Of a DNA stretch of 64,000 nucleotides, positions 1 through 64,000 are shown in pieces. The stretch is from the IMG/VR virus record IMGVR_UViG_3300043444_000502, positions 1-64,000 of that record. The stretch is one strand, 5' to 3'. Numbering within the stretch: the stretch's first letter is position 1; every line of letters begins with the position of its first letter. Source of the stretch: a virus (Duplodnaviria; Heunggongvirae; Uroviricota; Caudoviricetes). A model generated the notes under the pieces. It was given only the letters and a program-made list of their open reading frames with translations, made no database searches and was not told the origin of the DNA. The position numbers and the translations under genes are program-made.

Positions 1-61
1 AGACGATTCCGTGAGAAGTGCTAGAAGCAAACGTTCATGACATCCCAGTGTAATTCAATAT

Positions 62-148
62 GGTGAATTGGCAGAGAGGCTTATTGCGTTTGTTTGCTAA
101 ACAAAAGATCCTCAACGGGGTCCATAGGTTCGAATCCTATATTCACCA
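62..148 (+). tRNA. tRNA-Ser: tRNA-Ser(GCT), class II (long variable arm)
   Basis: hand-folded: acceptor GGTGAAT/ATTCACC, anticodon stem TTTGT/ACAAA, loop TTGCTAA, T-arm ATAGGTTCGAATCCTAT. Confidence 0.7.
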
Positions 149-155
149 CCATTTT

Positions 156-227
156 GGGCTGTTAGTGATAATGGGAGCACGTCGGCTTTGCACGTCGAAG
201 GTAAGAGTTCGATTCTCTTACGGTCCA
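156..227 (+). tRNA. tRNA-Ala: tRNA-Ala(TGC)
   Basis: acceptor GGGCTGT/ACGGTCC with G3.U70, anticodon stem TCGGC/GTCGA, loop TTTGCAC, T-loop TTCGATT, CCA encoded. Confidence 0.7.
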
Positions 228-236
228 CCAAAATAT

Positions 237-307
237 ATCTCAGTAGTGTAATGGCAGCATCACAGTCTCCAAAACTGTTGGTCGGGGTTCGAGTCCCTGC
301 TGGGATG
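237..307 (+). tRNA. tRNA-Trp: tRNA-Trp(CCA)
   Basis: acceptor ATCTCAG/CTGGGAT, anticodon stem ACAGT/ACTGT, loop CTCCAAA, T-arm CGGGGTTCGAGTCCCTG. Confidence 0.7.
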
Positions 308-372
308 CCAATCAATCACGTGGGTAGCAAGAAAAGATAGGTTAAATTCTACACCTGCGTGGCTCAATTAAT

Positions 373-447
373 CTCTGTGTAATGTCAATCTGGTAGACGG
401 CTCGGTTTGGAACTGAGAGGCTGTAGGTTCGAATCCTACCATGGAGA
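373..447 (+). tRNA. tRNA-Pro: tRNA-Pro(TGG)? (A37; isotype less certain)
   Basis: acceptor CTCTGTG/CATGGAG, anticodon stem CTCGG/CTGAG, loop TTTGGAA, T-arm GTAGGTTCGAATCCTAC. Confidence 0.55.
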
Positions 448-455
448 CCAAATAT

Positions 456-527
456 GCTTCCGTAGCTCAGAGGAAGAGCACAGTCTTGATAAGGCTGGGG
501 TCGACATTTCGAAATTGTCCGGGAGTA
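456..527 (+). tRNA. tRNA-Ile: tRNA-Ile(GAT)
   Basis: acceptor GCTTCCG/CGGGAGT, D-arm GCTCAGAGGAAGAGC, anticodon stem CAGTC/GGCTG, loop TTGATAA. Confidence 0.7.
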
Positions 528-540
528 CCATTTTTAATGT

Positions 541-586
541 ATCATATAATATACATTATGAGCGTTTATGTATATTATATGATACA
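541..586. repeat. AT-rich perfect inverted repeat (ATCATATAATATACAT ... ATGTATATTATATGAT) between two tRNAs
   Basis: read directly from the sequence. Confidence 0.6.
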
Positions 587-590
587 TTAT

Positions 591-665
591 GGTGCGGTGG
601 CCGAGTGGTCCAAGGCAACGGATTGCAAATCCGTAAAATCGTCAGTTCAAATCTGACTCGCACCT
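591..665 (+). tRNA. tRNA-Cys: tRNA-Cys(GCA)
   Basis: acceptor GGTGCGG/TCGCACC, anticodon stem ACGGA/TCCGT, loop TTGCAAA, T-arm GTCAGTTCAAATCTGAC. Confidence 0.65.
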
Positions 666-674
666 CCAAATAAT

Positions 675-747
675 GCGGCTATAGTCTAATGGATAAGGCA
701 ACGGTCTTCTACACCGTCAGATGTGGGTTCGACTCCTGCTAGCCGCG
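675..747 (+). tRNA. tRNA-Arg: tRNA-Arg(TCT)
   Basis: acceptor GCGGCTA/TAGCCGC, anticodon stem ACGGT/ACCGT, loop CTTCTAC, T-loop TTCGACT. Confidence 0.7.
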
Positions 748-770
748 CCAAATTATTTTTAGAAAAACTA

Positions 771-799
771 TGTACAAACAACTTTAGTTGTGGTATAAT
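771..799 (+). promoter_or_regulatory. sigma70-type early promoter: TGTACA-N17-(TGG)TATAAT
   Basis: -35 771-776, extended -10 791-799; upstream of tRNA-Leu. Confidence 0.55.
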
Positions 800-814
800 A
801 GATGTAAGTTAAAT

Positions 815-894
815 GCGAGTGTGGTGAAATAGGTAAACACAGGAGACTTAAAATCTCCCGCTTCGGCTTGACGGTTCGATTCCGTCCACTCGCA
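815..894 (+). tRNA. tRNA-Leu: tRNA-Leu(TAA), class II
   Basis: acceptor GCGAGTG/CACTCGC, anticodon stem GGAGA/TCTCC, loop CTTAAAA, variable arm CGCTTCGGCTTG, T-loop TTCGATT. Confidence 0.7.
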
Positions 895-903
895 CCAATT
901 AAT

Positions 904-976
904 GCACGGTTCGTCTATCGGTTTAGGACACTAGCCTTTCACGTTAGTAAGACGGGTTCGATTCCCGTACCGTGTA
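904..976 (+). tRNA. tRNA-Glu: tRNA-Glu(TTC)
   Basis: acceptor GCACGGT/ACCGTGT, anticodon stem CTAGC/GTTAG, loop CTTTCAC, T-arm ACGGGTTCGATTCCCGT. Confidence 0.7.
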
Positions 977-1099
977 CCATTAATTAGGCTCTTTGTAAGC
1001 TCAGAGACCTGATCATGTGTTATGTAACTGTAGCAATAAACCGTAATCGATCGTAAAGCGTGTTGAACTACAGCAAATAGTGCAGAGAGTCTAATTAAT

Positions 1100-1174
1100 G
1101 GTTCGTTAGTATAGTTGGCCTAATATGCTTGCCTGTCACGCAAGAGATCACGGGTTCGAATCCCGTACGGACCG
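1100..1174 (+). tRNA. tRNA-Asp: tRNA-Asp(GTC)
   Basis: acceptor GGTTCGT/ACGGACC, anticodon stem CTTGC/GCAAG, loop CTGTCAC, T-arm ACGGGTTCGAATCCCGT. Confidence 0.7.
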
Positions 1175-1184
1175 CCAAATTAAT

Positions 1185-1252
1185 CGCGGAGAGTCAGGGT
1201 AGAGGAAAGTCTCATAAGCTTCTCCTAGAAGGTTCGAATCCTTCCTCCGCAA
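1185..1252 (+). tRNA. tRNA-fMet: tRNA-Met(CAT), initiator-like (C1.A72 mismatch), short D-arm
   Basis: acceptor CGCGGAG/CTCCGCA with unpaired C1-A72, anticodon loop CTCATAA, T-arm GAAGGTTCGAATCCTTC, ends AACCA. Confidence 0.5.
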
Positions 1253-1263
1253 CCAAGTTTTAT

Positions 1264-1337
1264 TGGCCTATAGCACAGTTGGTAGTTGCGCTTGACTGTT
1301 AATCAAGATGTCCGTGGTTCGAGCCCACGTAGGCCAG
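1264..1337 (+). tRNA. tRNA-Asn: tRNA-Asn(GTT)
   Basis: acceptor TGGCCTA/TAGGCCA, anticodon stem CTTGA/TCAAG, loop CTGTTAA, T-loop TTCGAGC. Confidence 0.7.
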
Positions 1338-1412
1338 CCAATTATGTCATGACTAATCTCAGGAACTCCCGTCCACCTGAGTTAAAATAACAAAAAAACG
1401 GGGCCAAATTTT

Positions 1413-1494
1413 GGAGATGTAGGAAAACTGGTAACCCCAGCTGACTGTAAATCAGCCGCCCCTGGCACTGTGTGTTCGACTCACACCGTCTCCA
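1413..1494 (+). tRNA. tRNA-Tyr: tRNA-Tyr(GTA), long variable arm
   Basis: acceptor GGAGATG/CGTCTCC, anticodon stem GCTGA/TCAGC, loop CTGTAAA, T-arm GTGTGTTCGACTCACAC. Confidence 0.7.
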
Positions 1495-1806
1495 CCAAGT
1501 TTTGTAAGTGTTAGCAAGAGAAAGACATCATATTCGAGTAGATGGCCATCGAAAGATTTGATAAAGCAATGAGGGGCGCAATACCCTAGCAAAAAATAGA
1601 AGCATTGGTTAAGTATCCCAAGTGACGTACCGAGTCCCAGCGCGCCTTGATAAATGGGTGAATGATGCATATAACGATGGTTGCATAACTTACAAATTTA
1701 ACAGACCCCGCATTGACCGGTGTGCGTAATCACCGGTCACCATATTTAAGCATACAGTGTGTCGGCTTGCTGATAAACTTTAAGTAGAGATTGTATGCTT
1801 AAATAT

Positions 1807-1878
1807 GGTAACGTAGCAAAGAGGCCTTGCACTTTCTTCATACGGAAGCTAACGCTGGTTCGAATCCAGCCGTTACCA
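1807..1878 (+). tRNA. tRNA-Met: tRNA-Met or Ile2 (CAT), elongator type
   Basis: acceptor GGTAACG/CGTTACC, D-stem GCAA/TTGC, anticodon stem CTTTC/GGAAG, loop TTCATAC, T-arm GCTGGTTCGAATCCAGC. Confidence 0.65.
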
Positions 1879-1897
1879 CCAAGATATATAATTATTT

Positions 1898-1968
1898 GCC
1901 CTATTAGTTTAATGGTAAAACATCGGTTTTGTAATCCGAGGCTTGCAGTTCGATTCTGTGATGGGGCA
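1898..1968 (+). tRNA. tRNA-Thr: tRNA-Thr(TGT)
   Basis: acceptor GCCCTAT/ATGGGGC, D-stem GTTT/AAAC, anticodon loop TTTGTAA (4-5 bp stem), T-loop TTCGATT. Confidence 0.6.
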
Positions 1969-1977
1969 CCAACTTTT

Positions 1978-2051
<74 letters not shown>

Positions 2052-2066
2052 CCAAAATGAGGATAT

Positions 2067-2708
2067 ATGGATATTCCATTATTTGAACAATCGGTTAGAC
2101 ATATTTTATTTCCAACAAAAATTTGGGAATATCAATTAGCTAATACATCTGAACTCGATGTGTATGCACAAAAATTTATTGATATTCGCGAAAAAGAAGG
2201 TGGAGGTTTATATTCTGGATTAGGTAATTGGGTAAGTCCAGATGATTTACACTTGAGAACAGATTGGCAACCTATTAAAGATATTTTTTTAAGTAGAGTT
2301 GCTGCAGCAGTTGATGACTTAGGTATTTTGCATGAAGATCTATACGTAAATTGCATGTGGGGAAATTCTCATATAGGATCAAGTCAACATCAAGTACATC
2401 ATCATCCTAATAGTATGTTTTCTGGAGTATTTTATCTAAGTGCTCCTGAAGGTTGTGGAAATTTATTTTTTAAAGATCCACGCGGACCTTTGGCAAATAC
2501 ATATGTGTTTGACTATAAGGAAGGTTATAATAATTTTGAAATATATAGATTTAAACCGACTAAAGGAAAAATTATTATTTTCCCAAGTTGGTTAGAACAC
2601 GGCACAGAACCAGGAGATTTTGAAGGAGAAAGAATCTCTTTAAGTTTTAACGTAATGGTAAAAACTAAAATTTCTAAACGATCTATTAAATGGAATTATT
2701 ATGACTGA
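2067..2708 (+). CDS. 2OG-Fe(II) oxygenase superfamily protein (TIGR02466-like)
   Basis: motifs HHHPNS ... FPSWLEHG; paralog of 7569 and 8201 ORFs. Confidence 0.6.
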   Translation: MDIPLFEQSVRHILFPTKIWEYQLANTSELDVYAQKFIDIREKEGGGLYSGLGNWVSPDDLHLRTDWQPIKDIFLSRVAAAVDDLGILHEDLYVNCMWGNSHIGSSQHQVHHHPNSMFSGVFYLSAPEGCGNLFFKDPRGPLANTYVFDYKEGYNNFEIYRFKPTKGKIIIFPSWLEHGTEPGDFEGERISLSFNVMVKTKISKRSIKWNYYD

Positions 2709-2865
2709 AGATAAAAAGTGCACATGTGGTCGTTCATTAACTAGCAAATGTGTTGGTTGGCACGATTTAACTGAAGAAGAGTGGAAACAAAAATTGCTTC
2801 AAGCTGTTCAAGCTTTAACTGGACGTGCTAAACAACGCGAAATAGAGAGAAAGAGAAAAAAATGA
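2701..2865 (+). CDS. small hypothetical protein (54 aa, Cys-x-Cys, basic C-terminus)
   Basis: ATG/stop overlaps neighbours (ATGA junction at 2862); not in the >=60 aa track. Confidence 0.3.
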   Translation: MTEDKKCTCGRSLTSKCVGWHDLTEEEWKQKLLQAVQALTGRAKQREIERKRKK

Positions 2866-3131
2866 GTGAAGGCGGAAAAGGTAGTAAACCAAGACCATTT
2901 AGCATTTCTCAAGATGAGTATGATGCTCGATGGGATGCAATCTTTCAACGTGATATTCCTAAAGAAGAGCGAGTTAGTACTAAGATCGAAGATGGTTTCG
3001 AACTAGAAAGCTTAGATCCAGATCAACGTTCATGGTATTATGACGAATATGGTGTTAAACGTAAAAAAGAAAAAGAAGAAGTAAAAATCAAAGCGACGAT
3101 CCTTGATGTAAAGCTTAAAGGATCTATCTAA
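2862..3131 (+). CDS. hypothetical protein
   Basis: ORF track; compact packing. Confidence 0.45.
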   Translation: MSEGGKGSKPRPFSISQDEYDARWDAIFQRDIPKEERVSTKIEDGFELESLDPDQRSWYYDEYGVKRKKEKEEVKIKATILDVKLKGSI

Positions 3132-3136
3132 AACAT

Positions 3137-3209
<73 letters not shown>

Positions 3210-3220
3210 CCAACAATATT

Positions 3221-3300
3221 GCGGATGTGGCGTAATTGGTAGCCGCAACGGTCTTAGAAGCCGTCGCTTCGGCGTGTGAGTTCGAGTCTCACCATCCGCA
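3221..3300 (+). tRNA. tRNA-Leu: tRNA-Leu(TAG), class II
   Basis: acceptor GCGGATG/CATCCGC, anticodon stem ACGGT/GCCGT, loop CTTAGAA, variable arm CGCTTCGGCG, T-arm GTGAGTTCGAGTCTCAC. Confidence 0.7.
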
Positions 3301-3396
3301 CCATTAAAAATTTCCCGATAAAGCTAATCTAGTGAAAGCGCTGGTCTGAAAAGCCAGAGAGTTTGGTGCGTAACCAAATGTCGGGACCACAAATAT

Positions 3397-3469
3397 ACCC
3401 CGTTGGTGAAATGGATGATCATACAACGCTACGAACGTTGAGGTAGAGGTTCGATTCCTTTACGGGGTA
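3397..3469 (+). tRNA. tRNA-Arg: tRNA-Arg(ACG)
   Basis: acceptor ACCCCGT/ACGGGGT, anticodon stem CAACG/CGTTG, loop CTACGAA, T-arm AGAGGTTCGATTCCTTT. Confidence 0.65.
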
Positions 3470-3478
3470 CCAGTTAAT

Positions 3479-3570
3479 GCTCCTGTAGTTTAATGGTAAA
3501 ACTCCAAGCTTATACCTTGGCGATGTCTCTAGATGAGGGAATGATGTGGGTTCGAATCCCGCCGGGAGTA
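3479..3570 (+). tRNA. atypical class II tRNA, 92 nt, anticodon reads TAT (identity unclear: Ile-UAU-like anticodon on a Leu/Ser-like long-arm scaffold)
   Basis: acceptor GCTCCTG/CGGGAGT, D-stem GTTT/AAAC, anticodon stem CCAAG/CTTGG, loop CTTATAC, 25-nt variable region, T-arm GTGGGTTCGAATCCCGC, CCA encoded. Confidence 0.5.
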
Positions 3571-3574
3571 CCAA

Positions 3575-3620
3575 AGTTCTATATGTACAACATGTTAAAA
3601 ATATGGTATAATATACCTAT
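3575..3620 (+). repeat. 47-nt element AGTTCTATATGTACA(A/G)CATGT(T)AAAAATATGGTATAATATA(C)CCTAT, copy 1
   Basis: near-identical copy at 10625-10670 with three differences. Confidence 0.7.
3584..3612 (+). promoter_or_regulatory. early promoter TGTACA-N17-TGGTATAAT
   Basis: part of the 47-nt element duplicated at 10625-10670. Confidence 0.6.
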
Positions 3621-3638
3621 AATTTGAAAGGATATAAT

Positions 3639-4223
3639 ATGCAAGTGAATCTTCGTAAAGCAAATGCAATTCAAGCCGAGATCAAAAAGGCGATTAGTGG
3701 CGTGAAAACAGAAGTAAATGTATCTGTTAGTGAGTTCACTGCAGATATTTCAAAAGCTGTTGCTGATGCTGCAACAGAATTCCTAAATGCTGTGAAGCGT
3801 AAGGAACAACTTAATACAGCATTGTTCGAAATTCGAGCAGCTGTAGGACGAGCAAATGCTCAAGCTGGTGTAGGTGATCTACTTGCAGAAGTAGAACGCA
3901 TTGATGGTAAGATGAATATCATCGCAGCAGTAGCAAATGCTCAAGTAGCAAAGTCTGTAGATGAACTTAAGGCTCGCGTAGAGAAGTTGAAATCTAATAG
4001 CACTGGCGAGAATTCTCGTCTAGCGTTATATGGTGATCGTTACAGTAGTGTAGAAACAAGCGTAGTTGCACAATCTGTGATCGATCAATTCAAAGCTGAA
4101 GTTAAAACACTGAAGCGTGCCAAACAAGATCTTCAAGATAAACTCTTGAATGTGAATGTTGGAACAACCATCACTCTGTCTGCGGACACAGTGAGAGTGT
4201 TAAAAGAGGAAGGTATCCTCTAA
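3639..4223 (+). CDS. hypothetical coiled-coil protein (track start 3624; RBS AAAGGA favours ATG 3639)
   Basis: early promoter at 3584-3612; Ala/Lys/Glu-rich heptad-like sequence. Confidence 0.5.
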   Translation: MQVNLRKANAIQAEIKKAISGVKTEVNVSVSEFTADISKAVADAATEFLNAVKRKEQLNTALFEIRAAVGRANAQAGVGDLLAEVERIDGKMNIIAAVANAQVAKSVDELKARVEKLKSNSTGENSRLALYGDRYSSVETSVVAQSVIDQFKAEVKTLKRAKQDLQDKLLNVNVGTTITLSADTVRVLKEEGIL

Positions 4224-4502
4224 TTTTTCGAGAGTAAGAAGGATAGGAAGTTATTGCATTTAAGGTAAGTTGCAACATTATCGAATTTGTGCTCGATAAT
4301 GCAGGATAAGTCTTGAAAACTTATTCCGACTAATCTCCGGCCAACTCATAGTTAGTTGCTCCCATCATACTGGACGTTAAGTCATTGCTTATTGATAATG
4401 GGATCTTAATACTTTGTGGCCTGCTTATTGTAATTTGCAAATTGCAGGTTGCTGAGCGACTTATCGCATAATGGAATTGATCTCTTACTCTCACCTTCTA
4501 AT

Positions 4503-4573
4503 GCGGGATTAGTTTAGTGGTAAAACGACATCCTTCCAAGTTGTAGTTGCGAGTTCGATTCTCGCATCCCGCT
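4503..4573 (+). tRNA. tRNA-Gly: tRNA-Gly(TCC)
   Basis: acceptor GCGGGAT/ATCCCGC, D-stem GTTT/AAAC, anticodon loop CTTCCAA, T-arm GCGAGTTCGATTCTCGC. Confidence 0.7.
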
Positions 4574-4577
4574 CCAA

Positions 4578-4814
4578 TTGATTATGTACAAAATATATTT
4601 TACAAACGAATACGGTGAAGATAGATCTTATAAAGAAGACTCTTTGTCAGAAGCATTAAAAATTGCTGAAGGACTTAGACGTAATCAAAGAAATAGCTTT
4701 GTTGTAATGACATCAGAGAATCCAAATTGTGTAGGTAAACAGGGTGTTGATAGTGTTGTTGAAGGTAAACTACCTGATGGCAACGATTATGAATGGAAGA
4801 AAAGACGAAAATGA
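4578..4814 (+). CDS. hypothetical protein
   Basis: ORF directly after tRNA-Gly. Confidence 0.4.
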   Translation: MIMYKIYFTNEYGEDRSYKEDSLSEALKIAEGLRRNQRNSFVVMTSENPNCVGKQGVDSVVEGKLPDGNDYEWKKRRK

Positions 4815-4852
4815 AACGAAAACGTAAATCAGAAAAAACCCGAAAGATGATG

Positions 4853-4924
4853 GGGGGTATAACTTAACGGCTAAAGTACCTGGCTTTTAACCAGATAATC
4901 AGAGTTCGATTCTCTGTGCCCCTA
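4853..4924 (+). tRNA. tRNA-Lys: tRNA-Lys(TTT)
   Basis: acceptor GGGGGTA/TGCCCCT, D-stem ACTT/AAGT, anticodon loop CTTTTAA, T-arm CAGAGTTCGATTCTCTG. Confidence 0.65.
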
Positions 4925-5047
4925 CCAAATCATTATAAGAGAGTAGATTGACGAGAACATCATACCACTGCAATGGAACTTGTTCAAGTCGGTTTGCAGA
5001 TCGAGCGGATCTATAAATTACCGTTCAGTCTATTCCCTTATAACGAT

Positions 5048-5119
5048 GGTGTTAGTAGTGTAGTGGCTGCACACTTGTCTGTGAAACAAGTAGAGAGGGT
5101 TCGATTCCCCCTTTCACCC
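5048..5119 (+). tRNA. tRNA-His: tRNA-His(GTG) with extra 5' G(-1)
   Basis: anticodon stem CTTGT/ACAAG, loop CTGTGAA, T-loop TTCGATT; acceptor has two T.T mismatches, so ends uncertain. Confidence 0.55.
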
Positions 5120-5129
5120 CAAAGAATTT

Positions 5130-5202
5130 GCCTGGTTGCGTAGAGAGGTGATACGTCTCCCTTACAAGGAGAGCGATGTTGGTTCGAGTCCAACACCAGG
5201 TA
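5130..5202 (+). tRNA. tRNA-Val: tRNA-Val(TAC)
   Basis: acceptor GCCTGGT/ACCAGGT, anticodon stem TCTCC/GGAGA, loop CTTACAA, T-arm GTTGGTTCGAGTCCAAC. Confidence 0.7.
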
Positions 5203-5225
5203 CCAGATTTGATATATAGTAGTAT

Positions 5226-5297
5226 GCTTCTATAACATAATGGCTAATGTGGACGTCTCTAAAACGTTTTATCTGAGTTCAATTCTCAGTAGAAGCA
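5226..5297 (+). tRNA. tRNA-Sup(CTA): suppressor-type tRNA, anticodon CTA (reads UAG amber), class I
   Basis: acceptor GCTTCTA/TAGAAGC, D-stem ACAT/ATGT, anticodon stem GACGT/ACGTT, loop CTCTAAA, T-arm CTGAGTTCAATTCTCAG, CCA encoded. Confidence 0.6.
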
Positions 5298-5411
5298 CCA
5301 ATTTTTATAAGGAGAAAATCTATGAAAGCGACGCATCTCTAGATTCAAAAGCCTCCGTGATGGTTCTTGTTGTTTAAAGGAAATCATTTTAAATTTAACA
5401 AGGAAAATCAC

Positions 5412-5783
5412 ATGTCTATTGAACTAAAAATTAAAGCAAAACATCTCGCACTTGAGCCAAACATTATTCGTCACGAAGAACGTAAACTCAAGGGGCAAAT
5501 TAAATACACAAACGGAACAGATCAATCGTTGATCTGGAAACTAAACAGTTTACAAAATCATCGTGTGTGTATTGTAAGGAATGAAGCAAGAGCTACTCAT
5601 CTTGCAAGAACGTTCATTGAAGGTAAGCCATATAGTTACGCTGAAAAGAAACGCAATGATGAGGGTTTATTTCAGTTGTATATTATCCCTCGTATCTTAG
5701 CTATGGTGCAACGATACGGTAAGGGTGAACAAAGGAGAATTACGGTTGACGTAATCAAAGAATGGTCTAAACTAGGAGTATAA
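5412..5783 (+). CDS. hypothetical protein (track start 5367; RBS AAGGA before ATG 5412)
   Basis: ORF track. Confidence 0.45.
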   Translation: MSIELKIKAKHLALEPNIIRHEERKLKGQIKYTNGTDQSLIWKLNSLQNHRVCIVRNEARATHLARTFIEGKPYSYAEKKRNDEGLFQLYIIPRILAMVQRYGKGEQRRITVDVIKEWSKLGV

Positions 5784-5784
5784 A

Positions 5785-6342
5785 ATGAATGTGCTGGCAC
5801 TTGACGTAGGTGGAATTCCACGTCAATGGTTAAATTTCGAACAAGCTATATTGTATCATGCTAAAGGCCAAGTTGCTTGGACACTTGGTGATACAGTTGC
5901 TAAGTTCAGAGGAGGTCTACAAAACGATGGTACAGAATCGTATTTAGAATCTCCTTCGATCATTGCTATTAAAGGCGGTGAGGGATTTAATCCTGCAAAA
6001 TTTGGTAAAGTTGTTTTAAGTAACAAAACACTATTTGCAAGAGATAGACATGTCTGCGCGTACTGTGGTAATCATTTTACTTCTAATCATCTTTCCCGTG
6101 ATCATATTGTTCCTGTGTCACGTGGCGGTGAGAATGTTTGGATGAATGTTGTAACTGCGTGTAAGAAATGTAACTCTGTGAAGAGTGACAAAACACTTAA
6201 AGAAGCTCGTATAGAATTGTTATACATTCCATACGAACCAAATCACTACGAACACATGATCCTTATGAATCGTAACATACTTGCAGATCAGATGGAATAT
6301 CTGTTAAGCGGTGTGCCAAAACATTCACGGGTTTTGTCTTAA
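5785..6342 (+). CDS. HNH endonuclease
   Basis: CAYCGN..H..RDHIVPVSRGG...ACKKCN zinc-HNH motif. Confidence 0.8.
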   Translation: MNVLALDVGGIPRQWLNFEQAILYHAKGQVAWTLGDTVAKFRGGLQNDGTESYLESPSIIAIKGGEGFNPAKFGKVVLSNKTLFARDRHVCAYCGNHFTSNHLSRDHIVPVSRGGENVWMNVVTACKKCNSVKSDKTLKEARIELLYIPYEPNHYEHMILMNRNILADQMEYLLSGVPKHSRVLS

Positions 6343-6350
6343 ATCAAATT

Positions 6351-6377
6351 TGGGGATCTCAGATCCCCATTTTTTAT
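6351..6377 (+). terminator. rho-independent terminator
   Basis: GGGGATCT/AGATCCCC hairpin + T-run after the HNH gene. Confidence 0.6.
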
Positions 6378-6390
6378 GATATATAATGAT

Positions 6391-6987
6391 ATGATTGAAA
6401 AGCCTATTATAATTGATGACGTCATCGACGTTTCATATCAAAATGTTCTTATAGAAGAATTCATACAAAAAGCTCCATGGTTTTTTGTAAACGATATTAC
6501 GTTTGCAAATGGTGCAAATCATAGAAAAACTCCAGCCTTTTCCCATTTGTTTACTGAATTTGGAAAATACCATGATGATCAATTTTTTCATATGGTAAGT
6601 CCAATTGCTTATGAAGCATGTAAACATATCAATTATAAAATCGATTTAGTTTATAAAGCTAGATCGTTTTTGCAACTTCCATTATCAGAACAATTTAAAT
6701 CGAAAGATATAGACGCACTACATGTGGATCAACCATTTCCACATCTCGTAGTGCTTTATTATTTGGTTGATTCAGATGGTGATACAATATTGGTTGATCA
6801 TAAACGTGAAGATGATGTAGATTATAATTTAGAAGCATACGATTTTAAAGAATTACTTCGAATTACACCAAAAAAAGGTCGTTGTGTTATCTTTGATGGT
6901 GATTATTATCATACCGCTGAACAACCAGTATATAATACAAGAGCTATTATAAATTTTAATTTACTTGGAAAATTTAAAGATGTTTAA
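6391..6987 (+). CDS. 2OG-Fe(II) oxygenase family protein, sub-family A paralog 1 (track start 6376)
   Basis: LHVDQP..H-x-D ... DGDYYHTAEQP; N-termini of the paralogs align from MIEKPIIIDDVI. Confidence 0.65.
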   Translation: MIEKPIIIDDVIDVSYQNVLIEEFIQKAPWFFVNDITFANGANHRKTPAFSHLFTEFGKYHDDQFFHMVSPIAYEACKHINYKIDLVYKARSFLQLPLSEQFKSKDIDALHVDQPFPHLVVLYYLVDSDGDTILVDHKREDDVDYNLEAYDFKELLRITPKKGRCVIFDGDYYHTAEQPVYNTRAIINFNLLGKFKDV

Positions 6988-7591
6988 AGAACCTATTGTC
7001 ATAGATAATGTCATTTCAAAACGATATCAAACTCATGTGCGTGATAGTTTATTAAGTGCAAATATCGAATGGTTTTATCAACCAGATATTACATATCCAA
7101 TGCATAAAATGCCTGAAGGTTTTATTCCAAAACCGGGTTTATCACATTTGTATTACGATAATGTTAGAAGCCAAAATCCGCTTAGTCCATGGTTTCATAT
7201 GATTTGGCCTATCGCATTAGAAGCATGTGATAAAATGAATATTGTATTCGATGAATTAATGCGCGCTCGTTCATTTTTACATTTCCCTACAGATCCAAAT
7301 AGTAAACTACTTAATCATCCACACATTGATTATGAAATTCCACATTTAGTTTTATTATATTATGTTAATGATAGCGATGGTCCAACGGTTTTATATAATG
7401 AAACACTCGTTGATATTAAAGAAAAGGATTTGTCACTTGATAAACTTACTGTGAAAATGGAAGTAGAACCACGTCAAGGGCGAATGGTTATTTTTGATGG
7501 ACACACATATCATAGTAGCACACAACCTACAAAATCATCTCGATGTATTATTAATTATAATTTATTAGGTGCAAAATATGCAACTAACTAA
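6980..7591 (+). CDS. 2OG-Fe(II) oxygenase family protein, sub-family A paralog 2 (track start 6965)
   Basis: PHIDYEIPH ... FDGHTYHSS; paralog of the 6391 ORF. Confidence 0.65.
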   Translation: MFKEPIVIDNVISKRYQTHVRDSLLSANIEWFYQPDITYPMHKMPEGFIPKPGLSHLYYDNVRSQNPLSPWFHMIWPIALEACDKMNIVFDELMRARSFLHFPTDPNSKLLNHPHIDYEIPHLVLLYYVNDSDGPTVLYNETLVDIKEKDLSLDKLTVKMEVEPRQGRMVIFDGHTYHSSTQPTKSSRCIINYNLLGAKYATN

Positions 7592-8213
7592 TGCGTTTGA
7601 AGTTCCGATTTTGTATCATAAACAAAAATTACAATCACATGATACAATAAAACAATGGATTTTAAACATGTATTCGAAATCTCCTGTAATGGATGGAAAC
7701 TTTTATGGGACAGGATTTACAACTCATTTCTATAATGACTTTACTAGCGAATTACATGTATTAGATGAATTTTTTCCATTGCGCAATCACATTTTGCAAA
7801 AAGCATCAGAATATGCGATGGAACGAATTGTTAAACTAAAATCGATGGGATGCGAAGTACAATCAGATCCTCGTTTAAAGATTAAAAAAATGTGGTTTAA
7901 TGTTAATCCGAAACATGGTTATCAAGGTCGACATCATCATGGTGGATTTGTATTAGCTGGAACATATTATGTAAATGTACCACAATATTCCGGAGCAATT
8001 GAATTCACAGATCCAAATCCATTTTCATATTATAAAAACCAAAGTATGGGTCATCGTTGGTTATTGAATAATTATTATAGTGTAACACCAGAAGAAGGTG
8101 ATTTATTAATTTGGCCAGGTTATTTAGATCATGAAGTCAAAACTAATAAATCGAATGACTTAAGAATGACTGTATCATTTTGTTTAGATTGGGAGGAAGA
8201 ATGCCCGCAGTAA
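7569..8213 (+). CDS. 2OG-Fe(II) oxygenase superfamily protein (TIGR02466-like), sub-family B
   Basis: HHHGGF ... WPGYLDHEV; paralog of the 2067 and 8201 ORFs. Confidence 0.6.
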   Translation: MQNMQLTNAFEVPILYHKQKLQSHDTIKQWILNMYSKSPVMDGNFYGTGFTTHFYNDFTSELHVLDEFFPLRNHILQKASEYAMERIVKLKSMGCEVQSDPRLKIKKMWFNVNPKHGYQGRHHHGGFVLAGTYYVNVPQYSGAIEFTDPNPFSYYKNQSMGHRWLLNNYYSVTPEEGDLLIWPGYLDHEVKTNKSNDLRMTVSFCLDWEEECPQ

Positions 8214-8836
8214 TTTATCCTTTTGGACCAGGTTTATATAAAGCTCGTTTATCTGATGACGTATTACATATGCTACAAGAAGTAGTAGAACGTGTACGTA
8301 AAGATGATTCTTTGAATAGAAGTTATAAAGCTGGTCAATTTGTATATGGTAAAAATCCAATGATGGATTTTACACCTGAAGAATTTAAATTATTTGATTT
8401 AGAAATCAAACGACATATGCTATCATACTTTTTAGAAATGCGGAATACTATTCGCATGGATAAAGATATGTCTAAAAAATGTTTAGATGCTGTTAATACA
8501 ATGCGACCGCACAATGATCATGAAAATGAAGCTAGCATTTGGGCGAATATCCAACATGCAGGTGATATGCATCCAATTCATAATCATCCAGGTGATATTT
8601 CATTTGTAACATATATTAAAGTTCCAGAATTAACTGAAGAAGATAAATTCAGAAGCGGAGGTATGGTTGCATGGACATATGGAGAATATATGGAATTTTC
8701 TAATGATATGTTTGCGCATCAACCTGAGGTTGGAGAAATTTTTATTTTTCCACCAAAATGTAGACACTTTGTTTGGCCATTTAGTAATAAAGATGGAGAA
8801 CGCATTTCTGTAGCAGGTAATTATGAATTTGCCTAA
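8201..8836 (+). CDS. 2OG-Fe(II) oxygenase superfamily protein (TIGR02466-like), sub-family B (track start 8180)
   Basis: HNHPGD ... FPPKCRHFVWP ... GERISVAGNYEF. Confidence 0.6.
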   Translation: MPAVIYPFGPGLYKARLSDDVLHMLQEVVERVRKDDSLNRSYKAGQFVYGKNPMMDFTPEEFKLFDLEIKRHMLSYFLEMRNTIRMDKDMSKKCLDAVNTMRPHNDHENEASIWANIQHAGDMHPIHNHPGDISFVTYIKVPELTEEDKFRSGGMVAWTYGEYMEFSNDMFAHQPEVGEIFIFPPKCRHFVWPFSNKDGERISVAGNYEFA

Positions 8837-9440
8837 TGACGTAATAGTATTAGATGATTTCTTACCTAAAGCTTTTGTTGAACGATATGCTCAACGAGTT
8901 TTAGATAAAGATTTCAATTGGTTTTATTTAGAAAATATTACTAGAAGCAATATTCCTAGAACATATAAATCAATTGATAATATTGAATGGCATGATACAG
9001 ATGGTTTATCACATTCTGTATTTCACGATAAAGAATGGTATGATCCATATTGGTCATTACAACATTCTTTGTTTATATGCGAAATGTTTGCAGAAAAAAC
9101 GGGTTGGAATTTTGATAGACTATATCGAATGAAAATTAATCAATTGATGATTACACCAAAATATGAAATTAATTTTCCTCATGTGGACGCAGAACATCCT
9201 CATGATGTTTTATTATATTACATTAATGATAGCGATGGAGAAACTATTCTTTATGATAAAATGTGGGAACCATCACACAATAATACAGAAGTAGAATTGA
9301 AAGAAATTTTACGAATTCCCCCAAAAGCAGGAAGATGCATTAAATTTAATGGTTTGCGTTATCATAGTAGTTCAACACCTGTTAAAACAAAAAGACGTTT
9401 AGCACTTAATATGAATTTAGGATACACACATGGAATATAA
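8823..9440 (+). CDS. 2OG-Fe(II) oxygenase family protein, sub-family A paralog 3
   Basis: PHVDAEHPHDVLLYYINDSDG ... NGLRYHSS. Confidence 0.65.
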   Translation: MNLPNDVIVLDDFLPKAFVERYAQRVLDKDFNWFYLENITRSNIPRTYKSIDNIEWHDTDGLSHSVFHDKEWYDPYWSLQHSLFICEMFAEKTGWNFDRLYRMKINQLMITPKYEINFPHVDAEHPHDVLLYYINDSDGETILYDKMWEPSHNNTEVELKEILRIPPKAGRCIKFNGLRYHSSSTPVKTKRRLALNMNLGYTHGI

Positions 9441-10080
9441 CGATATTATTGTAAGAGATGGATTAGTTCCGAAATATTTGCAACGAAGATTTTATGATGC
9501 TGTAACAGATCGCAATCTCCATTGGATGGATTTTGATCATGAAGTATCTTCAGGCGATTATTGGAAAGGTCGTAATTATTTGTGTGATGGTTTAAATATT
9601 AAACCATCACCGTGTTTAGTTAAATTAGCATTTACTGGTGGAGCACGAGGACCAAATGATCCAGAAATGATTCATGAACCAGAATGTTTTTACTATATGG
9701 GATTGTTCATTCTTGATCTTTTAGCTGAGAACGAAGGTTGGAATGTGAAACGCATTCTTCGCATGAAGATCAACAAACAAGTTCCTATGCATGGTTTTAC
9801 AGAAAACGATTGTAATGGAATTCATACAGATACAGAAATTCCACATAAAACACTAGTGTATTATATCAATGATAGCGATGGTGATACAATTATTATGAAT
9901 GAAAAATTTCAACCATCGCATAATGTACCAGGATGCGATATTAATACTACTATTGCAACACGTGTAACACCTATGCAAGGTAGAATTGCATGTTTTGACG
10001 GATTACGTTATCATGCTCCTAGTAATCCAATTAATTCTAAATCTCGATACCTTTTAAACATTAACTTTGTGACTGAATAA
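9430..10080 (+). CDS. 2OG-Fe(II) oxygenase family protein, sub-family A paralog 4
   Basis: IHTDTEIPH ... YYINDSDGDT ... DGLRYHAPS. Confidence 0.65.
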   Translation: MEYNDIIVRDGLVPKYLQRRFYDAVTDRNLHWMDFDHEVSSGDYWKGRNYLCDGLNIKPSPCLVKLAFTGGARGPNDPEMIHEPECFYYMGLFILDLLAENEGWNVKRILRMKINKQVPMHGFTENDCNGIHTDTEIPHKTLVYYINDSDGDTIIMNEKFQPSHNVPGCDINTTIATRVTPMQGRIACFDGLRYHAPSNPINSKSRYLLNINFVTE

Positions 10081-10625
10081 TGAAAAATTATATTTCCGTA
10101 TATGAAAACGTTTTAGACGAAACATTTTGCAAACTACTAATTGATAAGTTTGAACGAAATAAACAAATTCAAGTGCGTAGAGATGATGTTTATAAAACAT
10201 TTTTTGAAATTAATTTTGCACAATATCCAATTTTTGCAGAAGAACAAAATCATATTCTTTCACAAGTACAACCATTTGTTAGAAAATACTGTGAAGATTG
10301 GGGGATTAAATTCTTCCCAGATAAAATTGGATTTGAACAAGTTCGTATGAAAAAATACGAAATTGGAGGCAAAGATGAATTTAGAGAACACGTCGATGTA
10401 GGAGATTATGCGTCTGCACGTAGATTTCTTGTAATGTTCTTTTATCTCAATAATGTTGCAGAAGGTGGAGAAACTGCTTTTATTGGTATTGATGACAATA
10501 AAAGAATTCAACCTAAAACTGGCAGCATATTAATTTTCCCTCCAATGTGGACACATCCTCATGCTGGTTTGCCGCCAATTTCTAATCCAAAATATATTGC
10601 AGGAACATATTTGCATTATACTTAA
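10080..10625 (+). CDS. prolyl 4-hydroxylase-like 2OG-Fe(II) oxygenase, sub-family C
   Basis: EHVDVGD ... AEGGETAF ... WTHPHAG; paralog of the 15431 ORF. Confidence 0.65.
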   Translation: MKNYISVYENVLDETFCKLLIDKFERNKQIQVRRDDVYKTFFEINFAQYPIFAEEQNHILSQVQPFVRKYCEDWGIKFFPDKIGFEQVRMKKYEIGGKDEFREHVDVGDYASARRFLVMFFYLNNVAEGGETAFIGIDDNKRIQPKTGSILIFPPMWTHPHAGLPPISNPKYIAGTYLHYT

Positions 10626-10670
10626 GTTCTATATGTACAGCATGTAAAAAATATGGTATAATATAACCTA
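10625..10670 (+). repeat. 47-nt promoter-containing element, copy 2
   Basis: near-identical to 3575-3620. Confidence 0.7.
10634..10662 (+). promoter_or_regulatory. early promoter TGTACA-N17-TGGTATAAT
   Basis: duplicate of the 3575-3620 element. Confidence 0.6.
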
Positions 10671-10691
10671 TATTATGTAAGAGGTGTTTTT

Positions 10692-11618
10692 ATGAAAGTT
10701 GCAATTGCTAGTGATGTCCACCTTGAATTCGGTCCATTGAACTTGGAGAATTCTGAGAGTGCTGACGTACTTGTTTTAAGTGGCGATATTTGTACTGCTA
10801 AAGATCTTGATTATAGTGGTGCAATGTATGGTGATTTGCCTAATAGCGAACGTGCTGGTCGTATGCATGACTTCTTTAAGCAAGCATCAAAAGAATTTAA
10901 ACATGTCGTGTATGTAATGGGTAACCATGAACACTATAACTATGATTTTAAATACACTGCATCTAAAATCAAAAGTGAATTAGCTCATTATGAAAACATT
11001 TATGTTTTAGATCGTGAAGTAAAAGTTATTGATGATGTGACTTTTGTTGGCGGTACAATGTGGACTGATATGAATAAGCGTGATCCACTTACACTACATC
11101 ATATGACTAGAATGATGAATGACTTCCGTTGTGTTACTAATAGCAATCGTCAAGTTTATCGCACTGTCCCATTGTATGAGTACAATGAAGATGGTAGTCT
11201 TAAGAAAGACGAAAAAGGTAATATGATTGAAGTTGGTACAAAGAAAAAAGCTTATGACGCAATGTTTTCACCTGAAGATGCTGCTGATGAGTTTGATAAG
11301 TTTGTGCAATATCTTCAAGTTGTAACTGCATTTCTTGGTGAAAATCCAAAGAAATATGTAGTATGTACTCATCATAGCCCAAGTCATAAGTCATGTCATC
11401 CACGTTATAAACATGATGCAATTATGAATGGTGGTTACCATAGCGATCTAGAAGAGTTTATCATGGATCGTCCTAACATCAAACTGTGGACTCATGGTCA
11501 TACACATGAAGACTTTGATTATATGGTTGGTGAAACACGAGTAGTATGTAATCCACGTGGTTATATTAACTATGAAGCGCGTGCTGATAATTGGAAATTG
11601 AAAGTAGTGGAGATCTAA
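10692..11618 (+). CDS. calcineurin-like metallophosphoesterase
   Basis: DVHLEF .. LSGDI .. GNHEHY .. GHTHED motifs; early promoter at 10634-10662. Confidence 0.7.
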   Translation: MKVAIASDVHLEFGPLNLENSESADVLVLSGDICTAKDLDYSGAMYGDLPNSERAGRMHDFFKQASKEFKHVVYVMGNHEHYNYDFKYTASKIKSELAHYENIYVLDREVKVIDDVTFVGGTMWTDMNKRDPLTLHHMTRMMNDFRCVTNSNRQVYRTVPLYEYNEDGSLKKDEKGNMIEVGTKKKAYDAMFSPEDAADEFDKFVQYLQVVTAFLGENPKKYVVCTHHSPSHKSCHPRYKHDAIMNGGYHSDLEEFIMDRPNIKLWTHGHTHEDFDYMVGETRVVCNPRGYINYEARADNWKLKVVEI

Positions 11619-11818
11619 TGTTTAAAGATAAACCATTGCGCGAATGCAGCAATTTTTATGGTGAAAATCGTAGACGTGCTACAGTGTATCAAGACTTAGT
11701 TACACGTGAATATATTGTTGAACGTACTCATGAAGGATTTTCAAATGGATTCACAAATCGTTATGATAATTTAGTTGACGCAGAAAATTCTGCAGAAGAT
11801 TGGGTGATGGCACAATGA
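11591..11818 (+). CDS. hypothetical protein
   Basis: ORF track. Confidence 0.35.
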   Translation: MEIESSGDLMFKDKPLRECSNFYGENRRRATVYQDLVTREYIVERTHEGFSNGFTNRYDNLVDAENSAEDWVMAQ

Positions 11819-12345
11819 GAGAAGAACTAGACGCAAAACTAGTAGAGAAGTATCCACTACTATTTAAAGATCGTAATGCACCAATGACTCAAACATGTAT
11901 GTGTTGGGGATTTTGTTGTGGTGATGGTTGGTATCATTTGATTGACACTCTTTGCGCATTACTTTATTCTGATTATAATCAAGCAAAAGATCGATATGAA
12001 AGTGCTAAAGAATACTTTGACAAAGATGGTAAATGGCCGTGGGGTAAAGAAATTACTGCTGAAGAAGTAGAAGAAAAACGATTGGCAATGGAAGAGGAAG
12101 CACTTAAAGTTCCAGTCGTTTCTCAAGTCAAAGAAAAGTTTGGTGGTCTACGATTCTATGTTCAAGCAGCAACTGAAAAACACTACAATTATATCACCTT
12201 TGCTGAAAGTATGAGTTATCGTACATGTGAAGTGTGCGGTGCACCAGGTAAACGTTATGTCGATGGATGGCACCAAACTTTATGTGAAACACATGCTAAA
12301 CAGGAATCACGCAATGAAACATATGATGAAGAGTTGGATTCTTGA
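11815..12345 (+). CDS. hypothetical Cys-rich protein (track start 11800)
   Basis: ATGA overlap with the upstream stop. Confidence 0.45.
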   Translation: MREELDAKLVEKYPLLFKDRNAPMTQTCMCWGFCCGDGWYHLIDTLCALLYSDYNQAKDRYESAKEYFDKDGKWPWGKEITAEEVEEKRLAMEEEALKVPVVSQVKEKFGGLRFYVQAATEKHYNYITFAESMSYRTCEVCGAPGKRYVDGWHQTLCETHAKQESRNETYDEELDS

Positions 12346-12760
12346 AGTAGAAGAACTTCCTGATGGAGAAAAGTTTATCTCATTAAATGATGAGATTCTT
12401 GCTGAAACTGGATGGAAAGAAGGCACAGTAATTGAGTGGATTGATAACCATGATGGAAGTTGGACTATGCGAGAGAAAGAAGAAACTGAACTTATAATGG
12501 TTGAAGCTGTATCATCATTCCGTATGCGTTATGTTGTAGAAGTACCTAAAGGAAAATCTGAATGGGCGCTTGATACAGTAACATGTCAAGAAGCAAAAGA
12601 GTTTTCACAAGAACATATTGGTGAGCAAATCGTATCTCATCGAATTGTAAGTAAAGAAGAAGCAATTGCGATTAGCGATGTAGATAATCATTATTGCAAA
12701 GATTGGTCTGAACAACAAAAGATTGATGCATTTATTACACTAAGGAAAGATTATGAGTGA
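12317..12760 (+). CDS. hypothetical protein (track start 12227 gives a 119-nt overlap; AGGA-N8-ATG at 12317 preferred)
   Basis: ORF track plus RBS. Confidence 0.4.
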   Translation, partial: KHMMKSWILEVEELPDGEKFISLNDEILAETGWKEGTVIEWIDNHDGSWTMREKEETELIMVEAVSSFRMRYVVEVPKGKSEWALDTVTCQEAKEFSQEHIGEQIVSHRIVSKEEAIAISDVDNHYCKDWSEQQKIDAFITLRKDYE

Positions 12761-12977
12761 TGGTATTAAACGGATGTATGAAGATGCGTATGAAGCAGCT
12801 CATAAAGTAGCAGTTGAACGAATCAAGAATAAAGATCCAGAAGAATTGTATTTACTTTTAAAAGATCTTCAGAGCGATATTCAACATCTTGGTTATGATG
12901 ATAGTCTTCAACTTACTCGCAATCAATGGTCAACGTTTAGTAGAATTCAGGCAACAATTAAAGATTTAATGAAATGA
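12753..12977 (+). CDS. hypothetical protein
   Basis: ORF track. Confidence 0.4.
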   Translation: MSDGIKRMYEDAYEAAHKVAVERIKNKDPEELYLLLKDLQSDIQHLGYDDSLQLTRNQWSTFSRIQATIKDLMK

Positions 12978-13738
12978 AAGTTTATCTTGGAAAACCAAAT
13001 AATTGGTTTGGACCTTATCAACTTGCAGAATTACTTTGCTTTTGGGTAAAAGAAGTCGAAGATGAATGGGGAATTAAAGATAAACCAGATTGGGTACATA
13101 AATTTGGTGAATTCCTTGCTCATGGTTTTCATAAAGAAACCGAAGAACAAAAAAGAAGTTGGTCAAGAGAACGTCCAAAAACATATCTTTATAAGTTTTT
13201 AGAATGGGTACACTCTAAGAAGATTGAAAAGAAATACATTAAGATTGATTATTGGGATACATGGTCAATGGACCATACACTATCACCAATCATTCTTGCA
13301 ATGCTTAAGCAATTAAAAGAAACAAAGCATGGTTCAGGTTTCATTGATTTAGAAGATGTACCAGAATCTATGCGTTTGACAAGCACTGAAGAATATGATG
13401 CACAATCAACATTTGAATTCTATAATGATCCAGATTTGACACGACAAAACATTCAGTGTAGTGTACATGAAAGATATGAATGGGCTCTCGATGAAATGAT
13501 CTTTGCATTCGAACATCTCGTTGATGATTCATGGGAAGACAAATATCGTAGTGGCGAAATGGATCATTATTCAGAACCATGTGAATGGGATGAAAATGGC
13601 AAAGTCAAAATGTATCAGATGAAAGAAGGACCTAATCATACTTACAAATGTGATTATGATGGACTTCGAGCAGAATGGGAACGAGTGGACAATGGCCTTC
13701 GTTTATTTGGTAAGTACTTTAGAACTTTATGGGATTAA
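12974..13738 (+). CDS. hypothetical protein
   Basis: ORF track. Confidence 0.5.
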   Translation: MKVYLGKPNNWFGPYQLAELLCFWVKEVEDEWGIKDKPDWVHKFGEFLAHGFHKETEEQKRSWSRERPKTYLYKFLEWVHSKKIEKKYIKIDYWDTWSMDHTLSPIILAMLKQLKETKHGSGFIDLEDVPESMRLTSTEEYDAQSTFEFYNDPDLTRQNIQCSVHERYEWALDEMIFAFEHLVDDSWEDKYRSGEMDHYSEPCEWDENGKVKMYQMKEGPNHTYKCDYDGLRAEWERVDNGLRLFGKYFRTLWD

Positions 13739-13923
13739 TTATGCAGTATATTATTATGATCATTATTGTGTTAGCAGTTATTATTGGTAGTCCAATTGCA
13801 TCTATTTTATCTGTTAACACACTATTTAATTTAGCAATTCCAGTAACTATTGAAACTTGGTTTGCATCATTTTGGTTAACTAGCATTTTGGGTAGTGCTG
13901 TAATTAAAACACGAGCAAAATAA
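13729..13923 (+). CDS. small membrane protein (2 TM)
   Basis: hydrophobic segments. Confidence 0.4.
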   Translation: MGLIMQYIIMIIIVLAVIIGSPIASILSVNTLFNLAIPVTIETWFASFWLTSILGSAVIKTRAK

Positions 13924-14252
13924 TGGAATTTTTTATAATTGGATTTTTAATTGGGTTTTTCCTAGCATTTGCTATTATTCATTTTATTGCAAATTATGTT
14001 AGAAAAAAACGTGCAGACATTTTAGAAAAAGTTACAAATGATGCAATAAAAACCTTGAAAAAAACTATTATTCCTTCAAAAATTGAAGAACAAAATGGTA
14101 TGTTATTTTTATATAATTCAGAGGATAACACTTATTTAGCACAAGGTACATCATTAGAAGAGTTAGAATTGAACGTTAAAACTCGATTTCCAGATAAATT
14201 ATTTAACGTTCCTCAATCTGAAATAGACAAATATAAAAAGGAAACTATATGA
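13923..14252 (+). CDS. membrane protein (N-terminal TM)
   Basis: FFIIGFLIGFFLAFAIIHFIA. Confidence 0.45.
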   Translation: MEFFIIGFLIGFFLAFAIIHFIANYVRKKRADILEKVTNDAIKTLKKTIIPSKIEEQNGMLFLYNSEDNTYLAQGTSLEELELNVKTRFPDKLFNVPQSEIDKYKKETI

Positions 14253-14518
14253 ATACTCGATTATTTTATTCTGTCTTAATTAGCGTTACAATTATTATTT
14301 CTTCTTTGATTGTGTGGGGTATTTTAACTACACAATGGAAAACTGAAACTATTAAAATGTCTTTAGAAAAAGGACAAAATCCATTATACGCTATGTGTGC
14401 AATGGATAGTCAATCAGAATTGTGCAAATCTATGGTAACTGCAATGTCATTAAGTGGTCAATTTAAAGACACTTCTGCCCCGCAACCACAATCAGCTGCA
14501 TCAACCCCTAAAAAATAA
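14249..14518 (+). CDS. membrane protein (N-terminal TM)
   Basis: LFYSVLISVTIIISSLIVWGIL. Confidence 0.45.
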   Translation: MNTRLFYSVLISVTIIISSLIVWGILTTQWKTETIKMSLEKGQNPLYAMCAMDSQSELCKSMVTAMSLSGQFKDTSAPQPQSAASTPKK

Positions 14519-14545
14519 TATAAATACATTTTTTAAGGAAATAAA

Positions 14546-14809
14546 ATGCCAGGAATCGCAAGAGTTGGAGTTGATACCGCTGGTGGAACTATCACTGGTA
14601 ATTTAGCTCCTAATGTTAATATAAATGGAAGTCCAATAGTAGTAAAGGGTGCAACCGTTCAAGGTCATGGTCTTGGACCTCATGCATCTCCAACTATGGA
14701 TGGTTGTAGTTCTACAGTATTTGCAAATGGAATTCCAGTTTGTAGAGAAGGTGATGCAGCTACTTGCGGTCATCCAGCAACTGGATCAGGAAGCGTTAAT
14801 GCCGGATAA
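14546..14809 (+). CDS. PAAR-repeat spike-tip protein (T4 gp5.4-like)
   Basis: MPGIARVGVD..NINGSPIVVKG ... VFANGIPVCREGD..TCGHPATGSG. Confidence 0.75.
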   Translation: MPGIARVGVDTAGGTITGNLAPNVNINGSPIVVKGATVQGHGLGPHASPTMDGCSSTVFANGIPVCREGDAATCGHPATGSGSVNAG

Positions 14810-15428
14810 TATATTTGAATGCGATTTTTCTGAAGAGAAACTTATATCATTATTGCCAAATGCAAAAAATCATAAAAAATGGTTTAATGAATTAAAAACG
14901 CTTTTACCGCAATTTGAAATAAATACTACTAAACGTTTAGCGGCATTTATTTCTCAAACCTCATATGAATCTATAGGTTATACAGTATTTAAAGAAAATT
15001 TAAATTATAACGCAAATACTTTATTAACCATTTGGAATAATAAATTTACTCCAGAATCTGCACAAGCATATAGTAGAAAACAAGAAGCAATTGCTAATAG
15101 AGTATATGCAAATAGAATGGGGAATGGCAATGAAGAAAGCGGAGATGGTTGGAAATACCGCGGCCGTGGATTAATTCAAATTACTGGAAAAGACGCATAT
15201 AATAAATTTGCATCTTATATTGGAATGGATTTGGATGATACAATAGATTATTTAGAAACAACACATGGCGTAATACATGTTTCATGTTGGTTGTGGAAAA
15301 ATATGAATTTAAATGATTTTGTAGATGCAAATGATATGGTTAGCTTAATTCAAAGATTGACTCATGGTTTAATTGATGTCGATAAGCGAATTGAAGAATA
15401 TAATAAAATGATTAATATAATAGGATAA
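14799..15428 (+). CDS. GH19-like peptidoglycan hydrolase (lysozyme/chitinase class I fold); track start 14649 is an out-of-frame N-extension
   Basis: AFISQTSYES ... YRGRGLIQITGK; ATG overlaps the PAAR stop (ATGCCGGATAA); paralog of the 18109 ORF. Confidence 0.7.
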   Translation: MPDNIFECDFSEEKLISLLPNAKNHKKWFNELKTLLPQFEINTTKRLAAFISQTSYESIGYTVFKENLNYNANTLLTIWNNKFTPESAQAYSRKQEAIANRVYANRMGNGNEESGDGWKYRGRGLIQITGKDAYNKFASYIGMDLDDTIDYLETTHGVIHVSCWLWKNMNLNDFVDANDMVSLIQRLTHGLIDVDKRIEEYNKMINIIG

Positions 15429-15430
15429 GT

Positions 15431-16033
15431 ATGCAAAGCGATATTCGCGATTTTATTGGTGTATTTGATGACGCTCTTCCAGAAACTGTATGTGAAGAAT
15501 TAATAAAACATTATCATTATGTTGATCAATGGGCTTTAACTGATAAACGCACATTTGATCGCCAAGAAGCTGAACACATTGGAAAAACGTATAAAGATGA
15601 TAAAACATACTTTATGCATGAAGAACATTTAGATGAAATAAAGTTAATCAATTCTTGGCTAGCTGGTGTAATGAATAAAGCAATTAGATCTTGCATTGAA
15701 GAATACAATAAAAAATATGATGTATTATTAAATAGAGGTTATGGTTTATGGGGACATCGTCTTCAAAAAACTGGAATCGGTGCAGGTTATCACGTATGGC
15801 ATTACGAAAATAGCGGTAAAGAAGATAGTGATAGAATTTTAGCTATATTAGTATATCTTAATGACGTTGAAGAAGGCGGAGAAACAGAATTCCTTTATTA
15901 TCCTCGCCGCGTTAAACCTAAAAAAGGTAGAATCGTTATTTTCCCAGTAGGATATACTCATACACATCGTGGCAATCCTCCAATTTCTAATGAAAAATAT
16001 TTAGTTGCCACATGGACAAACAACGTAAACTGA
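15431..16033 (+). CDS. prolyl 4-hydroxylase-like 2OG-Fe(II) oxygenase
   Basis: GYHVWHYEN ... VEEGGETEF ... YTHTHRG. Confidence 0.65.
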   Translation: MQSDIRDFIGVFDDALPETVCEELIKHYHYVDQWALTDKRTFDRQEAEHIGKTYKDDKTYFMHEEHLDEIKLINSWLAGVMNKAIRSCIEEYNKKYDVLLNRGYGLWGHRLQKTGIGAGYHVWHYENSGKEDSDRILAILVYLNDVEEGGETEFLYYPRRVKPKKGRIVIFPVGYTHTHRGNPPISNEKYLVATWTNNVN

Positions 16034-16156
16034 TTGATGGTTCATTAGTAAACGAATTAGACGAAGCAAAAACTTTAACTGTTTACACTAAATGTCCAGA
16101 GAAATGGATGTTAGTCGATATGGAAACTGGAGAAGTTTACATCGGTTATTCTTCTG

Positions 16157-16390
16157 ATGGTAAAAACGATTGGAAGAAAGATGTGTAATTGTTTATTCTG
16201 GGCTTTATGGATGAAATTCAGGTGGGGTGGACAAATCAAATGGCATAAAAGTCGTACATGGTTTGGGTTTCATAACACATGGATAAATCCTAAAGGTGTA
16301 GAATGGGAATACACATTAGAGAAAGTTAAACGACATTCAATATGGTATATTCCAATATGCTATAAAGGTGTTGTAAAGAAATTGTTGTAA
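16157..16390 (+). CDS. hypothetical Trp/Lys-rich small protein (doubtful)
   Basis: ORF track only; abuts the tmRNA. Confidence 0.25.
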   Translation: MVKTIGRKMCNCLFWALWMKFRWGGQIKWHKSRTWFGFHNTWINPKGVEWEYTLEKVKRHSIWYIPICYKGVVKKLL

Positions 16391-16391
16391 T

Positions 16392-16445
16392 CCCTTCAAA
16401 GCGAAGGACTTCTGGACGCGGGTTCGACTCCCGCCTCCTCCACCA
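16392..16445 (+). ncRNA. ssrA: tmRNA (ssrA) acceptor piece of a circularly permuted two-piece tmRNA: T-arm + 3' acceptor strand + CCA
   Basis: GGACGCGGGTTCGACTCCCGCCTCCTCCACCA matches the conserved tmRNA 3' end; CTCCTCC pairs with GGGGGAG at 16534-16540 including G3.U70. Confidence 0.8.
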
Positions 16446-16533
16446 AAAGTATACTTAAATCTGTAAAAAGATCGGGATTGGTAAGCCGGAACCTCTACTT
16501 AGTAAGTTCATTTCACCTTAGTATACTTCTGAT

Positions 16534-16723
16534 GGGGGAGCCATGGTTTCGACAGGGGTAGATAGTAGAGACGGCAACACGGTAGGCGATGACCGTAAAT
16601 CAAGCAAATAACGTAAATGCAAACGATAGCGCATACGCTTTAGCAGCCTAAGAAACTAGCTAAGCTGAGGTAACTATACCTTATAATCAAAAATAGTAAA
16701 GGCTCCTTCGGGAGCCTTTTTTT
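16534..16723 (+). ncRNA. ssrA: tmRNA (ssrA) coding piece: 5' acceptor strand GGGGGAGCCATGGTTTCGACAGGGG, tag ORF 16604-16651 encoding ANNVNANDSAYALAA-stop, 3' terminator hairpin
   Basis: conserved tmRNA 5' motif (GGGG..GGnTTCGACnGGG); tag ends YALAA + TAA; located 3' of the acceptor piece, i.e. a permuted gene order. Confidence 0.8.
16701..16723 (+). terminator. rho-independent terminator (3' end of tmRNA)
   Basis: GGCTCC-TTCG-GGAGCC + T7. Confidence 0.7.
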
Positions 16724-16726
16724 ACG

Positions 16727-16734
16727 TATAAATA
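16727..16734 (+). promoter_or_regulatory. T4-type late promoter TATAAATA
   Basis: upstream of the tail-fibre gene. Confidence 0.55.
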
Positions 16735-16770
16735 GATTAGGAATACAACCATTCATGGACGATCTATTAT

Positions 16771-18006
16771 ATGCCAACAATTTTAAAATTTAGAAAATAT
16801 AGCAATGCTGGTAGTCAAACTATTACTGGCGCATTAGCTGAACTTACTGTTGATACAGACAAACAATCAATTCGCGTGCATGATGGAAATACTGCAGGCG
16901 GATCATTACTTGCAACTGAAGATCATGTAGCAAGTAGAGAAAGCGCAATTCGTAATGACATTTATGTAGAATTTGATACTAGCACAGAAGTTGACAATAA
17001 AGATGCAACAACATTAGCAAGCGCTAATCAGTATACAGATGACATATTAAATACTTCATATTCTACAACAATTGTTGTAGATCAAAAAGATGCTGCAACA
17101 CTCGCATCAGCAGAATCATATACAGATGGTAGAGAAACAGCAATTAGAAGCGATTTAGCAGGTTTAATTTCTAATTATGATACCTCTATTCAAGTTGATG
17201 GTAAAATTGCTAATGCGCTTATTCCATATAATACTGCGTTAGAAGTAGATGGTAAAATTGATGTTGCAATTAATGATCTAATTGGTGGTGCACCAGGCAC
17301 ATTAAATACATTAAACGAAATTGCAGTTGCATTAGGTAATGACGAAAATTATGCAGCATCAATTACGACTGCATTATCAACTAAAGCTCCATTAGAATCC
17401 CCAATATTCACAGGAATTCCAACAGCTCCAACTCCTGTGAATGCTACAAATGATACACAACTAGCAACAACTGCATTTGTGCAATCTGTATTAGATCAAA
17501 CACTAAGAGCGATGTTTCCAACAGGCATTATTACTTTATGGGAAGGTAGCGTAGCATCTATTCCATCAGGATATGTTTTATGCGATGGCACAAATGGTAC
17601 TCCGAATTTAACTGATAAATTTGTATCGGGCGCAGGTAACACATATGTTCCAGGAGATACAGGCGGTGCAGATTTTATTTCATTAACTAACAATGAATTG
17701 CCTACACATAATCATACAGGAACCGTTGATTCTAATGGAGCACATACTCATTTTGTAATTAATACTGATATTGTTACAGCGGGTTCTGAAATTACTTCAT
17801 CAAACTCAGTTGCTGATAATGGAAACTTAGGTACTGCATTTAGTTATAACTTAGGTGGATCTACAACAACACCAACAGCTGGTTTATCATCATCAAATGG
17901 TGCACATACACATACATTTACAACAGATGATACTGGTACTGGTCAACCATTTGATATTAGGCCACAATATTATTCATTGTGTTATATTATGCGTAAATGG
18001 TCTTAA
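16771..18006 (+). CDS. tail fibre protein with HxH metal-binding tip motifs
   Basis: late promoter TATAAATA at 16727; NGAHTHFV and NGAHTHTFT as in T4 gp12/gp37 tips; Gly/Thr/Ser-rich. Confidence 0.6.
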   Translation: MPTILKFRKYSNAGSQTITGALAELTVDTDKQSIRVHDGNTAGGSLLATEDHVASRESAIRNDIYVEFDTSTEVDNKDATTLASANQYTDDILNTSYSTTIVVDQKDAATLASAESYTDGRETAIRSDLAGLISNYDTSIQVDGKIANALIPYNTALEVDGKIDVAINDLIGGAPGTLNTLNEIAVALGNDENYAASITTALSTKAPLESPIFTGIPTAPTPVNATNDTQLATTAFVQSVLDQTLRAMFPTGIITLWEGSVASIPSGYVLCDGTNGTPNLTDKFVSGAGNTYVPGDTGGADFISLTNNELPTHNHTGTVDSNGAHTHFVINTDIVTAGSEITSSNSVADNGNLGTAFSYNLGGSTTTPTAGLSSSNGAHTHTFTTDDTGTGQPFDIRPQYYSLCYIMRKWS

Positions 18007-18027
18007 CTTAACGCAACACACAAAAAA

Positions 18028-18050
18028 GGGCTCTTTCGAGCCCTTTTTTT
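18028..18050 (+). terminator. rho-independent terminator
   Basis: GGGCTC-TTTC-GAGCCC + T7. Confidence 0.7.
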
Positions 18051-18057
18051 ATAAATA
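18050..18057 (+). promoter_or_regulatory. T4-type late promoter TATAAATA
   Basis: upstream of the endolysin; follows a terminator. Confidence 0.55.
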
Positions 18058-18108
18058 GAATTATGTCAATTGACATGATCTTATATTTAAACAACACTTG
18101 GAGTGAGA

Positions 18109-18732
18109 ATGGAATTAACATTACAACAACTAAAGCAGTTACTTCCAAAGAACCCATACGTTGACCATTGGCATCATGCATTATCGCAGTTGCTACCAGA
18201 TTATGAAATAAACACACCACAGCGTATTGCAGCATTCATTGCTCAATGTGCTCATGAATCAGGTGGGTTTATGGTTCTTAAGGAAAATTTAAATTATAAA
18301 GCTGCTACACTTCGCAAGATCTTTCCGAAGTATTTCCCTACAGATGCTATGGCTGCAGAATATGCTGCAAAACCAAATAAACAAGAAGCTATTGCTAATC
18401 TTGTTTACGCCAATCGTATGGGTAATGGTGGTCCAGAAACTGGTGACGGATATCGCTATTGCGGTAGAGGTTTAATTCAATTAACTGGCAAAACTAATTA
18501 TACGTGGTTTGCAGCGTCACTTGGAATTCCAGTTGAAGAAGCTGCTGAATATCTACAAACATTTGAAGGTGCTGCACAATCTGCATGTTGGTTCTGGGAA
18601 ACCAATAATTTAAATAGATTTGCAGATACGAATGATATCAAAGGATTGACTAAAGCCATTAATGGCGGTTATATCGGACTTGAAGATCGCATTAAACATT
18701 ATGAGCATGCGTTACACGTTTTAGGAGTGTAA
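18109..18732 (+). CDS. GH19-like endolysin (track start 18103 is GTG)
   Basis: AQCAHESGGF ... CGRGLIQLTGK; late promoter at 18050. Confidence 0.75.
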   Translation: MELTLQQLKQLLPKNPYVDHWHHALSQLLPDYEINTPQRIAAFIAQCAHESGGFMVLKENLNYKAATLRKIFPKYFPTDAMAAEYAAKPNKQEAIANLVYANRMGNGGPETGDGYRYCGRGLIQLTGKTNYTWFAASLGIPVEEAAEYLQTFEGAAQSACWFWETNNLNRFADTNDIKGLTKAINGGYIGLEDRIKHYEHALHVLGV

Positions 18733-18733
18733 T

Positions 18734-19012
18734 ATGAATGATCGTAAATTAGTTAAATGGTTATTGTTATTGTTGCTATTACCATTAGGATTAGCAATGT
18801 GTAGTAAAGAAGAGTATCGTTATCCTTGTCAAAACCCAGAAAATTGGGATAAAGATTTTTGTAAAATGCCTTTATGTGATGTGAATAGAACTTGTCCAGA
18901 ACACATCTTTAAAGGTCAACGCGACCCGCGATTAGGACCACCAAAAGATGATATTAAACCAAATCAAGCAGTACCTGTTACACCTGCTCAAGGAGCCAAC
19001 TGTGGAAAATAA
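18734..19012 (+). CDS. secreted Cys-rich lipoprotein (o-spanin-like)
   Basis: signal peptide LLLLLPLGLAMC, eight Cys, directly follows the endolysin. Confidence 0.5.
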   Translation: MNDRKLVKWLLLLLLLPLGLAMCSKEEYRYPCQNPENWDKDFCKMPLCDVNRTCPEHIFKGQRDPRLGPPKDDIKPNQAVPVTPAQGANCGK

Positions 19013-19040
19013 CACATTCGTTTACACAGAAGAACAATTG

Positions 19041-19457
19041 ATGGCTCGTTTAAAGTTTTTTATTGGCATTTGCCTTTCATTAACTTTATTCGGCATCGTA
19101 TTCGTTGTTCTTTATTCATTAATTTTTGTTACACAACCATTAAATGCAATCAGTCCAATTGACCAAAAGTTCTTTGAATTAATTGTACCTATTGCTACAT
19201 TCTTAACTGGTACTTTATCAGGCATTATGCTTGCTGGTACTAAGAAAGAAGATCAAGAAGCAATGCTTCAAGCTCAAAAAATGGCTAATGACAATTTCGA
19301 AGCAACAAAGAAGATGATGACGGCACCTCCGCCGCCACAAGCTCCTGTAGTTGTTCAACCGGTTTTTCAAGCACCACCAGCAAACTTCACACCACAAGTT
19401 GTGATGAGTTCTAATGGTAAACCAATGCCTGTACAACCAGATCATCCAGAGATTTAA
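19041..19457 (+). CDS. membrane protein with Pro-rich periplasmic tail (i-spanin-like?); track start 18948
   Basis: TM FFIGICLSLTLFGIVFVVLY; PPPPQAPVVVQP. Confidence 0.4.
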   Translation: MARLKFFIGICLSLTLFGIVFVVLYSLIFVTQPLNAISPIDQKFFELIVPIATFLTGTLSGIMLAGTKKEDQEAMLQAQKMANDNFEATKKMMTAPPPPQAPVVVQPVFQAPPANFTPQVVMSSNGKPMPVQPDHPEI

Positions 19458-19458
19458 T

Positions 19459-19686
19459 ATGAGCTTCTTAAAAAGTATGCTTGAAGATGGAGTTAATCAT
19501 TCGTGGAGTTCTAAGCGAGTGATTACATTTCTTGCATTCATTTTAGTTGCAATATCATTCATAGCTGATCAATTCACGCCATATAAAGCAACTAAGGAAT
19601 TGTTTGATGCAATCATCTACTTAGTAATTGCTGGTTTGGGTTTTACAGCGTCAGAAAAATTTATAAAGAAAGAAACGGAAAAATGA
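19459..19686 (+). CDS. two-TM small membrane protein (holin-like); track start 19414
   Basis: VITFLAFILVAISFIA and IIYLVIAGLGF. Confidence 0.4.
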   Translation: MSFLKSMLEDGVNHSWSSKRVITFLAFILVAISFIADQFTPYKATKELFDAIIYLVIAGLGFTASEKFIKKETEK

Positions 19687-19859
19687 AAAACTTATTAGCA
19701 TTAGTAGTTGCAACAATGATGTCTTTTAGTGTTGTAGCTGCTGAAAAAGAAAAGGTTTGTATTGATGTTAAAGATGCTAAAACTGGCAAAGTTAAACAAG
19801 AATGCAAATTGATGAAAAAGCACAAAAAACTTGAGGGAACAGAAGTTCCTAAGAAATAA
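19683..19859 (+). CDS. small secreted protein (58 aa)
   Basis: signal peptide MKNLLALVVATMMSFSVVAA; below the track cut-off. Confidence 0.3.
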   Translation: MKNLLALVVATMMSFSVVAAEKEKVCIDVKDAKTGKVKQECKLMKKHKKLEGTEVPKK

Positions 19860-19860
19860 A

Positions 19861-19886
19861 AAAAGGGACCGCAAGGTCCCTTTTTA
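19861..19886. terminator. bidirectional terminator between convergent genes
   Basis: AAAAAGGGACCGCAAGGTCCCTTTTT. Confidence 0.65.
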
Positions 19887-19898
19887 GTTTTAGCAGTA

Positions 19899-20378
19899 TT
19901 ACTTACCTGCTAATGGATTGTCCAATGCTTTTTGAATCTTATTGTCAATCTCTTTACGTAATGTACGAACGTCTTGTTCTGTTTCACGTTGTGCTTGTTT
20001 AGAACTACGTTCAACACTTTCAACAACACCTTCTAAACGACGGATGTCATTTTTAAGATCGTTCTTAATATCACGTGTGTAGTCAGAAGACTTTTGTGAA
20101 TTCTCTTCAACAATAGCTAACTTCTTTTCAATTTCTGTAAGATCTGGTGCTACATACTTTTCAATCTTAGTCTTCATATCTTGGTATGATTTGTAGACTT
20201 CAAAAGCTCCATATAAGCCGCCAAGAATAGATGATACTAATGTAAATGCTACCATTAGTTTTGCTGGTGTAAATTCATATCCACCAATGCTAATAACAGT
20301 ATCTTTACTAGCATACTTCTTTACTGCTGCTTCGGCTTCGTCAATTTTAGCGTTGACGTCTTTAATTTCTTCTGCCAT
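19899..20378 (-). CDS. membrane-anchored coiled-coil protein
   Basis: TM LMVAFTLVSSILGGLYGAF; convergent on the terminator at 19861-19886. Confidence 0.5.
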   Translation of the reverse strand: MAEEIKDVNAKIDEAEAAVKKYASKDTVISIGGYEFTPAKLMVAFTLVSSILGGLYGAFEVYKSYQDMKTKIEKYVAPDLTEIEKKLAIVEENSQKSSDYTRDIKNDLKNDIRRLEGVVESVERSSKQAQRETEQDVRTLRKEIDNKIQKALDNPLAGK

Positions 20379-20379
20379 T

Positions 20380-22185
20380 TTAATTTCCTCTGTTGTATTG
20401 TGAATCTACTAATTCGCTGTGTAGTTTATCTGATGGACCCATAAGTCCGCGAGATACCCATTTATTATCAACATTACGTTGATTTGCATAAACAATATAT
20501 GGTTTATAACCAACCACATCTTGCATCATTACTTTACCATAAGCATCAAATCCAGGTGTATATCCCATTGCTGCAATGACTACATTTTGTACTTGCTTTT
20601 GAGATTCCATATCAGCGACTTTACCCATAGTAGAAGCTAAGTTCTTGCCATCTTCAATCGCCTTTGCTTTTACTGCTGCTTCACGTTTTGCTTGAAGTTC
20701 TTGTCTTGCTGTTGGAGCAGTTGGTTTCGTCTCTGTCGAAGTATTCGAAGCAGTTGTAGACGATGATACACTTGAGCTAGAAGCATCAGATTTTTTTTCC
20801 TCTTTAGTTTCTGTCTTAGTTTCAATCGCTGCAGCAACAGTCGTAGTTGTATTAGCTTGTTGTGAAACGCTAGATGTTACAGACACAGGTGAAACCGATG
20901 TTGTGCTTGTAGCAGATGTTGATGATGAACTCGGTGAAATAACAGCATCAACTGTAGCATCACCTGTAGTAGATACTGATGTAGTCACTGTGCCATCTGA
21001 ACTGATAGTTGGCGTTGCAGTTGTTGTGCTAACTGCTGCAACTGTAGAAGTTGATGGACTAGAATTACTTGTTGTAGTAGTCGTAGGGGTATTAACTCTT
21101 AAGAGTGCTTGTTGGGTGGCGTAAGCTGTAGCATAATTAGGACAAGTTGTTGAGTAAAGTCCATTAAGAGAGCACTGTTGTGCAAAATACGCTTCTGCAT
21201 ATCCTGGACAAGAAGTTGAGTATAGCGCATTCGCTGAGCATTGCTGATTGAAGTATGCACTTTCATATCCCTCGCATGTAGTTGAGTAAAGTGGATTAAC
21301 TGAACATTGATAACTTAAATATGCTTGAGCATAACCTGGACAGTTTACATCGTATAATGAATTTAATGTGCACTGTTGTGTATAGTATGCGCTAGCATAA
21401 CCTGGACAACTTGGATTGTATAACGCACTAATATTACATTGTGCCGTAAAATATCCTGGACACGTTGGTGATGACAATGGATTAACTGTGCACATATCTG
21501 TACCTGTAAATCCACCAGTAGTATTCCAACTAACACCACCAGTAGTAGTATTAATTGTCAAGCCTTGTCCATGATATGCTTGAAAGTATTCTCCACGTGA
21601 TAAATCACCTGACATACCAGATGTCACAGCATTCCATTGTACTAACGCTCCAGCGATTCTAGTATCAACAACGCCAACGGAATTAATCTTAATCTCAAAA
21701 CTATTACCACCGTTTGCATTACAACATTGACTCACATTATACCAACCATAAGTCATGGAATTTGTTTCTCTAAGATACCAATTACTTCCAACTCCTGGAT
21801 GTGCATATAGATCACTATGTAAACCATAGATTGTGTAATTGTATGCTGAATTTGTAGTTGTAGTTAAATCAACACCAGAACAACAACCGTGATTGAGTGA
21901 TGGTTGAAATGCTACAAACCCATTAGATGACATCCATGAATTAGTGAACGTTTGACCCCAGAATGGAAAATTGAAACCGAGTGGAACGTTTCTAACTTCA
22001 TCGTCCCCCATAGTTACGTTTGTAGCAGCTGGATTTGTTCGTATATCAGTGAGTGGAAGTGCATTAACCCCAGTGGCCGCAGTTATTGATAAACCGGGCG
22101 CACCAGGAATAGGTAAAGTCACAATTTCAGCTGAAACCGTGATTGAACATATTAATAGTAATAATGCAATGAAGAAGTTCTTCAT
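20380..22185 (-). CDS. secreted protein with six tandem ~20-aa Cys repeats (C..LY..CPGY..AY..QQC) and a Thr/Ser-rich linker
   Basis: signal peptide MKNFFIALLLLICSITVSA; repeats within nt ~21120-21480. Confidence 0.6.
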   Translation of the reverse strand: MKNFFIALLLLICSITVSAEIVTLPIPGAPGLSITAATGVNALPLTDIRTNPAATNVTMGDDEVRNVPLGFNFPFWGQTFTNSWMSSNGFVAFQPSLNHGCCSGVDLTTTTNSAYNYTIYGLHSDLYAHPGVGSNWYLRETNSMTYGWYNVSQCCNANGGNSFEIKINSVGVVDTRIAGALVQWNAVTSGMSGDLSRGEYFQAYHGQGLTINTTTGGVSWNTTGGFTGTDMCTVNPLSSPTCPGYFTAQCNISALYNPSCPGYASAYYTQQCTLNSLYDVNCPGYAQAYLSYQCSVNPLYSTTCEGYESAYFNQQCSANALYSTSCPGYAEAYFAQQCSLNGLYSTTCPNYATAYATQQALLRVNTPTTTTTSNSSPSTSTVAAVSTTTATPTISSDGTVTTSVSTTGDATVDAVISPSSSSTSATSTTSVSPVSVTSSVSQQANTTTTVAAAIETKTETKEEKKSDASSSSVSSSTTASNTSTETKPTAPTARQELQAKREAAVKAKAIEDGKNLASTMGKVADMESQKQVQNVVIAAMGYTPGFDAYGKVMMQDVVGYKPYIVYANQRNVDNKWVSRGLMGPSDKLHSELVDSQYNRGN

Positions 22186-22709
22186 TACTTCTTCTCTTCG
22201 CCAGTTTCTCTAATTGGTTGCTCTTTAGCTTTTTCTTTTGATTGAACGATTGTATCATCATCTTTGATACGACCTTTGTCTCTCCAGATTTGCTTAGCAG
22301 ATTCACCAATTTTACCTTGAACAGGACATGGTGTACCAGCATCGATCATAGCTTGGAAAACTCGATCATCTTGGCATAATGTTGCTACAGCTGCAACTTT
22401 CATGCCCATATCATAAAGGTTTTTAGATAATTTAATACGTTCACAGTTCATATCTCGTACAGTTGTACCAAGAGAAATACCAAGAATCTGTGTCTGTACT
22501 GCACCACTTGCTGCTGTGGCACATACGTCATTGTTAATAGTCGTGATTGCAGGTGCCACTGCTGTAGGTGGCGGAGATTTTACTGTTGTTGTGCTATTTG
22601 AAGTAGAATCGGTATATGATCTACTAGTCGAGTCAGTTACGATAGGCTCAGCTATCGCATTTAATGTAGTCATAACAAAAAGCGACATCACACATAGCTT
22701 TTTGTACAT
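22185..22709 (-). CDS. secreted Thr-rich protein with Cys-containing C-terminal domain
   Basis: signal peptide MYKKLCVMSLFVMTTLNAIA. Confidence 0.5.
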   Translation of the reverse strand: MYKKLCVMSLFVMTTLNAIAEPIVTDSTSRSYTDSTSNSTTTVKSPPPTAVAPAITTINNDVCATAASGAVQTQILGISLGTTVRDMNCERIKLSKNLYDMGMKVAAVATLCQDDRVFQAMIDAGTPCPVQGKIGESAKQIWRDKGRIKDDDTIVQSKEKAKEQPIRETGEEKK

Positions 22710-22759
22710 GGCTTTTTCCTTAAACGGTTAAAACACAAGGAGAACATTCTCCTCTCTCT

Positions 22760-22771
22760 TATTTATAAATA
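22760..22771. promoter_or_regulatory. palindromic TATTTATAAATA: back-to-back late-promoter motifs in a divergent intergenic region
   Basis: reads TATAAATA on both strands. Confidence 0.4.
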
Positions 22772-22801
22772 ATAGCATATAAACATTGATCTGGATCAAA
22801 G

Positions 22802-23080
22802 ATGAACAAAACAAATATTCAAGAAATAGACTTCGATTTTGGTTTCACTGCTGTTGATGAAGAAGAACTAGAAGCAGTTCAACAAGTTACTGCTCAAGCA
22901 GAAGTTGCAACAAGTGAAATGGAAGAACTTAAACAAAAACTTATCATGCTTCGTACAGCAATAGAACCTTTACTAAAAAATTTAGAAGCAAATCCAGAGA
23001 AAGCTTATATCCATTGGCCTGATCGTACGTCAAAAGTTAAAGCTTTTAGATCAAAATTGGATAGTATACAAAAGTTATAA
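22802..23080 (+). CDS. hypothetical acidic coiled-coil protein
   Basis: ORF track; late promoter palindrome at 22760. Confidence 0.45.
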   Translation: MNKTNIQEIDFDFGFTAVDEEELEAVQQVTAQAEVATSEMEELKQKLIMLRTAIEPLLKNLEANPEKAYIHWPDRTSKVKAFRSKLDSIQKL

Positions 23081-23110
23081 CTGTCTCCAGTTCTAATGTT
23101 TTCCGTGCAA

Positions 23111-23135
23111 GCCAATGATTTCATTGGCTTTTTTT
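23111..23135 (+). terminator. rho-independent terminator
   Basis: GCCAATGA/TCATTGGC + T7. Confidence 0.6.
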
Positions 23136-23190
23136 ACGATTCCACCATGTGAAAAAGCGAAAAAAAGTGCGAAAAAAGTGCCCCAGGCTA

Positions 23191-23219
23191 TGTACAAACA
23201 GCAAGAAATAGGGTATAAT
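23191..23219 (+). promoter_or_regulatory. early promoter TGTACA-N17-TATAAT
   Basis: same spacing as the others, GGG instead of TGG. Confidence 0.45.
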
Positions 23220-23403
23220 GGTTCCATAAATTGAATAAAGGAATAAATGATGTATATGATAATTGATAAAAACACTAAACGAGACATGCTATTATGTCGT
23301 ACTGTTATGGCTTTGAAATCTGCTTTAGAAAGCGTTGATCTTGAAGCAGTCGAAATTAAGATTGTAAATTCTTGCGTAATTAATGATCCGATGGAGCAAT
23401 AAG

Positions 23404-23748
23404 ATGTTTACATTAAATGATGGAATTCAAAAAGCTGTCGATGCAATGCAAAAAAGTTACATCGACATGTACAAAGCTCGTGCTGATGACAATGCAGCTC
23501 GCAAAGAATATGCAACTGAACAAGTTGAAAAGTTTATCAGAACGACTCGTGTTGATGTTGGTCGTAACTACACAAAAGTTAGCGCTGATGGCAGTGTTAA
23601 GTTTTTCGTAGTCAATAAACCAACTAAAGGCTTCAAAGTTGGAGACGTTTTGAAAGCAGCAACTTGGCGTGCACCAGCAACTAACTTTGCACGTGGCAAT
23701 GTATGTGAAGGCAAATTTGATATCACTTGGACAGGAGTACGTTACTAA
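23404..23748 (+). CDS. hypothetical protein (track start 23383; GGAG RBS before ATG 23404)
   Basis: promoter at 23191-23219. Confidence 0.5.
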   Translation: MFTLNDGIQKAVDAMQKSYIDMYKARADDNAARKEYATEQVEKFIRTTRVDVGRNYTKVSADGSVKFFVVNKPTKGFKVGDVLKAATWRAPATNFARGNVCEGKFDITWTGVRY

Positions 23749-23903
23749 TGATTAGATTCGTGATTGGTTTTCTGATGGTTTTTGGCGCAGTTGGTGGCAT
23801 GGAAAATGGCACAGATGCACAATTGCCTACTCAACTTGCCTTGGCACTAAGCGGTCTTTTGCTTATGTACTTTGGTTCTAATAAATTACGTGAAAAATTT
23901 TAA
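23748..23903 (+). CDS. small membrane protein (51 aa)
   Basis: TAATG overlap; hydrophobic. Confidence 0.3.
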   Translation: MIRFVIGFLMVFGAVGGMENGTDAQLPTQLALALSGLLLMYFGSNKLREKF

Positions 23904-23913
23904 GGGGGCCCAG

Positions 23914-23942
23914 TTTACAAGCATGTAAATTTGTGGTATAAT
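23914..23942 (+). promoter_or_regulatory. early promoter TTTACA-N17-TGGTATAAT
   Basis: consensus match. Confidence 0.6.
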
Positions 23943-24092
23943 ATATCATGACTAAACGAAAAGTAACTCGCAAAGCAAATCCTGTAGCTAAGGATCTGCG
24001 TACACCGAAGTACCGTATGCGTGTAGTCATGAGCAAGAAAATGACGTATAATCGTCAAGCGACAAAATGTGAAACTGAAAAGGAGTTAAATT

Positions 24093-24587
24093 ATGGGTCG
24101 TAAAGCACGTGTGTATGATGCAGAATTCGTTAAAACTTTTGAAAGCAAGTTTTATGCTGCACATCCTGAAGTTAAAAATGGTGGCACTTTCCAATGGAAA
24201 GATGCAATTAAAGTAATTCGCGCGATGGGTTTGAATCCTCGCAATGGTGATGAATATCCTTTCTATTTCTTCACTAATCAAGTAACCAAAGGCGTTTATA
24301 AAATGCCAACGAAAGGTGCTTTGATCAAAGGTACGCCTGAAGCAGATGCTGCTCTCGCACCTAAAACAAAAGTAAAGGCTACTAAAGCCACAGTGTCGAC
24401 GGTTAAATCGTCTGCACCAAAAGTTAAAGTTGCAAAAGTCTCCGCAACCAAAGTTGCCGCAAAGCGTGCAGCTAAGGAAGACAGCGACATCGGTACCGGT
24501 GGTTTCGATGATTCAGTTGGCTATGATGACGTAGTGTCTCTGCGCAACGAATTCGGTCTTGGTGATTTCCGCAATTCAATGGACTAA
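24093..24587 (+). CDS. basic Lys/Ala-rich protein (histone-H1-like low-complexity tail)
   Basis: KTKVKATKATVSTVKSSAPKVKVAKVSATKVAAKRAAK; early promoter at 23914. Confidence 0.5.
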   Translation: MGRKARVYDAEFVKTFESKFYAAHPEVKNGGTFQWKDAIKVIRAMGLNPRNGDEYPFYFFTNQVTKGVYKMPTKGALIKGTPEADAALAPKTKVKATKATVSTVKSSAPKVKVAKVSATKVAAKRAAKEDSDIGTGGFDDSVGYDDVVSLRNEFGLGDFRNSMD

Positions 24588-24687
24588 GCATCTCCTTTCC
24601 TAAAAGGCTTAGACTGACCACCACATTCGTGAGAATCTGGCTATATAGGTCGCCGCATAGAGTAAGCGGCTTTTTTGAAGGAACTAT

Positions 24688-24864
24688 ATGATTCGTTTGG
24701 TATTGATTTTCGCGCTGTTGTTTATCATCTTCTATGGTGGTATTGCAACAGCAATCAAAATGAGTGGTAAAGAGAAGTGGGCTTTTACAAAGATCTCTCT
24801 TTACAGTTTGACTTGTGCAGTGTTGACGGTAGTCACAATGACTGCAATCGTTATCATGTTTTAA
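24688..24864 (+). CDS. small two-TM membrane protein (58 aa)
   Basis: below the track cut-off; precedes the SPFH gene. Confidence 0.3.
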   Translation: MIRLVLIFALLFIIFYGGIATAIKMSGKEKWAFTKISLYSLTCAVLTVVTMTAIVIMF

Positions 24865-24877
24865 TTAAGGATATATT

Positions 24878-25681
24878 ATGAATCGCACTTTTAAATTGGC
24901 TGCAATCGTTGCTGCAATGACTATCGCTCTTCCCGCATGTACTCGTATTGAAACTGGTGAAGTTGGTGTACGAGTTGGTTTCGACAAACAGGTTAAGCAA
25001 GGAGAACTCTTGCCTGGTTCATTTAATCAAGTTCTCATCGGTGATGTAATCACTTTCCCAATTAAGGACGTTGCTGTCAAAGTTGAAGACATGACTCCTA
25101 TCGCAAAAGACAACTCAACTATGAAGGACTTTGATGCAGTTGTAATCTACAACATCAATCCTCAGCAAGTCGCAGAGTTGTATTCAACTAAGTCACAAAG
25201 CTTCCACGTAAAGCATAATGGTGACACATATCTCATGTATAACTACATCTTTAATGCTGCACGTAATGGCATTTATAAATCTGCTCGTAAGTATGAAGCA
25301 TTGGACATGAATGATGCACGTGCTGCAATGGAACAACAAATTCGCGAAGAAATTCAACGAAGTTTAGCCGAAGAAAAACTTGATGGTGCCATCACCATTG
25401 GTCAAGTGCTTGTTCGTAACGTAGTTCCTGCTGATAGCGTTGTAGAATCTGCTAATGCGTTGGTTCGTTCTAAGAATGAATTCAAGCAAAAGGAAGTAGA
25501 AGTTGCAACTGCTAAGAAAGAAGCAGAACGTATGGCAGCTTTGTCTAATCAAGGTTCTCAGTCTATCGCTTACATGAATGCTCAAGCTGCATTGAACATC
25601 TCTGAAGGTATTAAAAACGGCAAGGTTCAAACAATTGTTGTACCATCTAATATGACTGGTCTCATGATCAATGGAAAATAA
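24878..25681 (+). CDS. SPFH/band-7 (prohibitin/HflK-like) domain lipoprotein
   Basis: lipobox ALPAC; SPFH core followed by Ala/Glu/Lys coiled coil. Confidence 0.65.
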   Translation: MNRTFKLAAIVAAMTIALPACTRIETGEVGVRVGFDKQVKQGELLPGSFNQVLIGDVITFPIKDVAVKVEDMTPIAKDNSTMKDFDAVVIYNINPQQVAELYSTKSQSFHVKHNGDTYLMYNYIFNAARNGIYKSARKYEALDMNDARAAMEQQIREEIQRSLAEEKLDGAITIGQVLVRNVVPADSVVESANALVRSKNEFKQKEVEVATAKKEAERMAALSNQGSQSIAYMNAQAALNISEGIKNGKVQTIVVPSNMTGLMINGK

Positions 25682-25928
25682 TATGACATTTAATAAAGAA
25701 GACATTAAGAACACACTACGCAGTGGTATTCATCAAGTAGTGTTTACGAAGAAAGATGGATCTGAACGTGCAATGATGTGTACGCTTAGTGAATCTATTA
25801 TTCCACAAGAACACAAACCTAAAGAAGGTAGCACACATAAAGCGAATGATTCTGTGCTTGCAGTGTTCGATGTAGAAAAACAAGGATGGCGATCATTCAC
25901 AATCGCTGACGTAAAGAGTGTACAATAA
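25671..25928 (+). CDS. hypothetical protein
   Basis: ORF track. Confidence 0.45.
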   Translation: MENNMTFNKEDIKNTLRSGIHQVVFTKKDGSERAMMCTLSESIIPQEHKPKEGSTHKANDSVLAVFDVEKQGWRSFTIADVKSVQ

Positions 25929-25947
25929 TAGTTCGTTGTGGTATAAT
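25919..25947 (+). promoter_or_regulatory. early promoter TGTACA-N17-TGGTATAAT
   Basis: consensus match. Confidence 0.6.
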
Positions 25948-25964
25948 ACTACAATGGAGGAAAT

Positions 25965-27161
25965 ATGGCAACAGTAAAAATTAATGGCAAGGCGTTTAAA
26001 GCGCCAAAGAAACGTATCACAAACCCGTTGTTGCTTGATGAAAAGTACACTGGTGAGGAACCTATTTTTACTGGTGTCGAATTTAAGGATGAAAGTGATC
26101 GACGTATTAAGTTGATGCAAGCATTCTTCTATTACAACTATTTCAATAGTGGTAAACACTTTAAGAAAGATCTAATCAAATATGCTAAAGACGAACTTAA
26201 GTTTAGTAAAGACAAACTTGAATTGTTGGATAGTGCGCCTGATTGGACTACTGAACTACAATCTGGAGCTCTTCTCCGTATGCGTAGCCGTGGTCTTATT
26301 CTACGCGATCGCGAGTTTGAATACATAAAAAACAACCTTGAAAAGATGATGCTTGCGGCAATTCGCAAGGTCAAAGAAGATGCTGTAGAAGAAGCAAAAG
26401 ATGCAGCCAATGGGCATGTCAAGCGTGAAGTAATCTCTGTGCAAGAACGTCTACGAATGAAGGTAGATGCTACTGTGCTTGGTGATCTTGAAGACATGCT
26501 TGATCAATGGATCATGGGAGAATCTCCTTCGATTGACATCTATGAAGCTATGAAAGCAGCCATTTTACCTGCTATGGCATCAAAACACATCATCGATTGG
26601 GCTAATAGACACCTTGTGGAGATGCAAGGTGCTATAAATAAGATAGATCCTCAGTTAGTTGAGGGTTATTCTCATCTTACAGCAAAGCGTAAGAAAGAAT
26701 TTGTATCATGGTTCGAGGGTATTATTGCTGACGCTCAGCGGTTTGGTACTAACACTAAAACTGTCCGCAAAGCCCGTACGAAAAAACCCGTATCTCTCGA
26801 GAAACAAATCTCGAAGCTCAAATACTTGAAGGAGTCGCCCGAGCATAAACTAGTTTCGATCAATCCGTCTCTGATAATCGGTGCAACCGAGTTGTGGACT
26901 TACAATGTAAAGTACAAAGCTCTTACGCGCTATATCGCTGAGTCAGGTCTTGGGTTTGAAATCAAGGGCACTTCCCTTCTTAAGTTCAATACTTCCGAAT
27001 CCCAAACACGCGCATTGCGCAAACCTGAACAAACGTTGTCAGAGGTGCTGTCGTCTTCAAAAACGAAAGCAGCCAAACTATTTGCTTCATTAACTACGAA
27101 GCCTAAAGAACCAAATGGACGGATCAACGAAGATACGATCATTTTAAAGGTAACTAAATGA
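25965..27161 (+). CDS. hypothetical early protein
   Basis: early promoter at 25919-25947; 398 aa. Confidence 0.55.
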   Translation: MATVKINGKAFKAPKKRITNPLLLDEKYTGEEPIFTGVEFKDESDRRIKLMQAFFYYNYFNSGKHFKKDLIKYAKDELKFSKDKLELLDSAPDWTTELQSGALLRMRSRGLILRDREFEYIKNNLEKMMLAAIRKVKEDAVEEAKDAANGHVKREVISVQERLRMKVDATVLGDLEDMLDQWIMGESPSIDIYEAMKAAILPAMASKHIIDWANRHLVEMQGAINKIDPQLVEGYSHLTAKRKKEFVSWFEGIIADAQRFGTNTKTVRKARTKKPVSLEKQISKLKYLKESPEHKLVSINPSLIIGATELWTYNVKYKALTRYIAESGLGFEIKGTSLLKFNTSESQTRALRKPEQTLSEVLSSSKTKAAKLFASLTTKPKEPNGRINEDTIILKVTK

Positions 27162-27679
27162 CAGAAATATTAGTCTCAATCACAGTGTGGTTACAAAGTT
27201 TAATTAATCCTATTCCACTAAATGAGCAAGACGTATATTGTTTAACACGAAACGCATATTATGAAGCTAAAGGCGATTCGGAAATGTCACAAATTGCAGT
27301 GACTCATGTAGTTTTAAATAGAATGCATGATCCGAATTTCCCTAAAAACACATGTGATGTTGTATATCAAAAAACAAAACATGATGGAAAAACAACTTGC
27401 CAATTTAGTTGGCATTGTGATCGTCGATTAATGGGTAATATTAAAGACGAAAGAGGTTGGAATGAATCTTACAATGCAGTGAAAACTGCTCTTAAGATGT
27501 ATTATTATAAAGGTGTTGATATAACACAAGGAGCCACGTTTTATCATGCTACGTATGTAAATCCTGGATGGCGAGGTGTGGAAAAGGTAACATCAATTGG
27601 TAGTCACATATATTATAGGAAAAATGAATGTCAGAACAACCAGAAGGTGTGTACACAAAAAAATCGTTCAGCGAGTTAA
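27158..27679 (+). CDS. SleB/Hydrolase_2-like cell-wall hydrolase
   Basis: LTRNAYYEAKGDS .. QIAVTHVVLNR .. GATFYHATYVNPGW. Confidence 0.65.
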   Translation: MTEILVSITVWLQSLINPIPLNEQDVYCLTRNAYYEAKGDSEMSQIAVTHVVLNRMHDPNFPKNTCDVVYQKTKHDGKTTCQFSWHCDRRLMGNIKDERGWNESYNAVKTALKMYYYKGVDITQGATFYHATYVNPGWRGVEKVTSIGSHIYYRKNECQNNQKVCTQKNRSAS

Positions 27680-27864
27680 TTGAAAAACTAGTACGCGAAA
27701 AACGTGGATCTTATTTGGAAACAATCATTGACGTTTGTAAAGAACGTATGATTGATCCAGAAGATATTGCAAAATTAGTGAGTAATCCTATTAAAGCTAA
27801 ATTAGAAGCTGAAGGGATGAATCTTGGTTATTTAAAGAAAAAGAATGAACTTACGTTCGACTGA
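27628..27864 (+). CDS. small acidic protein; positionally equivalent to T4 gp33 (late transcription accessory factor)
   Basis: synteny 33-59-32 only. Confidence 0.3.
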   Translation: MSEQPEGVYTKKSFSELIEKLVREKRGSYLETIIDVCKERMIDPEDIAKLVSNPIKAKLEAEGMNLGYLKKKNELTFD

Positions 27865-28465
27865 TCCATTTGAAGCATATAAAATCTATGTAGCTATGAA
27901 GTTACACTTTGAGTCTAATTCATATGATTTTATAAAATATAATGGTAAGACTAGTGTAACACCTAAATCATTTTTTGCAAGACGCGATAAGTTTTTCTTC
28001 GCTAAAGTTGTTAAACGTTATGGCCTTGATGAGTTAAAGTTATTCTATGCAGTTAACTTCGCTCATCATGGCACAAAATGGATTGGCAATCTAAACGAAG
28101 ATATTGCTGATGATACATACAAAGAATATAAAGCTTTGATGGAATCATTCACATATCGCTTTAAAAATGATATAGATAGAATTATATCGACAAATGATTT
28201 TAAAAGTTTATTCACAGTTGAAGATGGTCAACATCCAAAATTGGTGAAAATGTTACTTCAACAACAAGTATCATTGGAAACTTTTATTGTTATGAATCGA
28301 TATATTGGGTTCATGCAAAAATTTGATCAAGAGATAAAAGATCCATTAATTTGGCCAGATCTCTCGAGAAAAATTAAAAAATATGCACCCTTTATCACGG
28401 TGAATAACGAAAAAACTAAAACTGTTCTCATTGAGTGTTTACAAAATAGTGCAGTTGTGGTATAA
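27845..28465 (+). CDS. gp59: gp59-like helicase loader
   Basis: YKIYVAMKLHF..YDFIKYNGKTS..ARRDKFFFAKVVKRYGLDELKLFYAVNF resembles T4 gp59. Confidence 0.75.
   Translation: MNLRSTDPFEAYKIYVAMKLHFESNSYDFIKYNGKTSVTPKSFFARRDKFFFAKVVKRYGLDELKLFYAVNFAHHGTKWIGNLNEDIADDTYKEYKALMESFTYRFKNDIDRIISTNDFKSLFTVEDGQHPKLVKMLLQQQVSLETFIVMNRYIGFMQKFDQEIKDPLIWPDLSRKIKKYAPFITVNNEKTKTVLIECLQNSAVVV
28437..28465 (+). promoter_or_regulatory. early promoter TTTACA-N17-TGGTATAAT upstream of gp32
   Basis: consensus match. Confidence 0.6.
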
Positions 28466-28510
28466 TAGTTATTCCATACAATGTTAATACGCTAATATAA
28501 GGAAAATACA

Positions 28511-29413
28511 ATGTCTTTAGCAAATCTCAAAGCGCAACGCGCATCCTCTATCAATAAACTTGTCGCAGCAGCGGAAAAAGTAGGTGGAGGTCAACAACAA
28601 CAATCTTATGAAGACAATCGCATGTGGAAACCAGAAGTTGACAAAGCCGGTAACGGTTTTGCAGTTATTCGTTTCTTACCTGCACCTGAAGGTGATGATT
28701 ATCCATGGGCTCGTTATTGGGACCACGGTTTCCAAGGTCCTGGTGGTTGGTACATCGAAAAGTCTCTCACATCAATCGGTCAAAATGATCCAGTCGGTGA
28801 ATTGAATTCCAAACTTTGGAATAGTGGTTTAGAATCTGACAAAGATATTGCTCGTAAACAGAAGCGTCGTCTTCATTACGTATCTAATATTCTTGTTGTA
28901 TCTGATCCTGCTCATCCCGAAAATGAAGGAAAAGTTTTCCTATTCCAATATGGTAAGAAAATTTATGACAAGATGATGGATGTTATGCAACCTCAATTCC
29001 AAGATGAAGAACCTATTAATCCGTTCGATCTTTGGGAAGGTGCAAACTTCAAACTTAAGATTCGTAATGTTGAAGGTTATCGTAACTATGATAAATCAGA
29101 ATTCGACAAAGTAACAGCTGTTGCTAATGGCGATGAAGATGAACTCGAGAAGATTTATAGCAAATGTTATTCATTGAAGGAATTCACTGATCCATCTAAA
29201 TATAAATCATACGATGAATTGAAGGCAAAGTTAGAGCGTGTTCTTGGTGGTTCTGCACCTCGCACTACTGCTGAATCAATTACGCTTGATGAGTCTGCTG
29301 CTGCACCAACAGCTCGTACTGCTGCACCAAAATTTGCACCAGTCGAATCTATGGATGATAGCGGTGATGACGAAACGTTGAGTTACTTTAGCAAACTAGC
29401 TTCTGAAGCTTAA
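28511..29413 (+). CDS. gp32: gp32 single-stranded DNA-binding protein
   Basis: AVIRFLPAPEGDD, PENEGKVFLFQYGKKIYDKMMDVM, WEGANFKLKIRNVEGYRNYD and acidic C-terminus, all closely matching T4 gp32; early promoter at 28437. Confidence 0.95.
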   Translation: MSLANLKAQRASSINKLVAAAEKVGGGQQQQSYEDNRMWKPEVDKAGNGFAVIRFLPAPEGDDYPWARYWDHGFQGPGGWYIEKSLTSIGQNDPVGELNSKLWNSGLESDKDIARKQKRRLHYVSNILVVSDPAHPENEGKVFLFQYGKKIYDKMMDVMQPQFQDEEPINPFDLWEGANFKLKIRNVEGYRNYDKSEFDKVTAVANGDEDELEKIYSKCYSLKEFTDPSKYKSYDELKAKLERVLGGSAPRTTAESITLDESAAAPTARTAAPKFAPVESMDDSGDDETLSYFSKLASEA

Positions 29414-29420
29414 ACATGGA

Positions 29421-29447
29421 TGAGGGCTTCGGCCCTCATTTTTTTAT
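29421..29447 (+). terminator. rho-independent terminator after gp32
   Basis: TGAGGGC-TTCG-GCCCTCA + T8. Confidence 0.7.
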
Positions 29448-30168
29448 GATTTTTATTAAACCAAAACAAATAATTATTGATGCGTTTACTATTAATAGTG
29501 GCATTCATAATTATTTTTCACCATCTAAAGCAACAGATTTTCTGCCTCAATGGTGGAAAAATCTACCAAAATCAATTGCGATTAATAAGCATGATATGAC
29601 AGTTGATTATGCTACTATGAAACAATGTGATGGTTTCATAGAACAATATAAAAATTCTTTTATTGTTCCGTTGTGGTCAGATTTAATTATTAAAACATAT
29701 AACGATGGTAGATGGCAATATATGTTTTCAACTGAAGATACTCCATCTATGCAAGAACATCGTGAATATATGACGCGTGATGTTACTGAATTTAATAATA
29801 TCATTCAATTAAAATTACCTACTCCTTGGTTATTTGTGGAAAAAACTGGTGTAAAGTTTCAATTACACGAACCATTTTGGAATAGAATACATAAATTAAA
29901 CGAAATTCGTACTGCACCAGGAATTTTGAACTTTAAAGATCAAAATGCAGTTGTTAATGTATTCTTGGCAGAAAAAATAAATAAAGAAATTCATATGAAT
30001 AGCGGAGATCCATTATTAATGTTTACTCCTTTATCTGACAAAAACATTAAAATAAAATCACATGTAGTTGATGAAGGAGAATGGAAACGTATACATGATA
30101 AAACGATGTATGTGTCATCGTTTAGCGGTTTCTATAAAAAGAATAAAATTCGATGTCCATTTAAATAA
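29447..30168 (+). CDS. hypothetical protein (track start 29416 lies inside the gp32 terminator hairpin)
   Basis: ORF track. Confidence 0.45.
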
Positions 30169-30509
30169 TGCCTGGAGTTTATAAAGAAAAAATATGTCCT
30201 AATTGCAATAAGGTACATAGAAAACGTGGACCGAATTGCTCACAGGCGTGCGCAAATTCTGTGCGAGAAATTAGTGACAAAACTAAATTGATTCATTCTC
30301 ATAACGCGAAAGAATGGAAGAAAACACCTGAAGGTGTTGCGAGCACAAAGAAGTTTGCTCGCGATATTGCTAAACATAAACAAAACGAAGAACGTAGATC
30401 ACGCGGCGAATATGTGTTAGAAGATGATGATTGGTATGTAGTACCAGAATACGGTGATAAAGAAGACATTAACGATAATGATAATTGGCAAGAAGTAGAT
30501 GGATGGTAA
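30168..30509 (+). CDS. zinc-ribbon protein
   Basis: CPNCNKVHRKRGPNCSQAC. Confidence 0.45.
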   Translation: MPGVYKEKICPNCNKVHRKRGPNCSQACANSVREISDKTKLIHSHNAKEWKKTPEGVASTKKFARDIAKHKQNEERRSRGEYVLEDDDWYVVPEYGDKEDINDNDNWQEVDGW

Positions 30510-30720
30510 TATGATTCAGAAAAAAGAAAAACTTAAAGAACAATGTGATATTTTAGTTGGTTCATTACTTGGTCATAACGCTGATTTGTGTGACATGTGG
30601 TGGAAAACACAAAATCAAGCATTCAATTTTAAATCACCACAAGAAGTTTTTGATGGAGACGGTGCGTCAGAAGTTTATAATTATTTGATGCATCATGCAT
30701 TCGTTGGCGGTGGATCATGA
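30499..30720 (+). CDS. hypothetical protein
   Basis: ORF track. Confidence 0.4.
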   Translation: MDGNMIQKKEKLKEQCDILVGSLLGHNADLCDMWWKTQNQAFNFKSPQEVFDGDGASEVYNYLMHHAFVGGGS

Positions 30721-31004
30721 CAGACGAAGAAGCATTATCATTCTATGAAGAGCTCAAACAATTTTACGGTGATCATTTAGCTAATTTTGAGCATGAACCA
30801 AGAAGATTCGCACATCAAATTAAATTGTATCGCTATTATAAGGAAAGATAATGGAAGACACTGACATGTATCTCGAAAAAATCCGAGATCCAGGTATGCC
30901 AACATATACCTATTTTTTTAAAATAGGTGAAAGAATTGTTAGTCCTTATTTTAATAGCGAACAAGAAGCAATAGATTGGAAACATGCTGCAAATTAAATA
31001 ACTG

Positions 31005-31033
31005 TTTACAGCAAAGAAAAACCGTGGTATAAT
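31005..31033 (+). promoter_or_regulatory. early promoter TTTACA-N17-TGGTATAAT embedded in a terminator hairpin
   Basis: consensus match; see hairpin 31016-31051. Confidence 0.55.
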
Positions 31034-31065
31034 AGATCATATCACGGTTTTTTTACGCTCATAAT

Positions 31066-31344
31066 ATGTTAACATTATTCACTAATAAAGAATCAGAAGC
31101 ACATGCATTGCCTCAAGATAATCTCGAGGATGTGATGATGGAACTATTGCGATACGGACAACCACGTGTTGGTGTGTACAGCTCGAACGGAACTTGGAGT
31201 TGCCACATTGAAATGAACACAATGACTGTTGGTTCTGACTTCACTGTTCGATCAGATCATGGTATGCCAACACCATTATCAGCAGCTAAGCAATGTTTGG
31301 AGCGTGTAACGAAAGCAGTAGCTGTGTATAAGGCGATCGCATGA
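31066..31344 (+). CDS. hypothetical protein
   Basis: early promoter at 31005-31033. Confidence 0.45.
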   Translation: MLTLFTNKESEAHALPQDNLEDVMMELLRYGQPRVGVYSSNGTWSCHIEMNTMTVGSDFTVRSDHGMPTPLSAAKQCLERVTKAVAVYKAIA

Positions 31345-31607
31345 AGTATGTAATCGCTGGCTCAAAGAATGAGTATGATACATTCATTCGCGAATACAAA
31401 TTGAATCCTAATGAATACAAATATGTGTATGATGCAATTAGTATTAGAGGAACAAGAGATCCACATGGGTTTTTGATTGGATCATGGAGAAACAGAGACG
31501 ACATAAGTGAAATTGTAGAGACTATATGGTTATGCATGCGCACACCAAATAAAGAGTTTGATAAAATTTTGGCAGAGTTTAGGTCACATAAAAGAGAGGT
31601 ATATTGA
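31341..31607 (+). CDS. hypothetical protein
   Basis: ORF track; ATGA overlap. Confidence 0.4.
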   Translation: MKYVIAGSKNEYDTFIREYKLNPNEYKYVYDAISIRGTRDPHGFLIGSWRNRDDISEIVETIWLCMRTPNKEFDKILAEFRSHKREVY

Positions 31608-31813
31608 TGACTATTCGAGAACTTACATTGCGCGAGATGATAATTGAGCGCATCCTTTTTGCGGTTGATGAGGACATTCTCGAAGAGATGTATCATACAA
31701 CTGAAGATGAGTTACAACACATGAGCGATCATGATTTGATTGACTTATATGAAGATGTTGTATTTGATACTGGACATGCAAGTGGATTAATGGATGCAGA
31801 CGATGAACGATAA
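31604..31813 (+). CDS. hypothetical acidic protein
   Basis: ORF track. Confidence 0.4.
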   Translation: MMTIRELTLREMIIERILFAVDEDILEEMYHTTEDELQHMSDHDLIDLYEDVVFDTGHASGLMDADDER

Positions 31814-32078
31814 AGTGAATGAGATTTATGCAATCACTCAAGAAGAGTGCGCAGAGGTCGTACAAGCAATTAGTAAAGCGATGAGATTTGGATTAGACTC
31901 ATCACATAAAGGTCGTACAAATCGAGATCATCTTGAAGAAGAAGTCGGTGATTTATTGTGTATGATTGATCTATTAGTTGAGAATGGTGTATGTGATATG
32001 GTTTCAGTATTAGAAGCAAGTAAACGTAAACGTGATAAACTTAAACAATGGAGCACGATTTTTAAGGAACAAGAATGA
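31794..32078 (+). CDS. MazG-like NTP pyrophosphohydrolase (small)
   Basis: EECAEVVQA ... EEEVGDLLCMIDLL. Confidence 0.5.
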   Translation: MQTMNDKVNEIYAITQEECAEVVQAISKAMRFGLDSSHKGRTNRDHLEEEVGDLLCMIDLLVENGVCDMVSVLEASKRKRDKLKQWSTIFKEQE

Positions 32079-32467
32079 ATCTCAATGAATATCACGTGAA
32101 CAATGAAATGGTATTAGCTAATAATGACGTACATTATTTAGCTAAAGATGTGGCAGAAAAACAAGCAAAAGATTCGTATCTCACTGTTGGTAAATGGTTT
32201 AGATCATTATCTCAAAATGATATTAACGAAATAATGGATATGGCAGACAATGATATTGAATCGTTAATTTTGATTACAATGATGCTATCTAGATCTGAAG
32301 GAGTATACATCAATGATGATTTAGAATTGCATGAATGTGTGAATATGTTAGCAGCATTTGGTGCTGTGGCATCGCTTGATCGAAAAGGTTTGGCACATGC
32401 ATATTATGATAATTTTTCTTTTGGTTTAGATATGAGAAAAGCGGAAATTGCTCGGGCGATTAAGTGA
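32075..32467 (+). CDS. hypothetical protein
   Basis: ORF track. Confidence 0.4.
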   Translation: MNLNEYHVNNEMVLANNDVHYLAKDVAEKQAKDSYLTVGKWFRSLSQNDINEIMDMADNDIESLILITMMLSRSEGVYINDDLELHECVNMLAAFGAVASLDRKGLAHAYYDNFSFGLDMRKAEIARAIK

Positions 32468-32760
32468 TGGGAAATTTAACAGAATATTTTAATAATCGCA
32501 AATTACATACACCAATTTATGAAATCGGTGATCGTGTACGAGGCATTGTGAATGGAATTCCAATTTCTGGCACAGTAGGTAATGATACGCTTGTATCGCT
32601 CGAAGAAGGACCATATGTATTAGTACACCTTGATTTACCCGTAAATGGATCCACAATCATGAAGTGTAAACATAAAGATATTGGTATATTAGAGAAGTTT
32701 AAATTTAATATGAAGGATAATAATGAAGTGGTTAAGAAACAAAAAGGCAAATCTAGGTGA
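32464..32760 (+). CDS. hypothetical protein
   Basis: ORF track. Confidence 0.4.
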   Translation: MMGNLTEYFNNRKLHTPIYEIGDRVRGIVNGIPISGTVGNDTLVSLEEGPYVLVHLDLPVNGSTIMKCKHKDIGILEKFKFNMKDNNEVVKKQKGKSR

Positions 32761-32926
32761 TCAACGCGAAGTAATTCGCTTCGCCTTTTTGCCGGTATTT
32801 TCAGACGATTACATTATATGGATGGAAAAATATATTTCGATCGAAGAATATAATCGTTGGATTATCGATGAAATGCATGGATACGTAGAAAGTTGGCAAG
32901 TTAAAGAACGAAAGGCTTTTGTATGA
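32723..32926 (+). CDS. hypothetical protein
   Basis: ORF track. Confidence 0.35.
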   Translation: MKWLRNKKANLGDQREVIRFAFLPVFSDDYIIWMEKYISIEEYNRWIIDEMHGYVESWQVKERKAFV

Positions 32927-33120
32927 AAGCATATATTCACACAGAGGATATTGACCGAATCAAAGCGCTGATGGAAACAGTTGATTATGATGGTAACTTT
33001 GAGATCGAGATCGATGAATCCTCAGGCATTGGAAGGACAGTCACAGTCCATGTACCATACTCAGTCAACTCTTTGCGTGGTACATTTTCTTATATTATTT
33101 CAAATGTGGAGAATTGGTAA
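32923..33120 (+). CDS. hypothetical protein
   Basis: ORF track. Confidence 0.35.
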   Translation: MKAYIHTEDIDRIKALMETVDYDGNFEIEIDESSGIGRTVTVHVPYSVNSLRGTFSYIISNVENW

Positions 33121-33629
33121 TGAGTAACTATGAAAAACACGCAATGATGGAATTCCGTGCTGCGGGATGGGTGGATGAGAATGGCAATTACATCGATGAG
33201 ATGCAAGAGATGATTTGTAAGCATGTGCTTGCATTGCTTAAAGTGTTTGATGGTGAGGGACACAGCGGATCTTCTGCACCGTATGCGATCAACCTATTCT
33301 CAAAGCTTGCTAAGTTTGATCCTGTGGTGCCACTGACTGGTGAGGATTGGGAATGGAATGAAGTAAGTGAACGAATGGGTAGTAAGTGTTGGCAAAATAA
33401 ACGATGTGGTAAGGTGTTCAAAGATGAAGATGGACGAGCATACGATATCGATGGAAAAGTTTTTTGGGAGTGGAGTGGCACCAAAGAAGATCCATTCAAG
33501 TCACACTACACATGCAGAGAGTCTCGTGTCTATGTAGATTTCCCCTACATGCCAAAGACTGAGTATGTGTATCGATACTCAGACGCCGAACCACCATGCC
33601 TTCCACAAACTGAGGAGGGTTTTCTATGA
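33114..33629 (+). CDS. hypothetical protein
   Basis: ORF track. Confidence 0.45.
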   Translation: MVMSNYEKHAMMEFRAAGWVDENGNYIDEMQEMICKHVLALLKVFDGEGHSGSSAPYAINLFSKLAKFDPVVPLTGEDWEWNEVSERMGSKCWQNKRCGKVFKDEDGRAYDIDGKVFWEWSGTKEDPFKSHYTCRESRVYVDFPYMPKTEYVYRYSDAEPPCLPQTEEGFL

Positions 33630-33789
33630 GTTACGTATTGATCGCAATGTGGTTTAATAGTGCAGGAATGCAAGTGTCAATGACTGAGGTATCATCTGCA
33701 TCGACATGTTATGAGGCTAAGGCACAAATCGAGTCATATTTTAAAGCAACAAAGGATCGTACTAACATGCAAGTGTTGTGCGTTAAAAA

Positions 33790-34128
33790 ATGAACGAAGA
33801 AGTATGTAAGCGCGAACTAAATTGGTGGGAACATTACCCACTCCATCAACTTTGGTGCAATGATTTATGTCCTCTTGTGCCACGTTTCCATTACCGTCCC
33901 AAGGATGAGTGGAATGCGACAGATTTTGGTGTGCATTGGCTTATCTTCCATGTGTGGACACTATCACACGTAAGCTTTCAGTTTGACTTGGAAATCTCGC
34001 CATCTTGTATTGGTTTTGGCTTCATTCTCCCGTATCTTCGTGTCTTTGTTGGTCCTCGTCACATGCATGGACGTGTCAACCAGTTTTTCTATAAGTACCT
34101 CACTCGTAAAGGGACTTCAGGATGGTGA
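33790..34128 (+). CDS. hypothetical Trp/His-rich protein in the GC-richer island
   Basis: ORF track; competing frames exist. Confidence 0.25.
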   Translation: MNEEVCKRELNWWEHYPLHQLWCNDLCPLVPRFHYRPKDEWNATDFGVHWLIFHVWTLSHVSFQFDLEISPSCIGFGFILPYLRVFVGPRHMHGRVNQFFYKYLTRKGTSGW

Positions 34129-34939
34129 CATTGTTATTGATGCTGAAGATCACACTCAGTTTATTCTTTACGATGGCCACAGGTGTGTTCATAGGTAATA
34201 CATTTTGGAACTATAATATCGCTATCATGCCTTGGTGGTTCAAATATTCCCTCGGGTTTGTAGCACTATCATTCTTCATTAGTCTATTCGCCTTGGTAAT
34301 GATGGGAATTTGGAGTATCCAACTATGAGGAAATGGTGTGAGAGGTGTAATAAGTATCACAATGCCGAATCCGTGGACCCCGAGAAGATCGCACGAGATC
34401 ATGCACAAGAGTTAGCTGATGAGATTGACCGTATGGTCATGGAGAAGATTAAGAATGAAAAACAAGATCGAGTACGATAACACCACATCCCTCACCCACT
34501 TCATGGATCTATTCACGATCAATAGACTCGAGAGGACTATCTACTTTGAAGAGAATTGCACGCCTCAAAATGTGCAACTTATTGAGTCATGTAAGGTAGT
34601 CATCGATCACTTGAAAGCAGTATGGGGAATAGAATGACTGAGTTCGAACAAGACTGTATCCACCATTATGGGAAGATCCTCACGGGGAAATACAAGCACT
34701 ATTGCTGTGAATGGGATTTTCTCCCGATAGATGAGACATGCCAAGAATTTTTTGCATGTGCATGTTTTGAGGATGATAAGGAATGAGATATGCAATTATG
34801 TTTGGGATACTCATCACGTTCGTGTCATGCACGCAGATCCAAGTTCATTGTCCGCACAACACAAAGTGCTATGCCACTGGGACTGTATACACATTCTGAT
34901 AATAGTCTACCGTTTTGCATGTAATACTATCTTCCTACA

Positions 34940-34992
34940 TGTACAAACCCATCCCATTTGATAGAATAGGTCCTAACAAATCAACAAAAGGA
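34940..34992 (+). promoter_or_regulatory. promoter TGTACA-N16-TAGAAT plus conserved 22-nt leader TCCTAACAAATCAACAAAAGGA
   Basis: the same module recurs at 36164-36217. Confidence 0.45.
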
Positions 34993-35000
34993 CTAAGAAA

Positions 35001-35186
35001 ATGTACGGATACCTGCAAAGCTCATATGAACAAGACTTGGAAGTAGTGAAGGCCAAACTCGCAGAGGAAGGCATCACAGTCTACACAACATACAAAGCCA
35101 ATCACTGTGTTGGCGTATCATATGGACGAGTCAGTGCATACTATATCGTTCGAAATGGAAAGGTTGTAGATGTCCAGATTGACTGA
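35001..35186 (+). CDS. hypothetical small protein
   Basis: preceded by the promoter+leader module 34940-34992. Confidence 0.35.
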   Translation: MYGYLQSSYEQDLEVVKAKLAEEGITVYTTYKANHCVGVSYGRVSAYYIVRNGKVVDVQID

Positions 35187-35249
35187 ATTCCTTGCTAAAC
35201 TCGCCTCTGACAAAGAGATCATGAACATATTGAAAAGAATGGCTAACAA

Positions 35250-35486
35250 ATGAACACTCGTACCCTCTATTCCCTCGAACTTGATATTTGTGCAGAATAT
35301 CCCTTAACTGATCTTGCTAATGACATGTCCACATACGCATTAGTATGCCAATTGATCAATGCCAATGGACCAGGAGGAGGAAACCCCGTATATCGTTTCT
35401 CATCATACAATAAAGACGACCTACTCGCCTTCGCAGAGGCATGTGGATATGAAGATGCAGAGGAATTCCTTGAGGTGACAGTATGA
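35250..35486 (+). CDS. hypothetical small protein
   Basis: ORF track. Confidence 0.3.
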   Translation: MNTRTLYSLELDICAEYPLTDLANDMSTYALVCQLINANGPGGGNPVYRFSSYNKDDLLAFAEACGYEDAEEFLEVTV

Positions 35487-35552
35487 TCACAACATTCATA
35501 CTTTCCTCTATCGTCTACATCTCAATGTTCTTCCACATGATTAAAGGACTAT

Positions 35553-35789
35553 ATGTATAACAAAAAGAAATGGGTAATCGCCTTCCCCGGTGAATTCGGT
35601 CAAGATGTACAAGAGACATGGACAGAGGACCAAATACTAAAATCGTATTGGACATATTGGGCAACAAAGATGATCGATGCGGGTAAGGGAGATCTAATAG
35701 ACAAGAAGAGATGCATCGATGATTGGGTCACAGTGCATTGGGCAATAGAATTAGATAGTAAAAACTACCAAGATTTTGGTAGTAACTGA
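35553..35789 (+). CDS. hypothetical small protein
   Basis: ORF track. Confidence 0.3.
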   Translation: MYNKKKWVIAFPGEFGQDVQETWTEDQILKSYWTYWATKMIDAGKGDLIDKKRCIDDWVTVHWAIELDSKNYQDFGSN

Positions 35790-36163
35790 GGCACGCGAAA
35801 AGGGCACATATGAATAAATGGATAGATTGGATACACGAAAATTTGTGGAATATTATTTTTGTTGTGTGGTTCCTCTCATCGGTGCTAGAATTCACGGGGT
35901 TTGTGATAGATGTGAAGCATAGTGACACAGAAACCAAAGTATCTGTAGAGACGCCGATCAAGGAACAGAAACCTAAGGCTACAGATGCTTAAAGCATCAT
36001 CAGAATCCACTCCCACGCCACCCACAGAGACCAAAGGCTTGAATTCCACCTGGTGATAAATCACCCTACATGGTGATAAACCGAAAATAGTTGAAAAATA
36101 TTTTATCCAATCCGGTCAATGACTTACACGGACGGTCTTGGATCTGGGCGACGGGAGGGCCTA

Positions 36164-36217
36164 TGTACAACTGCGAAAAATCAGTATAGAATCTATCCTA
36201 ACAAATCAACAAAAGGA
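36164..36217 (+). promoter_or_regulatory. promoter TGTACA-N17-TAGAAT plus conserved leader TCCTAACAAATCAACAAAAGGA
   Basis: duplicate of the 34940-34992 module; precedes the ATPase gene. Confidence 0.45.
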
Positions 36218-36225
36218 TTAGATAG

Positions 36226-37155
36226 ATGAAAAAAGACGTTTCGGTGATTATTAGCTTTGATAAGGCTGTTGGCAAGTTCAAATGCTCTATCAATGGTCAA
36301 AAGTTTACCACTACAAAGCAATCTTACATCGAATACATGTTCAAGCAAATCACTGGCGAAAAGGCTTCGTTTAAGGATATCGAGGCGATGCAAAAGCCTG
36401 CAGTCTCAGAGAAGTTTGGCATTAATCAGCGATTTGGCTTCGTGGAAAAGATCGTTGGAATGGTCGCCACTGGCGTTCAACCTTCTACTGTGATCACTGG
36501 TCAAGGCGGTCTCGGCAAGACATACACTGTTATGAAGCAATTGAAGGCCTCTGGTCTTGAGGACTACAATGAATTGATCCAACGCTTGCCTTCTGGTTCT
36601 ACTATTCAGATGTCCAAAGTCTTTGTTACGATCAAAGGCTATTCTACTCCTAAGGGTTTGTATCGCACTCTGTTTGAAAATCAAAATGCTACGATTGTGT
36701 TCGATGACTGTGACTCGATCCTTAAAGATCCTGTGGCCTTGAACTTGTTGAAGGGCGCCTTGGATAGTTACTCTAAGCGAATCATCTCTTGGAATTCTGA
36801 AGGTTTTGGCAAAGACGACGAATTGCCTCGTTCATTTGAGTTCAAAGGTCGTATTGTGTTCATCTCGAACATGGACCAAGACAAGATTGATCAAGCTATC
36901 CGTAGCCGTTCCATGATGATTGACTTGTCCATGACAGATGAACAGAAGATCGACCGTATGGAACACATTGCTCAGTCCGATGAATTCTTGCCTGAATACG
37001 AAGCAGACGTGAAAGCAGATGCACTTGCTTTGATCCGCGAAGTTAAGGACGAATGCAAAGAAATCTCTCTCCGTACATTGATTTCTGTTGCTAAGATTCG
37101 TGCAGCAAATCCAAAAGATTATAAGGATTTGGCTACATATGTTTTGACGAATTAA
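36226..37155 (+). CDS. P-loop AAA-type ATPase
   Basis: Walker A GQGGLGKT, Walker B IVFDDCD; preceded by the promoter+leader module 36164-36217 and palindromic operator-like sites. Confidence 0.6.
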   Translation: MKKDVSVIISFDKAVGKFKCSINGQKFTTTKQSYIEYMFKQITGEKASFKDIEAMQKPAVSEKFGINQRFGFVEKIVGMVATGVQPSTVITGQGGLGKTYTVMKQLKASGLEDYNELIQRLPSGSTIQMSKVFVTIKGYSTPKGLYRTLFENQNATIVFDDCDSILKDPVALNLLKGALDSYSKRIISWNSEGFGKDDELPRSFEFKGRIVFISNMDQDKIDQAIRSRSMMIDLSMTDEQKIDRMEHIAQSDEFLPEYEADVKADALALIREVKDECKEISLRTLISVAKIRAANPKDYKDLATYVLTN

Positions 37156-37186
37156 TTCGTCTTTTTGACTAACTAATTTGTTTATA

Positions 37187-37245
37187 GACTGGCTGGCTGT
37201 CAGTTTTCTAGAAAAACAGTAACGGACCAGCCAGTCTCTTTTATT
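37187..37245 (+). terminator. long inverted repeat / terminator-like structure after the ATPase gene
   Basis: GACTGGCTGG ... CCAGCCAGTC with nested palindrome TTTTCTAGAAAA, then T-rich. Confidence 0.4.
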
Positions 37246-37257
37246 TGGAGATAAGAA

Positions 37258-37439
37258 TGATAGACAGCAGACCAGCTACCAATCGGATGATCCGATTGAT
37301 GGATGAGGGTATACTGACACCGGAATGGGTAGCAGTCACCTGCCTAGGATACATGTCAGAGGATGATGTAGCCGATATGATGAAACAGAATGATCTATCA
37401 GATCTATTGGATGAGGACACAGACTATGAATCCGAATGA
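37258..37439 (+). CDS. hypothetical small acidic protein (track start 37245)
   Basis: ORF track. Confidence 0.3.
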
Positions 37440-37623
37440 GAGACCAAATTATCAGAACTCTATCAGATGGAATCAGTCGTATGGTGGATGGAGAAAGAGA
37501 CAAATTATCCAACAGACATTAGATGATCTACATACCCAACAGATGGACATGATAGACGCCGCAGTAGAGGTATCAGATCTGAAAGATGCAAAGGAGATTT
37601 TAGATTGGATTAGAAAGAAATAA
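37390..37623 (+). CDS. hypothetical protein
   Basis: ORF track. Confidence 0.3.
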   Translation: MIYQIYWMRTQTMNPNERPNYQNSIRWNQSYGGWRKRQIIQQTLDDLHTQQMDMIDAAVEVSDLKDAKEILDWIRKK

Positions 37624-37833
37624 AAAGGCAGAATAGTAAGGGCAGAATATTATTATAAGGTTCCATACTATTAGGTACCATCTATTGGTTACCCTTTCGG
37701 TTTAGCCGTATGCCTTCGTTTGCGTGTCCAGAAAAAAATCCCCCTGGGGCAGAATATTCCCCCAAGATGACAGTCTTCCCCAAGATGATAATAAGTAGTA
37801 TGGACACTATGTTGATTAACACAGAGGAATTAT

Positions 37834-38067
37834 ATGAGTTATATTACAGTAAATGTTGATGTGGATGTTGATCTATATGAGATTGATACAGAGGATCTAG
37901 TAGAGGAATTACAGCGGCGTGGGAAATCTGTGCCTGATAAGGATGGGATTGATCCATCAGATAATCATCTATTGGTTCAGGAGATATATCAGCTAAAACG
38001 TTTAGGGAAAGATTATAGTCGACAGTTAGATGATTTAATCTACAACGTCGTTGGTAGAATATTATAA
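37834..38067 (+). CDS. hypothetical protein
   Basis: ORF track; ends at the convergent terminator. Confidence 0.35.
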   Translation: MSYITVNVDVDVDLYEIDTEDLVEELQRRGKSVPDKDGIDPSDNHLLVQEIYQLKRLGKDYSRQLDDLIYNVVGRIL

Positions 38068-38068
38068 A

Positions 38069-38090
38069 AAAAGGGACCAATTGGTCCCTA
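38069..38090. terminator. bidirectional terminator between convergent + and - operons
   Basis: AAAAAAGGGACCAATTGGTCCCTAATTT. Confidence 0.6.
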
Positions 38091-38134
38091 ATTTATATCC
38101 CCCAAAAAAAGTCGTGGGGGTCCTCTGCCTGTTA

Positions 38135-38485
38135 TTAGATGGTCACGGTTTTCTTCACCTTAATAATAACAGTACCATATCCATCAAATACAAATCTAAA
38201 TGGATATTCTTTATACGTAGCATCAATAAAATCAATATACTTCCAATGCCCGGTGCCTGATAAGTAATAACTACCCTCTAGATCACCATTCTCAACACGA
38301 TGTACATCAACAGATTTGTTTGGCTTACATGCCCAATACATTTCTTTAATTTCAGCCGAGGATACCGTCTCTCCTGCCTCAGCTAATTCTGATAAAGCTA
38401 AATCTATAGTACCACCAGAGGAAGAACTAGCATATACTTTAATAACTGCTTCATTACCACTATTCTTTAAAACATACTTTTCCAT
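38135..38485 (-). CDS. hypothetical structural-module protein
   Basis: ORF track; last gene of the minus-strand baseplate operon. Confidence 0.45.
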   Translation of the reverse strand: MEKYVLKNSGNEAVIKVYASSSSGGTIDLALSELAEAGETVSSAEIKEMYWACKPNKSVDVHRVENGDLEGSYYLSGTGHWKYIDFIDATYKEYPFRFVFDGYGTVIIKVKKTVTI

Positions 38486-38488
38486 CTA

Positions 38489-40042
38489 TTAAGCTCCCAT
38501 AAATGCGCCACCGCGAGCGTACATATCTTCGTCATCAAACTTAGTAGTCTTAGCACCAATGACTGCAGTTGTTCCGCCCTTATTATTGTTAACAACAGTA
38601 GTACTACCAGCATTAACTGCTGCAGCACCAGCCTGTGCAATTTCTTTCCCTTTTTGCTCTGCCTGAAGATCAGCCTGTTGACCAGTTGCTTCCTTCAACA
38701 TCTCTCCAGTCTTAGGATCCAAACCTGCATATTCATACACTGAATCAGGGATAGCCTTCGCAACTAGATTAGCAGGATCATACCACTTAGCATCTGATTT
38801 TGGCTTTGGCAGAATTAAACGAAGAATCTTTTTAAAGAAACCTTGAATCCAATCACCAACAGATTTTAATTGATCCAAAGCTTTCCCAGGATCTGTAAAC
38901 AGATTAACAATGAAATCTTTAATGCCTCTAATTAAATTAAAGAATCCGTCACAAATATCACTAATAATCTGAGAGAAAGAGAATGAATCTAGAATGGCTG
39001 CAGCATTATCAAATCCAAAGAACTTCAGAATCCAACTTACACCGTCTTTTAATAAATCAAAAATAGATCCAAATAAACCAGTCAATAATCCCTTAAGACC
39101 GCCAAATACTGCTCCTAAGATCTTGTCAAGAATAGAACCCTCGGTTTTTTTCCATCCATCAATTGCACCTTGTACTGTATCCCATAATGACATAATAACC
39201 TGAATTGGCCACGCAAGTTTACCTAACAATTTACCAATTGTAGGGAAAAATTTTGCTAATGGTTTAAAGAAGTCAAAGAATTTAGATACACCTTTGAGAG
39301 CATCATCCAAAAATCCTCCGCCTCCGCCTTTGAATATGGCTAAAATAGGTTCAAACATCATACCAAATACTTTACCTAAACGGCCAAGCGTTTTAGTGAT
39401 TGTACTAAATATTCCGCCAAACATATTATCAATAAACTTAAATGCCTTTTTACCTTGATTAATAAGTTTACCGATTAGACTCTCTTCGCTAAAGAAGTTC
39501 TTAATCCAACCCCACAATTTACCAAATGTATCACCTACAACAGTTTTAACCCGCATGAATGTATTTCTAATAACATTCCATACATCTGCAATAATATTAT
39601 TGATACCTAATTTAGCTCCAATTTTCTTTAAAAATTTTGTGTAGTCTTTTACATATTGTACTACAAACGCTAAACCGCCAACAATTAAACCTCTAATAAG
39701 AGTACCAGCGAGTCCTAGCCAAGAAAATTCTCCCTTAGCTTTTTCTGGTTTCTTTTCTTCAGTCTTTGGTTTCTTCTTAATTTCCTCAAGAAGTTTTTCC
39801 ATCAAAGTTTGATGCTCTTTATCTGTTTCAAGACTTTTCATGCGCTCACCAATCATATGATCTTTGAGCGCAATTAAACCTTCAGTCATATCAGCAATAT
39901 TATTAGCAATATTATGTAATATGAAATTTTGAGCAACAACAAGTTCTCCTTGATCAGTTGCAAGTGCATTTTGTTTTTGCACTTCACTGATAAGAGCTCC
40001 AATGTTTTCCTTTGACGTTACGTACTTAGCGCCTTTACTCAT
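38489..40042 (-). CDS. tape-measure/baseplate-hub-like protein (T4 gp29-like by position): N-terminal coiled coil, then repeated Gly-rich amphipathic/TM-like segments
   Basis: 517 aa; repeated F..G..G motifs; lies between a gp48/54-family gene and the operon end. Confidence 0.45.
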   Translation of the reverse strand: MSKGAKYVTSKENIGALISEVQKQNALATDQGELVVAQNFILHNIANNIADMTEGLIALKDHMIGERMKSLETDKEHQTLMEKLLEEIKKKPKTEEKKPEKAKGEFSWLGLAGTLIRGLIVGGLAFVVQYVKDYTKFLKKIGAKLGINNIIADVWNVIRNTFMRVKTVVGDTFGKLWGWIKNFFSEESLIGKLINQGKKAFKFIDNMFGGIFSTITKTLGRLGKVFGMMFEPILAIFKGGGGGFLDDALKGVSKFFDFFKPLAKFFPTIGKLLGKLAWPIQVIMSLWDTVQGAIDGWKKTEGSILDKILGAVFGGLKGLLTGLFGSIFDLLKDGVSWILKFFGFDNAAAILDSFSFSQIISDICDGFFNLIRGIKDFIVNLFTDPGKALDQLKSVGDWIQGFFKKILRLILPKPKSDAKWYDPANLVAKAIPDSVYEYAGLDPKTGEMLKEATGQQADLQAEQKGKEIAQAGAAAVNAGSTTVVNNNKGGTTAVIGAKTTKFDDEDMYARGGAFMGA

Positions 40043-40238
40043 GGTTCCTAAACCCTATATTTTGCATTCTGTTGACGAATGCGTTCGTTTTCTTCTTTTA
40101 CGTGTTCAACCAACATAGCAACATAGATTTCTCTCTCCCATGGCAACATCTCGTTTAATTCGGTCAGACTATAATGATGGTGTTGCATCATAATGAAATT
40201 TCCTTGATAATGGTTAATCAAGGAATCATGTGAGAGAG

Positions 40239-40961
40239 CTAGCCGAAAAAACTTTGTAATCCCTCAACTGTTAAGTGATTATCTGTACCACATTTTTCGC
40301 ACTTAAAGTCTACTTCTTTAGATAGACGTGGAATTCCATCTAAAAATTTCTGAATCTTCATAAATTGATTAGAATTTAATGATTCAACAAATTGATCAAT
40401 GTCTTTCTTTTCCAAATTAGATGCTTCATATATCTTTTCAGCATCGAAAATTGCTTCAATGCATGATGTGATAATCGCAAATGTATTTTCTACTTCAGTT
40501 TTTCCATTATTAACAATTGAATTTACTGCAGCAGTTGTTGGATATCGCATGATAACACCAACATTATCTGTGATCATAATTTTAGGATCTACAGTTTTAG
40601 ATGTATCGATATCAATTTCATCTAAATTGATTGCAACATCGTTTGGTGCATCACATGATTTACACTTAAACCCAACGTGAGAAGCTTCACCTACTGATTT
40701 TGCTCTTAATTTTAAAAATAAGAACTCTAATTCAGCTGTTGGAAGTTTTCTAACATCAACTTTTTCAAATGTGCAAGCTTTAATAATATCTTGTACAGCT
40801 TTCAAAATGATTTTTTCATCTTGACTTTCTAATGCAAGCATTAGTGTTTTTTCTTCTTTAACAAGATATGGACGATATTCTACAACCTGTTTACTAACTG
40901 GTAATGTCACCTCATATTTCGGTGTGTTTAATACAATAGGTAAAGACATAATATACTCCAA
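40239..40961 (-). CDS. hypothetical baseplate-module protein with two CxxC zinc-ribbon motifs
   Basis: CKSCDAP and CEKCGTD. Confidence 0.45.
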   Translation of the reverse strand: MEYIMSLPIVLNTPKYEVTLPVSKQVVEYRPYLVKEEKTLMLALESQDEKIILKAVQDIIKACTFEKVDVRKLPTAELEFLFLKLRAKSVGEASHVGFKCKSCDAPNDVAINLDEIDIDTSKTVDPKIMITDNVGVIMRYPTTAAVNSIVNNGKTEVENTFAIITSCIEAIFDAEKIYEASNLEKKDIDQFVESLNSNQFMKIQKFLDGIPRLSKEVDFKCEKCGTDNHLTVEGLQSFFG

Positions 40962-40970
40962 AAATAAAAA

Positions 40971-41612
40971 TTAAAGACCAAAAGTTCTTCCAACTGACCC
41001 CAAAAGAACTTTGCCTTTCGAAAGAACTGATTCTACGAAACCCTCTTCGCTCCAATCTTCGTATGATAACGTAATTGATAGCTTTTGCGTCTGATTTTCA
41101 CCACTATTTGTTAACTCATATGATGTTATAGTAGTAGGAAACGCGTTTTTTAGTGAAATTGAATAAACTGGAACGTTTCTTTGATCCAATTGTTGAATAA
41201 TAACGTCAGTTACGAAATCTGAACGATATTTTGCGATCATTCTATTTCTATCAAACATTCTATTAAACCAATTTTCGAAATATTTCTTCATAAAATGATC
41301 ATTTGTGATATGGAACGTCATTGTTACGTCATCATTGATGTATCCATATGGAATTTTCATCGGTAAAATGTTTGTAGCAAGATCTGCCGTCGCAATTTGA
41401 CGTCCTGGAAGAGTTACACTATCACATAAGATAGAAACATCTCTTGGATCATTAATAAATGGTTGTTTTGTGCCTTGACCAAATGCTCGAGCGATTAAAT
41501 TTTGTGGATCAATCGAAATTAATGGTAATGGCATATAAACAGCAAATCGATTTGATGGAGCAAGTCCACCGCGCTTACCGATTACTGATTTAAATTGATC
41601 TATTGTTGACAT
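40971..41612 (-). CDS. tail-tube-fold protein of the gp19/gp48/gp54 family (baseplate-tail tube junction)
   Basis: C-terminus PTTITSYELTNSGENQTQKLSITLSYEDWSEE resembles T4 gp19 ...EIQTFEVTLALDYWE. Confidence 0.55.
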   Translation of the reverse strand: MSTIDQFKSVIGKRGGLAPSNRFAVYMPLPLISIDPQNLIARAFGQGTKQPFINDPRDVSILCDSVTLPGRQIATADLATNILPMKIPYGYINDDVTMTFHITNDHFMKKYFENWFNRMFDRNRMIAKYRSDFVTDVIIQQLDQRNVPVYSISLKNAFPTTITSYELTNSGENQTQKLSITLSYEDWSEEGFVESVLSKGKVLLGSVGRTFGL

Positions 41613-42217
41613 TATGCTCTATATCCTGTAATTTGTCGCTTGGATTCTCTCCAAACCTTTGTTTTATGTGCGCCAATAAATTTTTCAGTTGGTAAAAATA
41701 TGGAAATTTCCCATTCTGAAGATGGGATAAGCATAATTCTAGATTCAATTTGTGAAAATAAATAATGTTTAAAACATGGCGCAAATGCTTTTAATCTACC
41801 TACTGAAGTAAGCATATCATAATTAAAACGCATTTTTGTTGTTTCATCCCATGCAGTATTATTGACATTATCAGTCAATTTATCTAATAAACGTGCACGT
41901 GTTATTGGATGAAGATAGTGTAAGTTTAAACCATAAAAACCGCCGGCAGCAGGACCAACAGCAACAATTAATGGGAATCTATCCCAATAAGGTAAAGTAT
42001 CTGCATTTTTTGCATCATACAAAAATTGATACATGAAACCCGGTTTGAAGGTAGTTTTTTTATAAAAATGTGGATCTTTTAAAAATTGTAATGCGTTAAC
42101 ATTACCCTTTAGATCTTTTACCTTTTGCTGAAACCATTTATGAGACGCAGCAGTACGTTCTGGCACATTAATGCCATTGCGAACTTTATCGTATAATGAT
42201 GTTGATTTTGTAGCCAT
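41612..42217 (-). CDS. conserved virion-assembly protein (gp2- or gp53-like by position)
   Basis: synteny only. Confidence 0.35.
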   Translation of the reverse strand: MATKSTSLYDKVRNGINVPERTAASHKWFQQKVKDLKGNVNALQFLKDPHFYKKTTFKPGFMYQFLYDAKNADTLPYWDRFPLIVAVGPAAGGFYGLNLHYLHPITRARLLDKLTDNVNNTAWDETTKMRFNYDMLTSVGRLKAFAPCFKHYLFSQIESRIMLIPSSEWEISIFLPTEKFIGAHKTKVWRESKRQITGYRA

Positions 42218-42225
42218 AGTCCTAT

Positions 42226-42723
42226 TTATGTAAGTAATTTAATACCTAGAGCTTTAATTGTGTCTTCAGTCCAAATTACAAATGAATAGTTTCTATCTAG
42301 AGCATACTTTTCTGCTGCTTTCCACTTACATTGATTTTTAACATATGTTCTAGCTTCTTCTAAATATTTTTTAGTTTGTCTAGATGGCTTTTTTGGAGGA
42401 ATAGTTTGTGATTTTGGCTTAATTTCAACTAAAAATGTGCCTTCTTTCGTTGTAAATTTTAAATCAACGAAATAACGATGCCATTTTCTATCCAATTCAA
42501 AATAATATGGCACAACTGTTTCTTCAGAAGACCATTTTAACACTTGATCATTTTCATCACACCACCTGAAAACTTGTCGTTCCCACAATGATCTATAAAT
42601 GACGTTTTTAAAATCTCCGTCATATTTCGCTGGGTTTTTAACCCTATAAAAACCTTTGTATGTTGCCATATAAATAGTATGGTCCGTATCTATAAAAATA
42701 AGAGAGTCATAGGATGCCTTCAT
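42226..42723 (-). CDS. gp4: head completion protein, gp4-like
   Basis: KYDGDFKNVIYRSLWERQVFRWCDENDQVLKWSSEETVVPYY...VEIKP resembles T4 gp4. Confidence 0.55.
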   Translation of the reverse strand: MKASYDSLIFIDTDHTIYMATYKGFYRVKNPAKYDGDFKNVIYRSLWERQVFRWCDENDQVLKWSSEETVVPYYFELDRKWHRYFVDLKFTTKEGTFLVEIKPKSQTIPPKKPSRQTKKYLEEARTYVKNQCKWKAAEKYALDRNYSFVIWTEDTIKALGIKLLT

Positions 42724-43631
42724 TCGACAGTTTAATCAAAGATGCAACCTCATCTGTCCAAAGCGTAATTTCTAAAGCTTTGGGATTTGATATTTTCAAA
42801 AATCCATTTGGTAGTGAAGCACCGCGCTTACGCTATCCGCTTAGTGATGTCAATAAACATCAAAACGTTGTAAAGTTTGAAGCTTTAACACGTATTAAGA
42901 AAAGCAGTGTATTGGATTTCAGAGTTCCACAGTTTGCAAAAAGTTCACTTGGATCAGTAGTTTTATATATGCCAACTGGTATTAGCGTTGGTGATAACCT
43001 ATCTTATGATAATGCTGATACTGGTTTAGGCGGAGAATTTTTCCAAGCTGCAGGTTCTGCATCATCTCCTGGTGAAGCGATTGGAACAATTAAACAAAAC
43101 GGCGGTGGATTAATCGACAGCGTCGGTGCAAAAGTTGTAGGAGCTGCAAGCCAAAGCAAAAGTATGGCAGGTCTCACTGGTGAAGCTGCAACGCAAGCTG
43201 CTTTAAATAAAGGTGAAGTAGTTAATCCACATACGCAAATGTTATTTAAAGCTCCACAACTTCGCCAATTTCAATTTAGTTTCAAGATGATTCCGCGTTC
43301 ACGTGCAGAAGCTAGGGAAATTATTAAAATTGTACAGTTCTTCCGAGTTGCTGCATATCCAGAGCTTGGAAGCGGTGGAACAGGTCAAGGTGTTGATATG
43401 TCAACATTCAAATTCCCTGATGTGTTTAAAATTACATATTTGACAAATGGAAAAGAAAATAAAAACATTGTTAAAATTATGGAATCTTATTTAACTGCAG
43501 TAAACGTAAATTACAACTCATCATCACCGACGTTCTATGAAGATGGTATGCCATCTGAAGTTGATTTACAATTGACTTTCCAAGAAAGCAAGGCAATTAA
43601 TAGAAATCTAATTTTGACTGAAGGATATTAA
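42714..43631 (+). CDS. baseplate-tail tube initiator, gp54/gp48-family
   Basis: C-terminal ...MPSEVDLQLTFQESKAI similar to the gp19-fold terminus; divergent from the gp4 gene. Confidence 0.45.
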   Translation: MPSFDSLIKDATSSVQSVISKALGFDIFKNPFGSEAPRLRYPLSDVNKHQNVVKFEALTRIKKSSVLDFRVPQFAKSSLGSVVLYMPTGISVGDNLSYDNADTGLGGEFFQAAGSASSPGEAIGTIKQNGGGLIDSVGAKVVGAASQSKSMAGLTGEAATQAALNKGEVVNPHTQMLFKAPQLRQFQFSFKMIPRSRAEAREIIKIVQFFRVAAYPELGSGGTGQGVDMSTFKFPDVFKITYLTNGKENKNIVKIMESYLTAVNVNYNSSSPTFYEDGMPSEVDLQLTFQESKAINRNLILTEGY

Positions 43632-43632
43632 T

Positions 43633-44358
43633 ATGTCATATTATTTTCAAGGATTTCCTTCAGCATATTATGATGTGCTAGCTAATGGTAAAAAAGTAGA
43701 AATTGTTGATATTTTTAGAACTGTTAGATTGAAAAAAGGTTTACGCGATGATGTTTTATTATATAAATCATATGATATACAAGATAATGAAAGACCAGAT
43801 CACGTTTCTATAAAATTGTATGGTTCTGCAGATTATTATTGGACATTTTTTATGATTAATGAAAATTTAGTTAATGTCTATAAAGATTGGCCATTAGGAC
43901 GCGCAGAATTAGAACATAAAATAGATGTTAAGTATACCGGTTACGTATTAAAAACAACAGAAGATTTTTCTACTAAATTTAAAGTTGGAGAAACAATCAA
44001 AGGCGCACAATCTTTTTGTACTGCAACAATTGTTGAAAAAGATATGACAACTGGAGTCATAAAGATCGATAATATTTCATCGCTTGATGGATTTAGACCA
44101 AGTGAATTAATTGTTGGTTTAACATCAAATGATGCTATAACAATTACTGGACAAGTTAAATTTAAAGAAGCTCCACATCATTATGAAAAAGTGGATGGTA
44201 CATATGCAATGCCAAACGATATTGGTGCATATCCAGTTACATTTGAAGAATGGGAAAGAATATTAAATGAAGAAAAAACAAAAATTAGAGTTATTCGTCC
44301 AGAATATATTTCTTTAGTATCTCAAGAATTTTTTAATCAAATTAATCCAGAAGAATAA
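43633..44358 (+). CDS. hypothetical baseplate-module protein
   Basis: ORF track; tightly packed. Confidence 0.45.
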   Translation: MSYYFQGFPSAYYDVLANGKKVEIVDIFRTVRLKKGLRDDVLLYKSYDIQDNERPDHVSIKLYGSADYYWTFFMINENLVNVYKDWPLGRAELEHKIDVKYTGYVLKTTEDFSTKFKVGETIKGAQSFCTATIVEKDMTTGVIKIDNISSLDGFRPSELIVGLTSNDAITITGQVKFKEAPHHYEKVDGTYAMPNDIGAYPVTFEEWERILNEEKTKIRVIRPEYISLVSQEFFNQINPEE

Positions 44359-44360
44359 TT

Positions 44361-45617
44361 ATGGCATTAGGAAGATTTGACTATGCGATAGAATCTGTAA
44401 AGCTTCTATCATCTACAGGTGAATCACTAGAAATGAAAGATCTAGTGATATCGCTCGATATCTATGAATCATTATTATCTCCTTATATTAAAGTTGAATT
44501 AGGTGTTGTTGATGCCGCAAACTTTATTGAAACAGCACCTATTATTGGACAAGAAAAAGTTGAATTAACTTTCACTGAAGGCGGTAAAAGAATTAAGAAA
44601 ACGTTATATGTCGGCGGAATTGATGGTTATGTTAGACCAAATAATCAAGCTGCAACATATACACTGAAATTAATTACTCCTGAGCAAATGATGAATGGAT
44701 TATTATTAGTATCACAGGCTTATAGTGGTACAGTTTCTAAAGCTATTGATGGTATTGTAACAGATTATTTAAAAAGTAAAGTAAAAACGCTTGAAGAAAC
44801 AAATGGTAATTATAAAGTAATTATTCCTAATTGGAATCCATTTAAAGCTATTGATTGGTTACAGCGTAGAGCTATTACTGCTAAGCAAATTCCATTTGCT
44901 TTTTATGAAACTTATATGGATGGGTTTGCATTAGAATCATATGAAACAATGTTTAAAAAACCAACATATGCAAAGTTTGTACATAAAGGTGGAAATCAGG
45001 GCAAAGATGATGCTGAATCATTAAAAGCATCATATAATGTTGCAATTGATTATGATTTGCGAGATTATTCTAACACATATAAACAAGTTCTAACTGGTGC
45101 TTTTGGTAGTGGTATGCATACAGTTGATATTGCAAGTAGAGAATACAAATTCTTAAAGTATGATTATATGGAAGACTTTAAGAAAAAACCTAGAATGGAT
45201 AAAGTTCCATTTATTAATGAAGATTTTAAAATTGATAATAAGTCATTGAATCAATATGATTCTATTCATAGTATTGCAAACAAAAATCAATTTTCATTTG
45301 AAGACTCGTTGCAAAATTATAATAATGAAGTTCAGTTTACTAAATTAGAAGCTGATCCATTTGTACAACAATTAACATTAACTAAAATGAATATCACAGT
45401 ACGCGGAAGAACTGATTTAACTCCTGGTAAAATGATTGAATTTGAAGTTGATAGAGATAAACCGATTGTGCATGGAAATATTAAAGATTCTAACGAATAC
45501 ATTTCTGGAAAATATTTAGTTATGAATGTTCGTCACAAGATGGTTGATGGTAAGTATACTATTGTTATGGATTGTGTACGTGATTCTTTAGGCAAAAAAG
45601 TTAAAAAGCGTGGATAA
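44361..45617 (+). CDS. gp27: baseplate hub subunit, gp27-like
   Basis: 418 aa directly upstream of the gp5-like spike, as in T4 (27 then 5). Confidence 0.5.
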   Translation: MALGRFDYAIESVKLLSSTGESLEMKDLVISLDIYESLLSPYIKVELGVVDAANFIETAPIIGQEKVELTFTEGGKRIKKTLYVGGIDGYVRPNNQAATYTLKLITPEQMMNGLLLVSQAYSGTVSKAIDGIVTDYLKSKVKTLEETNGNYKVIIPNWNPFKAIDWLQRRAITAKQIPFAFYETYMDGFALESYETMFKKPTYAKFVHKGGNQGKDDAESLKASYNVAIDYDLRDYSNTYKQVLTGAFGSGMHTVDIASREYKFLKYDYMEDFKKKPRMDKVPFINEDFKIDNKSLNQYDSIHSIANKNQFSFEDSLQNYNNEVQFTKLEADPFVQQLTLTKMNITVRGRTDLTPGKMIEFEVDRDKPIVHGNIKDSNEYISGKYLVMNVRHKMVDGKYTIVMDCVRDSLGKKVKKRG

Positions 45618-45620
45618 ATT

Positions 45621-46937
45621 ATGAAAAATTATATGAATTGGTTTACTGGTGTAGTAGAAGATAGACAAGATCCTATGGAAATGGGTCGTGTACGCGTTCG
45701 TATCTTTGGTTTGCATACAGATGACACAAATAAAATTAAAGTTGGTGATTTACCATGGGCTCATACATTAATGCCAACAACATCTGCTAGTATTTCAGGT
45801 GTTGGTTTTTCTCCAACTGGTTTAGTGCAAGGTTCTTGGGTTGTAGGGTTTTTTGCAGATGGTGAAAATTGCCAAGATCCTATCATATTGGGTTCCATTC
45901 ATGGACACCCAACGCAGAGTACTGATGATAGAAGAGCTTTTAAAGATCCTGATGGGTCATATCCACGATGGTTAAACGATAGCGATACTAGTTTTTGTGC
46001 ACGTTCAAAATGGAAAGAACATACATCATATCAAGTTAGATATGCAGCGCAAGTAAAGGGAATTGAAAAGGCAACTAAACCGCAATTACAAACAATTGTA
46101 TCAGAACATACTGAAGAAGAAACGCGTTCTACATGGGATGAACCAGAACCAAGAAGAGGATTTCCGGGTTTTTATCCAAATATTCATACGTATGAATCTG
46201 AAAGCGGAATTGTAAAAGAATATGATGATAGTCCTAATGGAATTAGAATTACAGAATATCATCCAGCTGGTACATTTTATGAAATTTTGCCAGACGGAGA
46301 TAAAGTAACTAAAGTATCTGGTGATAATTGGGAAATTATTGTTGCATCAGATAATATTCTAGTTCGCGGAAATCAAACTATTACTATTGAAGGTGATGCA
46401 CGTCATTTAGTAAAAGGCGATTATGTTATGGAAGTTATGGGAGATTATAACTTAAAAGTACATGGCAATCGCTTTAGTAAAGTTACAAAAAATGATGCCA
46501 TGGAAGTAGTTGGCAATTTTAACTTAAATGTGAAACAAGATTTTTTAACACGCGTCGGCGGCAATCAACAATTATTGATTGATAAAAATAAAACTGAAGT
46601 TATTGGTGGAAAATCACAATTAACTGTAACTGGTTCTGTTGATCAAATTTATTTAGACACATTAAGTACATTTTCAAATGGTGCACAATCTGTTTCTACA
46701 AATTCAACTCAACAATTCTTATCGAAAGACGGTTTAGAATTTGGTTCTCAAGCCGATTGGAATTTAAAATGTAATGCAAATCTAACTATTACTACTGTTG
46801 GTAATTTTACAATTGAAACTGATGGAAATTATACAGCGCATGCAAAACAAGGTGCAGCATTAACATCTGATACAACTACTAATATTACATCAACTGGTAA
46901 TTTTAAAATTACTGCTAATAAGATTGATCTTAACTAA
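45621..46937 (+). CDS. gp5: baseplate central spike, gp5-like (OB domain + beta-helix, no lysozyme domain)
   Basis: GRVRVRIFGLHTDD N-terminal OB motif; C-terminal VxGxxxxxV beta-helix repeats. Confidence 0.8.
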   Translation: MKNYMNWFTGVVEDRQDPMEMGRVRVRIFGLHTDDTNKIKVGDLPWAHTLMPTTSASISGVGFSPTGLVQGSWVVGFFADGENCQDPIILGSIHGHPTQSTDDRRAFKDPDGSYPRWLNDSDTSFCARSKWKEHTSYQVRYAAQVKGIEKATKPQLQTIVSEHTEEETRSTWDEPEPRRGFPGFYPNIHTYESESGIVKEYDDSPNGIRITEYHPAGTFYEILPDGDKVTKVSGDNWEIIVASDNILVRGNQTITIEGDARHLVKGDYVMEVMGDYNLKVHGNRFSKVTKNDAMEVVGNFNLNVKQDFLTRVGGNQQLLIDKNKTEVIGGKSQLTVTGSVDQIYLDTLSTFSNGAQSVSTNSTQQFLSKDGLEFGSQADWNLKCNANLTITTVGNFTIETDGNYTAHAKQGAALTSDTTTNITSTGNFKITANKIDLN

Positions 46938-46947
46938 GGAGAAATAA

Positions 46948-48324
46948 ATGAGTTTTTCACCATGTGGAATAAACGCTGCCTTAGATGAAGCTAAAGCAGG
47001 CATTGATAATTTAAAAGATAAAATTAAAGGCGGATTAGACGAGATCTCTGATGTTGGAGCGATGACGCAAAAAATCAAAGATAAATTAGCTGAAGTTAAT
47101 GTTCCACAAATTCCAGAAACAGATTTGCGTGCGGAATTAAGTAAATTGCCATATTTAACTCCTGAAGAATATACTAAAAAGGTTGCAGAATTAAAAAAGC
47201 AATTTGGCGAAGCTGTTCCAGATTTAGATTCTATTATTGGAAAAATTCCAAAACCTGTTGGTATGAATGCGGTTGGCGGAAAAGATATTTTTGCAGATTT
47301 ACAAAAAGCTTTGGGTGGTATTGGTAATATTTTCCAAACTGTACAAGAAAAATTATCTCAAACTTCCCTTGAATCAGTGGTTGATAATTTGTGTAATGAA
47401 AAGAAAGTAGATCCAGCAACTGGCAAAGAAGTACCTGCAGTTCCAAATATTATCGTCACACCAAAAATATTGACTGATAAATTTGGTAAACCAATTTATG
47501 AAGCTGATGGTACTCCAAAGGTAGAAAAAGACAAAAGTGGTAATGTTGTATATGCAAAACCTATTCCAAAACCTCCTGCTCCTGCAACGCCTAAAACAAA
47601 TCCAGTTGAAGAAAAAAAACCGGCTGAAGCACCAGCAAAGGGTTTTACATTTGAATTCACTGAAGCAAAATTAATTAAAGCTGCAGGTAAAAACGCGGGT
47701 CCATGGTTTGATACATTAAAAACATACTTGCCAAAATATAATATTACTACTCCAGAAAGAGTAGCTGCGTTTTTAGGTACATGTAAAACTGAGACCGGTT
47801 GGGTAAACTTGAAAGAAAAAACCGGTTATAATGCAGATTATTTGTATAATCATTTAAATGGTAAAAAGAAATTGCGTTTTCCAACCTTTGCTGATGCTGA
47901 AAAGGTAGCTGGTAAACCAAAGGAGATTGCAAATATCATTTATACAGTTGATAGACCAGCGTCACAATTATGTGGTGAGTTAGAACCAGATCATGGTTGG
48001 AAATATAGAGGTCGTGGTTTAATTCAACTAACATTTAAATCAGGTTATTTACAGTGCTCTAAAGCTTTATATGGTGATGATAGATTATGTCAAAATACTG
48101 AACAAGTAGCTGACGATAAGAATATTGCTGTTGAAACATCATGTTGGTTTTGGAAAACTAATAATTTGAATGATTGGTGTGATAAAAAAGCTTGGGGTGA
48201 TGTTCGTGCTATTGTAAACTCAGGTAGACCACTGAAAAAAGATAATCCTGACGGGAAGGGTATTCATGGATTTAAAGAATCTATGAAAAACATAGAAGAA
48301 GCATATAACGTACTGAAAGCATAA
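46948..48324 (+). CDS. tail-associated lysin: coiled-coil N-terminus + C-terminal GH19-like lysozyme domain
   Basis: AAFLGTCKTETGW ... YRGRGLIQLTFKSGY; paralog of the 14799 and 18109 ORFs. Confidence 0.7.
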   Translation: MSFSPCGINAALDEAKAGIDNLKDKIKGGLDEISDVGAMTQKIKDKLAEVNVPQIPETDLRAELSKLPYLTPEEYTKKVAELKKQFGEAVPDLDSIIGKIPKPVGMNAVGGKDIFADLQKALGGIGNIFQTVQEKLSQTSLESVVDNLCNEKKVDPATGKEVPAVPNIIVTPKILTDKFGKPIYEADGTPKVEKDKSGNVVYAKPIPKPPAPATPKTNPVEEKKPAEAPAKGFTFEFTEAKLIKAAGKNAGPWFDTLKTYLPKYNITTPERVAAFLGTCKTETGWVNLKEKTGYNADYLYNHLNGKKKLRFPTFADAEKVAGKPKEIANIIYTVDRPASQLCGELEPDHGWKYRGRGLIQLTFKSGYLQCSKALYGDDRLCQNTEQVADDKNIAVETSCWFWKTNNLNDWCDKKAWGDVRAIVNSGRPLKKDNPDGKGIHGFKESMKNIEEAYNVLKA

Positions 48325-48335
48325 TAAATAGAACC

Positions 48336-48782
48336 ATGCGTACACAAAATCTTTCAGATTTACCAATAGAACAGACAAATAAATCTGGATACTATTCAAG
48401 AGAATCTACATACTCAGATCTAGATCTTTTATTTAGACCAAATCCTGTTACTGGTGATATCAATCCAATTAGAGACACCGAAGCCGTAAAACGTTCGGTA
48501 ATTAATCTTGTCTTGACTAATTTTAATGAAAGACCATTTCAACCTGAAATTGGATCTGGTGTTAGAGGTTTATTATTTGAACCTGCAGATCCAATTACTA
48601 TGCATGACTTAGAAGAAGCTGTGCGTAGAACAATTGCTAACTTTGAACCAAGAGTTAGAATATTAGATATTAGCACAGAAGATCTTTCAGATGTTAATGC
48701 ATATAGCATGACACTAGAATTTCAGATCTTATCAACAGAACAAGTTACAACTACAACTATCGTATTAGAGAGACTAAGATAA
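48336..48782 (+). CDS. gp25: baseplate wedge protein gp25 (GPW/lysozyme-fold)
   Basis: overall similarity to T4 gp25. Confidence 0.85.
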   Translation: MRTQNLSDLPIEQTNKSGYYSRESTYSDLDLLFRPNPVTGDINPIRDTEAVKRSVINLVLTNFNERPFQPEIGSGVRGLLFEPADPITMHDLEEAVRRTIANFEPRVRILDISTEDLSDVNAYSMTLEFQILSTEQVTTTTIVLERLR

Positions 48783-50662
48783 TGGCGCTCAAAGTAACAG
48801 AATTAGATTTTTTCCAAATTAGGAACAATCTAAAAGATCATTTAAAATCTTTACAAGCTCAAGGCAAGTTTACAGACTATGATTTTGATGGATCAGGTAT
48901 GGCAATGCTTCTTGATCTGTTAGCATATAATACTCATTATAATGCTTTAAATGCAAACATGGCAATTAATGAGGTTTTTTTAGATACAGCAGAGCGTCGA
49001 GCAAATATTGTATCGCATGCTAAAATGCTTGGTTATGTACCTCGTTCTAGAACTGCGGCTTTTACGCATTTAAATTTAACAGTAAATGTTACTAGTCCAG
49101 TAAAACCTCAATCATTAACTCTAGATCGTGGAACAGAATTTACTACTATTATTGGTGATAAACAATATGTGTTCACAGCATTAGAATCGACTACTATTTC
49201 TCCAGTTAATGGAGTTTATACGTTTTCAAATATTAAAATTTCTCAAGGTAAACTAAGAAATTTTTCATATACAGTAGATTCTACTGATACGTCACAATAT
49301 TTCGAAATTCCAGATATTAATGTTGATAGAGATACCATTGTTGTAAAGGTAAAAGAAAATTCATCTGCGACAGCATATGATGTTTATACTCTTGCTAAAA
49401 ACTTTACGACTCTAAATTCTAAAACTAAAGCATTCTTCTTGCAAGAAGGTATCGATGGAAAATATGAAATTTATTTCGGCGATGGCATCGCTGGTAAAAA
49501 ATTAAATGGTGGCAATGTTATTCAAATTGAATGGTTAACAACAGATGGTCCGATCGCAAATGGAGCACAATCATTTACACTAGCTTCTACTATTCAAGGA
49601 TATTCAACATCTAATATTGATGTCCTTGCACGATCAGCTGGTGGTACTGATAGAGAAGAAAATGATTCTATTAGATTTAACGCTCCATTATCATATATTG
49701 CACAAAATAGAGTTGTTACACCAGATGATTATAAAGCTGCTATTTTAGAAAACTATAATAACGTTGAATCTATTGCAGTTTGGGGTGGAGAAAAAAATGA
49801 TCCGCCACAATATGGTAAAGCATATATCTCTATTAAACCAAAAAGCGGTGAAGTTTTAGATGATATTGAGAAAACGTATATTAAAGATAATATTTTAAAA
49901 TCACGTAATATTGTTTCTATTACTCCAGAAATTATTGATCCGGAATACACGTATTTAAAATTACAAGTATTCTTTAAATATAATCCAAGTTTAACTGATA
50001 AAACAGCGGGTGAGTTACAATCATTAGTTAGATCTATTGTTGATACATACAACAACACTGACTTAAAACAATTTGATGGTGTATTTAGATTATCAAAATT
50101 GACTAGATTAATCGATACTGCAGATGCATCTATTTTAAGTAGTAATATTCGTGTGTTTATGCAAAAACGTATTGTGCCTGATTTAGGTATTGCAAAGCGT
50201 TATCAATTAAATTTTTCTGCGCCTTTATATTCTTCTTCATCAAATGAAAGAGTATTGCAATCTTCAGCATTTACATATAACGGAATTACACAATATATTC
50301 ATGATAATCCTCAAACTATAGTAACTGATAGTGTGCACACTGATACTGATATGTCACATAAATTAGAAATGTATAGAGTTTCTAATAACATTGAATATGT
50401 AACTAATAATGATATGGGTTATATTATTACTGCACAAGGTTTAGTAGTTTTAAATGCATTTAATCCAGAAGCATATGAAGGTCAATATATGACTTTTACA
50501 GTTATGCCTGATACATTTGATATTGCACCTAAGAGAAATCAATTAGTAAAAATTGATATGGATTTAGTAGAGATTACTCCTCAAGTTGATACAATTGCAA
50601 CTGGTGGTACTCCAGGTGGTATCGACTATGTTCTCGTAACTCGCCACGAAGAAGGTTCTTAA
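48782..50662 (+). CDS. gp6: baseplate wedge protein gp6 (Baseplate_J)
   Basis: GSGMAMLLDLLAYNTHYNALNANMAINEVFLDTAERRANIVSHAKMLGYVP; 626 aa. Confidence 0.8.
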   Translation: MALKVTELDFFQIRNNLKDHLKSLQAQGKFTDYDFDGSGMAMLLDLLAYNTHYNALNANMAINEVFLDTAERRANIVSHAKMLGYVPRSRTAAFTHLNLTVNVTSPVKPQSLTLDRGTEFTTIIGDKQYVFTALESTTISPVNGVYTFSNIKISQGKLRNFSYTVDSTDTSQYFEIPDINVDRDTIVVKVKENSSATAYDVYTLAKNFTTLNSKTKAFFLQEGIDGKYEIYFGDGIAGKKLNGGNVIQIEWLTTDGPIANGAQSFTLASTIQGYSTSNIDVLARSAGGTDREENDSIRFNAPLSYIAQNRVVTPDDYKAAILENYNNVESIAVWGGEKNDPPQYGKAYISIKPKSGEVLDDIEKTYIKDNILKSRNIVSITPEIIDPEYTYLKLQVFFKYNPSLTDKTAGELQSLVRSIVDTYNNTDLKQFDGVFRLSKLTRLIDTADASILSSNIRVFMQKRIVPDLGIAKRYQLNFSAPLYSSSSNERVLQSSAFTYNGITQYIHDNPQTIVTDSVHTDTDMSHKLEMYRVSNNIEYVTNNDMGYIITAQGLVVLNAFNPEAYEGQYMTFTVMPDTFDIAPKRNQLVKIDMDLVEITPQVDTIATGGTPGGIDYVLVTRHEEGS

Positions 50663-50663
50663 T

Positions 50664-51722
50664 ATGTCTAAAAAGCTTTCTATTAATACACCAGATTATT
50701 ATGCTCTGAATTCTATTATTCCAGAACATTTATCTGGTAATGATCGCTTTTTGGAATTTATTGAAACATATTTAGAATGGCAACAAAATACTACTGTTTC
50801 TCCATCAAAAATTCTTAATGAGTTAGAAGAATCTAGAAATATAGATTTAGTCGCTGATGATTTCCTTGGATATTTACAAAGAGAATTTGCTGCGCCAATA
50901 CCAAATATTTCTAATGTAGATAGAAGAAAATTATATAAACAAGTAAACGACATTTATCGTGCTAAAGGTTCAATACCTTCATATGAAGCGCTATTTAATT
51001 TAATTTTCCAAGATGAAATTGAATTATATTTTCCACGTGTAGATATGTTAAAACCGTCTGATGGAAAATGGGATAATGTATCAAAGCGTTATTTAGATCA
51101 GAATGGATTTTGCTCAGATCGTAAAAAATTACAAGATAGTTATTATTATCAAGACTATTCTTATGTAATTAAAACTGGACAAACATATGAAAAATGGAAA
51201 GATATTGTAACAAAGATTTTACATCCTGCGGGATTTATTTTCTTTGGCCAAATTAAAATTATTAGTATTGCAAATAAACAGTCATTGAAAACTCCTGGTA
51301 TTCAACCGGGTCAATTGGCTGCAGAACCACCATTCTTACCGATTATTTTAGATAAAGTGGTTGTTACTCCTAAAGTTGTACAACGTACAACTAGTGTTAG
51401 TAGAGTTGCTCATTTACCAATTAATAAATTTGGTCCAACATATCTACATTTAGAACAAATCAAATTCTTATTGCGTGAACAGAACGTTAAATATGCTGAT
51501 TTAACGTTTGAGATTATTGAAACACCTGGCGGTGGTAAAACACATATATTACCTAATTTGACTGGTTCATTTGGTAATATTGGAGAAGGTTATTCTGATA
51601 CAACATTAGTGTTATCAGAATTCTTATCTACGGCTCCAGCAGATTTATCTGAAAACCCATCATTAGAAATAATTAATTTAGAAGAACCAACTGACATTAC
51701 TGTAACAGTTAGTTTGGACTAA
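50664..51722 (+). CDS. baseplate wedge protein, reduced gp7-like (P2 gpI-like)
   Basis: YRAKGSIPSYEALFNLIFQDEIELYFP and ILHPAGFIFFGQIKI resemble the T4 gp7 C-terminal region. Confidence 0.5.
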   Translation: MSKKLSINTPDYYALNSIIPEHLSGNDRFLEFIETYLEWQQNTTVSPSKILNELEESRNIDLVADDFLGYLQREFAAPIPNISNVDRRKLYKQVNDIYRAKGSIPSYEALFNLIFQDEIELYFPRVDMLKPSDGKWDNVSKRYLDQNGFCSDRKKLQDSYYYQDYSYVIKTGQTYEKWKDIVTKILHPAGFIFFGQIKIISIANKQSLKTPGIQPGQLAAEPPFLPIILDKVVVTPKVVQRTTSVSRVAHLPINKFGPTYLHLEQIKFLLREQNVKYADLTFEIIETPGGGKTHILPNLTGSFGNIGEGYSDTTLVLSEFLSTAPADLSENPSLEIINLEEPTDITVTVSLD

Positions 51723-51730
51723 TATAAATA
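51723..51730 (+). promoter_or_regulatory. T4-type late promoter TATAAATA
   Basis: upstream of gp8. Confidence 0.5.
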
Positions 51731-51763
51731 CAAGTATAATTCCAATTAAGGACACCTATAAAA

Positions 51764-53098
51764 ATGGCTGCAATTATTACATCAAAATTTCGTTTCCAAG
51801 CTGCTAAAAATTTGATTGCAGCTATTGGCGGTAACGGTGCACAAACACCTGAATCATATTATCTTTTTGTGGGACGTTCAATGCCTTGGACTGGTTCTGA
51901 TACTGCTCCAGCTTCTCCACAAGATAGATTATCTGATGAATTAGATGCTAAACAAAATATGTTAGCAATGAAGAAAATTTTACCTATCGGCGTTTCTCAT
52001 GCTATTCCACGTTATAACTGGGTTTCTGGTCAAACATATAGTGAATATGATGATCAAGATAGTTTATTATCAGCAAAACAATATTATGTTGTCACTGACG
52101 ATTTAAGCGTATATAAGTGTATTAAAGCTGGCACATCTGGTTCATTAATTCGTCCATCTGGTTCATCGCTTGAAGTTGGTAATGTATTAAGCGACGGTTA
52201 TCAATGGAAATATATGTTCACGTTGAGCGGGGGTGATGTAGCTAAATTTTTAACATCAACATTTATTTCATCTAAGACTCTAGAAGTAGACGATGAATCA
52301 ATTCAATGGGATGTTCAACAAGCTGCAATTCCAGGAGCAATTCATCGTATTAAAGTCACAAATGGTGGTTCTGGTTATAGTGCATCAAATAAACCAACGG
52401 TGACAATCACTGGAAATGGTACAGGTTGTGTTGTGCAACCAGATGATATTGTAATTAGCGGTGGTGCTATTACTGAAATATTGGTAAAAAATGCAAATGT
52501 TGGTACAGGATATTCACACGCAACTGTTAGCATTACTGGTGGAGTTGGTACAGGAGCTACTGCTCGCGCAGTTATTTCTCCAACTGGAGGACATGGTTCA
52601 GATCCAGTAACAGAATTATCATCATTTTACGTAATGATTGATGTGCAATTGGTTGCTGATGATGGTTCTGGAGATTTTATTGTTGATAATGAATTTAGAC
52701 AAATTGGTATTATTAGAAATCCAATTGAAACATCTACTGGTGATGTTGGTACAGCACCAACATATGATGCATTAACACAAATTCAGTTTACAGGTCTTGG
52801 TGGTGGTTCATCATTCGCTCGCGATACTATTATTGAAGGTCAAACATCTCTAGCGCGCGCATATATCGATAGCATAGATACAGATGTAATTCGTGTACAT
52901 CAAAATGATACTACAGGTTTTGGCACATTCCAAGTTGGAGAACAAATTCAAGTTGGTTCAGTATATGCTACAGTTGCAACTATTACTGCTCCTGAAATTG
53001 ATTCAAACAGCGGTGAAGTAGTATATTTAGAAAATATTGCGCCAGTTAATAGAAATTCTAACCAAACTGAAGACATCAAATTAGTTTTAGAACTATAA
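51764..53098 (+). CDS. gp8: baseplate wedge protein gp8
   Basis: IITSKFRFQAAKNLIAAIGG..YYLFVGRSMPW and GYQWKYMFTL match T4 gp8; late promoter at 51723. Confidence 0.7.
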   Translation: MAAIITSKFRFQAAKNLIAAIGGNGAQTPESYYLFVGRSMPWTGSDTAPASPQDRLSDELDAKQNMLAMKKILPIGVSHAIPRYNWVSGQTYSEYDDQDSLLSAKQYYVVTDDLSVYKCIKAGTSGSLIRPSGSSLEVGNVLSDGYQWKYMFTLSGGDVAKFLTSTFISSKTLEVDDESIQWDVQQAAIPGAIHRIKVTNGGSGYSASNKPTVTITGNGTGCVVQPDDIVISGGAITEILVKNANVGTGYSHATVSITGGVGTGATARAVISPTGGHGSDPVTELSSFYVMIDVQLVADDGSGDFIVDNEFRQIGIIRNPIETSTGDVGTAPTYDALTQIQFTGLGGGSSFARDTIIEGQTSLARAYIDSIDTDVIRVHQNDTTGFGTFQVGEQIQVGSVYATVATITAPEIDSNSGEVVYLENIAPVNRNSNQTEDIKLVLEL

Positions 53099-53120
53099 TT
53101 TATTTAAGGTTTAGTAAAAT

Positions 53121-56100
53121 ATGTCATTAAACATTTTCTCACAAGCTCCATATTATGATGATTATGATGAGAATAACAAATATTTAAGGGTCTTATTTAG
53201 ACCTGGTGTGTCATTACAAGTTCGAGAACTAAATCAACTTCAAACATATCTACAATCACAAATCGAAAGAATGGGTTTGCACTTCTTTAAAGAAGGTGCG
53301 ATGGTCATTCCTGGTCAATCTTCTGTAGATTTAGAAGCAACTTATTTAAAGTTAGAATCAGATACTAATGGCGTTGATATCAATACTATTTTAGATGATT
53401 TAAAAGGTTCGATTTTAGTAGGTGGAACTACTGGTGTTAAAGCTAAAGTTATTACAGCATCAGCTGAAACTAATACTGATCCAGTAACATTGTTCGTGCG
53501 TTACATTTCTTCTGGAGATGATAAACAAACAAAAGCTTTTCAGCCTGGCGAAGAATTGTCTACTGAATATGATGGACTTAAAGGTTCATATAGTTCAGTT
53601 AGTGGCACACAACGAACTGTACAGATCCGTTTAGGTTCTGGAAATATCGGTAAAGGTGCTATTGCATCTGTTGAACGTGGTATCTATTTCACTAAAGGTC
53701 AATTTGCTTTAGTTGATACGCAAACAATCATTTTACAAAAATATTCTAATACTCCTTCTTGCAGAGTAGGTCTTTCTATCGCAGAAAATATTATTACTGC
53801 AAACACAGATTTATATTTAAACGATAACGCTAATGGTACACCAAATGAAAATGCTCCAGGTGCTCATCGTTATCAAATCGTATTAACTTTATCAACACTA
53901 GATTTAGTATCTGTAAATGATTCAAATTTCATTGAATTAATTCGTGTTGATAATGGAACAATTCAATCTAAAGTTATTGACACAGAATATTCTATTTTAG
54001 CAAAAACTTTAGCACGTCGTACATATGATGAATCTGGACATTATACAGTTTCACCATTTAAAGTTTCTATTCGTGAACATCGTAACAATGATCGTGGTGA
54101 ATGGTCTGATGGTACATTATATGCGCTAGGAGATATCGTATCTAGTGGATCAAATTATTTTATAGCTTTAAGCGCTGGTACATCTGGACCAATTTCTCCA
54201 GGTACTCGCTTTGATTCAACTGATCCATATCAAACAATCAATGACGGTGTCTTAGATTGGAATTATACAGAAAACCCAGCATTTAATAGAGGTTACTTGT
54301 CGCCTGAGCGCGGCGGAGATGAAGGTTATGTTGCTGTTGCAATTGAACCAGGTAAAGCATATGTTCAAGGTTATGAAATTGAAAAAATTGCTACTGAATA
54401 TGTAAAAGTGCCTAAAGCACGTTCATTCGATCGAATTAACAACGATGCTATTCCAGTTTCATATGGTAATTACATTTATGTTACTAATGTGCATGGATTA
54501 CCAGATTGTTCATCATATCCTTTGATTGAATTATACAATCAAATGTTGCCGAGCGTAAATCCTCAAACTGCGGGTACAGGAACTAAAGTTGGTACTGCAA
54601 GAATTAGAGCATTTGAATTTGATAGCGGAATTCCTGGAACTACAACCGGTGTGTATAGAGCATACTTATTTGATGTTGCAATGAATCCTGGTTATTCATT
54701 TGATCGCGATGTAAAATCTATATTCTATAATACAGGAACGACAATTTTAAATATTGCTGCGAACGTGACCGGTGTTTATAGTTCTGCACTAAGCGGTTTT
54801 ATTAATGTTAATGGTACTGACCAAGTTACTGGCAATTCTGGTGCTAATTTCACGACTGATCTAAAAACTGGCGATTATATTATCGTTGAAACAGATGTCG
54901 GTAATGAAATACGCAGAGTTACAGTAAATAATTCTACTAGTTTAACAACTGATATTCCATTTGATGGTTCAGTATCTAATGCAGTGTATAAACGCGTAAT
55001 GACTGCAATTCAAGATCCTGGCAATCTTCCACTATTATTCCCTCTTGCATATTCATTTATTCGTAGAGTACGTGGTGGTAGCACAATCGTTAACGAAGAT
55101 GGTTCTATTACTTCTAACGATAATATTTTTGCTACTGTTTATACAACCACTCAAAGATTTGATGGTCAAACAGGCGTTGGTCAAACTTCACTAACAATTG
55201 CGGTTGGTTCTGCAATTAATGCAACTACACTTGGTACTGAATTTAATCCGTCTGCTAATAAGTATGATTATGTTGTAGTCAATAAAACTGATGGTGTGAT
55301 TGTTACTCCATCAGACATAGAATTACAAAATAATGGTGTTGAAGCACTTATTAGTGGTTTAGATTCAAGCAAATCATATTCTGTATTTGCTCCAGTTAGA
55401 AAATCTGATGCGGCTGGTCAAGAAAAGACAAAGAAATTACAAACTAATCAAACAATTGATTTCTTAAATCAAGTCGATGTAACGCCTATTAAACTTTCAT
55501 TGAAAAAGGCTGATGGATATCGCATCGTTGCTATTAAGATGGCAGATGGTTTTGGTACAGCATCATCTAATCCAGATACTACAACTGATATTACTAATTG
55601 GTATACATTTGATAATGGTCAACGAGATACACATTATGATGTTGCAACTATTACACGTAAAGATGGATATCCAGTTCCTACTGGTGCTGTAAGAGTTATC
55701 TTTGATTATTTCTCTCATAGCGCTGGTACAGCAGGTGACTATTTCACTGTTGGTTCATACTTAGCTGATTTACCATATCACAAAATTCCATATTACGTTT
55801 CATCTAATGGTGTAATTGCATTATCAGATGTGTTAGATTTCCGTCCACGTATCGGCGATATTGGTACATTATTTAATGGAACAGGTGCATCGGCTACTGA
55901 AGTTCCAAAAATTGGATTTGAAACTTCTACAAGTTATTCATACTATCTTCCACGTTCTGATAAATTGGCGTTAGACGTTGATGGTAAATTCTTTACCGTT
56001 GATGGTGTTCCAAGTTTATCTCCTGAAGAACCTAAAGATCCAAATCTTGGTATGCTTTTAGCTAAGATGCACTTTGCTGCGTATACCACTGTTCCAGAAA

Positions 56101-59100
56101 AAGGTTCAGTACAAATTGAAACAGTTGATACTAAACGTTATACAATGCGCGATATCGGCAAATTAGATAAGCGTATTGAAAATTTAGAATATTACACAGC
56201 GCTTTCATTGTTAGAACAAGAAACTAAATCATTAACAATTCAAGATGATGGTGGTTTAGATCGTTATAAAAATGGTTTTATCGTTGACAGTTTTAAAGGT
56301 CAGGATTTAGGCGATGTCGGTTCAGTAGATTATCGTTGTGCTATCGATATGAGCGCTCGAGAATTACGTCCATTCTATACAATGTCAAACGTTAATTTAC
56401 TTGAAGAACATCAAGACGATACAACACGTGCAGCTTCTGCATATGCTTTAACTGGTGATATTATTACATTACCATATACTCATGTAGAATTAATCAAGCA
56501 ACCATTTGCTTCTCGCACTGAAAATGTTAACCCATTTGCTATCTTCACATTCTTAGGTAGCATGAGTTTAAATCCTCCATCTGATGAGTGGTTTGAAGTT
56601 AATCGTCGTCCAGATATTATCAATAATGTTGAAGGTAATTTCTCTGCAGTTCAAACTGCAGCGGAAGCAACTGGAGTATTAGGTACAGTTTGGAACGCGT
56701 GGGAAACTAATTGGGTTGGACAAACACGTAATATCGATAGATTAGTCGTAACACGTGGTTTTGATAGTCGTGATTATGGTCTTGGTGCTGGACGTTGGAT
56801 GGATCGTCGCACATTCACTCAAGCTGAATTAGAAGCTATCGGCGGTGATGCAACATCATTTGGTAATGGTGCTGCTGGTGCACGTGTATTAACATTCCAA
56901 ACACAAGCTACAACAGTTGGCCAATCACGAACTGGTATTTCAACATCTGTAGTACCTAAAATTGATTATCAAGTATTAGAAGATCGTGTATTACAATCTG
57001 CTTTAATTCCTTATATTCGTTCTCGTGAATTATTATTTGTATGTAAAGGTTTAAAACCAAATACAAAACTAAAACCATTCTTCGATGATACAGATATTTC
57101 TCTATTCATTACTCCTGCAACTAAGATTGCGATCACTCCAACTATTAACAATCCAGCTGGCGATGATGGTAATGGTCAAGAATTCTTAACCGATATTAAT
57201 GTTGGTGGTGCAGCAGAAGAATATGCTCGTCAAGTTGATGGTAAAGCAGAAGCTTCATATAATAAAGGTGATGTCGTTTATGTTAAAGAACGTGCTGGAC
57301 AAACATATAGTAACCACGCTATTTCTCCAGCCACAGCAATTGCAGTTTTAACTGAAAAATCGGTTGAATTTAATAATAATACTAATTCATATCCACAAGC
57401 TGTATATGTCTTAAATATTAAAGGCGCATTCCAAAATGGAGACGTAATTAAAGGTTCTATTTCTGGCGCTGAATATACAATCGTTGATGATGTAGTAGTT
57501 AGCATTAAAGCTGGTGATATTGTGACTAACTTCAATGGTTCAGTTGCAGGTGTATTCTCTATTCCTAATAGCGATAGTATCCGTTTCCGTACAGGTATTC
57601 GTGACTTTAAATTGACTGATAGTAACGCTGGTGGTTTAGACTTTACTACTCAAGGTAGAACACAATATCGTGCACAAGGTATTTTAGAAACACGCCAAAA
57701 AACAATTAACGCGGTACGTAATGCTGAAATCGTTTCTAGACCAGTTAGCGAATCTCGCGTAACTGAAGTTTATTCTGATGAGCGTTTAGTACGTGATACT
57801 GGATGGTATGATCCATTAGCGCAAACATTCTTGGTACAATCTAATGGCGGTTCATTCTTAACTAAAGTTGATATTTTCTTTGCAACTAAAGATATTGGTA
57901 TTCCAGTAACTCTTCAAATTCGTGAAGTTATTAATGGATATCCAGGGTCTAAAGTTCTTCCGTTTTCTCGTGTAACATTAACACCAGATAAAGTCAATGT
58001 TGATGAAAGCGGTATGGAAAATGTTGCAACAACATTTAAGTTCGAATCTCCTGTATATCTACAAGATAATACCGAATATTGTATCGTTCTTCTATCAGAT
58101 TCAAACAACTATCGTGTTTGGATTTCACAACTTGGTGAGAAGAATATTGGCACAGATCGCTTTATCTCTGAACAACCATATGCTGGTGTATTGTTTAAAT
58201 CACAAAACGCTTCTACATGGACTGCTAACCAAGAACAAGATTTGAAATTTACAATTTGGGCTGCTGAATTTAATACAGCTTCACAACCAAATATTCTATT
58301 CAACAATGAACCGTTACCTCCTGTAATTTTAGGTGGAGATCCATTCCAAACAACAAATGGTTTATCTAAAGTTAGAGTATTACATCCTAATCATGGTATG
58401 TTAAACAATTCAATGGTTATTATTTCTAACGTTGAAGCTGGTACATACAATGGTATTGTTACAACAGTTCCTACTGTTTCTGAACCATATGGTACAGGAT
58501 TAAATGGTAAATTTACAATTTCTGATGCAGATTTAGATTCTTATATTATTGATGTTGGCACAAATGCTACATTAAGTGGTTTTGTAGGTGGATCATATGT
58601 TGTAGCTACTGAAAACGTTTCATTTGATGCAGTTAATTTAATTGCTCAAGCACAAACATTCTCTGAAACTACATTAGCATTTAGTGTTAATACAACTAAT
58701 GAACAATATAATAAGCAAACTGAAGAAGTTGCTTTAGTTCCTGCTTTAACAACATATTTTACAAATCCAAATGTTGTAGCATCTCAAGTTAACGAAAATG
58801 AATCAAGTTTAGCACAAACTAAATCATTAACATTACACGCTCGTTTAACATCTAAGAATAAAAATGTTTCTCCAGTGATTGATACTTCTCGTCTTTCATT
58901 AACTACTATTAAAAATAGAATTGATAATGAAAATGTGACTACTAAGAATATCGATATTATCGATGATAAAGTAGTATTAGACGCTGTAACAAATGTAACA
59001 TTTAATACATCTAGTCCAAATACAATTACAATTCCAGTTGCTGTTCAACCATATGCTCGTTCTATCAGGGTTGGTAAATATATTACTATCTCTGGAACAA

Positions 59101-59612
59101 CGAATAATAATACAGTTGATCCAATATTAGTAACTGCGGTTGCTGCAGATGGTTCTTCAATTACGATTGAAGGAAAAGATTTTGTAACTGAATCTCCAGC
59201 AAATACTACTATCAAAATGAAAGATAATTTCATTTCTGAAATTGCTCCATCTGGTGGTTCTGCTGCAGCTAAATATTTAACTAGAGTTATTAACTTGGAA
59301 AATCAGTCAACATTCTTAAAGATTATGTTTGCTGCAAATATTCCAGCTGTAACAGGTACTGACGTTGAAGTTTGGTATAAATTATTACCAGCTGGTTCAA
59401 CGACTGACATTAGTCAATTCAACTTTGTTCGTGCAACTGTTCCAGTAAAAGAAATGGTAAAAACATCAAATGCAAATACATTTACTGATGTAGAATTTGA
59501 TTTAACAGATTTACCAGCATATGACGCAGTTGTTGTAAAACTAGTTATGAAATCTGGTAATTCTGCACAAGTACCACGTATTAAAGATTTACGAGTTATT
59601 TGCTGTGCATAA
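53121..59612 (+). CDS. giant virion structural protein (2163 aa), baseplate or fibre component
   Basis: single uninterrupted ORF in the wedge/fibre position; only spurious antisense ORFs overlap. Confidence 0.7.
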   Translation: MSLNIFSQAPYYDDYDENNKYLRVLFRPGVSLQVRELNQLQTYLQSQIERMGLHFFKEGAMVIPGQSSVDLEATYLKLESDTNGVDINTILDDLKGSILVGGTTGVKAKVITASAETNTDPVTLFVRYISSGDDKQTKAFQPGEELSTEYDGLKGSYSSVSGTQRTVQIRLGSGNIGKGAIASVERGIYFTKGQFALVDTQTIILQKYSNTPSCRVGLSIAENIITANTDLYLNDNANGTPNENAPGAHRYQIVLTLSTLDLVSVNDSNFIELIRVDNGTIQSKVIDTEYSILAKTLARRTYDESGHYTVSPFKVSIREHRNNDRGEWSDGTLYALGDIVSSGSNYFIALSAGTSGPISPGTRFDSTDPYQTINDGVLDWNYTENPAFNRGYLSPERGGDEGYVAVAIEPGKAYVQGYEIEKIATEYVKVPKARSFDRINNDAIPVSYGNYIYVTNVHGLPDCSSYPLIELYNQMLPSVNPQTAGTGTKVGTARIRAFEFDSGIPGTTTGVYRAYLFDVAMNPGYSFDRDVKSIFYNTGTTILNIAANVTGVYSSALSGFINVNGTDQVTGNSGANFTTDLKTGDYIIVETDVGNEIRRVTVNNSTSLTTDIPFDGSVSNAVYKRVMTAIQDPGNLPLLFPLAYSFIRRVRGGSTIVNEDGSITSNDNIFATVYTTTQRFDGQTGVGQTSLTIAVGSAINATTLGTEFNPSANKYDYVVVNKTDGVIVTPSDIELQNNGVEALISGLDSSKSYSVFAPVRKSDAAGQEKTKKLQTNQTIDFLNQVDVTPIKLSLKKADGYRIVAIKMADGFGTASSNPDTTTDITNWYTFDNGQRDTHYDVATITRKDGYPVPTGAVRVIFDYFSHSAGTAGDYFTVGSYLADLPYHKIPYYVSSNGVIALSDVLDFRPRIGDIGTLFNGTGASATEVPKIGFETSTSYSYYLPRSDKLALDVDGKFFTVDGVPSLSPEEPKDPNLGMLLAKMHFAAYTTVPEKGSVQIETVDTKRYTMRDIGKLDKRIENLEYYTALSLLEQETKSLTIQDDGGLDRYKNGFIVDSFKGQDLGDVGSVDYRCAIDMSARELRPFYTMSNVNLLEEHQDDTTRAASAYALTGDIITLPYTHVELIKQPFASRTENVNPFAIFTFLGSMSLNPPSDEWFEVNRRPDIINNVEGNFSAVQTAAEATGVLGTVWNAWETNWVGQTRNIDRLVVTRGFDSRDYGLGAGRWMDRRTFTQAELEAIGGDATSFGNGAAGARVLTFQTQATTVGQSRTGISTSVVPKIDYQVLEDRVLQSALIPYIRSRELLFVCKGLKPNTKLKPFFDDTDISLFITPATKIAITPTINNPAGDDGNGQEFLTDINVGGAAEEYARQVDGKAEASYNKGDVVYVKERAGQTYSNHAISPATAIAVLTEKSVEFNNNTNSYPQAVYVLNIKGAFQNGDVIKGSISGAEYTIVDDVVVSIKAGDIVTNFNGSVAGVFSIPNSDSIRFRTGIRDFKLTDSNAGGLDFTTQGRTQYRAQGILETRQKTINAVRNAEIVSRPVSESRVTEVYSDERLVRDTGWYDPLAQTFLVQSNGGSFLTKVDIFFATKDIGIPVTLQIREVINGYPGSKVLPFSRVTLTPDKVNVDESGMENVATTFKFESPVYLQDNTEYCIVLLSDSNNYRVWISQLGEKNIGTDRFISEQPYAGVLFKSQNASTWTANQEQDLKFTIWAAEFNTASQPNILFNNEPLPPVILGGDPFQTTNGLSKVRVLHPNHGMLNNSMVIISNVEAGTYNGIVTTVPTVSEPYGTGLNGKFTISDADLDSYIIDVGTNATLSGFVGGSYVVATENVSFDAVNLIAQAQTFSETTLAFSVNTTNEQYNKQTEEVALVPALTTYFTNPNVVASQVNENESSLAQTKSLTLHARLTSKNKNVSPVIDTSRLSLTTIKNRIDNENVTTKNIDIIDDKVVLDAVTNVTFNTSSPNTITIPVAVQPYARSIRVGKYITISGTTNNNTVDPILVTAVAADGSSITIEGKDFVTESPANTTIKMKDNFISEIAPSGGSAAAKYLTRVINLENQSTFLKIMFAANIPAVTGTDVEVWYKLLPAGSTTDISQFNFVRATVPVKEMVKTSNANTFTDVEFDLTDLPAYDAVVVKLVMKSGNSAQVPRIKDLRVICCA

Positions 59613-59850
59613 TGATAGATTAGTAAAAGTCGAAAATGAAGCGGGTCTCTACAGAGATCCTGCTTCTGGCGCAATCATAAATACAAATGCTTCTGGCTTG
59701 AAAAATTATTTAGAAGCACGTAAACGTATGAATGATTCTAGATCAATTCTAGAGAAACATACTTCTGATATTGATAGTTTAAAGAATGATGTGTCAGAAA
59801 TTAAAAATATGTTAACAATTTTAATACAAAATTCTCAAAAGAGAGACTAA
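59605..59850 (+). CDS. hypothetical small coiled-coil protein
   Basis: ORF track. Confidence 0.4.
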   Translation: MHNDRLVKVENEAGLYRDPASGAIINTNASGLKNYLEARKRMNDSRSILEKHTSDIDSLKNDVSEIKNMLTILIQNSQKRD

Positions 59851-59853
59851 TAA

Positions 59854-60936
59854 ATGGCTATCATTAACGTAATTCAACAAGATACATTCAATACATGGAG
59901 ATTGAAAACTAATGCTATTGGCAATTTAGTTGGTGATGGAGATGTATTAGACACAGCTTCTACAAATTTAGTAGATGCCATTAATGAACTTCGCCTAGAT
60001 GTTGCACTAGGTGGTGTTATTGATACACGTGGAAATGTTTTTAAAGTTCAAGTTGATAATCCAGATTCGTATGAATTATCACTAGATGCAAATGGCAATC
60101 TTACTATTACTGGAACTTTATTTGGTACAGTTGAAGGTAATGTAACTGGTAATGTAACTGGTAATGTAACTGGTAACTTAACTGGTGAAGTAACAGGCAA
60201 TTCTTCAACAGCAACAAAATTAAAAACTCAAAGAACTATTAAAACTACTGGTGATGCAACATGGGAAGTTACATTTGATGGTTCTTCAAATGTTACAGCT
60301 GATATCACACTAGCTAATACAACTGTAACTGCTGGAACAGGTTTTACAAAATTTGATGTAGATTCTAAAGGTAGAATTATTAAAGCTGAAACTATTTTAG
60401 CATCAGATATTCATACTGTTTTAGGCTATACTACACTAAGTACAACTGGAAAAGCTGCAGATTCTGCTAAACTTAATGGCGCAGTCGAAGATGCTGCGGT
60501 TTCATTAAGTACAATTGCTAAACGAGATACAGCTGGTGATCTATGGGCAAATGTTTTTCATGGCACTTCAACATCAGCACGTTATGCTGACTTAGCCGAA
60601 ATTTATTCTACAGATTTAGAATACGCAATTGGTACAGTTATTGTTGCAGCTGTAGGTGGTGAAGTAGATGCTACTCAATCTTGGGAAGCTGGTCAATTAT
60701 CGATTGGTGTAATTTCAGAAAAGCCTGCATATCTAATGAATAAAGACGCCAATGGTCAAGCTGTTGCGCTTAAAGGACGAGTTCCAGTAAGAATTATTGG
60801 ACCTATTAAAAAAGGTCAAAGTATCATGTCTGGTCCAGATGGCACAGCAATTGCAGGTTCTATTAACCCAATTGGAAGTGCACTTAGTACTAATCTAGAA
60901 GTTGGTGAAAAATTAGTGGAGTGTGCTATTATATAA
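59854..60936 (+). CDS. tail fibre-like protein with GNVTG pentapeptide repeats
   Basis: GNVTGNVTGNVTGNLTGEVTGN. Confidence 0.55.
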   Translation: MAIINVIQQDTFNTWRLKTNAIGNLVGDGDVLDTASTNLVDAINELRLDVALGGVIDTRGNVFKVQVDNPDSYELSLDANGNLTITGTLFGTVEGNVTGNVTGNVTGNLTGEVTGNSSTATKLKTQRTIKTTGDATWEVTFDGSSNVTADITLANTTVTAGTGFTKFDVDSKGRIIKAETILASDIHTVLGYTTLSTTGKAADSAKLNGAVEDAAVSLSTIAKRDTAGDLWANVFHGTSTSARYADLAEIYSTDLEYAIGTVIVAAVGGEVDATQSWEAGQLSIGVISEKPAYLMNKDANGQAVALKGRVPVRIIGPIKKGQSIMSGPDGTAIAGSINPIGSALSTNLEVGEKLVECAII

Positions 60937-61431
60937 ATGATTACGCTTGATGAAATTGTTGGATTTATCCACAACCCTTTAGCATATCAACAAAAATTAG
61001 TATCAGTAATAAACAATAAGGGGGAGCAAATCCCCCTTAATTATTTCAATGAATTATATTCATACGATAATGCAACAATTAAGGTTGAAGGATTAGAACG
61101 TTATTCTGAAAATATTTGGAATAAATGCAAAAAATATGCTTTGAAATATAATCATAATGGCCCTATAACGTGTCATGGATTTATCGCTAAGCAAGATTCT
61201 CCATCATTTGGAATGCATATTGATCCAGATGATGTTATCATTTATTGTGTTGAAGGTATAAAAACACTAATTGTAAATAATGACTATATAATATTAAAAG
61301 CCGGTGATGAAATTCATATTCCAGCAAACACCGCACATCAAGCTTTAAATGAATATGCAGCTTTTACTCTAAGCTTTGGATTAGAGAAATATTTGAAAGA
61401 TAAAACCAATGAATTGGATGTTTTACCTTAA
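60937..61431 (+). CDS. cupin/JmjC-like Fe(II) oxygenase
   Basis: HIDPDD ... HIPANTAH double-stranded beta-helix metal site. Confidence 0.55.
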   Translation: MITLDEIVGFIHNPLAYQQKLVSVINNKGEQIPLNYFNELYSYDNATIKVEGLERYSENIWNKCKKYALKYNHNGPITCHGFIAKQDSPSFGMHIDPDDVIIYCVEGIKTLIVNNDYIILKAGDEIHIPANTAHQALNEYAAFTLSFGLEKYLKDKTNELDVLP

Positions 61432-62455
61432 AACTACTGAGACGTGTAATTTAAACTGTAAACATTGTTTTACCAATGGGACAAATGGTCCTAAAATTTA
61501 TTGGGACACATTTAAAGTTATTAATTGGTTATATAGATTTGCAACTCAACATTATAATAAAAATGATAGTGTTCACTGTGAATTTCACGGAGGAGAACCA
61601 TTTTTAGTGCCTCCTCGACAAATGCAGGAAGTTATTGATAAAACGCATTTCTTTTATGACAATATTACGTGGGGAGCAACCACTAATTTAGTTTTTAAAT
61701 TATATGATGAACATATTGATTTGATTAAGCGTTCATTCAATAATAGGATTGCAACTTCTTGGGATCCAAAAATAAGATTTGCAAATAATAAACAATATGA
61801 GTTATGGCATAATAACGTTAAAAAATTATTAGCTGCAGGTATTACTGTAAAATTATTCATAAGCGTAACACAAGATACAATAAATATTGATCCTAAAGTT
61901 ATGCTTAGGTGGATTAGAAGATTAGGTGTTCATGAGGTTAGTTTTGAAAGATTAACACACAATGGATCTGCAAATAAATTTCCAGATATATTTCCAAAAA
62001 ATATAGATCAAGATCAGTGGTTCTTAAAATTATATGAATCCAGTGAAAAACTTGGTGCCAGAGAATGGTTTAAAAACGAGTCTTTAGAAACGATCTATAG
62101 CAAATTTGAAACTGGTTTTACTTCTGGTGGTACATTTTGTAGAGATTGTGAAGAAAAGATTTTTACTATTAATGCTGATGGAACTATAGCTGGTTGTCCA
62201 AATTCAGCTCCAGAACAATCATTTGGACATATAGATGATTCAATAAAAGATCTTATAAATAGACCAATAAGATTAGAAAACATTGCATGTGAACGTAGTA
62301 GAAACCCCGCGTGTTATTCATGCGAAGTATTTGAATATTGCGGAGGTGATTGCCATCAATTGGCATGGCAAGATGACATATGCGGTGCACCAAAAAGCTT
62401 AATGAAACAACTTTCAAATAAGAAAAAAACCATATGGTTAATTAAGGAAATATAA
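61418..62455 (+). CDS. radical SAM enzyme with C-terminal SPASM domain (track start 61409)
   Basis: CNLNCKHCF CxxxCxxC cluster; C-terminal CRDCE...GCPN...CYSCEVFEYCGGDCH auxiliary-cluster motifs. Confidence 0.8.
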   Translation: MFYLKTTETCNLNCKHCFTNGTNGPKIYWDTFKVINWLYRFATQHYNKNDSVHCEFHGGEPFLVPPRQMQEVIDKTHFFYDNITWGATTNLVFKLYDEHIDLIKRSFNNRIATSWDPKIRFANNKQYELWHNNVKKLLAAGITVKLFISVTQDTINIDPKVMLRWIRRLGVHEVSFERLTHNGSANKFPDIFPKNIDQDQWFLKLYESSEKLGAREWFKNESLETIYSKFETGFTSGGTFCRDCEEKIFTINADGTIAGCPNSAPEQSFGHIDDSIKDLINRPIRLENIACERSRNPACYSCEVFEYCGGDCHQLAWQDDICGAPKSLMKQLSNKKKTIWLIKEI

Positions 62456-63030
62456 TGGCAACATTAAACGATCCAATTACCGCACAAAATATTATAGATC
62501 GATTTGCTGACTATGTACAAGCTACTGCTAATAGTGGTATTTCATGGGGAACAAATGCTATACCATCTGAAATTCCATCGTCGTATTTCGGAGGAGATAC
62601 TAGTGGAAAAGGACTTGAAACTGCAGTTATTAATAATGCAGGAATGGTAGTTGATAATACAGTTATTGCAAATAATGTATATGATGCACTTTTAGCTGAA
62701 ACCCGTAGATTTGCTAGAATTAGAAATTTAAGAGCTGTATTAGTAGTTGATGGTGGTGGAGGAAATACTGGTTCTAGACCTTCTCCTGGGGTAGTATATG
62801 ATTCTACAGCAGTTGCACATTTAAATGCTAATTATGATCAAACTTTAGGTTTACCCGATAGAGTTGACATTTATGAAGGCAATTTAATTACCAAAAATGG
62901 TTTAGAACAATTTTTTGATAATTTAAGAACTGAATATAATAGCGCTAGAGCTAATACAGCATATATTGAATATCATGTATGTCATGCATCGTGTCATTCA
63001 TCATGTCATAGTTCTAGAGGAAGAAGATAA
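62455..63030 (+). CDS. hypothetical protein with C-terminal CH-repeat tail (HVCHASCHSSCHSSRGRR)
   Basis: ATGG overlap with the radical-SAM stop; Cys-His triplet repeat. Confidence 0.5.
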   Translation: MATLNDPITAQNIIDRFADYVQATANSGISWGTNAIPSEIPSSYFGGDTSGKGLETAVINNAGMVVDNTVIANNVYDALLAETRRFARIRNLRAVLVVDGGGGNTGSRPSPGVVYDSTAVAHLNANYDQTLGLPDRVDIYEGNLITKNGLEQFFDNLRTEYNSARANTAYIEYHVCHASCHSSCHSSRGRR

Positions 63031-63032
63031 TA

Positions 63033-63698
63033 ATGAATATTGTGAAAACTATCGCGCCAATTTCTATTGAAGATTTGAAAAAATACTTTGTAGATAAATC
63101 TACATTCTATGTAATTGATTATAAAAATTCTACTTTACGCGGTACTAAATTATTAACATATTTGTCAAATTTAGATATACCATGTGATATTGACTATAGT
63201 GAATGCTCGCAACATGACATTGATGCATTATTAGTTGATTATCTAAATACTCAAATGATAGTAAATATTTCATCATTAGAAAAATCAATTACATTATTAT
63301 TGTGTGATTATAAAGATGGACGTATATCTGAATTTGCTGAAAATAATAAAGATATTATTGAGAAGTGGATATCTAAATTGGATAGTTTAACTCTTTATAA
63401 TATGTCTATTGTTTCATGTGAGCAATTTAAAGAATTTACAAATGCATTTTTAAAAGATGATAGCGATAGTTTAATTGGAATTAATTTTATTAGTCTATTG
63501 AAAAATCTAGAATTTTATGCATATTATGATACTCCTATTGATAAAAATAATTTAAAGTATTATAACCATTATTTCAACGATTACATGTTTAAAGGCAAAA
63601 ATTTATTTTCATATTGGGCTAATGAAAATAATCCATTGTTTTTATTGACATATGGAATCTCAGAAGGATTACTAACAAATGTTACACCTGTTCAATAA
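63033..63698 (+). CDS. hypothetical protein
   Basis: ORF track. Confidence 0.45.
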   Translation: MNIVKTIAPISIEDLKKYFVDKSTFYVIDYKNSTLRGTKLLTYLSNLDIPCDIDYSECSQHDIDALLVDYLNTQMIVNISSLEKSITLLLCDYKDGRISEFAENNKDIIEKWISKLDSLTLYNMSIVSCEQFKEFTNAFLKDDSDSLIGINFISLLKNLEFYAYYDTPIDKNNLKYYNHYFNDYMFKGKNLFSYWANENNPLFLLTYGISEGLLTNVTPVQ

Positions 63699-64000
63699 AG
63701 TTTATTTAGAATTTGATGATAAGATCGAAATGAATATCGATCGAGTTATCATATCAGAAAAATATGGTATTCCATTATTGGATGCATTAGATAAAGTCGC
63801 ATATGGTAAATTAATAACATACGGTAAAGACTTTGGAGATATTTTATCTAAGAATGGATTAAATAATTTTGCCGATTTAATTGAAAAATTAAAATTATAT
63901 GGTGATACTAGCGATAAAAAAATAATTGTATATTGTGATAAAGTTTCATATATTCAATTTATTTCAGTGTGGTTAAAAACAATTTGTCCTGAATTAACCG
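63678..64000 (+). CDS. hypothetical protein, 3'-truncated by the window edge
   Basis: open frame from ATG 63678 to the window end. Confidence 0.3.

Follow-up and report, generated by a model that had tools for sequence, protein, structure and literature searches.

The interval at 33.6–37.7 kb of the 64,000-nt stretch of viral DNA analyzed here (“the window”) is a region of variable accessory genes in an uncultivated T4-like phage, interesting in its detail and ordinary in kind. It probably forms the distal end of a hyperplastic region of the T4 type, in which small early-type accessory genes are joined to a conserved anchor of the NrdC.10 family and are served by class promoters and exchangeable promoter and leader modules. 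The source of the window, presumably an aquatic phage, is a 246-kb T4-like metagenomic contig with homologues (Pfam) of T4 gp59, gp32, gp33-like, gp51, gp19, gp2, gp53, and gp5, and comparison of gp32 puts Methylophilales phage Melnitz (57%) and Pelagibacter phage HTVC008M (55%) nearest among isolates. The interval itself lies between gene 32 and oppositely oriented tail/baseplate genes (Table 1). Its accessory set consists of small early-type genes including one of the Tad3 anti-Thoeris family, and its anchor is the NrdC.10-family AAA+ ATPase.

Table 1 Features of the accessory-gene region and its borders (window coordinates).
Feature	Position	Strand	Detail
Small ORF, 65 aa	32923–33120	+	First gene of the GC3-rich block, GC3 0.38
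Tad3-family protein, 171 aa	33114–33629	+	Pfam PF25185
Six tightly packed small ORFs	33626–33793, 33790–34128, 34122–34328, 34325–34480, 34455–34637, 34634–34786	+	From the ORF list
Promoter P1	34940–34967	+	TGTACA 34940–34945, 16-nt spacer, TAGAAT 34962–34967; predicted start A34975
Leader repeat, copy 1, 35 nt	34961–34995	+	Exact 22-nt core 34971–34992; Shine-Dalgarno AAGGA at 3′ end
Four-ORF module	35001–35186, 35250–35486, 35553–35789, 35810–35992	+	Between the two leader copies
Non-coding spacer	35993–36163	+	GGTGAT-AA-ATCACC 36052–36065; direct repeat 36048–36060 / 36068–36080, 20-nt spaced
Promoter P2 (ATPase)	36164–36192	+	TGTACA 36164–36169, 17-nt spacer, TAGAAT 36187–36192; predicted start A36200
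Leader repeat, copy 2	36186–36220	+	Exact 22-nt core 36196–36217
AAA+ ATPase, 309 aa, T4 NrdC.10 family	36226–37155	+	Walker A 36499–36522; Walker B 36694–36714; clamp-loader-like RSRS, residues 226–229
Two terminator-like hairpins	37146–37246	+	GACGAATTAATTCGTC + T-run 37146–37166; long stem 37186–37237, then CTTTTATTT
Two small ORFs	37257–37439, 37426–37623	+	Last genes of the GC3-rich block; patchy in relatives
Conserved non-coding element, ~70 nt	37656–37725	+	Begins with GGTTCCATA motif
Last + strand small ORF and bidirectional terminator	37834–38067, 38072–38089	+	Early-type cluster meets – strand tail genes

The comparison with related genomes that the initial annotation had called for gave a split outcome: among 21 viral-contig relatives (L numbers below), the ATPase occurred in all and adjoined the same tail/baseplate block, just downstream, in 10, while the small ORFs were patchy, being common only to L004 and L007 and partly to L006 and L008, with a permuted order. 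The region had been called “hyperplastic”, and this is apt, as the small ORFs are variable and reordered and gp32 and the ATPase are separated by anything between 1.8 and 6.8 kb (with gp32 upstream, 1.8–3.8 kb away in four relatives and 6.8 kb away in the window). Frames that had been described as competing instead follow one another head to tail, with brief overlaps of start and stop; most are protein-conserved in L004 and L007.

At the left end, the ORF at 32923 (89% aa identity to L007, 69% to L004) always stands directly upstream of a Tad3 homologue, and the two genes form a conserved module. The Tad3-family product (91% aa identity to L007, 82% to L004) matched the Pfam profile over positions 1–113 of 119 (E = 3.6e-37, 127 bits for a cut-off of 27) and is a homologue of the anti-Thoeris protein Tad3; Tad3 is an inhibitor of type I Thoeris that binds ThsB (PMC13402655, PMC13243611). 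An earlier suggestion of anti-defence content is borne out by this gene, which ends exactly where the interval had been taken to start. The six small ORFs that follow showed 54–90% protein conservation in L007 and/or L004, in a different order, with GC3 of 0.38–0.54 and no Pfam, PHROG-function, or PADLOC assignment; the product of 34122–34328 is hydrophobic and possibly membrane-bound.

The anchor is far more widely distributed. Its Walker A (GQGGLGKT) and Walker B (IVFDDCD) motifs, recognized in the initial annotation, are present and invariant in 30 homologues, and the protein matched phrog_1250 over its full length (E = 2.4e-66). There were 6765 homologues in the protein database, and tblastn placed a homologue in 1304 phage records, among them those of T4-type coliphages and that of Acj61, where the gene is annotated as nrdC.10. 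An AlphaFold2 model (pLDDT 82.5) aligned in Foldseek with AAA+ modules, the clamp loader gamma, RFC, and ORC at a TM of ~0.4. By its predicted signals, the gene is a self-contained transcription unit of promoter, 26-nt leader, coding sequence, and terminator, in line with the cassette-like character first ascribed to it, and the region after it folds strongly (–36.7 kcal/mol, z = –3.55).

Downstream of this terminator and two further small ORFs lies a non-coding element opening with GGTTCCATA, a motif that other promoters of the clade carry behind their –10 box. The element is 84–89% identical at the nucleotide level to its counterparts in L005, L012, and L013, contigs whose ATPase coding sequences reach only 75–78%, and was found in six further viral contigs; it showed no stable fold (z ~ 0), no covariation, and no Rfam match.

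The base composition of the cluster sets it apart, although less than had been stated. A GC rise to 42–47% over a background of 33% had been described; the rise is real, but amounts to 41.3% in 33630–37700 vs 34.8% in the rest of the window, with 500-nt windows across the interval at 40–44% and never at 47%. Comparably GC-rich stretches occur at the tRNA cluster (1–2000, 44%) and at 24–27 kb (41%). The claim of a distinct composition nonetheless holds at the codon level, with all of the GC difference at third positions: GC3 was 0.37–0.54 (mean 0.436) in 15 consecutive + strand genes spanning 32923–37623 and 0.217 in 59 other genes (Mann-Whitney p = 3.6e-9), with GC1 and GC2 the same in both sets (p = 0.96 and p = 0.6). 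The GC3-rich block thus starts ~700 nt upstream of the originally noted boundary at 33630.

A doubling of GC3 over 15 consecutive genes with GC1 and GC2 unchanged could also be expected if the whole 33.6–37.7 kb, ATPase included, were a recently imported island, whether a moron or a cassette for defence or anti-defence, under its own regulation. We consider such an import quite unlikely, even though the Tad3-family gene at the left edge, the patchiness of the small ORFs, the ATPase’s own promoter and terminator, and a nucleotide identity to L007 of 80–87% (vs 70% for structural genes), which is compatible with lateral exchange, would all fit it. The ATPase, whose cassette had been said to look horizontally acquired, is a T4 nrdC.10 homologue found in every relative, often with the same tail-block neighbour, and in T4-type coliphages; its nucleotide identity to L012 (75%) equals that of gp32 and tail genes (73–77%), which argues for vertical descent. 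Nor did PADLOC match any defence model to the ATPase, for which a defence role had been entertained, or to anything else in the block.

The composition itself speaks in the same direction. In each of 10 contigs of other phages, whether GC-poor or GC-rich in their other genes, no compared gene exceeded the ATPase in GC3, and L007 homologues of the block genes also exceeded the L007 structural genes in GC3, so that the GC3-rich state was in place before the window phage and L007 diverged. A clade-wide GC3 excess joined to congruence with core genes would weigh against import of the ATPase, and such a pattern is already largely seen here. The excess is not general to the NrdC.10 family, since nrdC.10 of Acinetobacter phage Acj61 has a GC3 of 0.20 vs 0.32–0.49 in its neighbours, and early expression alone would be insufficient to yield 0.44, since window genes behind other promoters of the TGTACA class reach only 0.24–0.38. 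We tentatively ascribe the high GC3 to selected codon usage or to mutation biased locally, and not to a recent import.

The regulatory signals likewise belong to the phage at large. The two copies of TGTACA-N16/17-TAGAAT reported at first are exact; P1 has orthologues ahead of the same gene at 4371 in L007 and at 4532 in L004, and the ATPases of L004–L013 each have a promoter of the class in front of them. Allowing TA..AT at the –10 position, the pattern occurs nine times in the window vs 1.4 ± 1.1 expected, with seven of the nine sites intergenic and on the + strand, including the tRNA cluster, and it recurs in at least 119 other viral contigs. The class consensus combines an A-rich upstream tract, G-TGTACAA at –35, a 14-nt spacer, and (T)GGTATAAT at –10, followed by C or T at positions 5–6 (a pyrimidine-rich context just before the start) and, 7 nt beyond the –10 box, by a peak of A. 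The starts in Table 1 were placed by this A peak, drawn from 187 class promoters; promoter activity, timing, and start sites are predictions from consensus and spacing. P1 and P2 appear to be ordinary, slightly weakened members of a general sigma70-like class, which is most likely read by the host RNA polymerase early in infection. The –35 box matches TTGACA at 4/6 positions, and TGTACA could instead be recognized by a factor that the phage encodes, not by a host sigma factor. A promoter class so widely shared runs counter both to import and to the separate regulation once proposed for the cassette.

The spacer ahead of P2 had been credited with a perfect palindrome at about 36051–36064, a repeated half-site, and hence operator-like sites. 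The sequence at 36052–36065, GGTGATAAATCACC, falls short of a perfect 14-mer, since the 6-nt arms of this inverted repeat flank a non-palindromic AA; such a repeat is expected in a 233-nt spacer with P ~ 0.21, and the island holds 10 against an expectation of 6.3 ± 3.1. The repeated half-site is real (12/13 positions alike, with a 10-nt exact core) but at chance level, as a 10-nt direct repeat within 40 nt has P ~ 0.2 in the island. That the inverted repeat and the repeated TGGTGATAAA half-site serve as operators for a DNA-binding regulator of the ATPase promoter is very improbable. The two repeats do stand 20 nt apart within a 233-nt non-coding spacer, and the second copy, CATGGTGATAAAC (only that copy), recurs at the equivalent place in L004; yet they lie ~100–110 nt upstream of the –35 box and not over the promoter, and the first copy resembles a local insertion of ~17–20 nt, probably a tandem duplication given the gap at this point in L004–L007 and L013. 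The motif is moreover absent from L008–L013, whose promoter core is the most similar, and does not recur in a meaningful context elsewhere in the window. The spacer showed no significant fold on either strand (z = –1.5) and no Rfam match.

The 22-mer TCCTAACAAATCAACAAAAGGA, correctly described as identical in the two leaders ahead of the ATG codons at 35001 and 36226, has its sole two window copies there when up to 3 mismatches are allowed (0 expected), and the surrounding 35-nt repeat is 89% identical between copies. The ATPase cassette is a mosaic that takes its promoter core from one relative type and its leader from another. From 14 nt upstream of the –35 box through the –10 box, P2 matches the L008/L012 type at 33/43 positions; its leader matches that type at only 10/33 positions and the leader of ORF 35001 at 25/33 (ungapped, core 22/22), and resembles the ATPase leader of L004. 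The two parts meet downstream of the –10 box and ahead of the transcription start. Leaders of ORF 35001 orthologues differ at 4/22 core positions in L007 and are unrelated in L004, so that the 22-nt identity is specific to the window lineage. The same leader was found elsewhere only in L002, L003, and L152, all with the same arrangement, and L002 and L003 encode an identical ATPase protein. Other leaders are similarly dispersed: the GGTTCCAT... leader stands before the ATPase in L008–L013 and before a different gene at window position 23191, and in L006 the TCCTAAC... leader stands ahead of another gene. Promoter cores and leaders would hence behave as separable, exchangeable modules.

Larger units have moved as well. 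P1 with ORFs 35001 and 35250 forms one block (34899–35492) with 84% nucleotide identity to L007 4330–4932, and in L007 this block is transposed, lying upstream and not downstream of the 34455 and 34634 homologues; the homology begins 41 nt upstream of the –35 box. ORFs 35553 and 35810 are distributed among relatives differently from ORFs 35001 and 35250. The direct leader repeats flanking the four-ORF module would permit its loss, duplication, or transfer, and no variant lacking this 1.2-kb module or carrying it twice was found among the viral contigs.

The leader identity might also be functional. The leader could be a cis-regulatory RNA device, in which a ..TCCT arm, lying past the –10 box but ahead of the start, would pair with the AGGA.. 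Shine-Dalgarno sequence, masking it in read-through transcripts and leaving locally started ones, without the arm, open; the T4 genes e, soc, and I-TevI follow the same logic. Alternatively, the 22-mer could be an operator shared by both genes, as the target of a translational repressor or small RNA. A hairpin is possible in both copies (GGTCCT/AGGACT, –6.2 kcal/mol in copy 1; –3.2 kcal/mol in copy 2, where it also appears in the minimum-energy fold of a longer read-through context), the leader is unstructured if transcription starts 7–8 nt after the –10 box, and the core flanks differ between copies yet stay complementary (G..C in copy 1, A..T in copy 2). Relatives show CTATCC..GGATAG, ATCTATC..GATAGAT, and GTCT..AGAC pairs. 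Across 19 close-clade leaders, arms were more complementary to their own Shine-Dalgarno sequence than to mismatched ones (permutation P = 0.0002; P = 0.0008 for 13 representatives), although these leaders are related by descent and the test overstates their independence, and the difference was gone in 125 unique class leaders from a broad set of viral contigs (P = 0.19). The hairpins are weak, with 14-nt loops, and without an Rfam match, and the complementarity of a pyrimidine-rich pre-start context to an AGGA Shine-Dalgarno sequence has independent causes. Overall, a regulatory role of this kind seems unlikely.

An exchange between cassettes accounts better for the shared leader. The ATPase leader most likely came to match that of ORF 35001, 1.2 kb upstream, over these 22 nt through inter-cassette recombination or gene conversion; survival of 22/22 positions from a common leader ancestor would have a chance of roughly 1% (0.82^22, a rough figure from ~82% identity of orthologous leaders). 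Exchange on this scale has a parallel in the PeSL regulatory cassettes of T4-like phages. The window cassettes lack the G-tract/C-tract stem-loop of a typical PeSL, and P2 is preceded by GC-rich sequence where a PeSL would typically be AT-rich. The likeness lies in module exchange and cassette recombination: PeSL crossovers have been mapped between the –10 box and the Shine-Dalgarno/ATG, and T4 recombination needs <50 bp of homology (PMC2839356).

The stretch between gene 32 and the tail/baseplate block is a T4-type hyperplastic region of a kind already known, with PeSL-like promoter cassettes and a NrdC.10-family ATPase. The central idea of the initial annotation, i.e., that positions 33630–37700 form a horizontally acquired and separately regulated ATPase cassette, was not supported. 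The ATPase protein was found on a 246-kb JGI metagenome contig, and its neighbours there match T4 gp59, gp32, a gp33-type late co-activator, gp51, baseplate and gp19-type tail-tube proteins, gp2, gp53, and gp5. By gp32, the nearest isolates were Methylophilales phage Melnitz (57% amino acid identity), Pelagibacter phage HTVC008M (55%), and cyanomyoviruses (~54%). A nucleotide search with positions 33000–38200 returned zero matches among 50,697 phage records, so that this phage has no close isolate there. Taken together, the T4 core genes, the gp32 affinities, and the lack of nucleotide matches point to a T4-like phage of aquatic origin that has not been cultivated.

Genes for 25 tRNAs and a tmRNA are also present in the window; these were its only Rfam matches at the gathering threshold and all lie outside the studied stretch, with none at that threshold and none at E ≤ 1 within 33000–38500. 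The phage-borne tmRNA is of the betaproteobacterial/permuted type (tag peptide ANDSAYALAA), in agreement with the gp32 affinity to phage Melnitz. With its CTA anticodon, one tRNA of the cluster would decode the amber stop codon (ARAGORN label “Pyl”; Rfam tRNA score 63.5 bits). The window shows no evident recoding of stop codons, as its long ORFs are open under the standard code.

Coordinates of the features discussed, as window positions unless a locus is named
Feature	Position	Remark
tRNA cluster	62–5300	
CTA-anticodon tRNA	5226–5300	
TGTACA-class promoters, intergenic	771, 3584, 10634, 23191, 25919, 34940, 36164	+ strand; 771 within the tRNA cluster
tmRNA	16333–16721	
Gene 32	28511–29413	left bound of the region under study
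GC3-rich block	32923–37623	
Tad3-family ORF (ORF 33114)	33114–33629	
ORF 34122	34122–34328	
ORF 34455	34455–34637	
ORF 34634	34634–34786	
Transposed block	34899–35492	P1, ORF 35001, and ORF 35250
P1	34940–34967	promoter before ORF 35001
Leader copy 1 (22 nt)	34971–34992	
Predicted transcription start, P1	~34975	
6-nt inverted repeat around AA	36052–36065	
Diverged CCCAGATCCAAGCACTCCCGTGCAAGTCTATGATTCTATTGGAC spacer	36100–36160	
Part CTTGGATCTGGG of this spacer	~36139–36150	apparently inverted
P2	36164–36192	promoter before the ATPase
Leader copy 2 (22 nt)	36196–36217	
Predicted transcription start, P2	~36200	
ATPase	36226–37155	
Predicted terminator	37186–37246	
9-mer ATCTATTGG	37402–37410, 37680–37688, 37967–37975	
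70-nt non-coding element	37656–37725	in relatives: L005 2590–2649, L012 5735–5799, L013 3690–3755, and in L025, L027, L031
G-tract/C-tract stems	~37729–37775, 38094–38120	
Tail/baseplate block	from 38135	opposite orientation; right bound of the region under study

The ATPase matches phrog_1250 over its full length (residues 11–307, E = 2.4e-66). Homologues numbered 6765 at E ≤ 1e-5 in a large protein database, and tblastn gave matches in 1304 phage records, for the most part of T4-type phages that infect enterobacteria, Vibrio, Acinetobacter, and Aeromonas. Against the annotated nrdC.10 of Acinetobacter phage Acj61, which likewise sits among small hypothetical genes, identity was 28.7% at 94% query coverage (E = 8e-22). 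The Walker motifs noticed at the outset were confirmed: G92–T99 (Walker A) and D160–D163 (Walker B), together with R226–S229, are largely invariant in 30 homologues, and the invariant IRSRS segment appears to resemble the clamp-loader SRC motif. With an AlphaFold2 model (pLDDT 82.5), Foldseek retrieved AAA+ modules of clamp-loader gamma, RFC, ORC, and dynein, at E values down to 2e-5 and TM scores of only ~0.4; Pfam AAA models scored below their cut-offs, and a PDB sequence search gave only RFC3 at E ~0.5. Since the structure search returned only generic AAA+ folds, no specific function can be assigned to the ATPase. A weak AAA match of nrdC.10 had already been remarked in an older comparative paper (PMC1524935). 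An NCBIfam search gave no matches, and PADLOC returned 0 matches at E ≤ 0.01 for the ATPase and its neighbours (ten proteins), a result that lends no support to the suggested role in defence.

Comparison with relatives shows the ATPase to be a conserved anchor and not a cargo gene. It is encoded in 21 viral contigs at 61–94% amino acid identity, and the same tail block (TMP-like protein, gp51, baseplate protein, gp19) follows just downstream in 10 of these 21. Upstream, gp32 was found in four relatives at 1.8–3.8 kb from the ATPase, compared to 6.8 kb in the window. The small ORFs in between are common only to L004 and L007, and partly to L006 and L008 (all loci of relatives that encode the ATPase), and their order differs: the block around P1 lies upstream of the ORF 34455/34634 homologues in L007 and downstream of these ORFs in the window, and ORF 33790 stands before the Tad3 module in L007 and after it in the window. 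The transposed block begins 41 nt upstream of the −35 box. The suspected hyperplastic character was thus borne out by the variable gp32–ATPase span and the permuted ORFs, and by its gene order the region appears to be a classical hyperplastic region of the T4 type, bounded at one end by a conserved gene. Where several frames had seemed to compete, small genes are instead densely tiled, most of them conserved as proteins in relatives. No function could be assigned to the remaining small ORFs, for which Pfam gave nothing significant. Three ORFs skipped by the contig's own gene calls look real, i.e., ORF 34455 and ORF 34634, with 90% amino acid identity to L007, and ORF 34122, which is hydrophobic, possibly membrane-bound, and 67% identical to L004.

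The GC rise is real, and smaller than the 42–47% against 33% first claimed: GC content was 41.3% over 33630–37700 and 34.8% in the rest of the window, with 500-nt windows at 40–44%. It is located at third codon positions, as 15 consecutive genes had a mean GC3 of 0.436 versus 0.217 in 59 other genes (p = 3.6e-9), GC1 and GC2 being equal between the two sets; this block begins ~700 nt upstream of the start first given for the island. In ten contigs of other phages, the ATPase had the highest GC3 among the compared genes, whatever the level of the others (0.65 in L012, with gp32 at 0.47 and gp19 at 0.36; 0.54 versus 0.27–0.28 in L007; 0.74 versus 0.41–0.59 in L005), and small-ORF homologues in L007 and L004 also exceeded the structural genes of those phages. 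Nucleotide identity between the window and L012 was 75% for the ATPase, the same as for gp32 and the tail genes (73–77%). This excess across ten contigs, combined with a core-like divergence, indicates that the high GC3 of the ATPase is an old clade trait and not the mark of a recent import; with its NrdC.10 family membership and its presence in 21 of 21 relatives, it argues against horizontal acquisition of the ATPase as a cassette. High GC3 is not general in the NrdC.10 family, at least as judged from Acj61 (GC3 of 0.20). Nucleotide identity to L007 was 80–87% for the island and 70% for structural genes, and this closer relationship leaves room for lateral exchange of small-ORF modules. We attribute the high GC3 tentatively to synonymous-site selection or to a mutation bias acting locally; early genes might, for instance, be adapted to the tRNA pool of the host in a phage equipped with 25 tRNA genes. 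Elsewhere in the window, genes behind promoters of this class had a GC3 of only 0.24–0.38.

The two TGTACA-N16/17-TAGAAT elements and the two copies of the 22-nt leader were found exactly as first described. The same promoter class nevertheless extends through the genome: TGTACA-N15–18-TA..AT occurs 9 times in the window versus 1.4 ± 1.1 expected, and 7 of the 9 are intergenic. The other five intergenic copies have GGTATAAT at −10, which makes the TAGAAT of P1 and P2 a weaker variant; relative to the sigma70 consensus, P1 and P2 match 5/6 positions at −10 and 4/6 at −35 (TGTACA), with spacers of 16/17 nt. In loci L004–L013 of relatives, the ATPase likewise has a promoter of this class ahead of it, and TGTACAA-N14-GGTATAAT was found in at least 119 IMG/VR contigs. 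Across 187 unique instances, the flanks include an A-rich upstream tract, a G before TGTACAA, and a T before GGTATAAT, followed by pyrimidines and an A peak (64%) at position 7 after the −10 box. This geometry would be expected for a strong promoter of the sigma70 type in which the −35 box deviates from the usual sequence. From the A peak, transcription is predicted to start within each 22-nt leader copy, giving two leaders of 26 nt each. No published description of a TGTACA-type phage promoter consensus was found. Given that the promoter class is genome-wide, the island is not separately regulated. On a local scale, the ATPase is followed by a short terminator-like hairpin and then by a strong predicted terminator (z = −3.55), so that P2 and these hairpins would make it a transcriptionally insulated unit.

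The 22-mer occurs in just two copies in the window, even with three mismatches allowed, and copy-to-copy homology is short (22 nt exact, 35 nt at 89%); an AAGGA Shine-Dalgarno (SD) sequence lies 8 nt upstream of both the ATG at 35001 and that at 36226. Orthologous cassettes diverge: the ORF 35001 leader differs at 4/22 core positions in L007 and is unrelated in L004, and the ATPase leaders of L006/L007 and of L008–L013 belong to other families. The identity of the two leaders is thus specific to the window lineage. Compared with L008/L012, the ATPase cassette agrees at 33/43 positions in the promoter segment (counted from 14 nt before the −35 box to the end of the −10 box) and at only 10/33 in the leader, while the leader matches that of ORF 35001 at 25/33 positions ungapped, including 22/22 in the core, and resembles the ATPase leader of L004. 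On these alignments, the ATPase cassette reads as a mosaic whose two parts join between the −10 box and the predicted start of transcription. Leader families are also found before unrelated genes: the GGTTCCAT... leader stands before the ATPase in L008–L013 and before a different gene at 23191 in the window, and the TCCTAAC... leader stands before another gene at L006 3812. Recombination at the 22-nt repeat would give the junctions AGGTCCT...AGGATTAGATAG and CTATCCT...AGGACTAAGAAA. Scans with the 22-mer across metagenomes and viral contigs gave only one further contig, arranged as in the window, and no recombinant (deletion or duplication) junctions between the leader copies.

A different account of the leaders, as a rival or an addition to PeSL-like recombination, is that an arm of each leader masks the SD sequence in read-through RNA. 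Such an arm is present between the −10 box and the predicted start, as ..GGTCCT in copy 1 and ..CTATCCT in copy 2, pairable with AGGACT and AGGAT..ATAG, respectively; the predicted hairpins reach −6.2 and −3.2 kcal/mol, and no structure is predicted for a transcript that begins 7–8 nt past the −10 box. The two copies also differ in the sequences flanking the identical core, with complementarity kept, and in 19 close-clade leaders the arm and SD of the same leader were more complementary than mismatched pairs (P = 0.0002; P = 0.0008 for 13 representatives). However, this excess was absent from a broad sample of 125 leaders (P = 0.19), and a pyrimidine-rich pre-start context and an AGGA SD are complementary for independent reasons. 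Given this failure in the broader sample, we keep masking as a rival and consider it unlikely. In T4, translation of e, soc, 49, and I-TevI is masked in read-through transcripts, with the promoter inside the RBS-sequestering hairpin. If transcription starts 7–8 nt after the −10 box, the cassettes here would share with these the SD in the 3′ arm and a 5′ arm that precedes the local start; their hairpins are much weaker, the promoters are of a predicted early type instead of late, and apparent covariation is limited to the close clade. A wider reading would combine these elements into a portable cassette of promoter core, arm, and leader, with a translational gate exposing the SD only in local-start transcripts, parts swapped exactly at the −10/start junction, and high GC3 reflecting immediate-early genes tuned to host tRNAs before the 25 tRNAs of the phage are made; this we also regard as unlikely. 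PeSL-like cassettes remain the more probable reading of both loci.

The spacer upstream of P2 had been credited with operator-like sites, the sole sequence feature of the initial annotation that did not hold up. What was called a “perfect palindrome” there consists of 6-nt inverted arms on either side of AA, a repeat size expected in the 233-nt spacer with P ~0.21 (first-order Markov simulation of the spacer), and a 10-nt direct repeat within 40 nt is expected in the island with P ~0.2; with both at chance level, the operator reading was rejected. No significant fold was found on either strand of the 35985–36230 spacer (z ~ −1.5), leaving a structured RNA there unsupported.

Other non-coding sequences in the area are conserved. 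A spacer, CCCAGATCCAAGCACTCCCGTGCAAGTCTATGATTCTATTGGAC, stands once per locus ~40–140 nt upstream of the ATPase promoter in L004–L013, and between a canonical terminator and the promoter in L008, L010, and L012; the window retains a diverged form. Always a few hundred nucleotides downstream of the ATPase, a ~70-nt element (TAAGGTTCCATA...ACCATCTATTGGTTACCCTTTCGG...) is shared at 84–89% identity with relatives in which the ATPase coding sequence reaches only 75–78%; spaced TAAGG(T/G)NCC-like repeats precede it and GGGG/CCCC stem-loops follow. For this element, no stable fold (z ~0), compensatory pairs, or Rfam match was found. Three copies of the 9-mer ATCTATTGG lie within 600 nt, one in this element and two inside small ORFs.

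At the left edge of the region, ORF 33114 matches Pfam PF25185 (Tad3) over nearly the whole profile (E = 3.6e-37; 127.2 bits versus a cut-off of 27), ends exactly at the start first proposed for the island, and forms with ORF 32923 a module conserved in L004 and L007. This lends substance to the anti-defence flavour that had been suggested for the neighbourhood. A Tad3-family gene in a T4-like phage from fresh or marine water, distant from cultured isolates, would widen the range of such inhibitors, and the small ORFs beside it are candidates for other counter-defence functions. The main value of the analysis lies in correct annotation: an apparently foreign and specially regulated island is a normal T4-like accessory-gene region. 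Useful side results are the promoter consensus, the cassette mosaic, the clade-wide GC3 excess, and the conserved non-coding element; the consensus (A-tract, G-TGTACAA, N14, TGGTATAAT, and A at position 7 after −10) could improve early-gene annotation in uncultivated aquatic phages.

The main components have counterparts among known systems. Tad3 is a reported phage inhibitor of type I Thoeris that acts by binding the ThsB TIR protein (PMC13402655, PMC13243611); ORF 33114, far above the cut-off of its Pfam model, is a predicted homologue of 171 aa with ~50 C-terminal residues past the Pfam domain. With T4 NrdC.10 (phrog_1250), the ATPase shares the profile match, Walker A/B motifs, AAA+ fold, and a setting among small hypothetical genes, but it lies between gene 32 and the tail module instead of in the nrdC-tk region, and the unusually high GC3 of the aquatic clade is absent from the Acj61 gene. 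Like the morons of lambdoid phages, it is a single gene with its own predicted promoter and terminator; unlike them, it is co-oriented with its neighbours and present in all 21 viral-contig relatives (10 at the same position) instead of sporadically, which argues against the moron alternative first offered.

The closest parallel to the cassettes is found in PeSLs (promoter-early stem-loops), i.e., repeated composite promoter elements that serve as recombination points in T4-like hyperplastic regions. Their crossovers map to the interval from the −10 box to the SD/ATG, and homology of <50 bp suffices for recombination in T4 (PMC2839356, PMC4122927). PeSLs are further marked by a neighbouring or overlapping stem-loop, often GGGG...CCCC, with terminator or attenuator action, and by excised mini-circles. 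The fit is incomplete: the −35 box is TGTACA(A) instead of TTGACA, and the G-tract/C-tract stem-loop is missing at both cassettes, such stems occurring only further downstream, between the ATPase and the tail block. Stems predicted at the cassettes are limited to a weak one over the P1 −35 box and the weak arm/SD hairpins. An AT-rich upstream tract is matched by the A-rich tract of the class, moderately by P1, and not by P2, which is GC-rich there (gacgggagggccta). As in the PeSLs of Arbiol et al. (2010) and Comeau et al. (2014), however, the elements are intergenic, lie in a hyperplastic region, join a putative sigma70-like promoter to an SD and start codon, are repeated in the genome, and flank small ORFs without annotated function, the direct repeats bracketing a small gene module. 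Judged by sequence, they thus appear to behave as PeSL-like cassettes. The mosaic junction between the −10 box and the leader falls at the very site of the mapped PeSL crossovers, and would provide comparative support for PeSL-type recombination in phages far removed from the coliphages and vibriophages of the first description.

Follow-up and report, generated by a model that had tools for sequence, protein, structure and literature searches.

The 64,000-nucleotide stretch of viral DNA that we analyzed (the window) encodes, directly behind a tail-fibre gene, the beginning of an island of radical-SAM (rSAM) enzymes and Fe(II) oxygenases set around a 191-aa protein, whose C-terminus (CHASCHSSCHSSRGRR) carries a conserved Cys-His-Ser repeat tail. 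The best reading of this locus is a protein-borne, RiPP-like maturation of a virion protein that is probably fibre-associated. The model as a whole, in which the 191-aa protein is virion-bound, its tail is modified by rSAM1 and the other island enzymes in a RiPP-like maturation, and the product has a role at the cell envelope, is one that we accept with modest conviction. We know of no rSAM modification of a phage virion protein shown to date, nor did the literature that we searched contain one; virions are otherwise known to be modified by proteolysis, autocatalytic isopeptide links, and glycosylation. No functional study of the island was found in the literature.

The cupin, rSAM, and 191-aa ORFs all lie on the + strand within 60937-63030, where a first-pass annotation of the window had placed them, and every motif that it quoted is present (MHIDPDD, HIPANTAH, CNLNCKHCF, CRDCE, GCPN, and CYSCEVFEYCGGDCH) (Table 1). 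The last 18 residues of the 191-aa protein (hereafter the tail protein) are HVCHASCHSSCHSSRGRR, as it had stated, but the ATGG overlap that it described between the genes of rSAM1 and the tail protein actually amounts to 1 nt, the stop TAA and the start ATG sharing an A in TAATG, and AAGGA is found 9 nt upstream. This overlap couples the two genes translationally. PHROG tail-fibre families are matched (1e-15 to 1e-17) by the product of the gene that immediately precedes the island, and most related loci have a homologue of this gene in front of the island.

Table 1. Features of the island and its upstream neighbour in the window
Feature	Position	Strand	Basis or remark
Tail-fibre-like protein, 360 aa; context, possibly a partner of the tail protein	59854..60936	+	PHROG tail-fibre matches
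Cupin/JmjC-type Fe(II) oxygenase, 164 aa	60937..61431	+	Cupin_2 and JmjC_2 profiles
rSAM1, radical-SAM with full SPASM, 348 aa	61409..62455	+	Radical_SAM and TIGR04085 profiles
Tail protein, 191 aa, proposed substrate	62455..63030	+	Residues 1-176 alpha/beta domain, then flexible tail
Tail element C176-R191, (C-H-x-S)x3 then R-G-R-R, stop codon	62980..63027	+	Conserved across clusters
p221, conserved partner	63033..63698	+	Nearly always directly downstream of the tail protein
p376, N-terminal part, cut at the window end	63730..64000	+	Next island gene

The system is far larger than the three genes of the first-pass annotation. Past the window end, as read from the same contig in its extended form (L004), there follow rSAM2, p186, rSAM3, p179 (2OG-like), rSAM4, p132, and two 2OG-FeII_Oxy_5 genes, and then fibre genes. 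In total, 7-9 kb of island DNA within the baseplate/fibre module code for four rSAM paralogues that have diverged from one another, four proteins resembling Fe(II) oxygenases, and four further proteins without an assigned function, the insertion point following a set of T4-like baseplate and fibre genes. With 9 occurrences versus 10 expected, the T4 late-promoter motif TATAAATA shows no enrichment in the window, and it is therefore from the tight packing of the genes that we infer late co-transcription of the island with the baseplate genes. There are no NCBIfam matches for p221, p376, p186, p132, or the tail protein. Pfam, NCBIfam, and PHROG annotation revealed no domains for sugar, lipid, nucleotide, or cofactor biosynthesis in the island, and Pfam/NCBIfam profile searches found neither an RRE or PqqD-like recognition domain nor a protease.

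The enzymes next to the tail protein could be identified by profile searches. rSAM1 belongs to the radical-SAM superfamily (PF04055, 33.4 bits with a cut-off of 29.5), and its CX3CX2C cluster motif (C13-x3-C17-x2-C20) is invariant in four phage lineages. Since this motif begins at residue 13, there is no room for an N-terminal RRE. We called a SPASM domain where the 7-Cys motif CX9-15GX4C...CX2CX5CX3C...C was present and the profile score exceeded its cut-off. With its start at 61409, or at 61418 as in the JGI gene call, the ORF scores 33.1 bits against TIGR04085 (cut-off 27) and displays C247-x15-C263 (G258-x4-C263), C302-x2-C305-x5-C311-x3-C315, and C325, so that the SPASM domain whose absence would have spoken against the first-pass annotation is there. 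An extra Cys (C244) precedes the motif, and all eight Cys of the C-terminal domain are invariant in the four phage lineages. In anSME, to which an analogy can be drawn, a full set of SPASM Cys means fully ligated auxiliary clusters, and eight conserved Cys out of eight suggest the same for rSAM1. Such ligation is less typical of thioether formers, in which an open iron site takes up the substrate Cys.

The top full-length NCBIfam matches of rSAM1 are PapB (3.6e-15) and DynA (6.8e-15), both far under their cut-offs. A phmmer search of PDB sequences with rSAM1 alone gave nothing at E<=0.01, and matches there required a profile built from four rSAM1 sequences, which found 8vpo_A (5.5e-8), anSME (2.4e-7), and CteB (3.3e-7). 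By sequence, then, the best full-length relatives of rSAM1 are peptide or protein maturases (PapB, DynA, anSME, and CteB), but because it falls far below every curated equivalog cut-off, its chemistry is not transferable from any of them. Other SPASM matches of the island rSAMs include NirJ, AhbC, and Tes, which have non-peptide substrates. The cupin is a member of both Cupin_2 (PF07883, 33.6 bits, cut-off 27.2) and JmjC_2 (PF08007, 30.7 bits, cut-off 22) and matches phrog_8014 at 2.8e-32. Of 51 orthologues, 95% or more keep its metal triad H93-x-D95...H134. A Lys of the barrel, K108, is also conserved and is the one possible hint of 2-oxoglutarate dependence and of a protein side chain (His, Arg, or Lys) as substrate. 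The cupin gene is paired with that of rSAM1 in 14 cultured phage records; its nearest PDB sequence matches are quercetin dioxygenase cupins, with only 35 residues aligned.

The tail stays constant in a protein that otherwise diverges. Among 116 tail-bearing representative clusters, C, H, and R-x-RR are invariant (116/116), and Ser occupies position 4 of the three successive repeats in 109, 91, and 104 clusters, respectively. The bodies of the proteins have diverged to 29-54% identity, yet C, H, and RxRR are unchanged. All conserved Cys and His of the protein are confined to the tail, which has no acidic residue and in whose last unit, C-H-x-S-R, position +2 after Cys is mostly Gly, Ser, or Asn. 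Only one real ORF of the window contains C-x3-C-x3-C, and the pattern of conservation indicates that the tail is not a chance feature. An AF2 model shows the 191-aa precursor as a folded protein with a tail that is predicted to be flexible, residues 178-184 being tentatively helical. Tail proteins have no Pfam-detected peptidoglycan-binding domain and, on inspection of their sequences, no hydrophobic N-terminus resembling a signal peptide.

Loci found through the tail pattern are no evidence of its conservation, and we therefore left them out of the following counts. When rSAM1 was the only query, 80 IMG/VR loci were retrieved, and a tail ORF lies downstream in 76 of them, while the other four contigs stop <300 bp past rSAM1. 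The tail is thus kept in every locus with sufficient downstream sequence (76/76), and homologous cassettes lacking it, which would have contradicted the first-pass annotation, were not seen. With a tail-less query (the N-domain), 116 of the 133 clusters carry the strict tail, and the remainder are fragments or near-variants; the tail is obligate to the N-domain. A search of a phage collection for DNA nearly identical to the region came back empty. So did tblastn with the tail protein as query, probably owing to divergence and to the masking of low-complexity sequence, and that collection was instead searched with the rSAM and cupin proteins. Eight matches of a degenerate tail pattern in high-GC genomes were set aside as chance, since no ORF there ends in the tail.

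The island is widespread: the viral contigs that carry it number at least 376, five jumbo-phage lineages in culture have it, and Bdellovibrionota bear it in chromosomal islands. The first-pass annotation had considered such a system not a standard phage feature; the island is not rare, however, but widespread in a large phage group. The order cupin-rSAM1-tail protein-p221 is kept in ~80 IMG/VR loci and in RSL2, Atu_ph07, DT01, and Phosso. These four phages have an identical tail pattern, and the tail is retained in all five cultured phage lineages that were checked. In Bdellovibrionota, where gene order is shuffled, 15 of 16 loci still have rSAM1, and 14 of 15 have p221, <=1.3 kb from the tail ORF, whereas rSAM2-4 do not keep close. 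Fibre genes adjoin the phage islands, and Peptidase_S74 fibre-like genes adjoin all three cellular islands examined. In one lineage (L184, L194, and L211), the 8 kb seen contain no profile-supported rSAM. In L211, the tail-protein gene is directly downstream of a fibre gene and there are tandem tail proteins; the 400-aa ORF that follows them has CX3CX2C only and is not an rSAM by Pfam or hhalign.

A virion proteome has been published for one of these phages, Atu_ph07. The orthologue of the tail protein, gp170, was detected by ESI-MS/MS with eight unique peptides and 35% coverage, as was gp176, the counterpart of the fibre protein encoded upstream of the island, whereas the remaining products of the island (gp165-169, gp171, and gp172), rSAMs and cupin among them, are absent. 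The link to virion or fibre genes made in the first-pass annotation is strengthened by gp170, and it is on this orthologue, rather than on the phage of the window, that the status of virion component rests. Although its mass is 31.9 kDa, gp170 peaks in the top gel slice. The gel loading buffer, as described, lists no reducing agent, so that this high apparent mass could be due to disulfide links, and we discarded the migration as proof of enzymatic cross-linking. The Atu_ph07 peptide whose mass would bear on tail maturation is NMWYQSANVTASIGVDFCHSSCHASCHNSR; for gp170, trypsin gives a C-terminal 30-mer.

In the reading that we favour, the 191-aa protein would be a dedicated protein substrate, its folded N-terminal domain bearing the flexible tail (Cys-His-x-Ser)x3-Arg-x-Arg-Arg, and the translationally coupled rSAM1, presumably the first enzyme to act, would modify this tail inside the infected cell. 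Further tailoring would probably be carried out by the JmjC-type cupin together with rSAM2-4 and the 2OG-type oxygenases, with p221 as an obligatory partner that possibly presents or chaperones the substrate. Given the relatives of rSAM1 and the motif, the best-fitting chemistry would be H-atom abstraction at C-beta in each C-H-x-S unit, which could lead to 1) intramolecular cross-links, either a Cys thioether or a His-to-Ser three-residue ring, 2) an HXS-like modification (see below), or 3) Cys-to-formylglycine oxidation; the cupin may add hydroxylation of His or Arg. The matured protein would then become part of the virion, most likely at a fibre or baseplate or close to one, where a rigid, basic, and possibly metal-binding or cross-linking tail would serve recognition or penetration of the host envelope. 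With four rSAMs and four oxygenases to one obvious substrate, other targets may exist as well.

A SPASM score above the cut-off and a tail kept in homologous cassettes support the idea, already put forward in the first-pass annotation, that the tail is a maturation substrate. Of the "RiPP-like or protein-cross-linking" system that it proposed, protein maturation stands, but the hallmarks of a classical RiPP pathway (short leader/follower precursor, RRE/PqqD, and proteolytic release) were not found in the island, and it is for want of leader peptide, RRE domain, and protease that we speak of protein maturation. There are precedents for its parts: the HXS system (PMC13128918) for rSAM maturation of a whole protein at basic-rich His-x-Ser repeats, and HtkB (PMC11499958) for an rSAM that cross-links His in a three-residue motif (His-C2 to Lys-C-beta).

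The alternative with most in its favour, which we nevertheless consider unlikely, is that the tail is a metal- or Fe-S-binding element and not a substrate. Its three Cys and three His at i/i+4 might coordinate metal in a fibre or spike oligomer, or the tail protein might be an iron/Fe-S carrier or redox partner for the eight iron enzymes of the island. His-rich motifs do hold metal in T4 gp37 and in spike tips, the conserved Cys and His of the protein occur nowhere but in the tail, and the tentative helix of the AF2 model would set them on adjacent faces. Furthermore, the island codes for four Fe-S and four mononuclear-iron enzymes, rSAM-rich marine T4-like phages also hold Fe-S assembly genes (PMC5332604), and the presence of gp170 in virions would suit a structural metal site. 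That same presence is unexpected for a carrier when the enzymes that it would serve are absent from the virion. Moreover, the conserved position-4 Ser and the C-terminal RxRR are rarely needed for metal binding, we know of no Fe-S ligand pattern of the form CxxxCxxxC, and a tight linkage to rSAM1 and p221 that persists despite shuffled gene order is typical of enzyme and substrate. Metal binding and modification of the tail can coexist.

It is also conceivable, if distinctly improbable, that the island enzymes act on something else (fibre proteins, a small molecule or cofactor, or the host envelope), with the tail protein having a structural or fibre-assembly role in which its Cys-rich end forms disulfides. 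Four divergent rSAMs and four oxygenases alongside a single obvious substrate motif would fit, as would the NirJ, AhbC, and Tes matches, the location of the tail-protein gene behind a fibre gene, where adhesin or fibre-assembly genes typically lie, and the high migration of gp170 in a buffer described without reductant. However, the N-domain never occurs without the tail and a tail ORF accompanies rSAM1 in all 76 informative loci, the best full-length relatives of rSAM1 are maturases of peptides and proteins, and biosynthesis domains that would suggest a sugar, lipid, nucleotide, or cofactor product were not found in the island.

Among characterized systems, the nearest precedent for the island, without family membership, is the anti-phage system HXS (HxsA/B/C/D; Li et al., Nat Commun 2026, PMC13128918), in which HxsA is matured by two rSAM enzymes and a small partner protein and binds DNA. 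In HXS, as we propose for the island, rSAMs have an entire protein and not a small peptide as substrate; in both, tandem His-x-Ser units stand amid basic residues; and more than one rSAM is accompanied by a small non-enzymatic partner. His and Ser are essential in HXS and invariant or near-invariant in the island tail, which, with three H-x-S and RGRR, has the tandem basic-rich His-x-Ser repeats of an HXS effector. The component models tell otherwise: rSAM1 scores 28.4 bits against HxsB (TIGR03978, cut-off 370), rSAM3 scores 29.8 bits against HxsC (TIGR03977, cut-off 267.9), and nothing in the island matches HxsA (TIGR03979) or HxsD. Unlike in HXS, the tail has an invariant Cys in each unit, is strictly C-terminal, and ends in RxRR; tail proteins have no apparent signal peptide and no Pfam-detected peptidoglycan-binding domain; the island has four rSAMs as well as oxygenases; and it is encoded by phages and predators, its product (in Atu_ph07) being a virion protein and not a host defence effector. 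In PADLOC-DB 2.0, the island rSAMs show only a generic similarity to prokaryotic viperins (2e-9 to 1e-6) short of membership, for which reason we claim no defence-system membership, and the tail protein, p221, cupin, p376, p186, and p132 are unmatched. That the island might be a phage or predator counterpart of HXS, whose matured basic HxS tail binds DNA at the envelope for superinfection exclusion or transfer of its own genome, is suggested by the likeness of the three His-x-Ser units and RGRR to the HxsA repeats, but it is highly improbable given the HXS scores, the generic viperin-like similarity, the lack of a signal-peptide-like N-terminus (by inspection) or Pfam-detected peptidoglycan-binding domain, the absence of any equivalent of the invariant tail Cys from SHRSS, the motif to which modification of HxsA was mapped, and a virion location unfit for a periplasmic host-side gatekeeper.

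Other rSAM maturases illuminate single aspects of the maturation that we favour. Like rSAM1, anSME/AtsB are minimal rSAM + SPASM enzymes (~350-370 aa, no RRE, eight SPASM Cys) and act on full-length proteins, the sulfatases, as proposed for rSAM1; in the last tail unit, C-H-x-S-R, Cys and Arg are spaced as in the sulfatase motif C-x-P/A-x-R. Nevertheless, rSAM1 reaches 35.9 bits against anSME (TIGR03942, cut-off 349), no sulfatase domain was found, and the tail differs from anSME substrates in having Gly/Ser/Asn rather than Pro/Ala at +2 and three repeated units, and the island has extra enzymes. The ranthipeptide enzyme PapB and CteB, the SCIFF enzyme, are respectively the best NCBIfam match and among the best PDB matches of rSAM1 and have Cys-rich repeats as substrates, like the tail, while QhpD, acting on the QhpC protein, sets a precedent for cross-links made inside a protein subunit. 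Against PapB (NF047865), rSAM1 scores 56 bits where 340 are required, and in contrast to the PapB CX3D motif, the tail offers no Asp/Glu acceptor, nor was an RRE or leader found. The fully Cys-ligated SPASM pattern of rSAM1 is atypical of enzymes whose auxiliary cluster binds the substrate Cys. Three-residue cyclophane synthases and DynA (FxsB, XyeB, YhhB, AmcB, HaaB/HtkB) are likewise rSAM/SPASM enzymes; the synthases join an aromatic or His side chain to the C-beta at i+2 in repeated Omega-x-X motifs, a logic that H-x-S (or N or A) in the tail would fit. DynA is the second-best full-length match of rSAM1 and the best of rSAM3, but rSAM1 scores only 23-31 bits against FxsB (TIGR04269), XyeB (TIGR04496), YhhB (NF041707), and AmcB (NF041718), with cut-offs of 370-450. 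Furthermore, known cyclophane substrates are short, released leader peptides whereas the tail protein is a 190-aa virion protein, and cyclophane chemistry does not account for the invariant tail Cys. On the structural side, the tail protein resembles T4/T2 gp38-type adhesins and Tfa chaperones in being small and fast-evolving, in having its gene just after a fibre gene, and in the presence of its Atu_ph07 orthologue in the virion, as with fibre accessory proteins. No sequence or fold similarity to fibre accessory proteins (gp38 and Tfa) was detected, and we know of no fibre accessory protein with dedicated rSAM enzymes.

That 7-9 kb are retained, at a cost, in hundreds of uncultured T4-like and jumbo phages, in the five cultured jumbo-phage lineages, and beside the fibre-like genes of predatory bacteria argues for an important, shared role of the island at the cell envelope. 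A bolder proposal, which we regard as possible rather than probable, is that phages and Bdellovibrionota share a dedicated kit of four rSAM enzymes and Fe(II) oxygenases that builds a chemically elaborate, protein-borne "warhead" at the invariant (CHxS)3-RxRR end of a particle or surface protein associated with fibres. It would represent a novel class of radical posttranslational modification on a virion structural protein and would be used to recognize, grip, or breach the envelope of a Gram-negative host or prey. Such a "warhead" might be a metal-binding or covalently cross-linking tip. If maturation of the tail proves true, the island would bring a new substrate motif and new activities for four rSAMs, and it might give a handle on host recognition in phages under biocontrol development. 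The question can be put to direct test in culturable systems, the carriers including the Ralstonia phages RSL2/RSF1, the Burkholderia phages FLC6/S13, Agrobacterium phage Atu_ph07, and Pseudomonas phage DT01.

The first-pass annotation had described, behind a tail-fiber gene, a cassette in which a radical-SAM/SPASM enzyme (rSAM1) might modify a triple C-H-x-S repeat (the tail) at the C terminus of its neighbor (the tail protein). The observation is confirmed, with the three ORFs lying exactly at the coordinates it gave, and the interpretation is supported as far as computation and published proteomics allow. The SPASM domain claimed for rSAM1 reaches 33.1 bits, above the curated cut-off (27), and eight Cys of the C-terminal domain (C244, C247, C263, C302, C305, C311, C315, and C325) are invariant in four phage lineages, a pattern that we take to be anSME-like, with both auxiliary clusters fully Cys-ligated. 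There is no room in rSAM1 for an N-terminal RRE domain. The cupin triad H93-x-D95...H134 is kept in at least 95% of 51 orthologs, and the tail-protein start and the rSAM1 stop share one base (TAATG), preceded by AAGGA. The gene preceding the cupin has PHROG tail-fiber matches, and farther upstream is a T4-like baseplate module in which gp27, gp5, gp6, gp7, and gp8 all have relatives and which also encodes a DUF4815 protein of 2163 aa. Within the cupin coding region (61017-61039), a perfect 9-bp GC-rich stem-loop, TAAGGGGGAGCAAATCCCCCTTA, has a terminator-like score on both strands.

Genes of the cassette and of the island that it heads (p-numbers denote proteins)
Feature	Position in window	Strand	Properties
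Cupin, 164 aa	60937-61431	+	Cupin_2 33.6 bits, JmjC_2 30.7 bits, both above gathering scores
rSAM1, radical-SAM enzyme, 348 aa	61409-62455 (JGI start 61418)	+	cluster motif C13-x3-C17-x2-C20
Tail protein, 191 aa	62455-63030	+	C-terminal end CHASCHSSCHSSRGRR
p221, p376	63033-63698; 63730 to past window end	same as cassette	
rSAM2, rSAM3	past window end	same as cassette	SPASM-like domain in both
rSAM4	past window end	same as cassette	C-terminal Cys motif reduced
p179 (2OG-like), two 2OG-FeII_Oxy_5 proteins	past window end	same as cassette	
p186, p132 (unknown proteins); more fiber-type genes after island	past window end	same as cassette	

On the 246-kb metagenomic contig that contains the window, the cassette opens a larger island. 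All four radical-SAM enzymes of this island, rSAM1 and its paralogs rSAM2-4, are taken in by phrog_1802. Identity among them is 26-32% and confined to the N-terminal part, and they are therefore four distinct enzymes and not recent copies.

A search with the whole tail protein returned 704 clusters, and the tail CHxxCHxxCHxxRxRR ends 120/120 among the matches listed. Since such a search could be seeded by the tail itself, we ran two unbiased tests. In the first, loci were retrieved with rSAM1 alone: relatives are encoded on 376 IMG/VR contigs, and a same-strand tail ORF is found in 76 of the best 80, which shows that the tail is kept in homologous cassettes; the other four contigs stop less than 300 bp past the enzyme. 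In the second, residues 1-174 (tail left off) were searched against a 1.84-billion-protein representative library, which gave 133 matches: 116 with the strict tail and 17 that are fragments or near-variants (Gly added before RxRR, two or four repeats, or middle Cys lost). Cys, His, and R-x-RR are invariant in the tail, position 3 of the repeat is free, and position 4 is Ser in 109, 91, and 104 of the 116 clusters (repeats 1 to 3), Asn or Ala being found otherwise. The body of the protein, with no further conserved Cys or His, has drifted to 29-54% identity while the tail motif held. Instead of being a substrate, such a tail could bind a metal or Fe-S cluster. Some loci (among L174, L182, L184, L194, L211, L076-L078, L081, L196, and L204) have tandem pairs of tail-protein genes, and some tails of this set have four CHxS units, e.g., TICHSSCHSSCHGSCHGSRGRR.

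The gene order cupin-rSAM1-tail-p221-(p376)-rSAM2... is found in essentially all of ~80 viral loci, and cupin-rSAM1-tail-p221 recurs in Ralstonia RSL2 (tail CHSSCHTSCHGSRGRR), Agrobacterium Atu_ph07 (CHSSCHASCHNSRSRR), Pseudomonas DT01 (CHTSCHTSCHSARGRR), and Sinorhizobium Phosso (CHTSCHASCHSSRSRR). Papers on the jumbo phages FLC6 and S13 do no more than list island genes, labeling them accessory or giving their function as unknown, and we found no functional study of these genes in the literature searched. In one phage lineage (L211 671-7896; also L184 and L194), a 1737-aa fiber gene is directly followed by two tail proteins of 137-140 aa; the C-terminal region of this fiber protein (L211) is common to the 360-aa fiber protein of the window. 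The pair in L211 precedes a 400-aa ORF that carries the CX3CX2C motif CDHGCLGC and, C-terminally, CNGCQFAVAC; neither Pfam nor hhalign supports a radical-SAM assignment for this ORF. Two phage-like contigs, L219 (99.7 kb, JGI) and L200 (249 kb, from a 'Bacilli' MAG, 28% GC), encode a tail protein and at least five radical-SAM paralogs in a row, echoing a T4-like marine viral genome reported with 12 such genes (PMC5332604). Three Myoviridae sp. ctijX18 proteins of 504-660 aa (BFVD entries A0A8S5USJ7, A0A8S5USJ8, and A0A8S5USV2) have the fold of the tail-protein N-domain (E 3e-6 to 5e-4), which suggests that this domain can belong to larger, probably structural, proteins.

For Atu_ph07 virions, a published proteome (Attai et al. 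2018, PMC6102473, Table S5) includes gp170, covered to 35% by 8 unique peptides; the other island products, namely gp165-169, the radical-SAM enzyme gp171, and the cupin gp172, are missing from its list. Our computed masses of gp170, gp176, and gp177 equal the table values exactly, which verifies gp170 as the tail-protein ortholog. In Atu_ph07, the tail protein is thus a component of the particle and the enzymes are not, the pattern expected of a substrate and its maturases. Although only 31.9 kDa, gp170 (7044-7934 of the Atu_ph07 locus L002) was found in gel bands 1-9 with a peak in band 1, the top slice, which otherwise holds mostly 75-139 kDa proteins (PMC6102473). This abundance points to an oligomer or adduct that resists SDS and heat; disulfides through the tail Cys may be responsible instead, as the loading buffer as described lists no reductant. 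The enzymes could act on another target, with the tail only forming disulfides.

A degenerate DNA pattern of the tail, scanned over one genome per prokaryotic species, matched 47 stretches; eight, high in GC, were dismissed as chance, and 37 are complete ORFs with the tail at the end. Bdellovibrionota hold 26 of these 37 and one truncated copy (L209), with contigs of 1.3 to 2.8 Mb among them. There, the tail ORF sits among homologs of rSAM1-4, p221, p132, and 2OG-like proteins in shuffled order. rSAM1 nevertheless lies at most 1.3 kb away in 15 of 16 loci, p221 does so in 14 of 15, and rSAM2-4 are not kept close. That rSAM1 and p221 stay near despite this shuffling singles out rSAM1-tail-p221 as the functional core. 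The extended cellular islands (L214, L215, and L218) neighbor housekeeping genes and, in 3/3, a Peptidase_S74 protein, which in L214, the one island scanned, matches PHROG tail-fiber families. Fiber-like neighbors in phage and cellular islands therefore link the island to fiber-type genes in phages and predators alike. L214 is a 1.29-Mb Halobacteriovoraceae contig. The chromosomal islands (these three; also L171-L212) encode the tail protein, 4-6 radical-SAM paralogs, 2OG and JmjC-like oxygenases, and p221/p132 homologs, and the adjoining Peptidase_S74 protein is followed by a ~200-aa protein.

We propose that the tail would be modified in the cytoplasm by rSAM1, with p221 as partner, and then tailored by the cupin and other iron enzymes, after which the matured protein would enter virion assembly near the fiber or baseplate. 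The full-length NCBIfam matches of rSAM1 are led by PapB, which forms Cys thioethers, and DynA, which makes three-residue links (Trp-Asn and His-Tyr); anSME and cyclophane synthases come next, every score being far under the curated cut-off. In the PDB, 8vpo_A, anSME, and CteB match best. The H-x-S of the tail fits a three-residue ring logic, and there is a loose resemblance between the last tail unit, C-H-x-S-R, and the motif of sulfatases. The JmjC_2 family counts enzymes that hydroxylate His and Arg of ribosomal proteins among its members, and the tail offers invariant His and Arg. HtkB joins His-C2 to Lys-C-beta (PMC11499958). The closest precedent is the HXS anti-phage system, in which HxsA is matured at basic His-x-Ser repeats by two radical-SAM enzymes and a small partner protein, with +8 Da on SHRSS (PMC13128918). 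The island could be an HXS-like DNA-binding device; tested for HXS membership, it fell outside that system. Neither this, nor a metal site, nor another target explains as well as tail maturation the obligate tail, the tight rSAM1/p221 linkage, the virion ortholog without its enzymes, and the largely invariant Ser with RxRR. The evidence supports a system of known kind, radical-SAM/SPASM maturation of an adjacent Cys/His/Ser motif, set apart by a proposed substrate that is a folded protein, virion-borne in Atu_ph07, by an unusually large enzyme complement, by its placement inside tail modules, and by its occurrence in both phages and predatory bacteria.

Elsewhere in the window, the T4-late-promoter-like TATAAATA occurs at 51723 (41 nt before the gp8-like gene at 51764), 42669, 18050, 16727, 14519, and 62254 (within rSAM1, 200 nt before the tail-protein start), just 5' of several structural genes; its total in the window, 9 against 10 expected, does not exceed chance. 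Paralogous runs of ~205-aa ORFs (6376-10080, and 10080-10625 versus 15431-16033; 26-40% mutual identity, E 1e-16 to 1e-41) are part of a more extensive tandem set of ORFs of ~200 aa (5367-10625). At 62-5300, 24 densely packed tRNA genes cover most amino acids; one of these tRNAs has a CTA anticodon (ARAGORN call 'Pyl') and would thus suppress amber codons. Finally, a tmRNA with the tag peptide ANDSAYALAA lies at 16333-16742 (Rfam beta_tmRNA 158.7 bits, permuted tmRNA 154.6 bits), and, being of the two-piece type seen in betaproteobacteria, it may give a hint of the host group.
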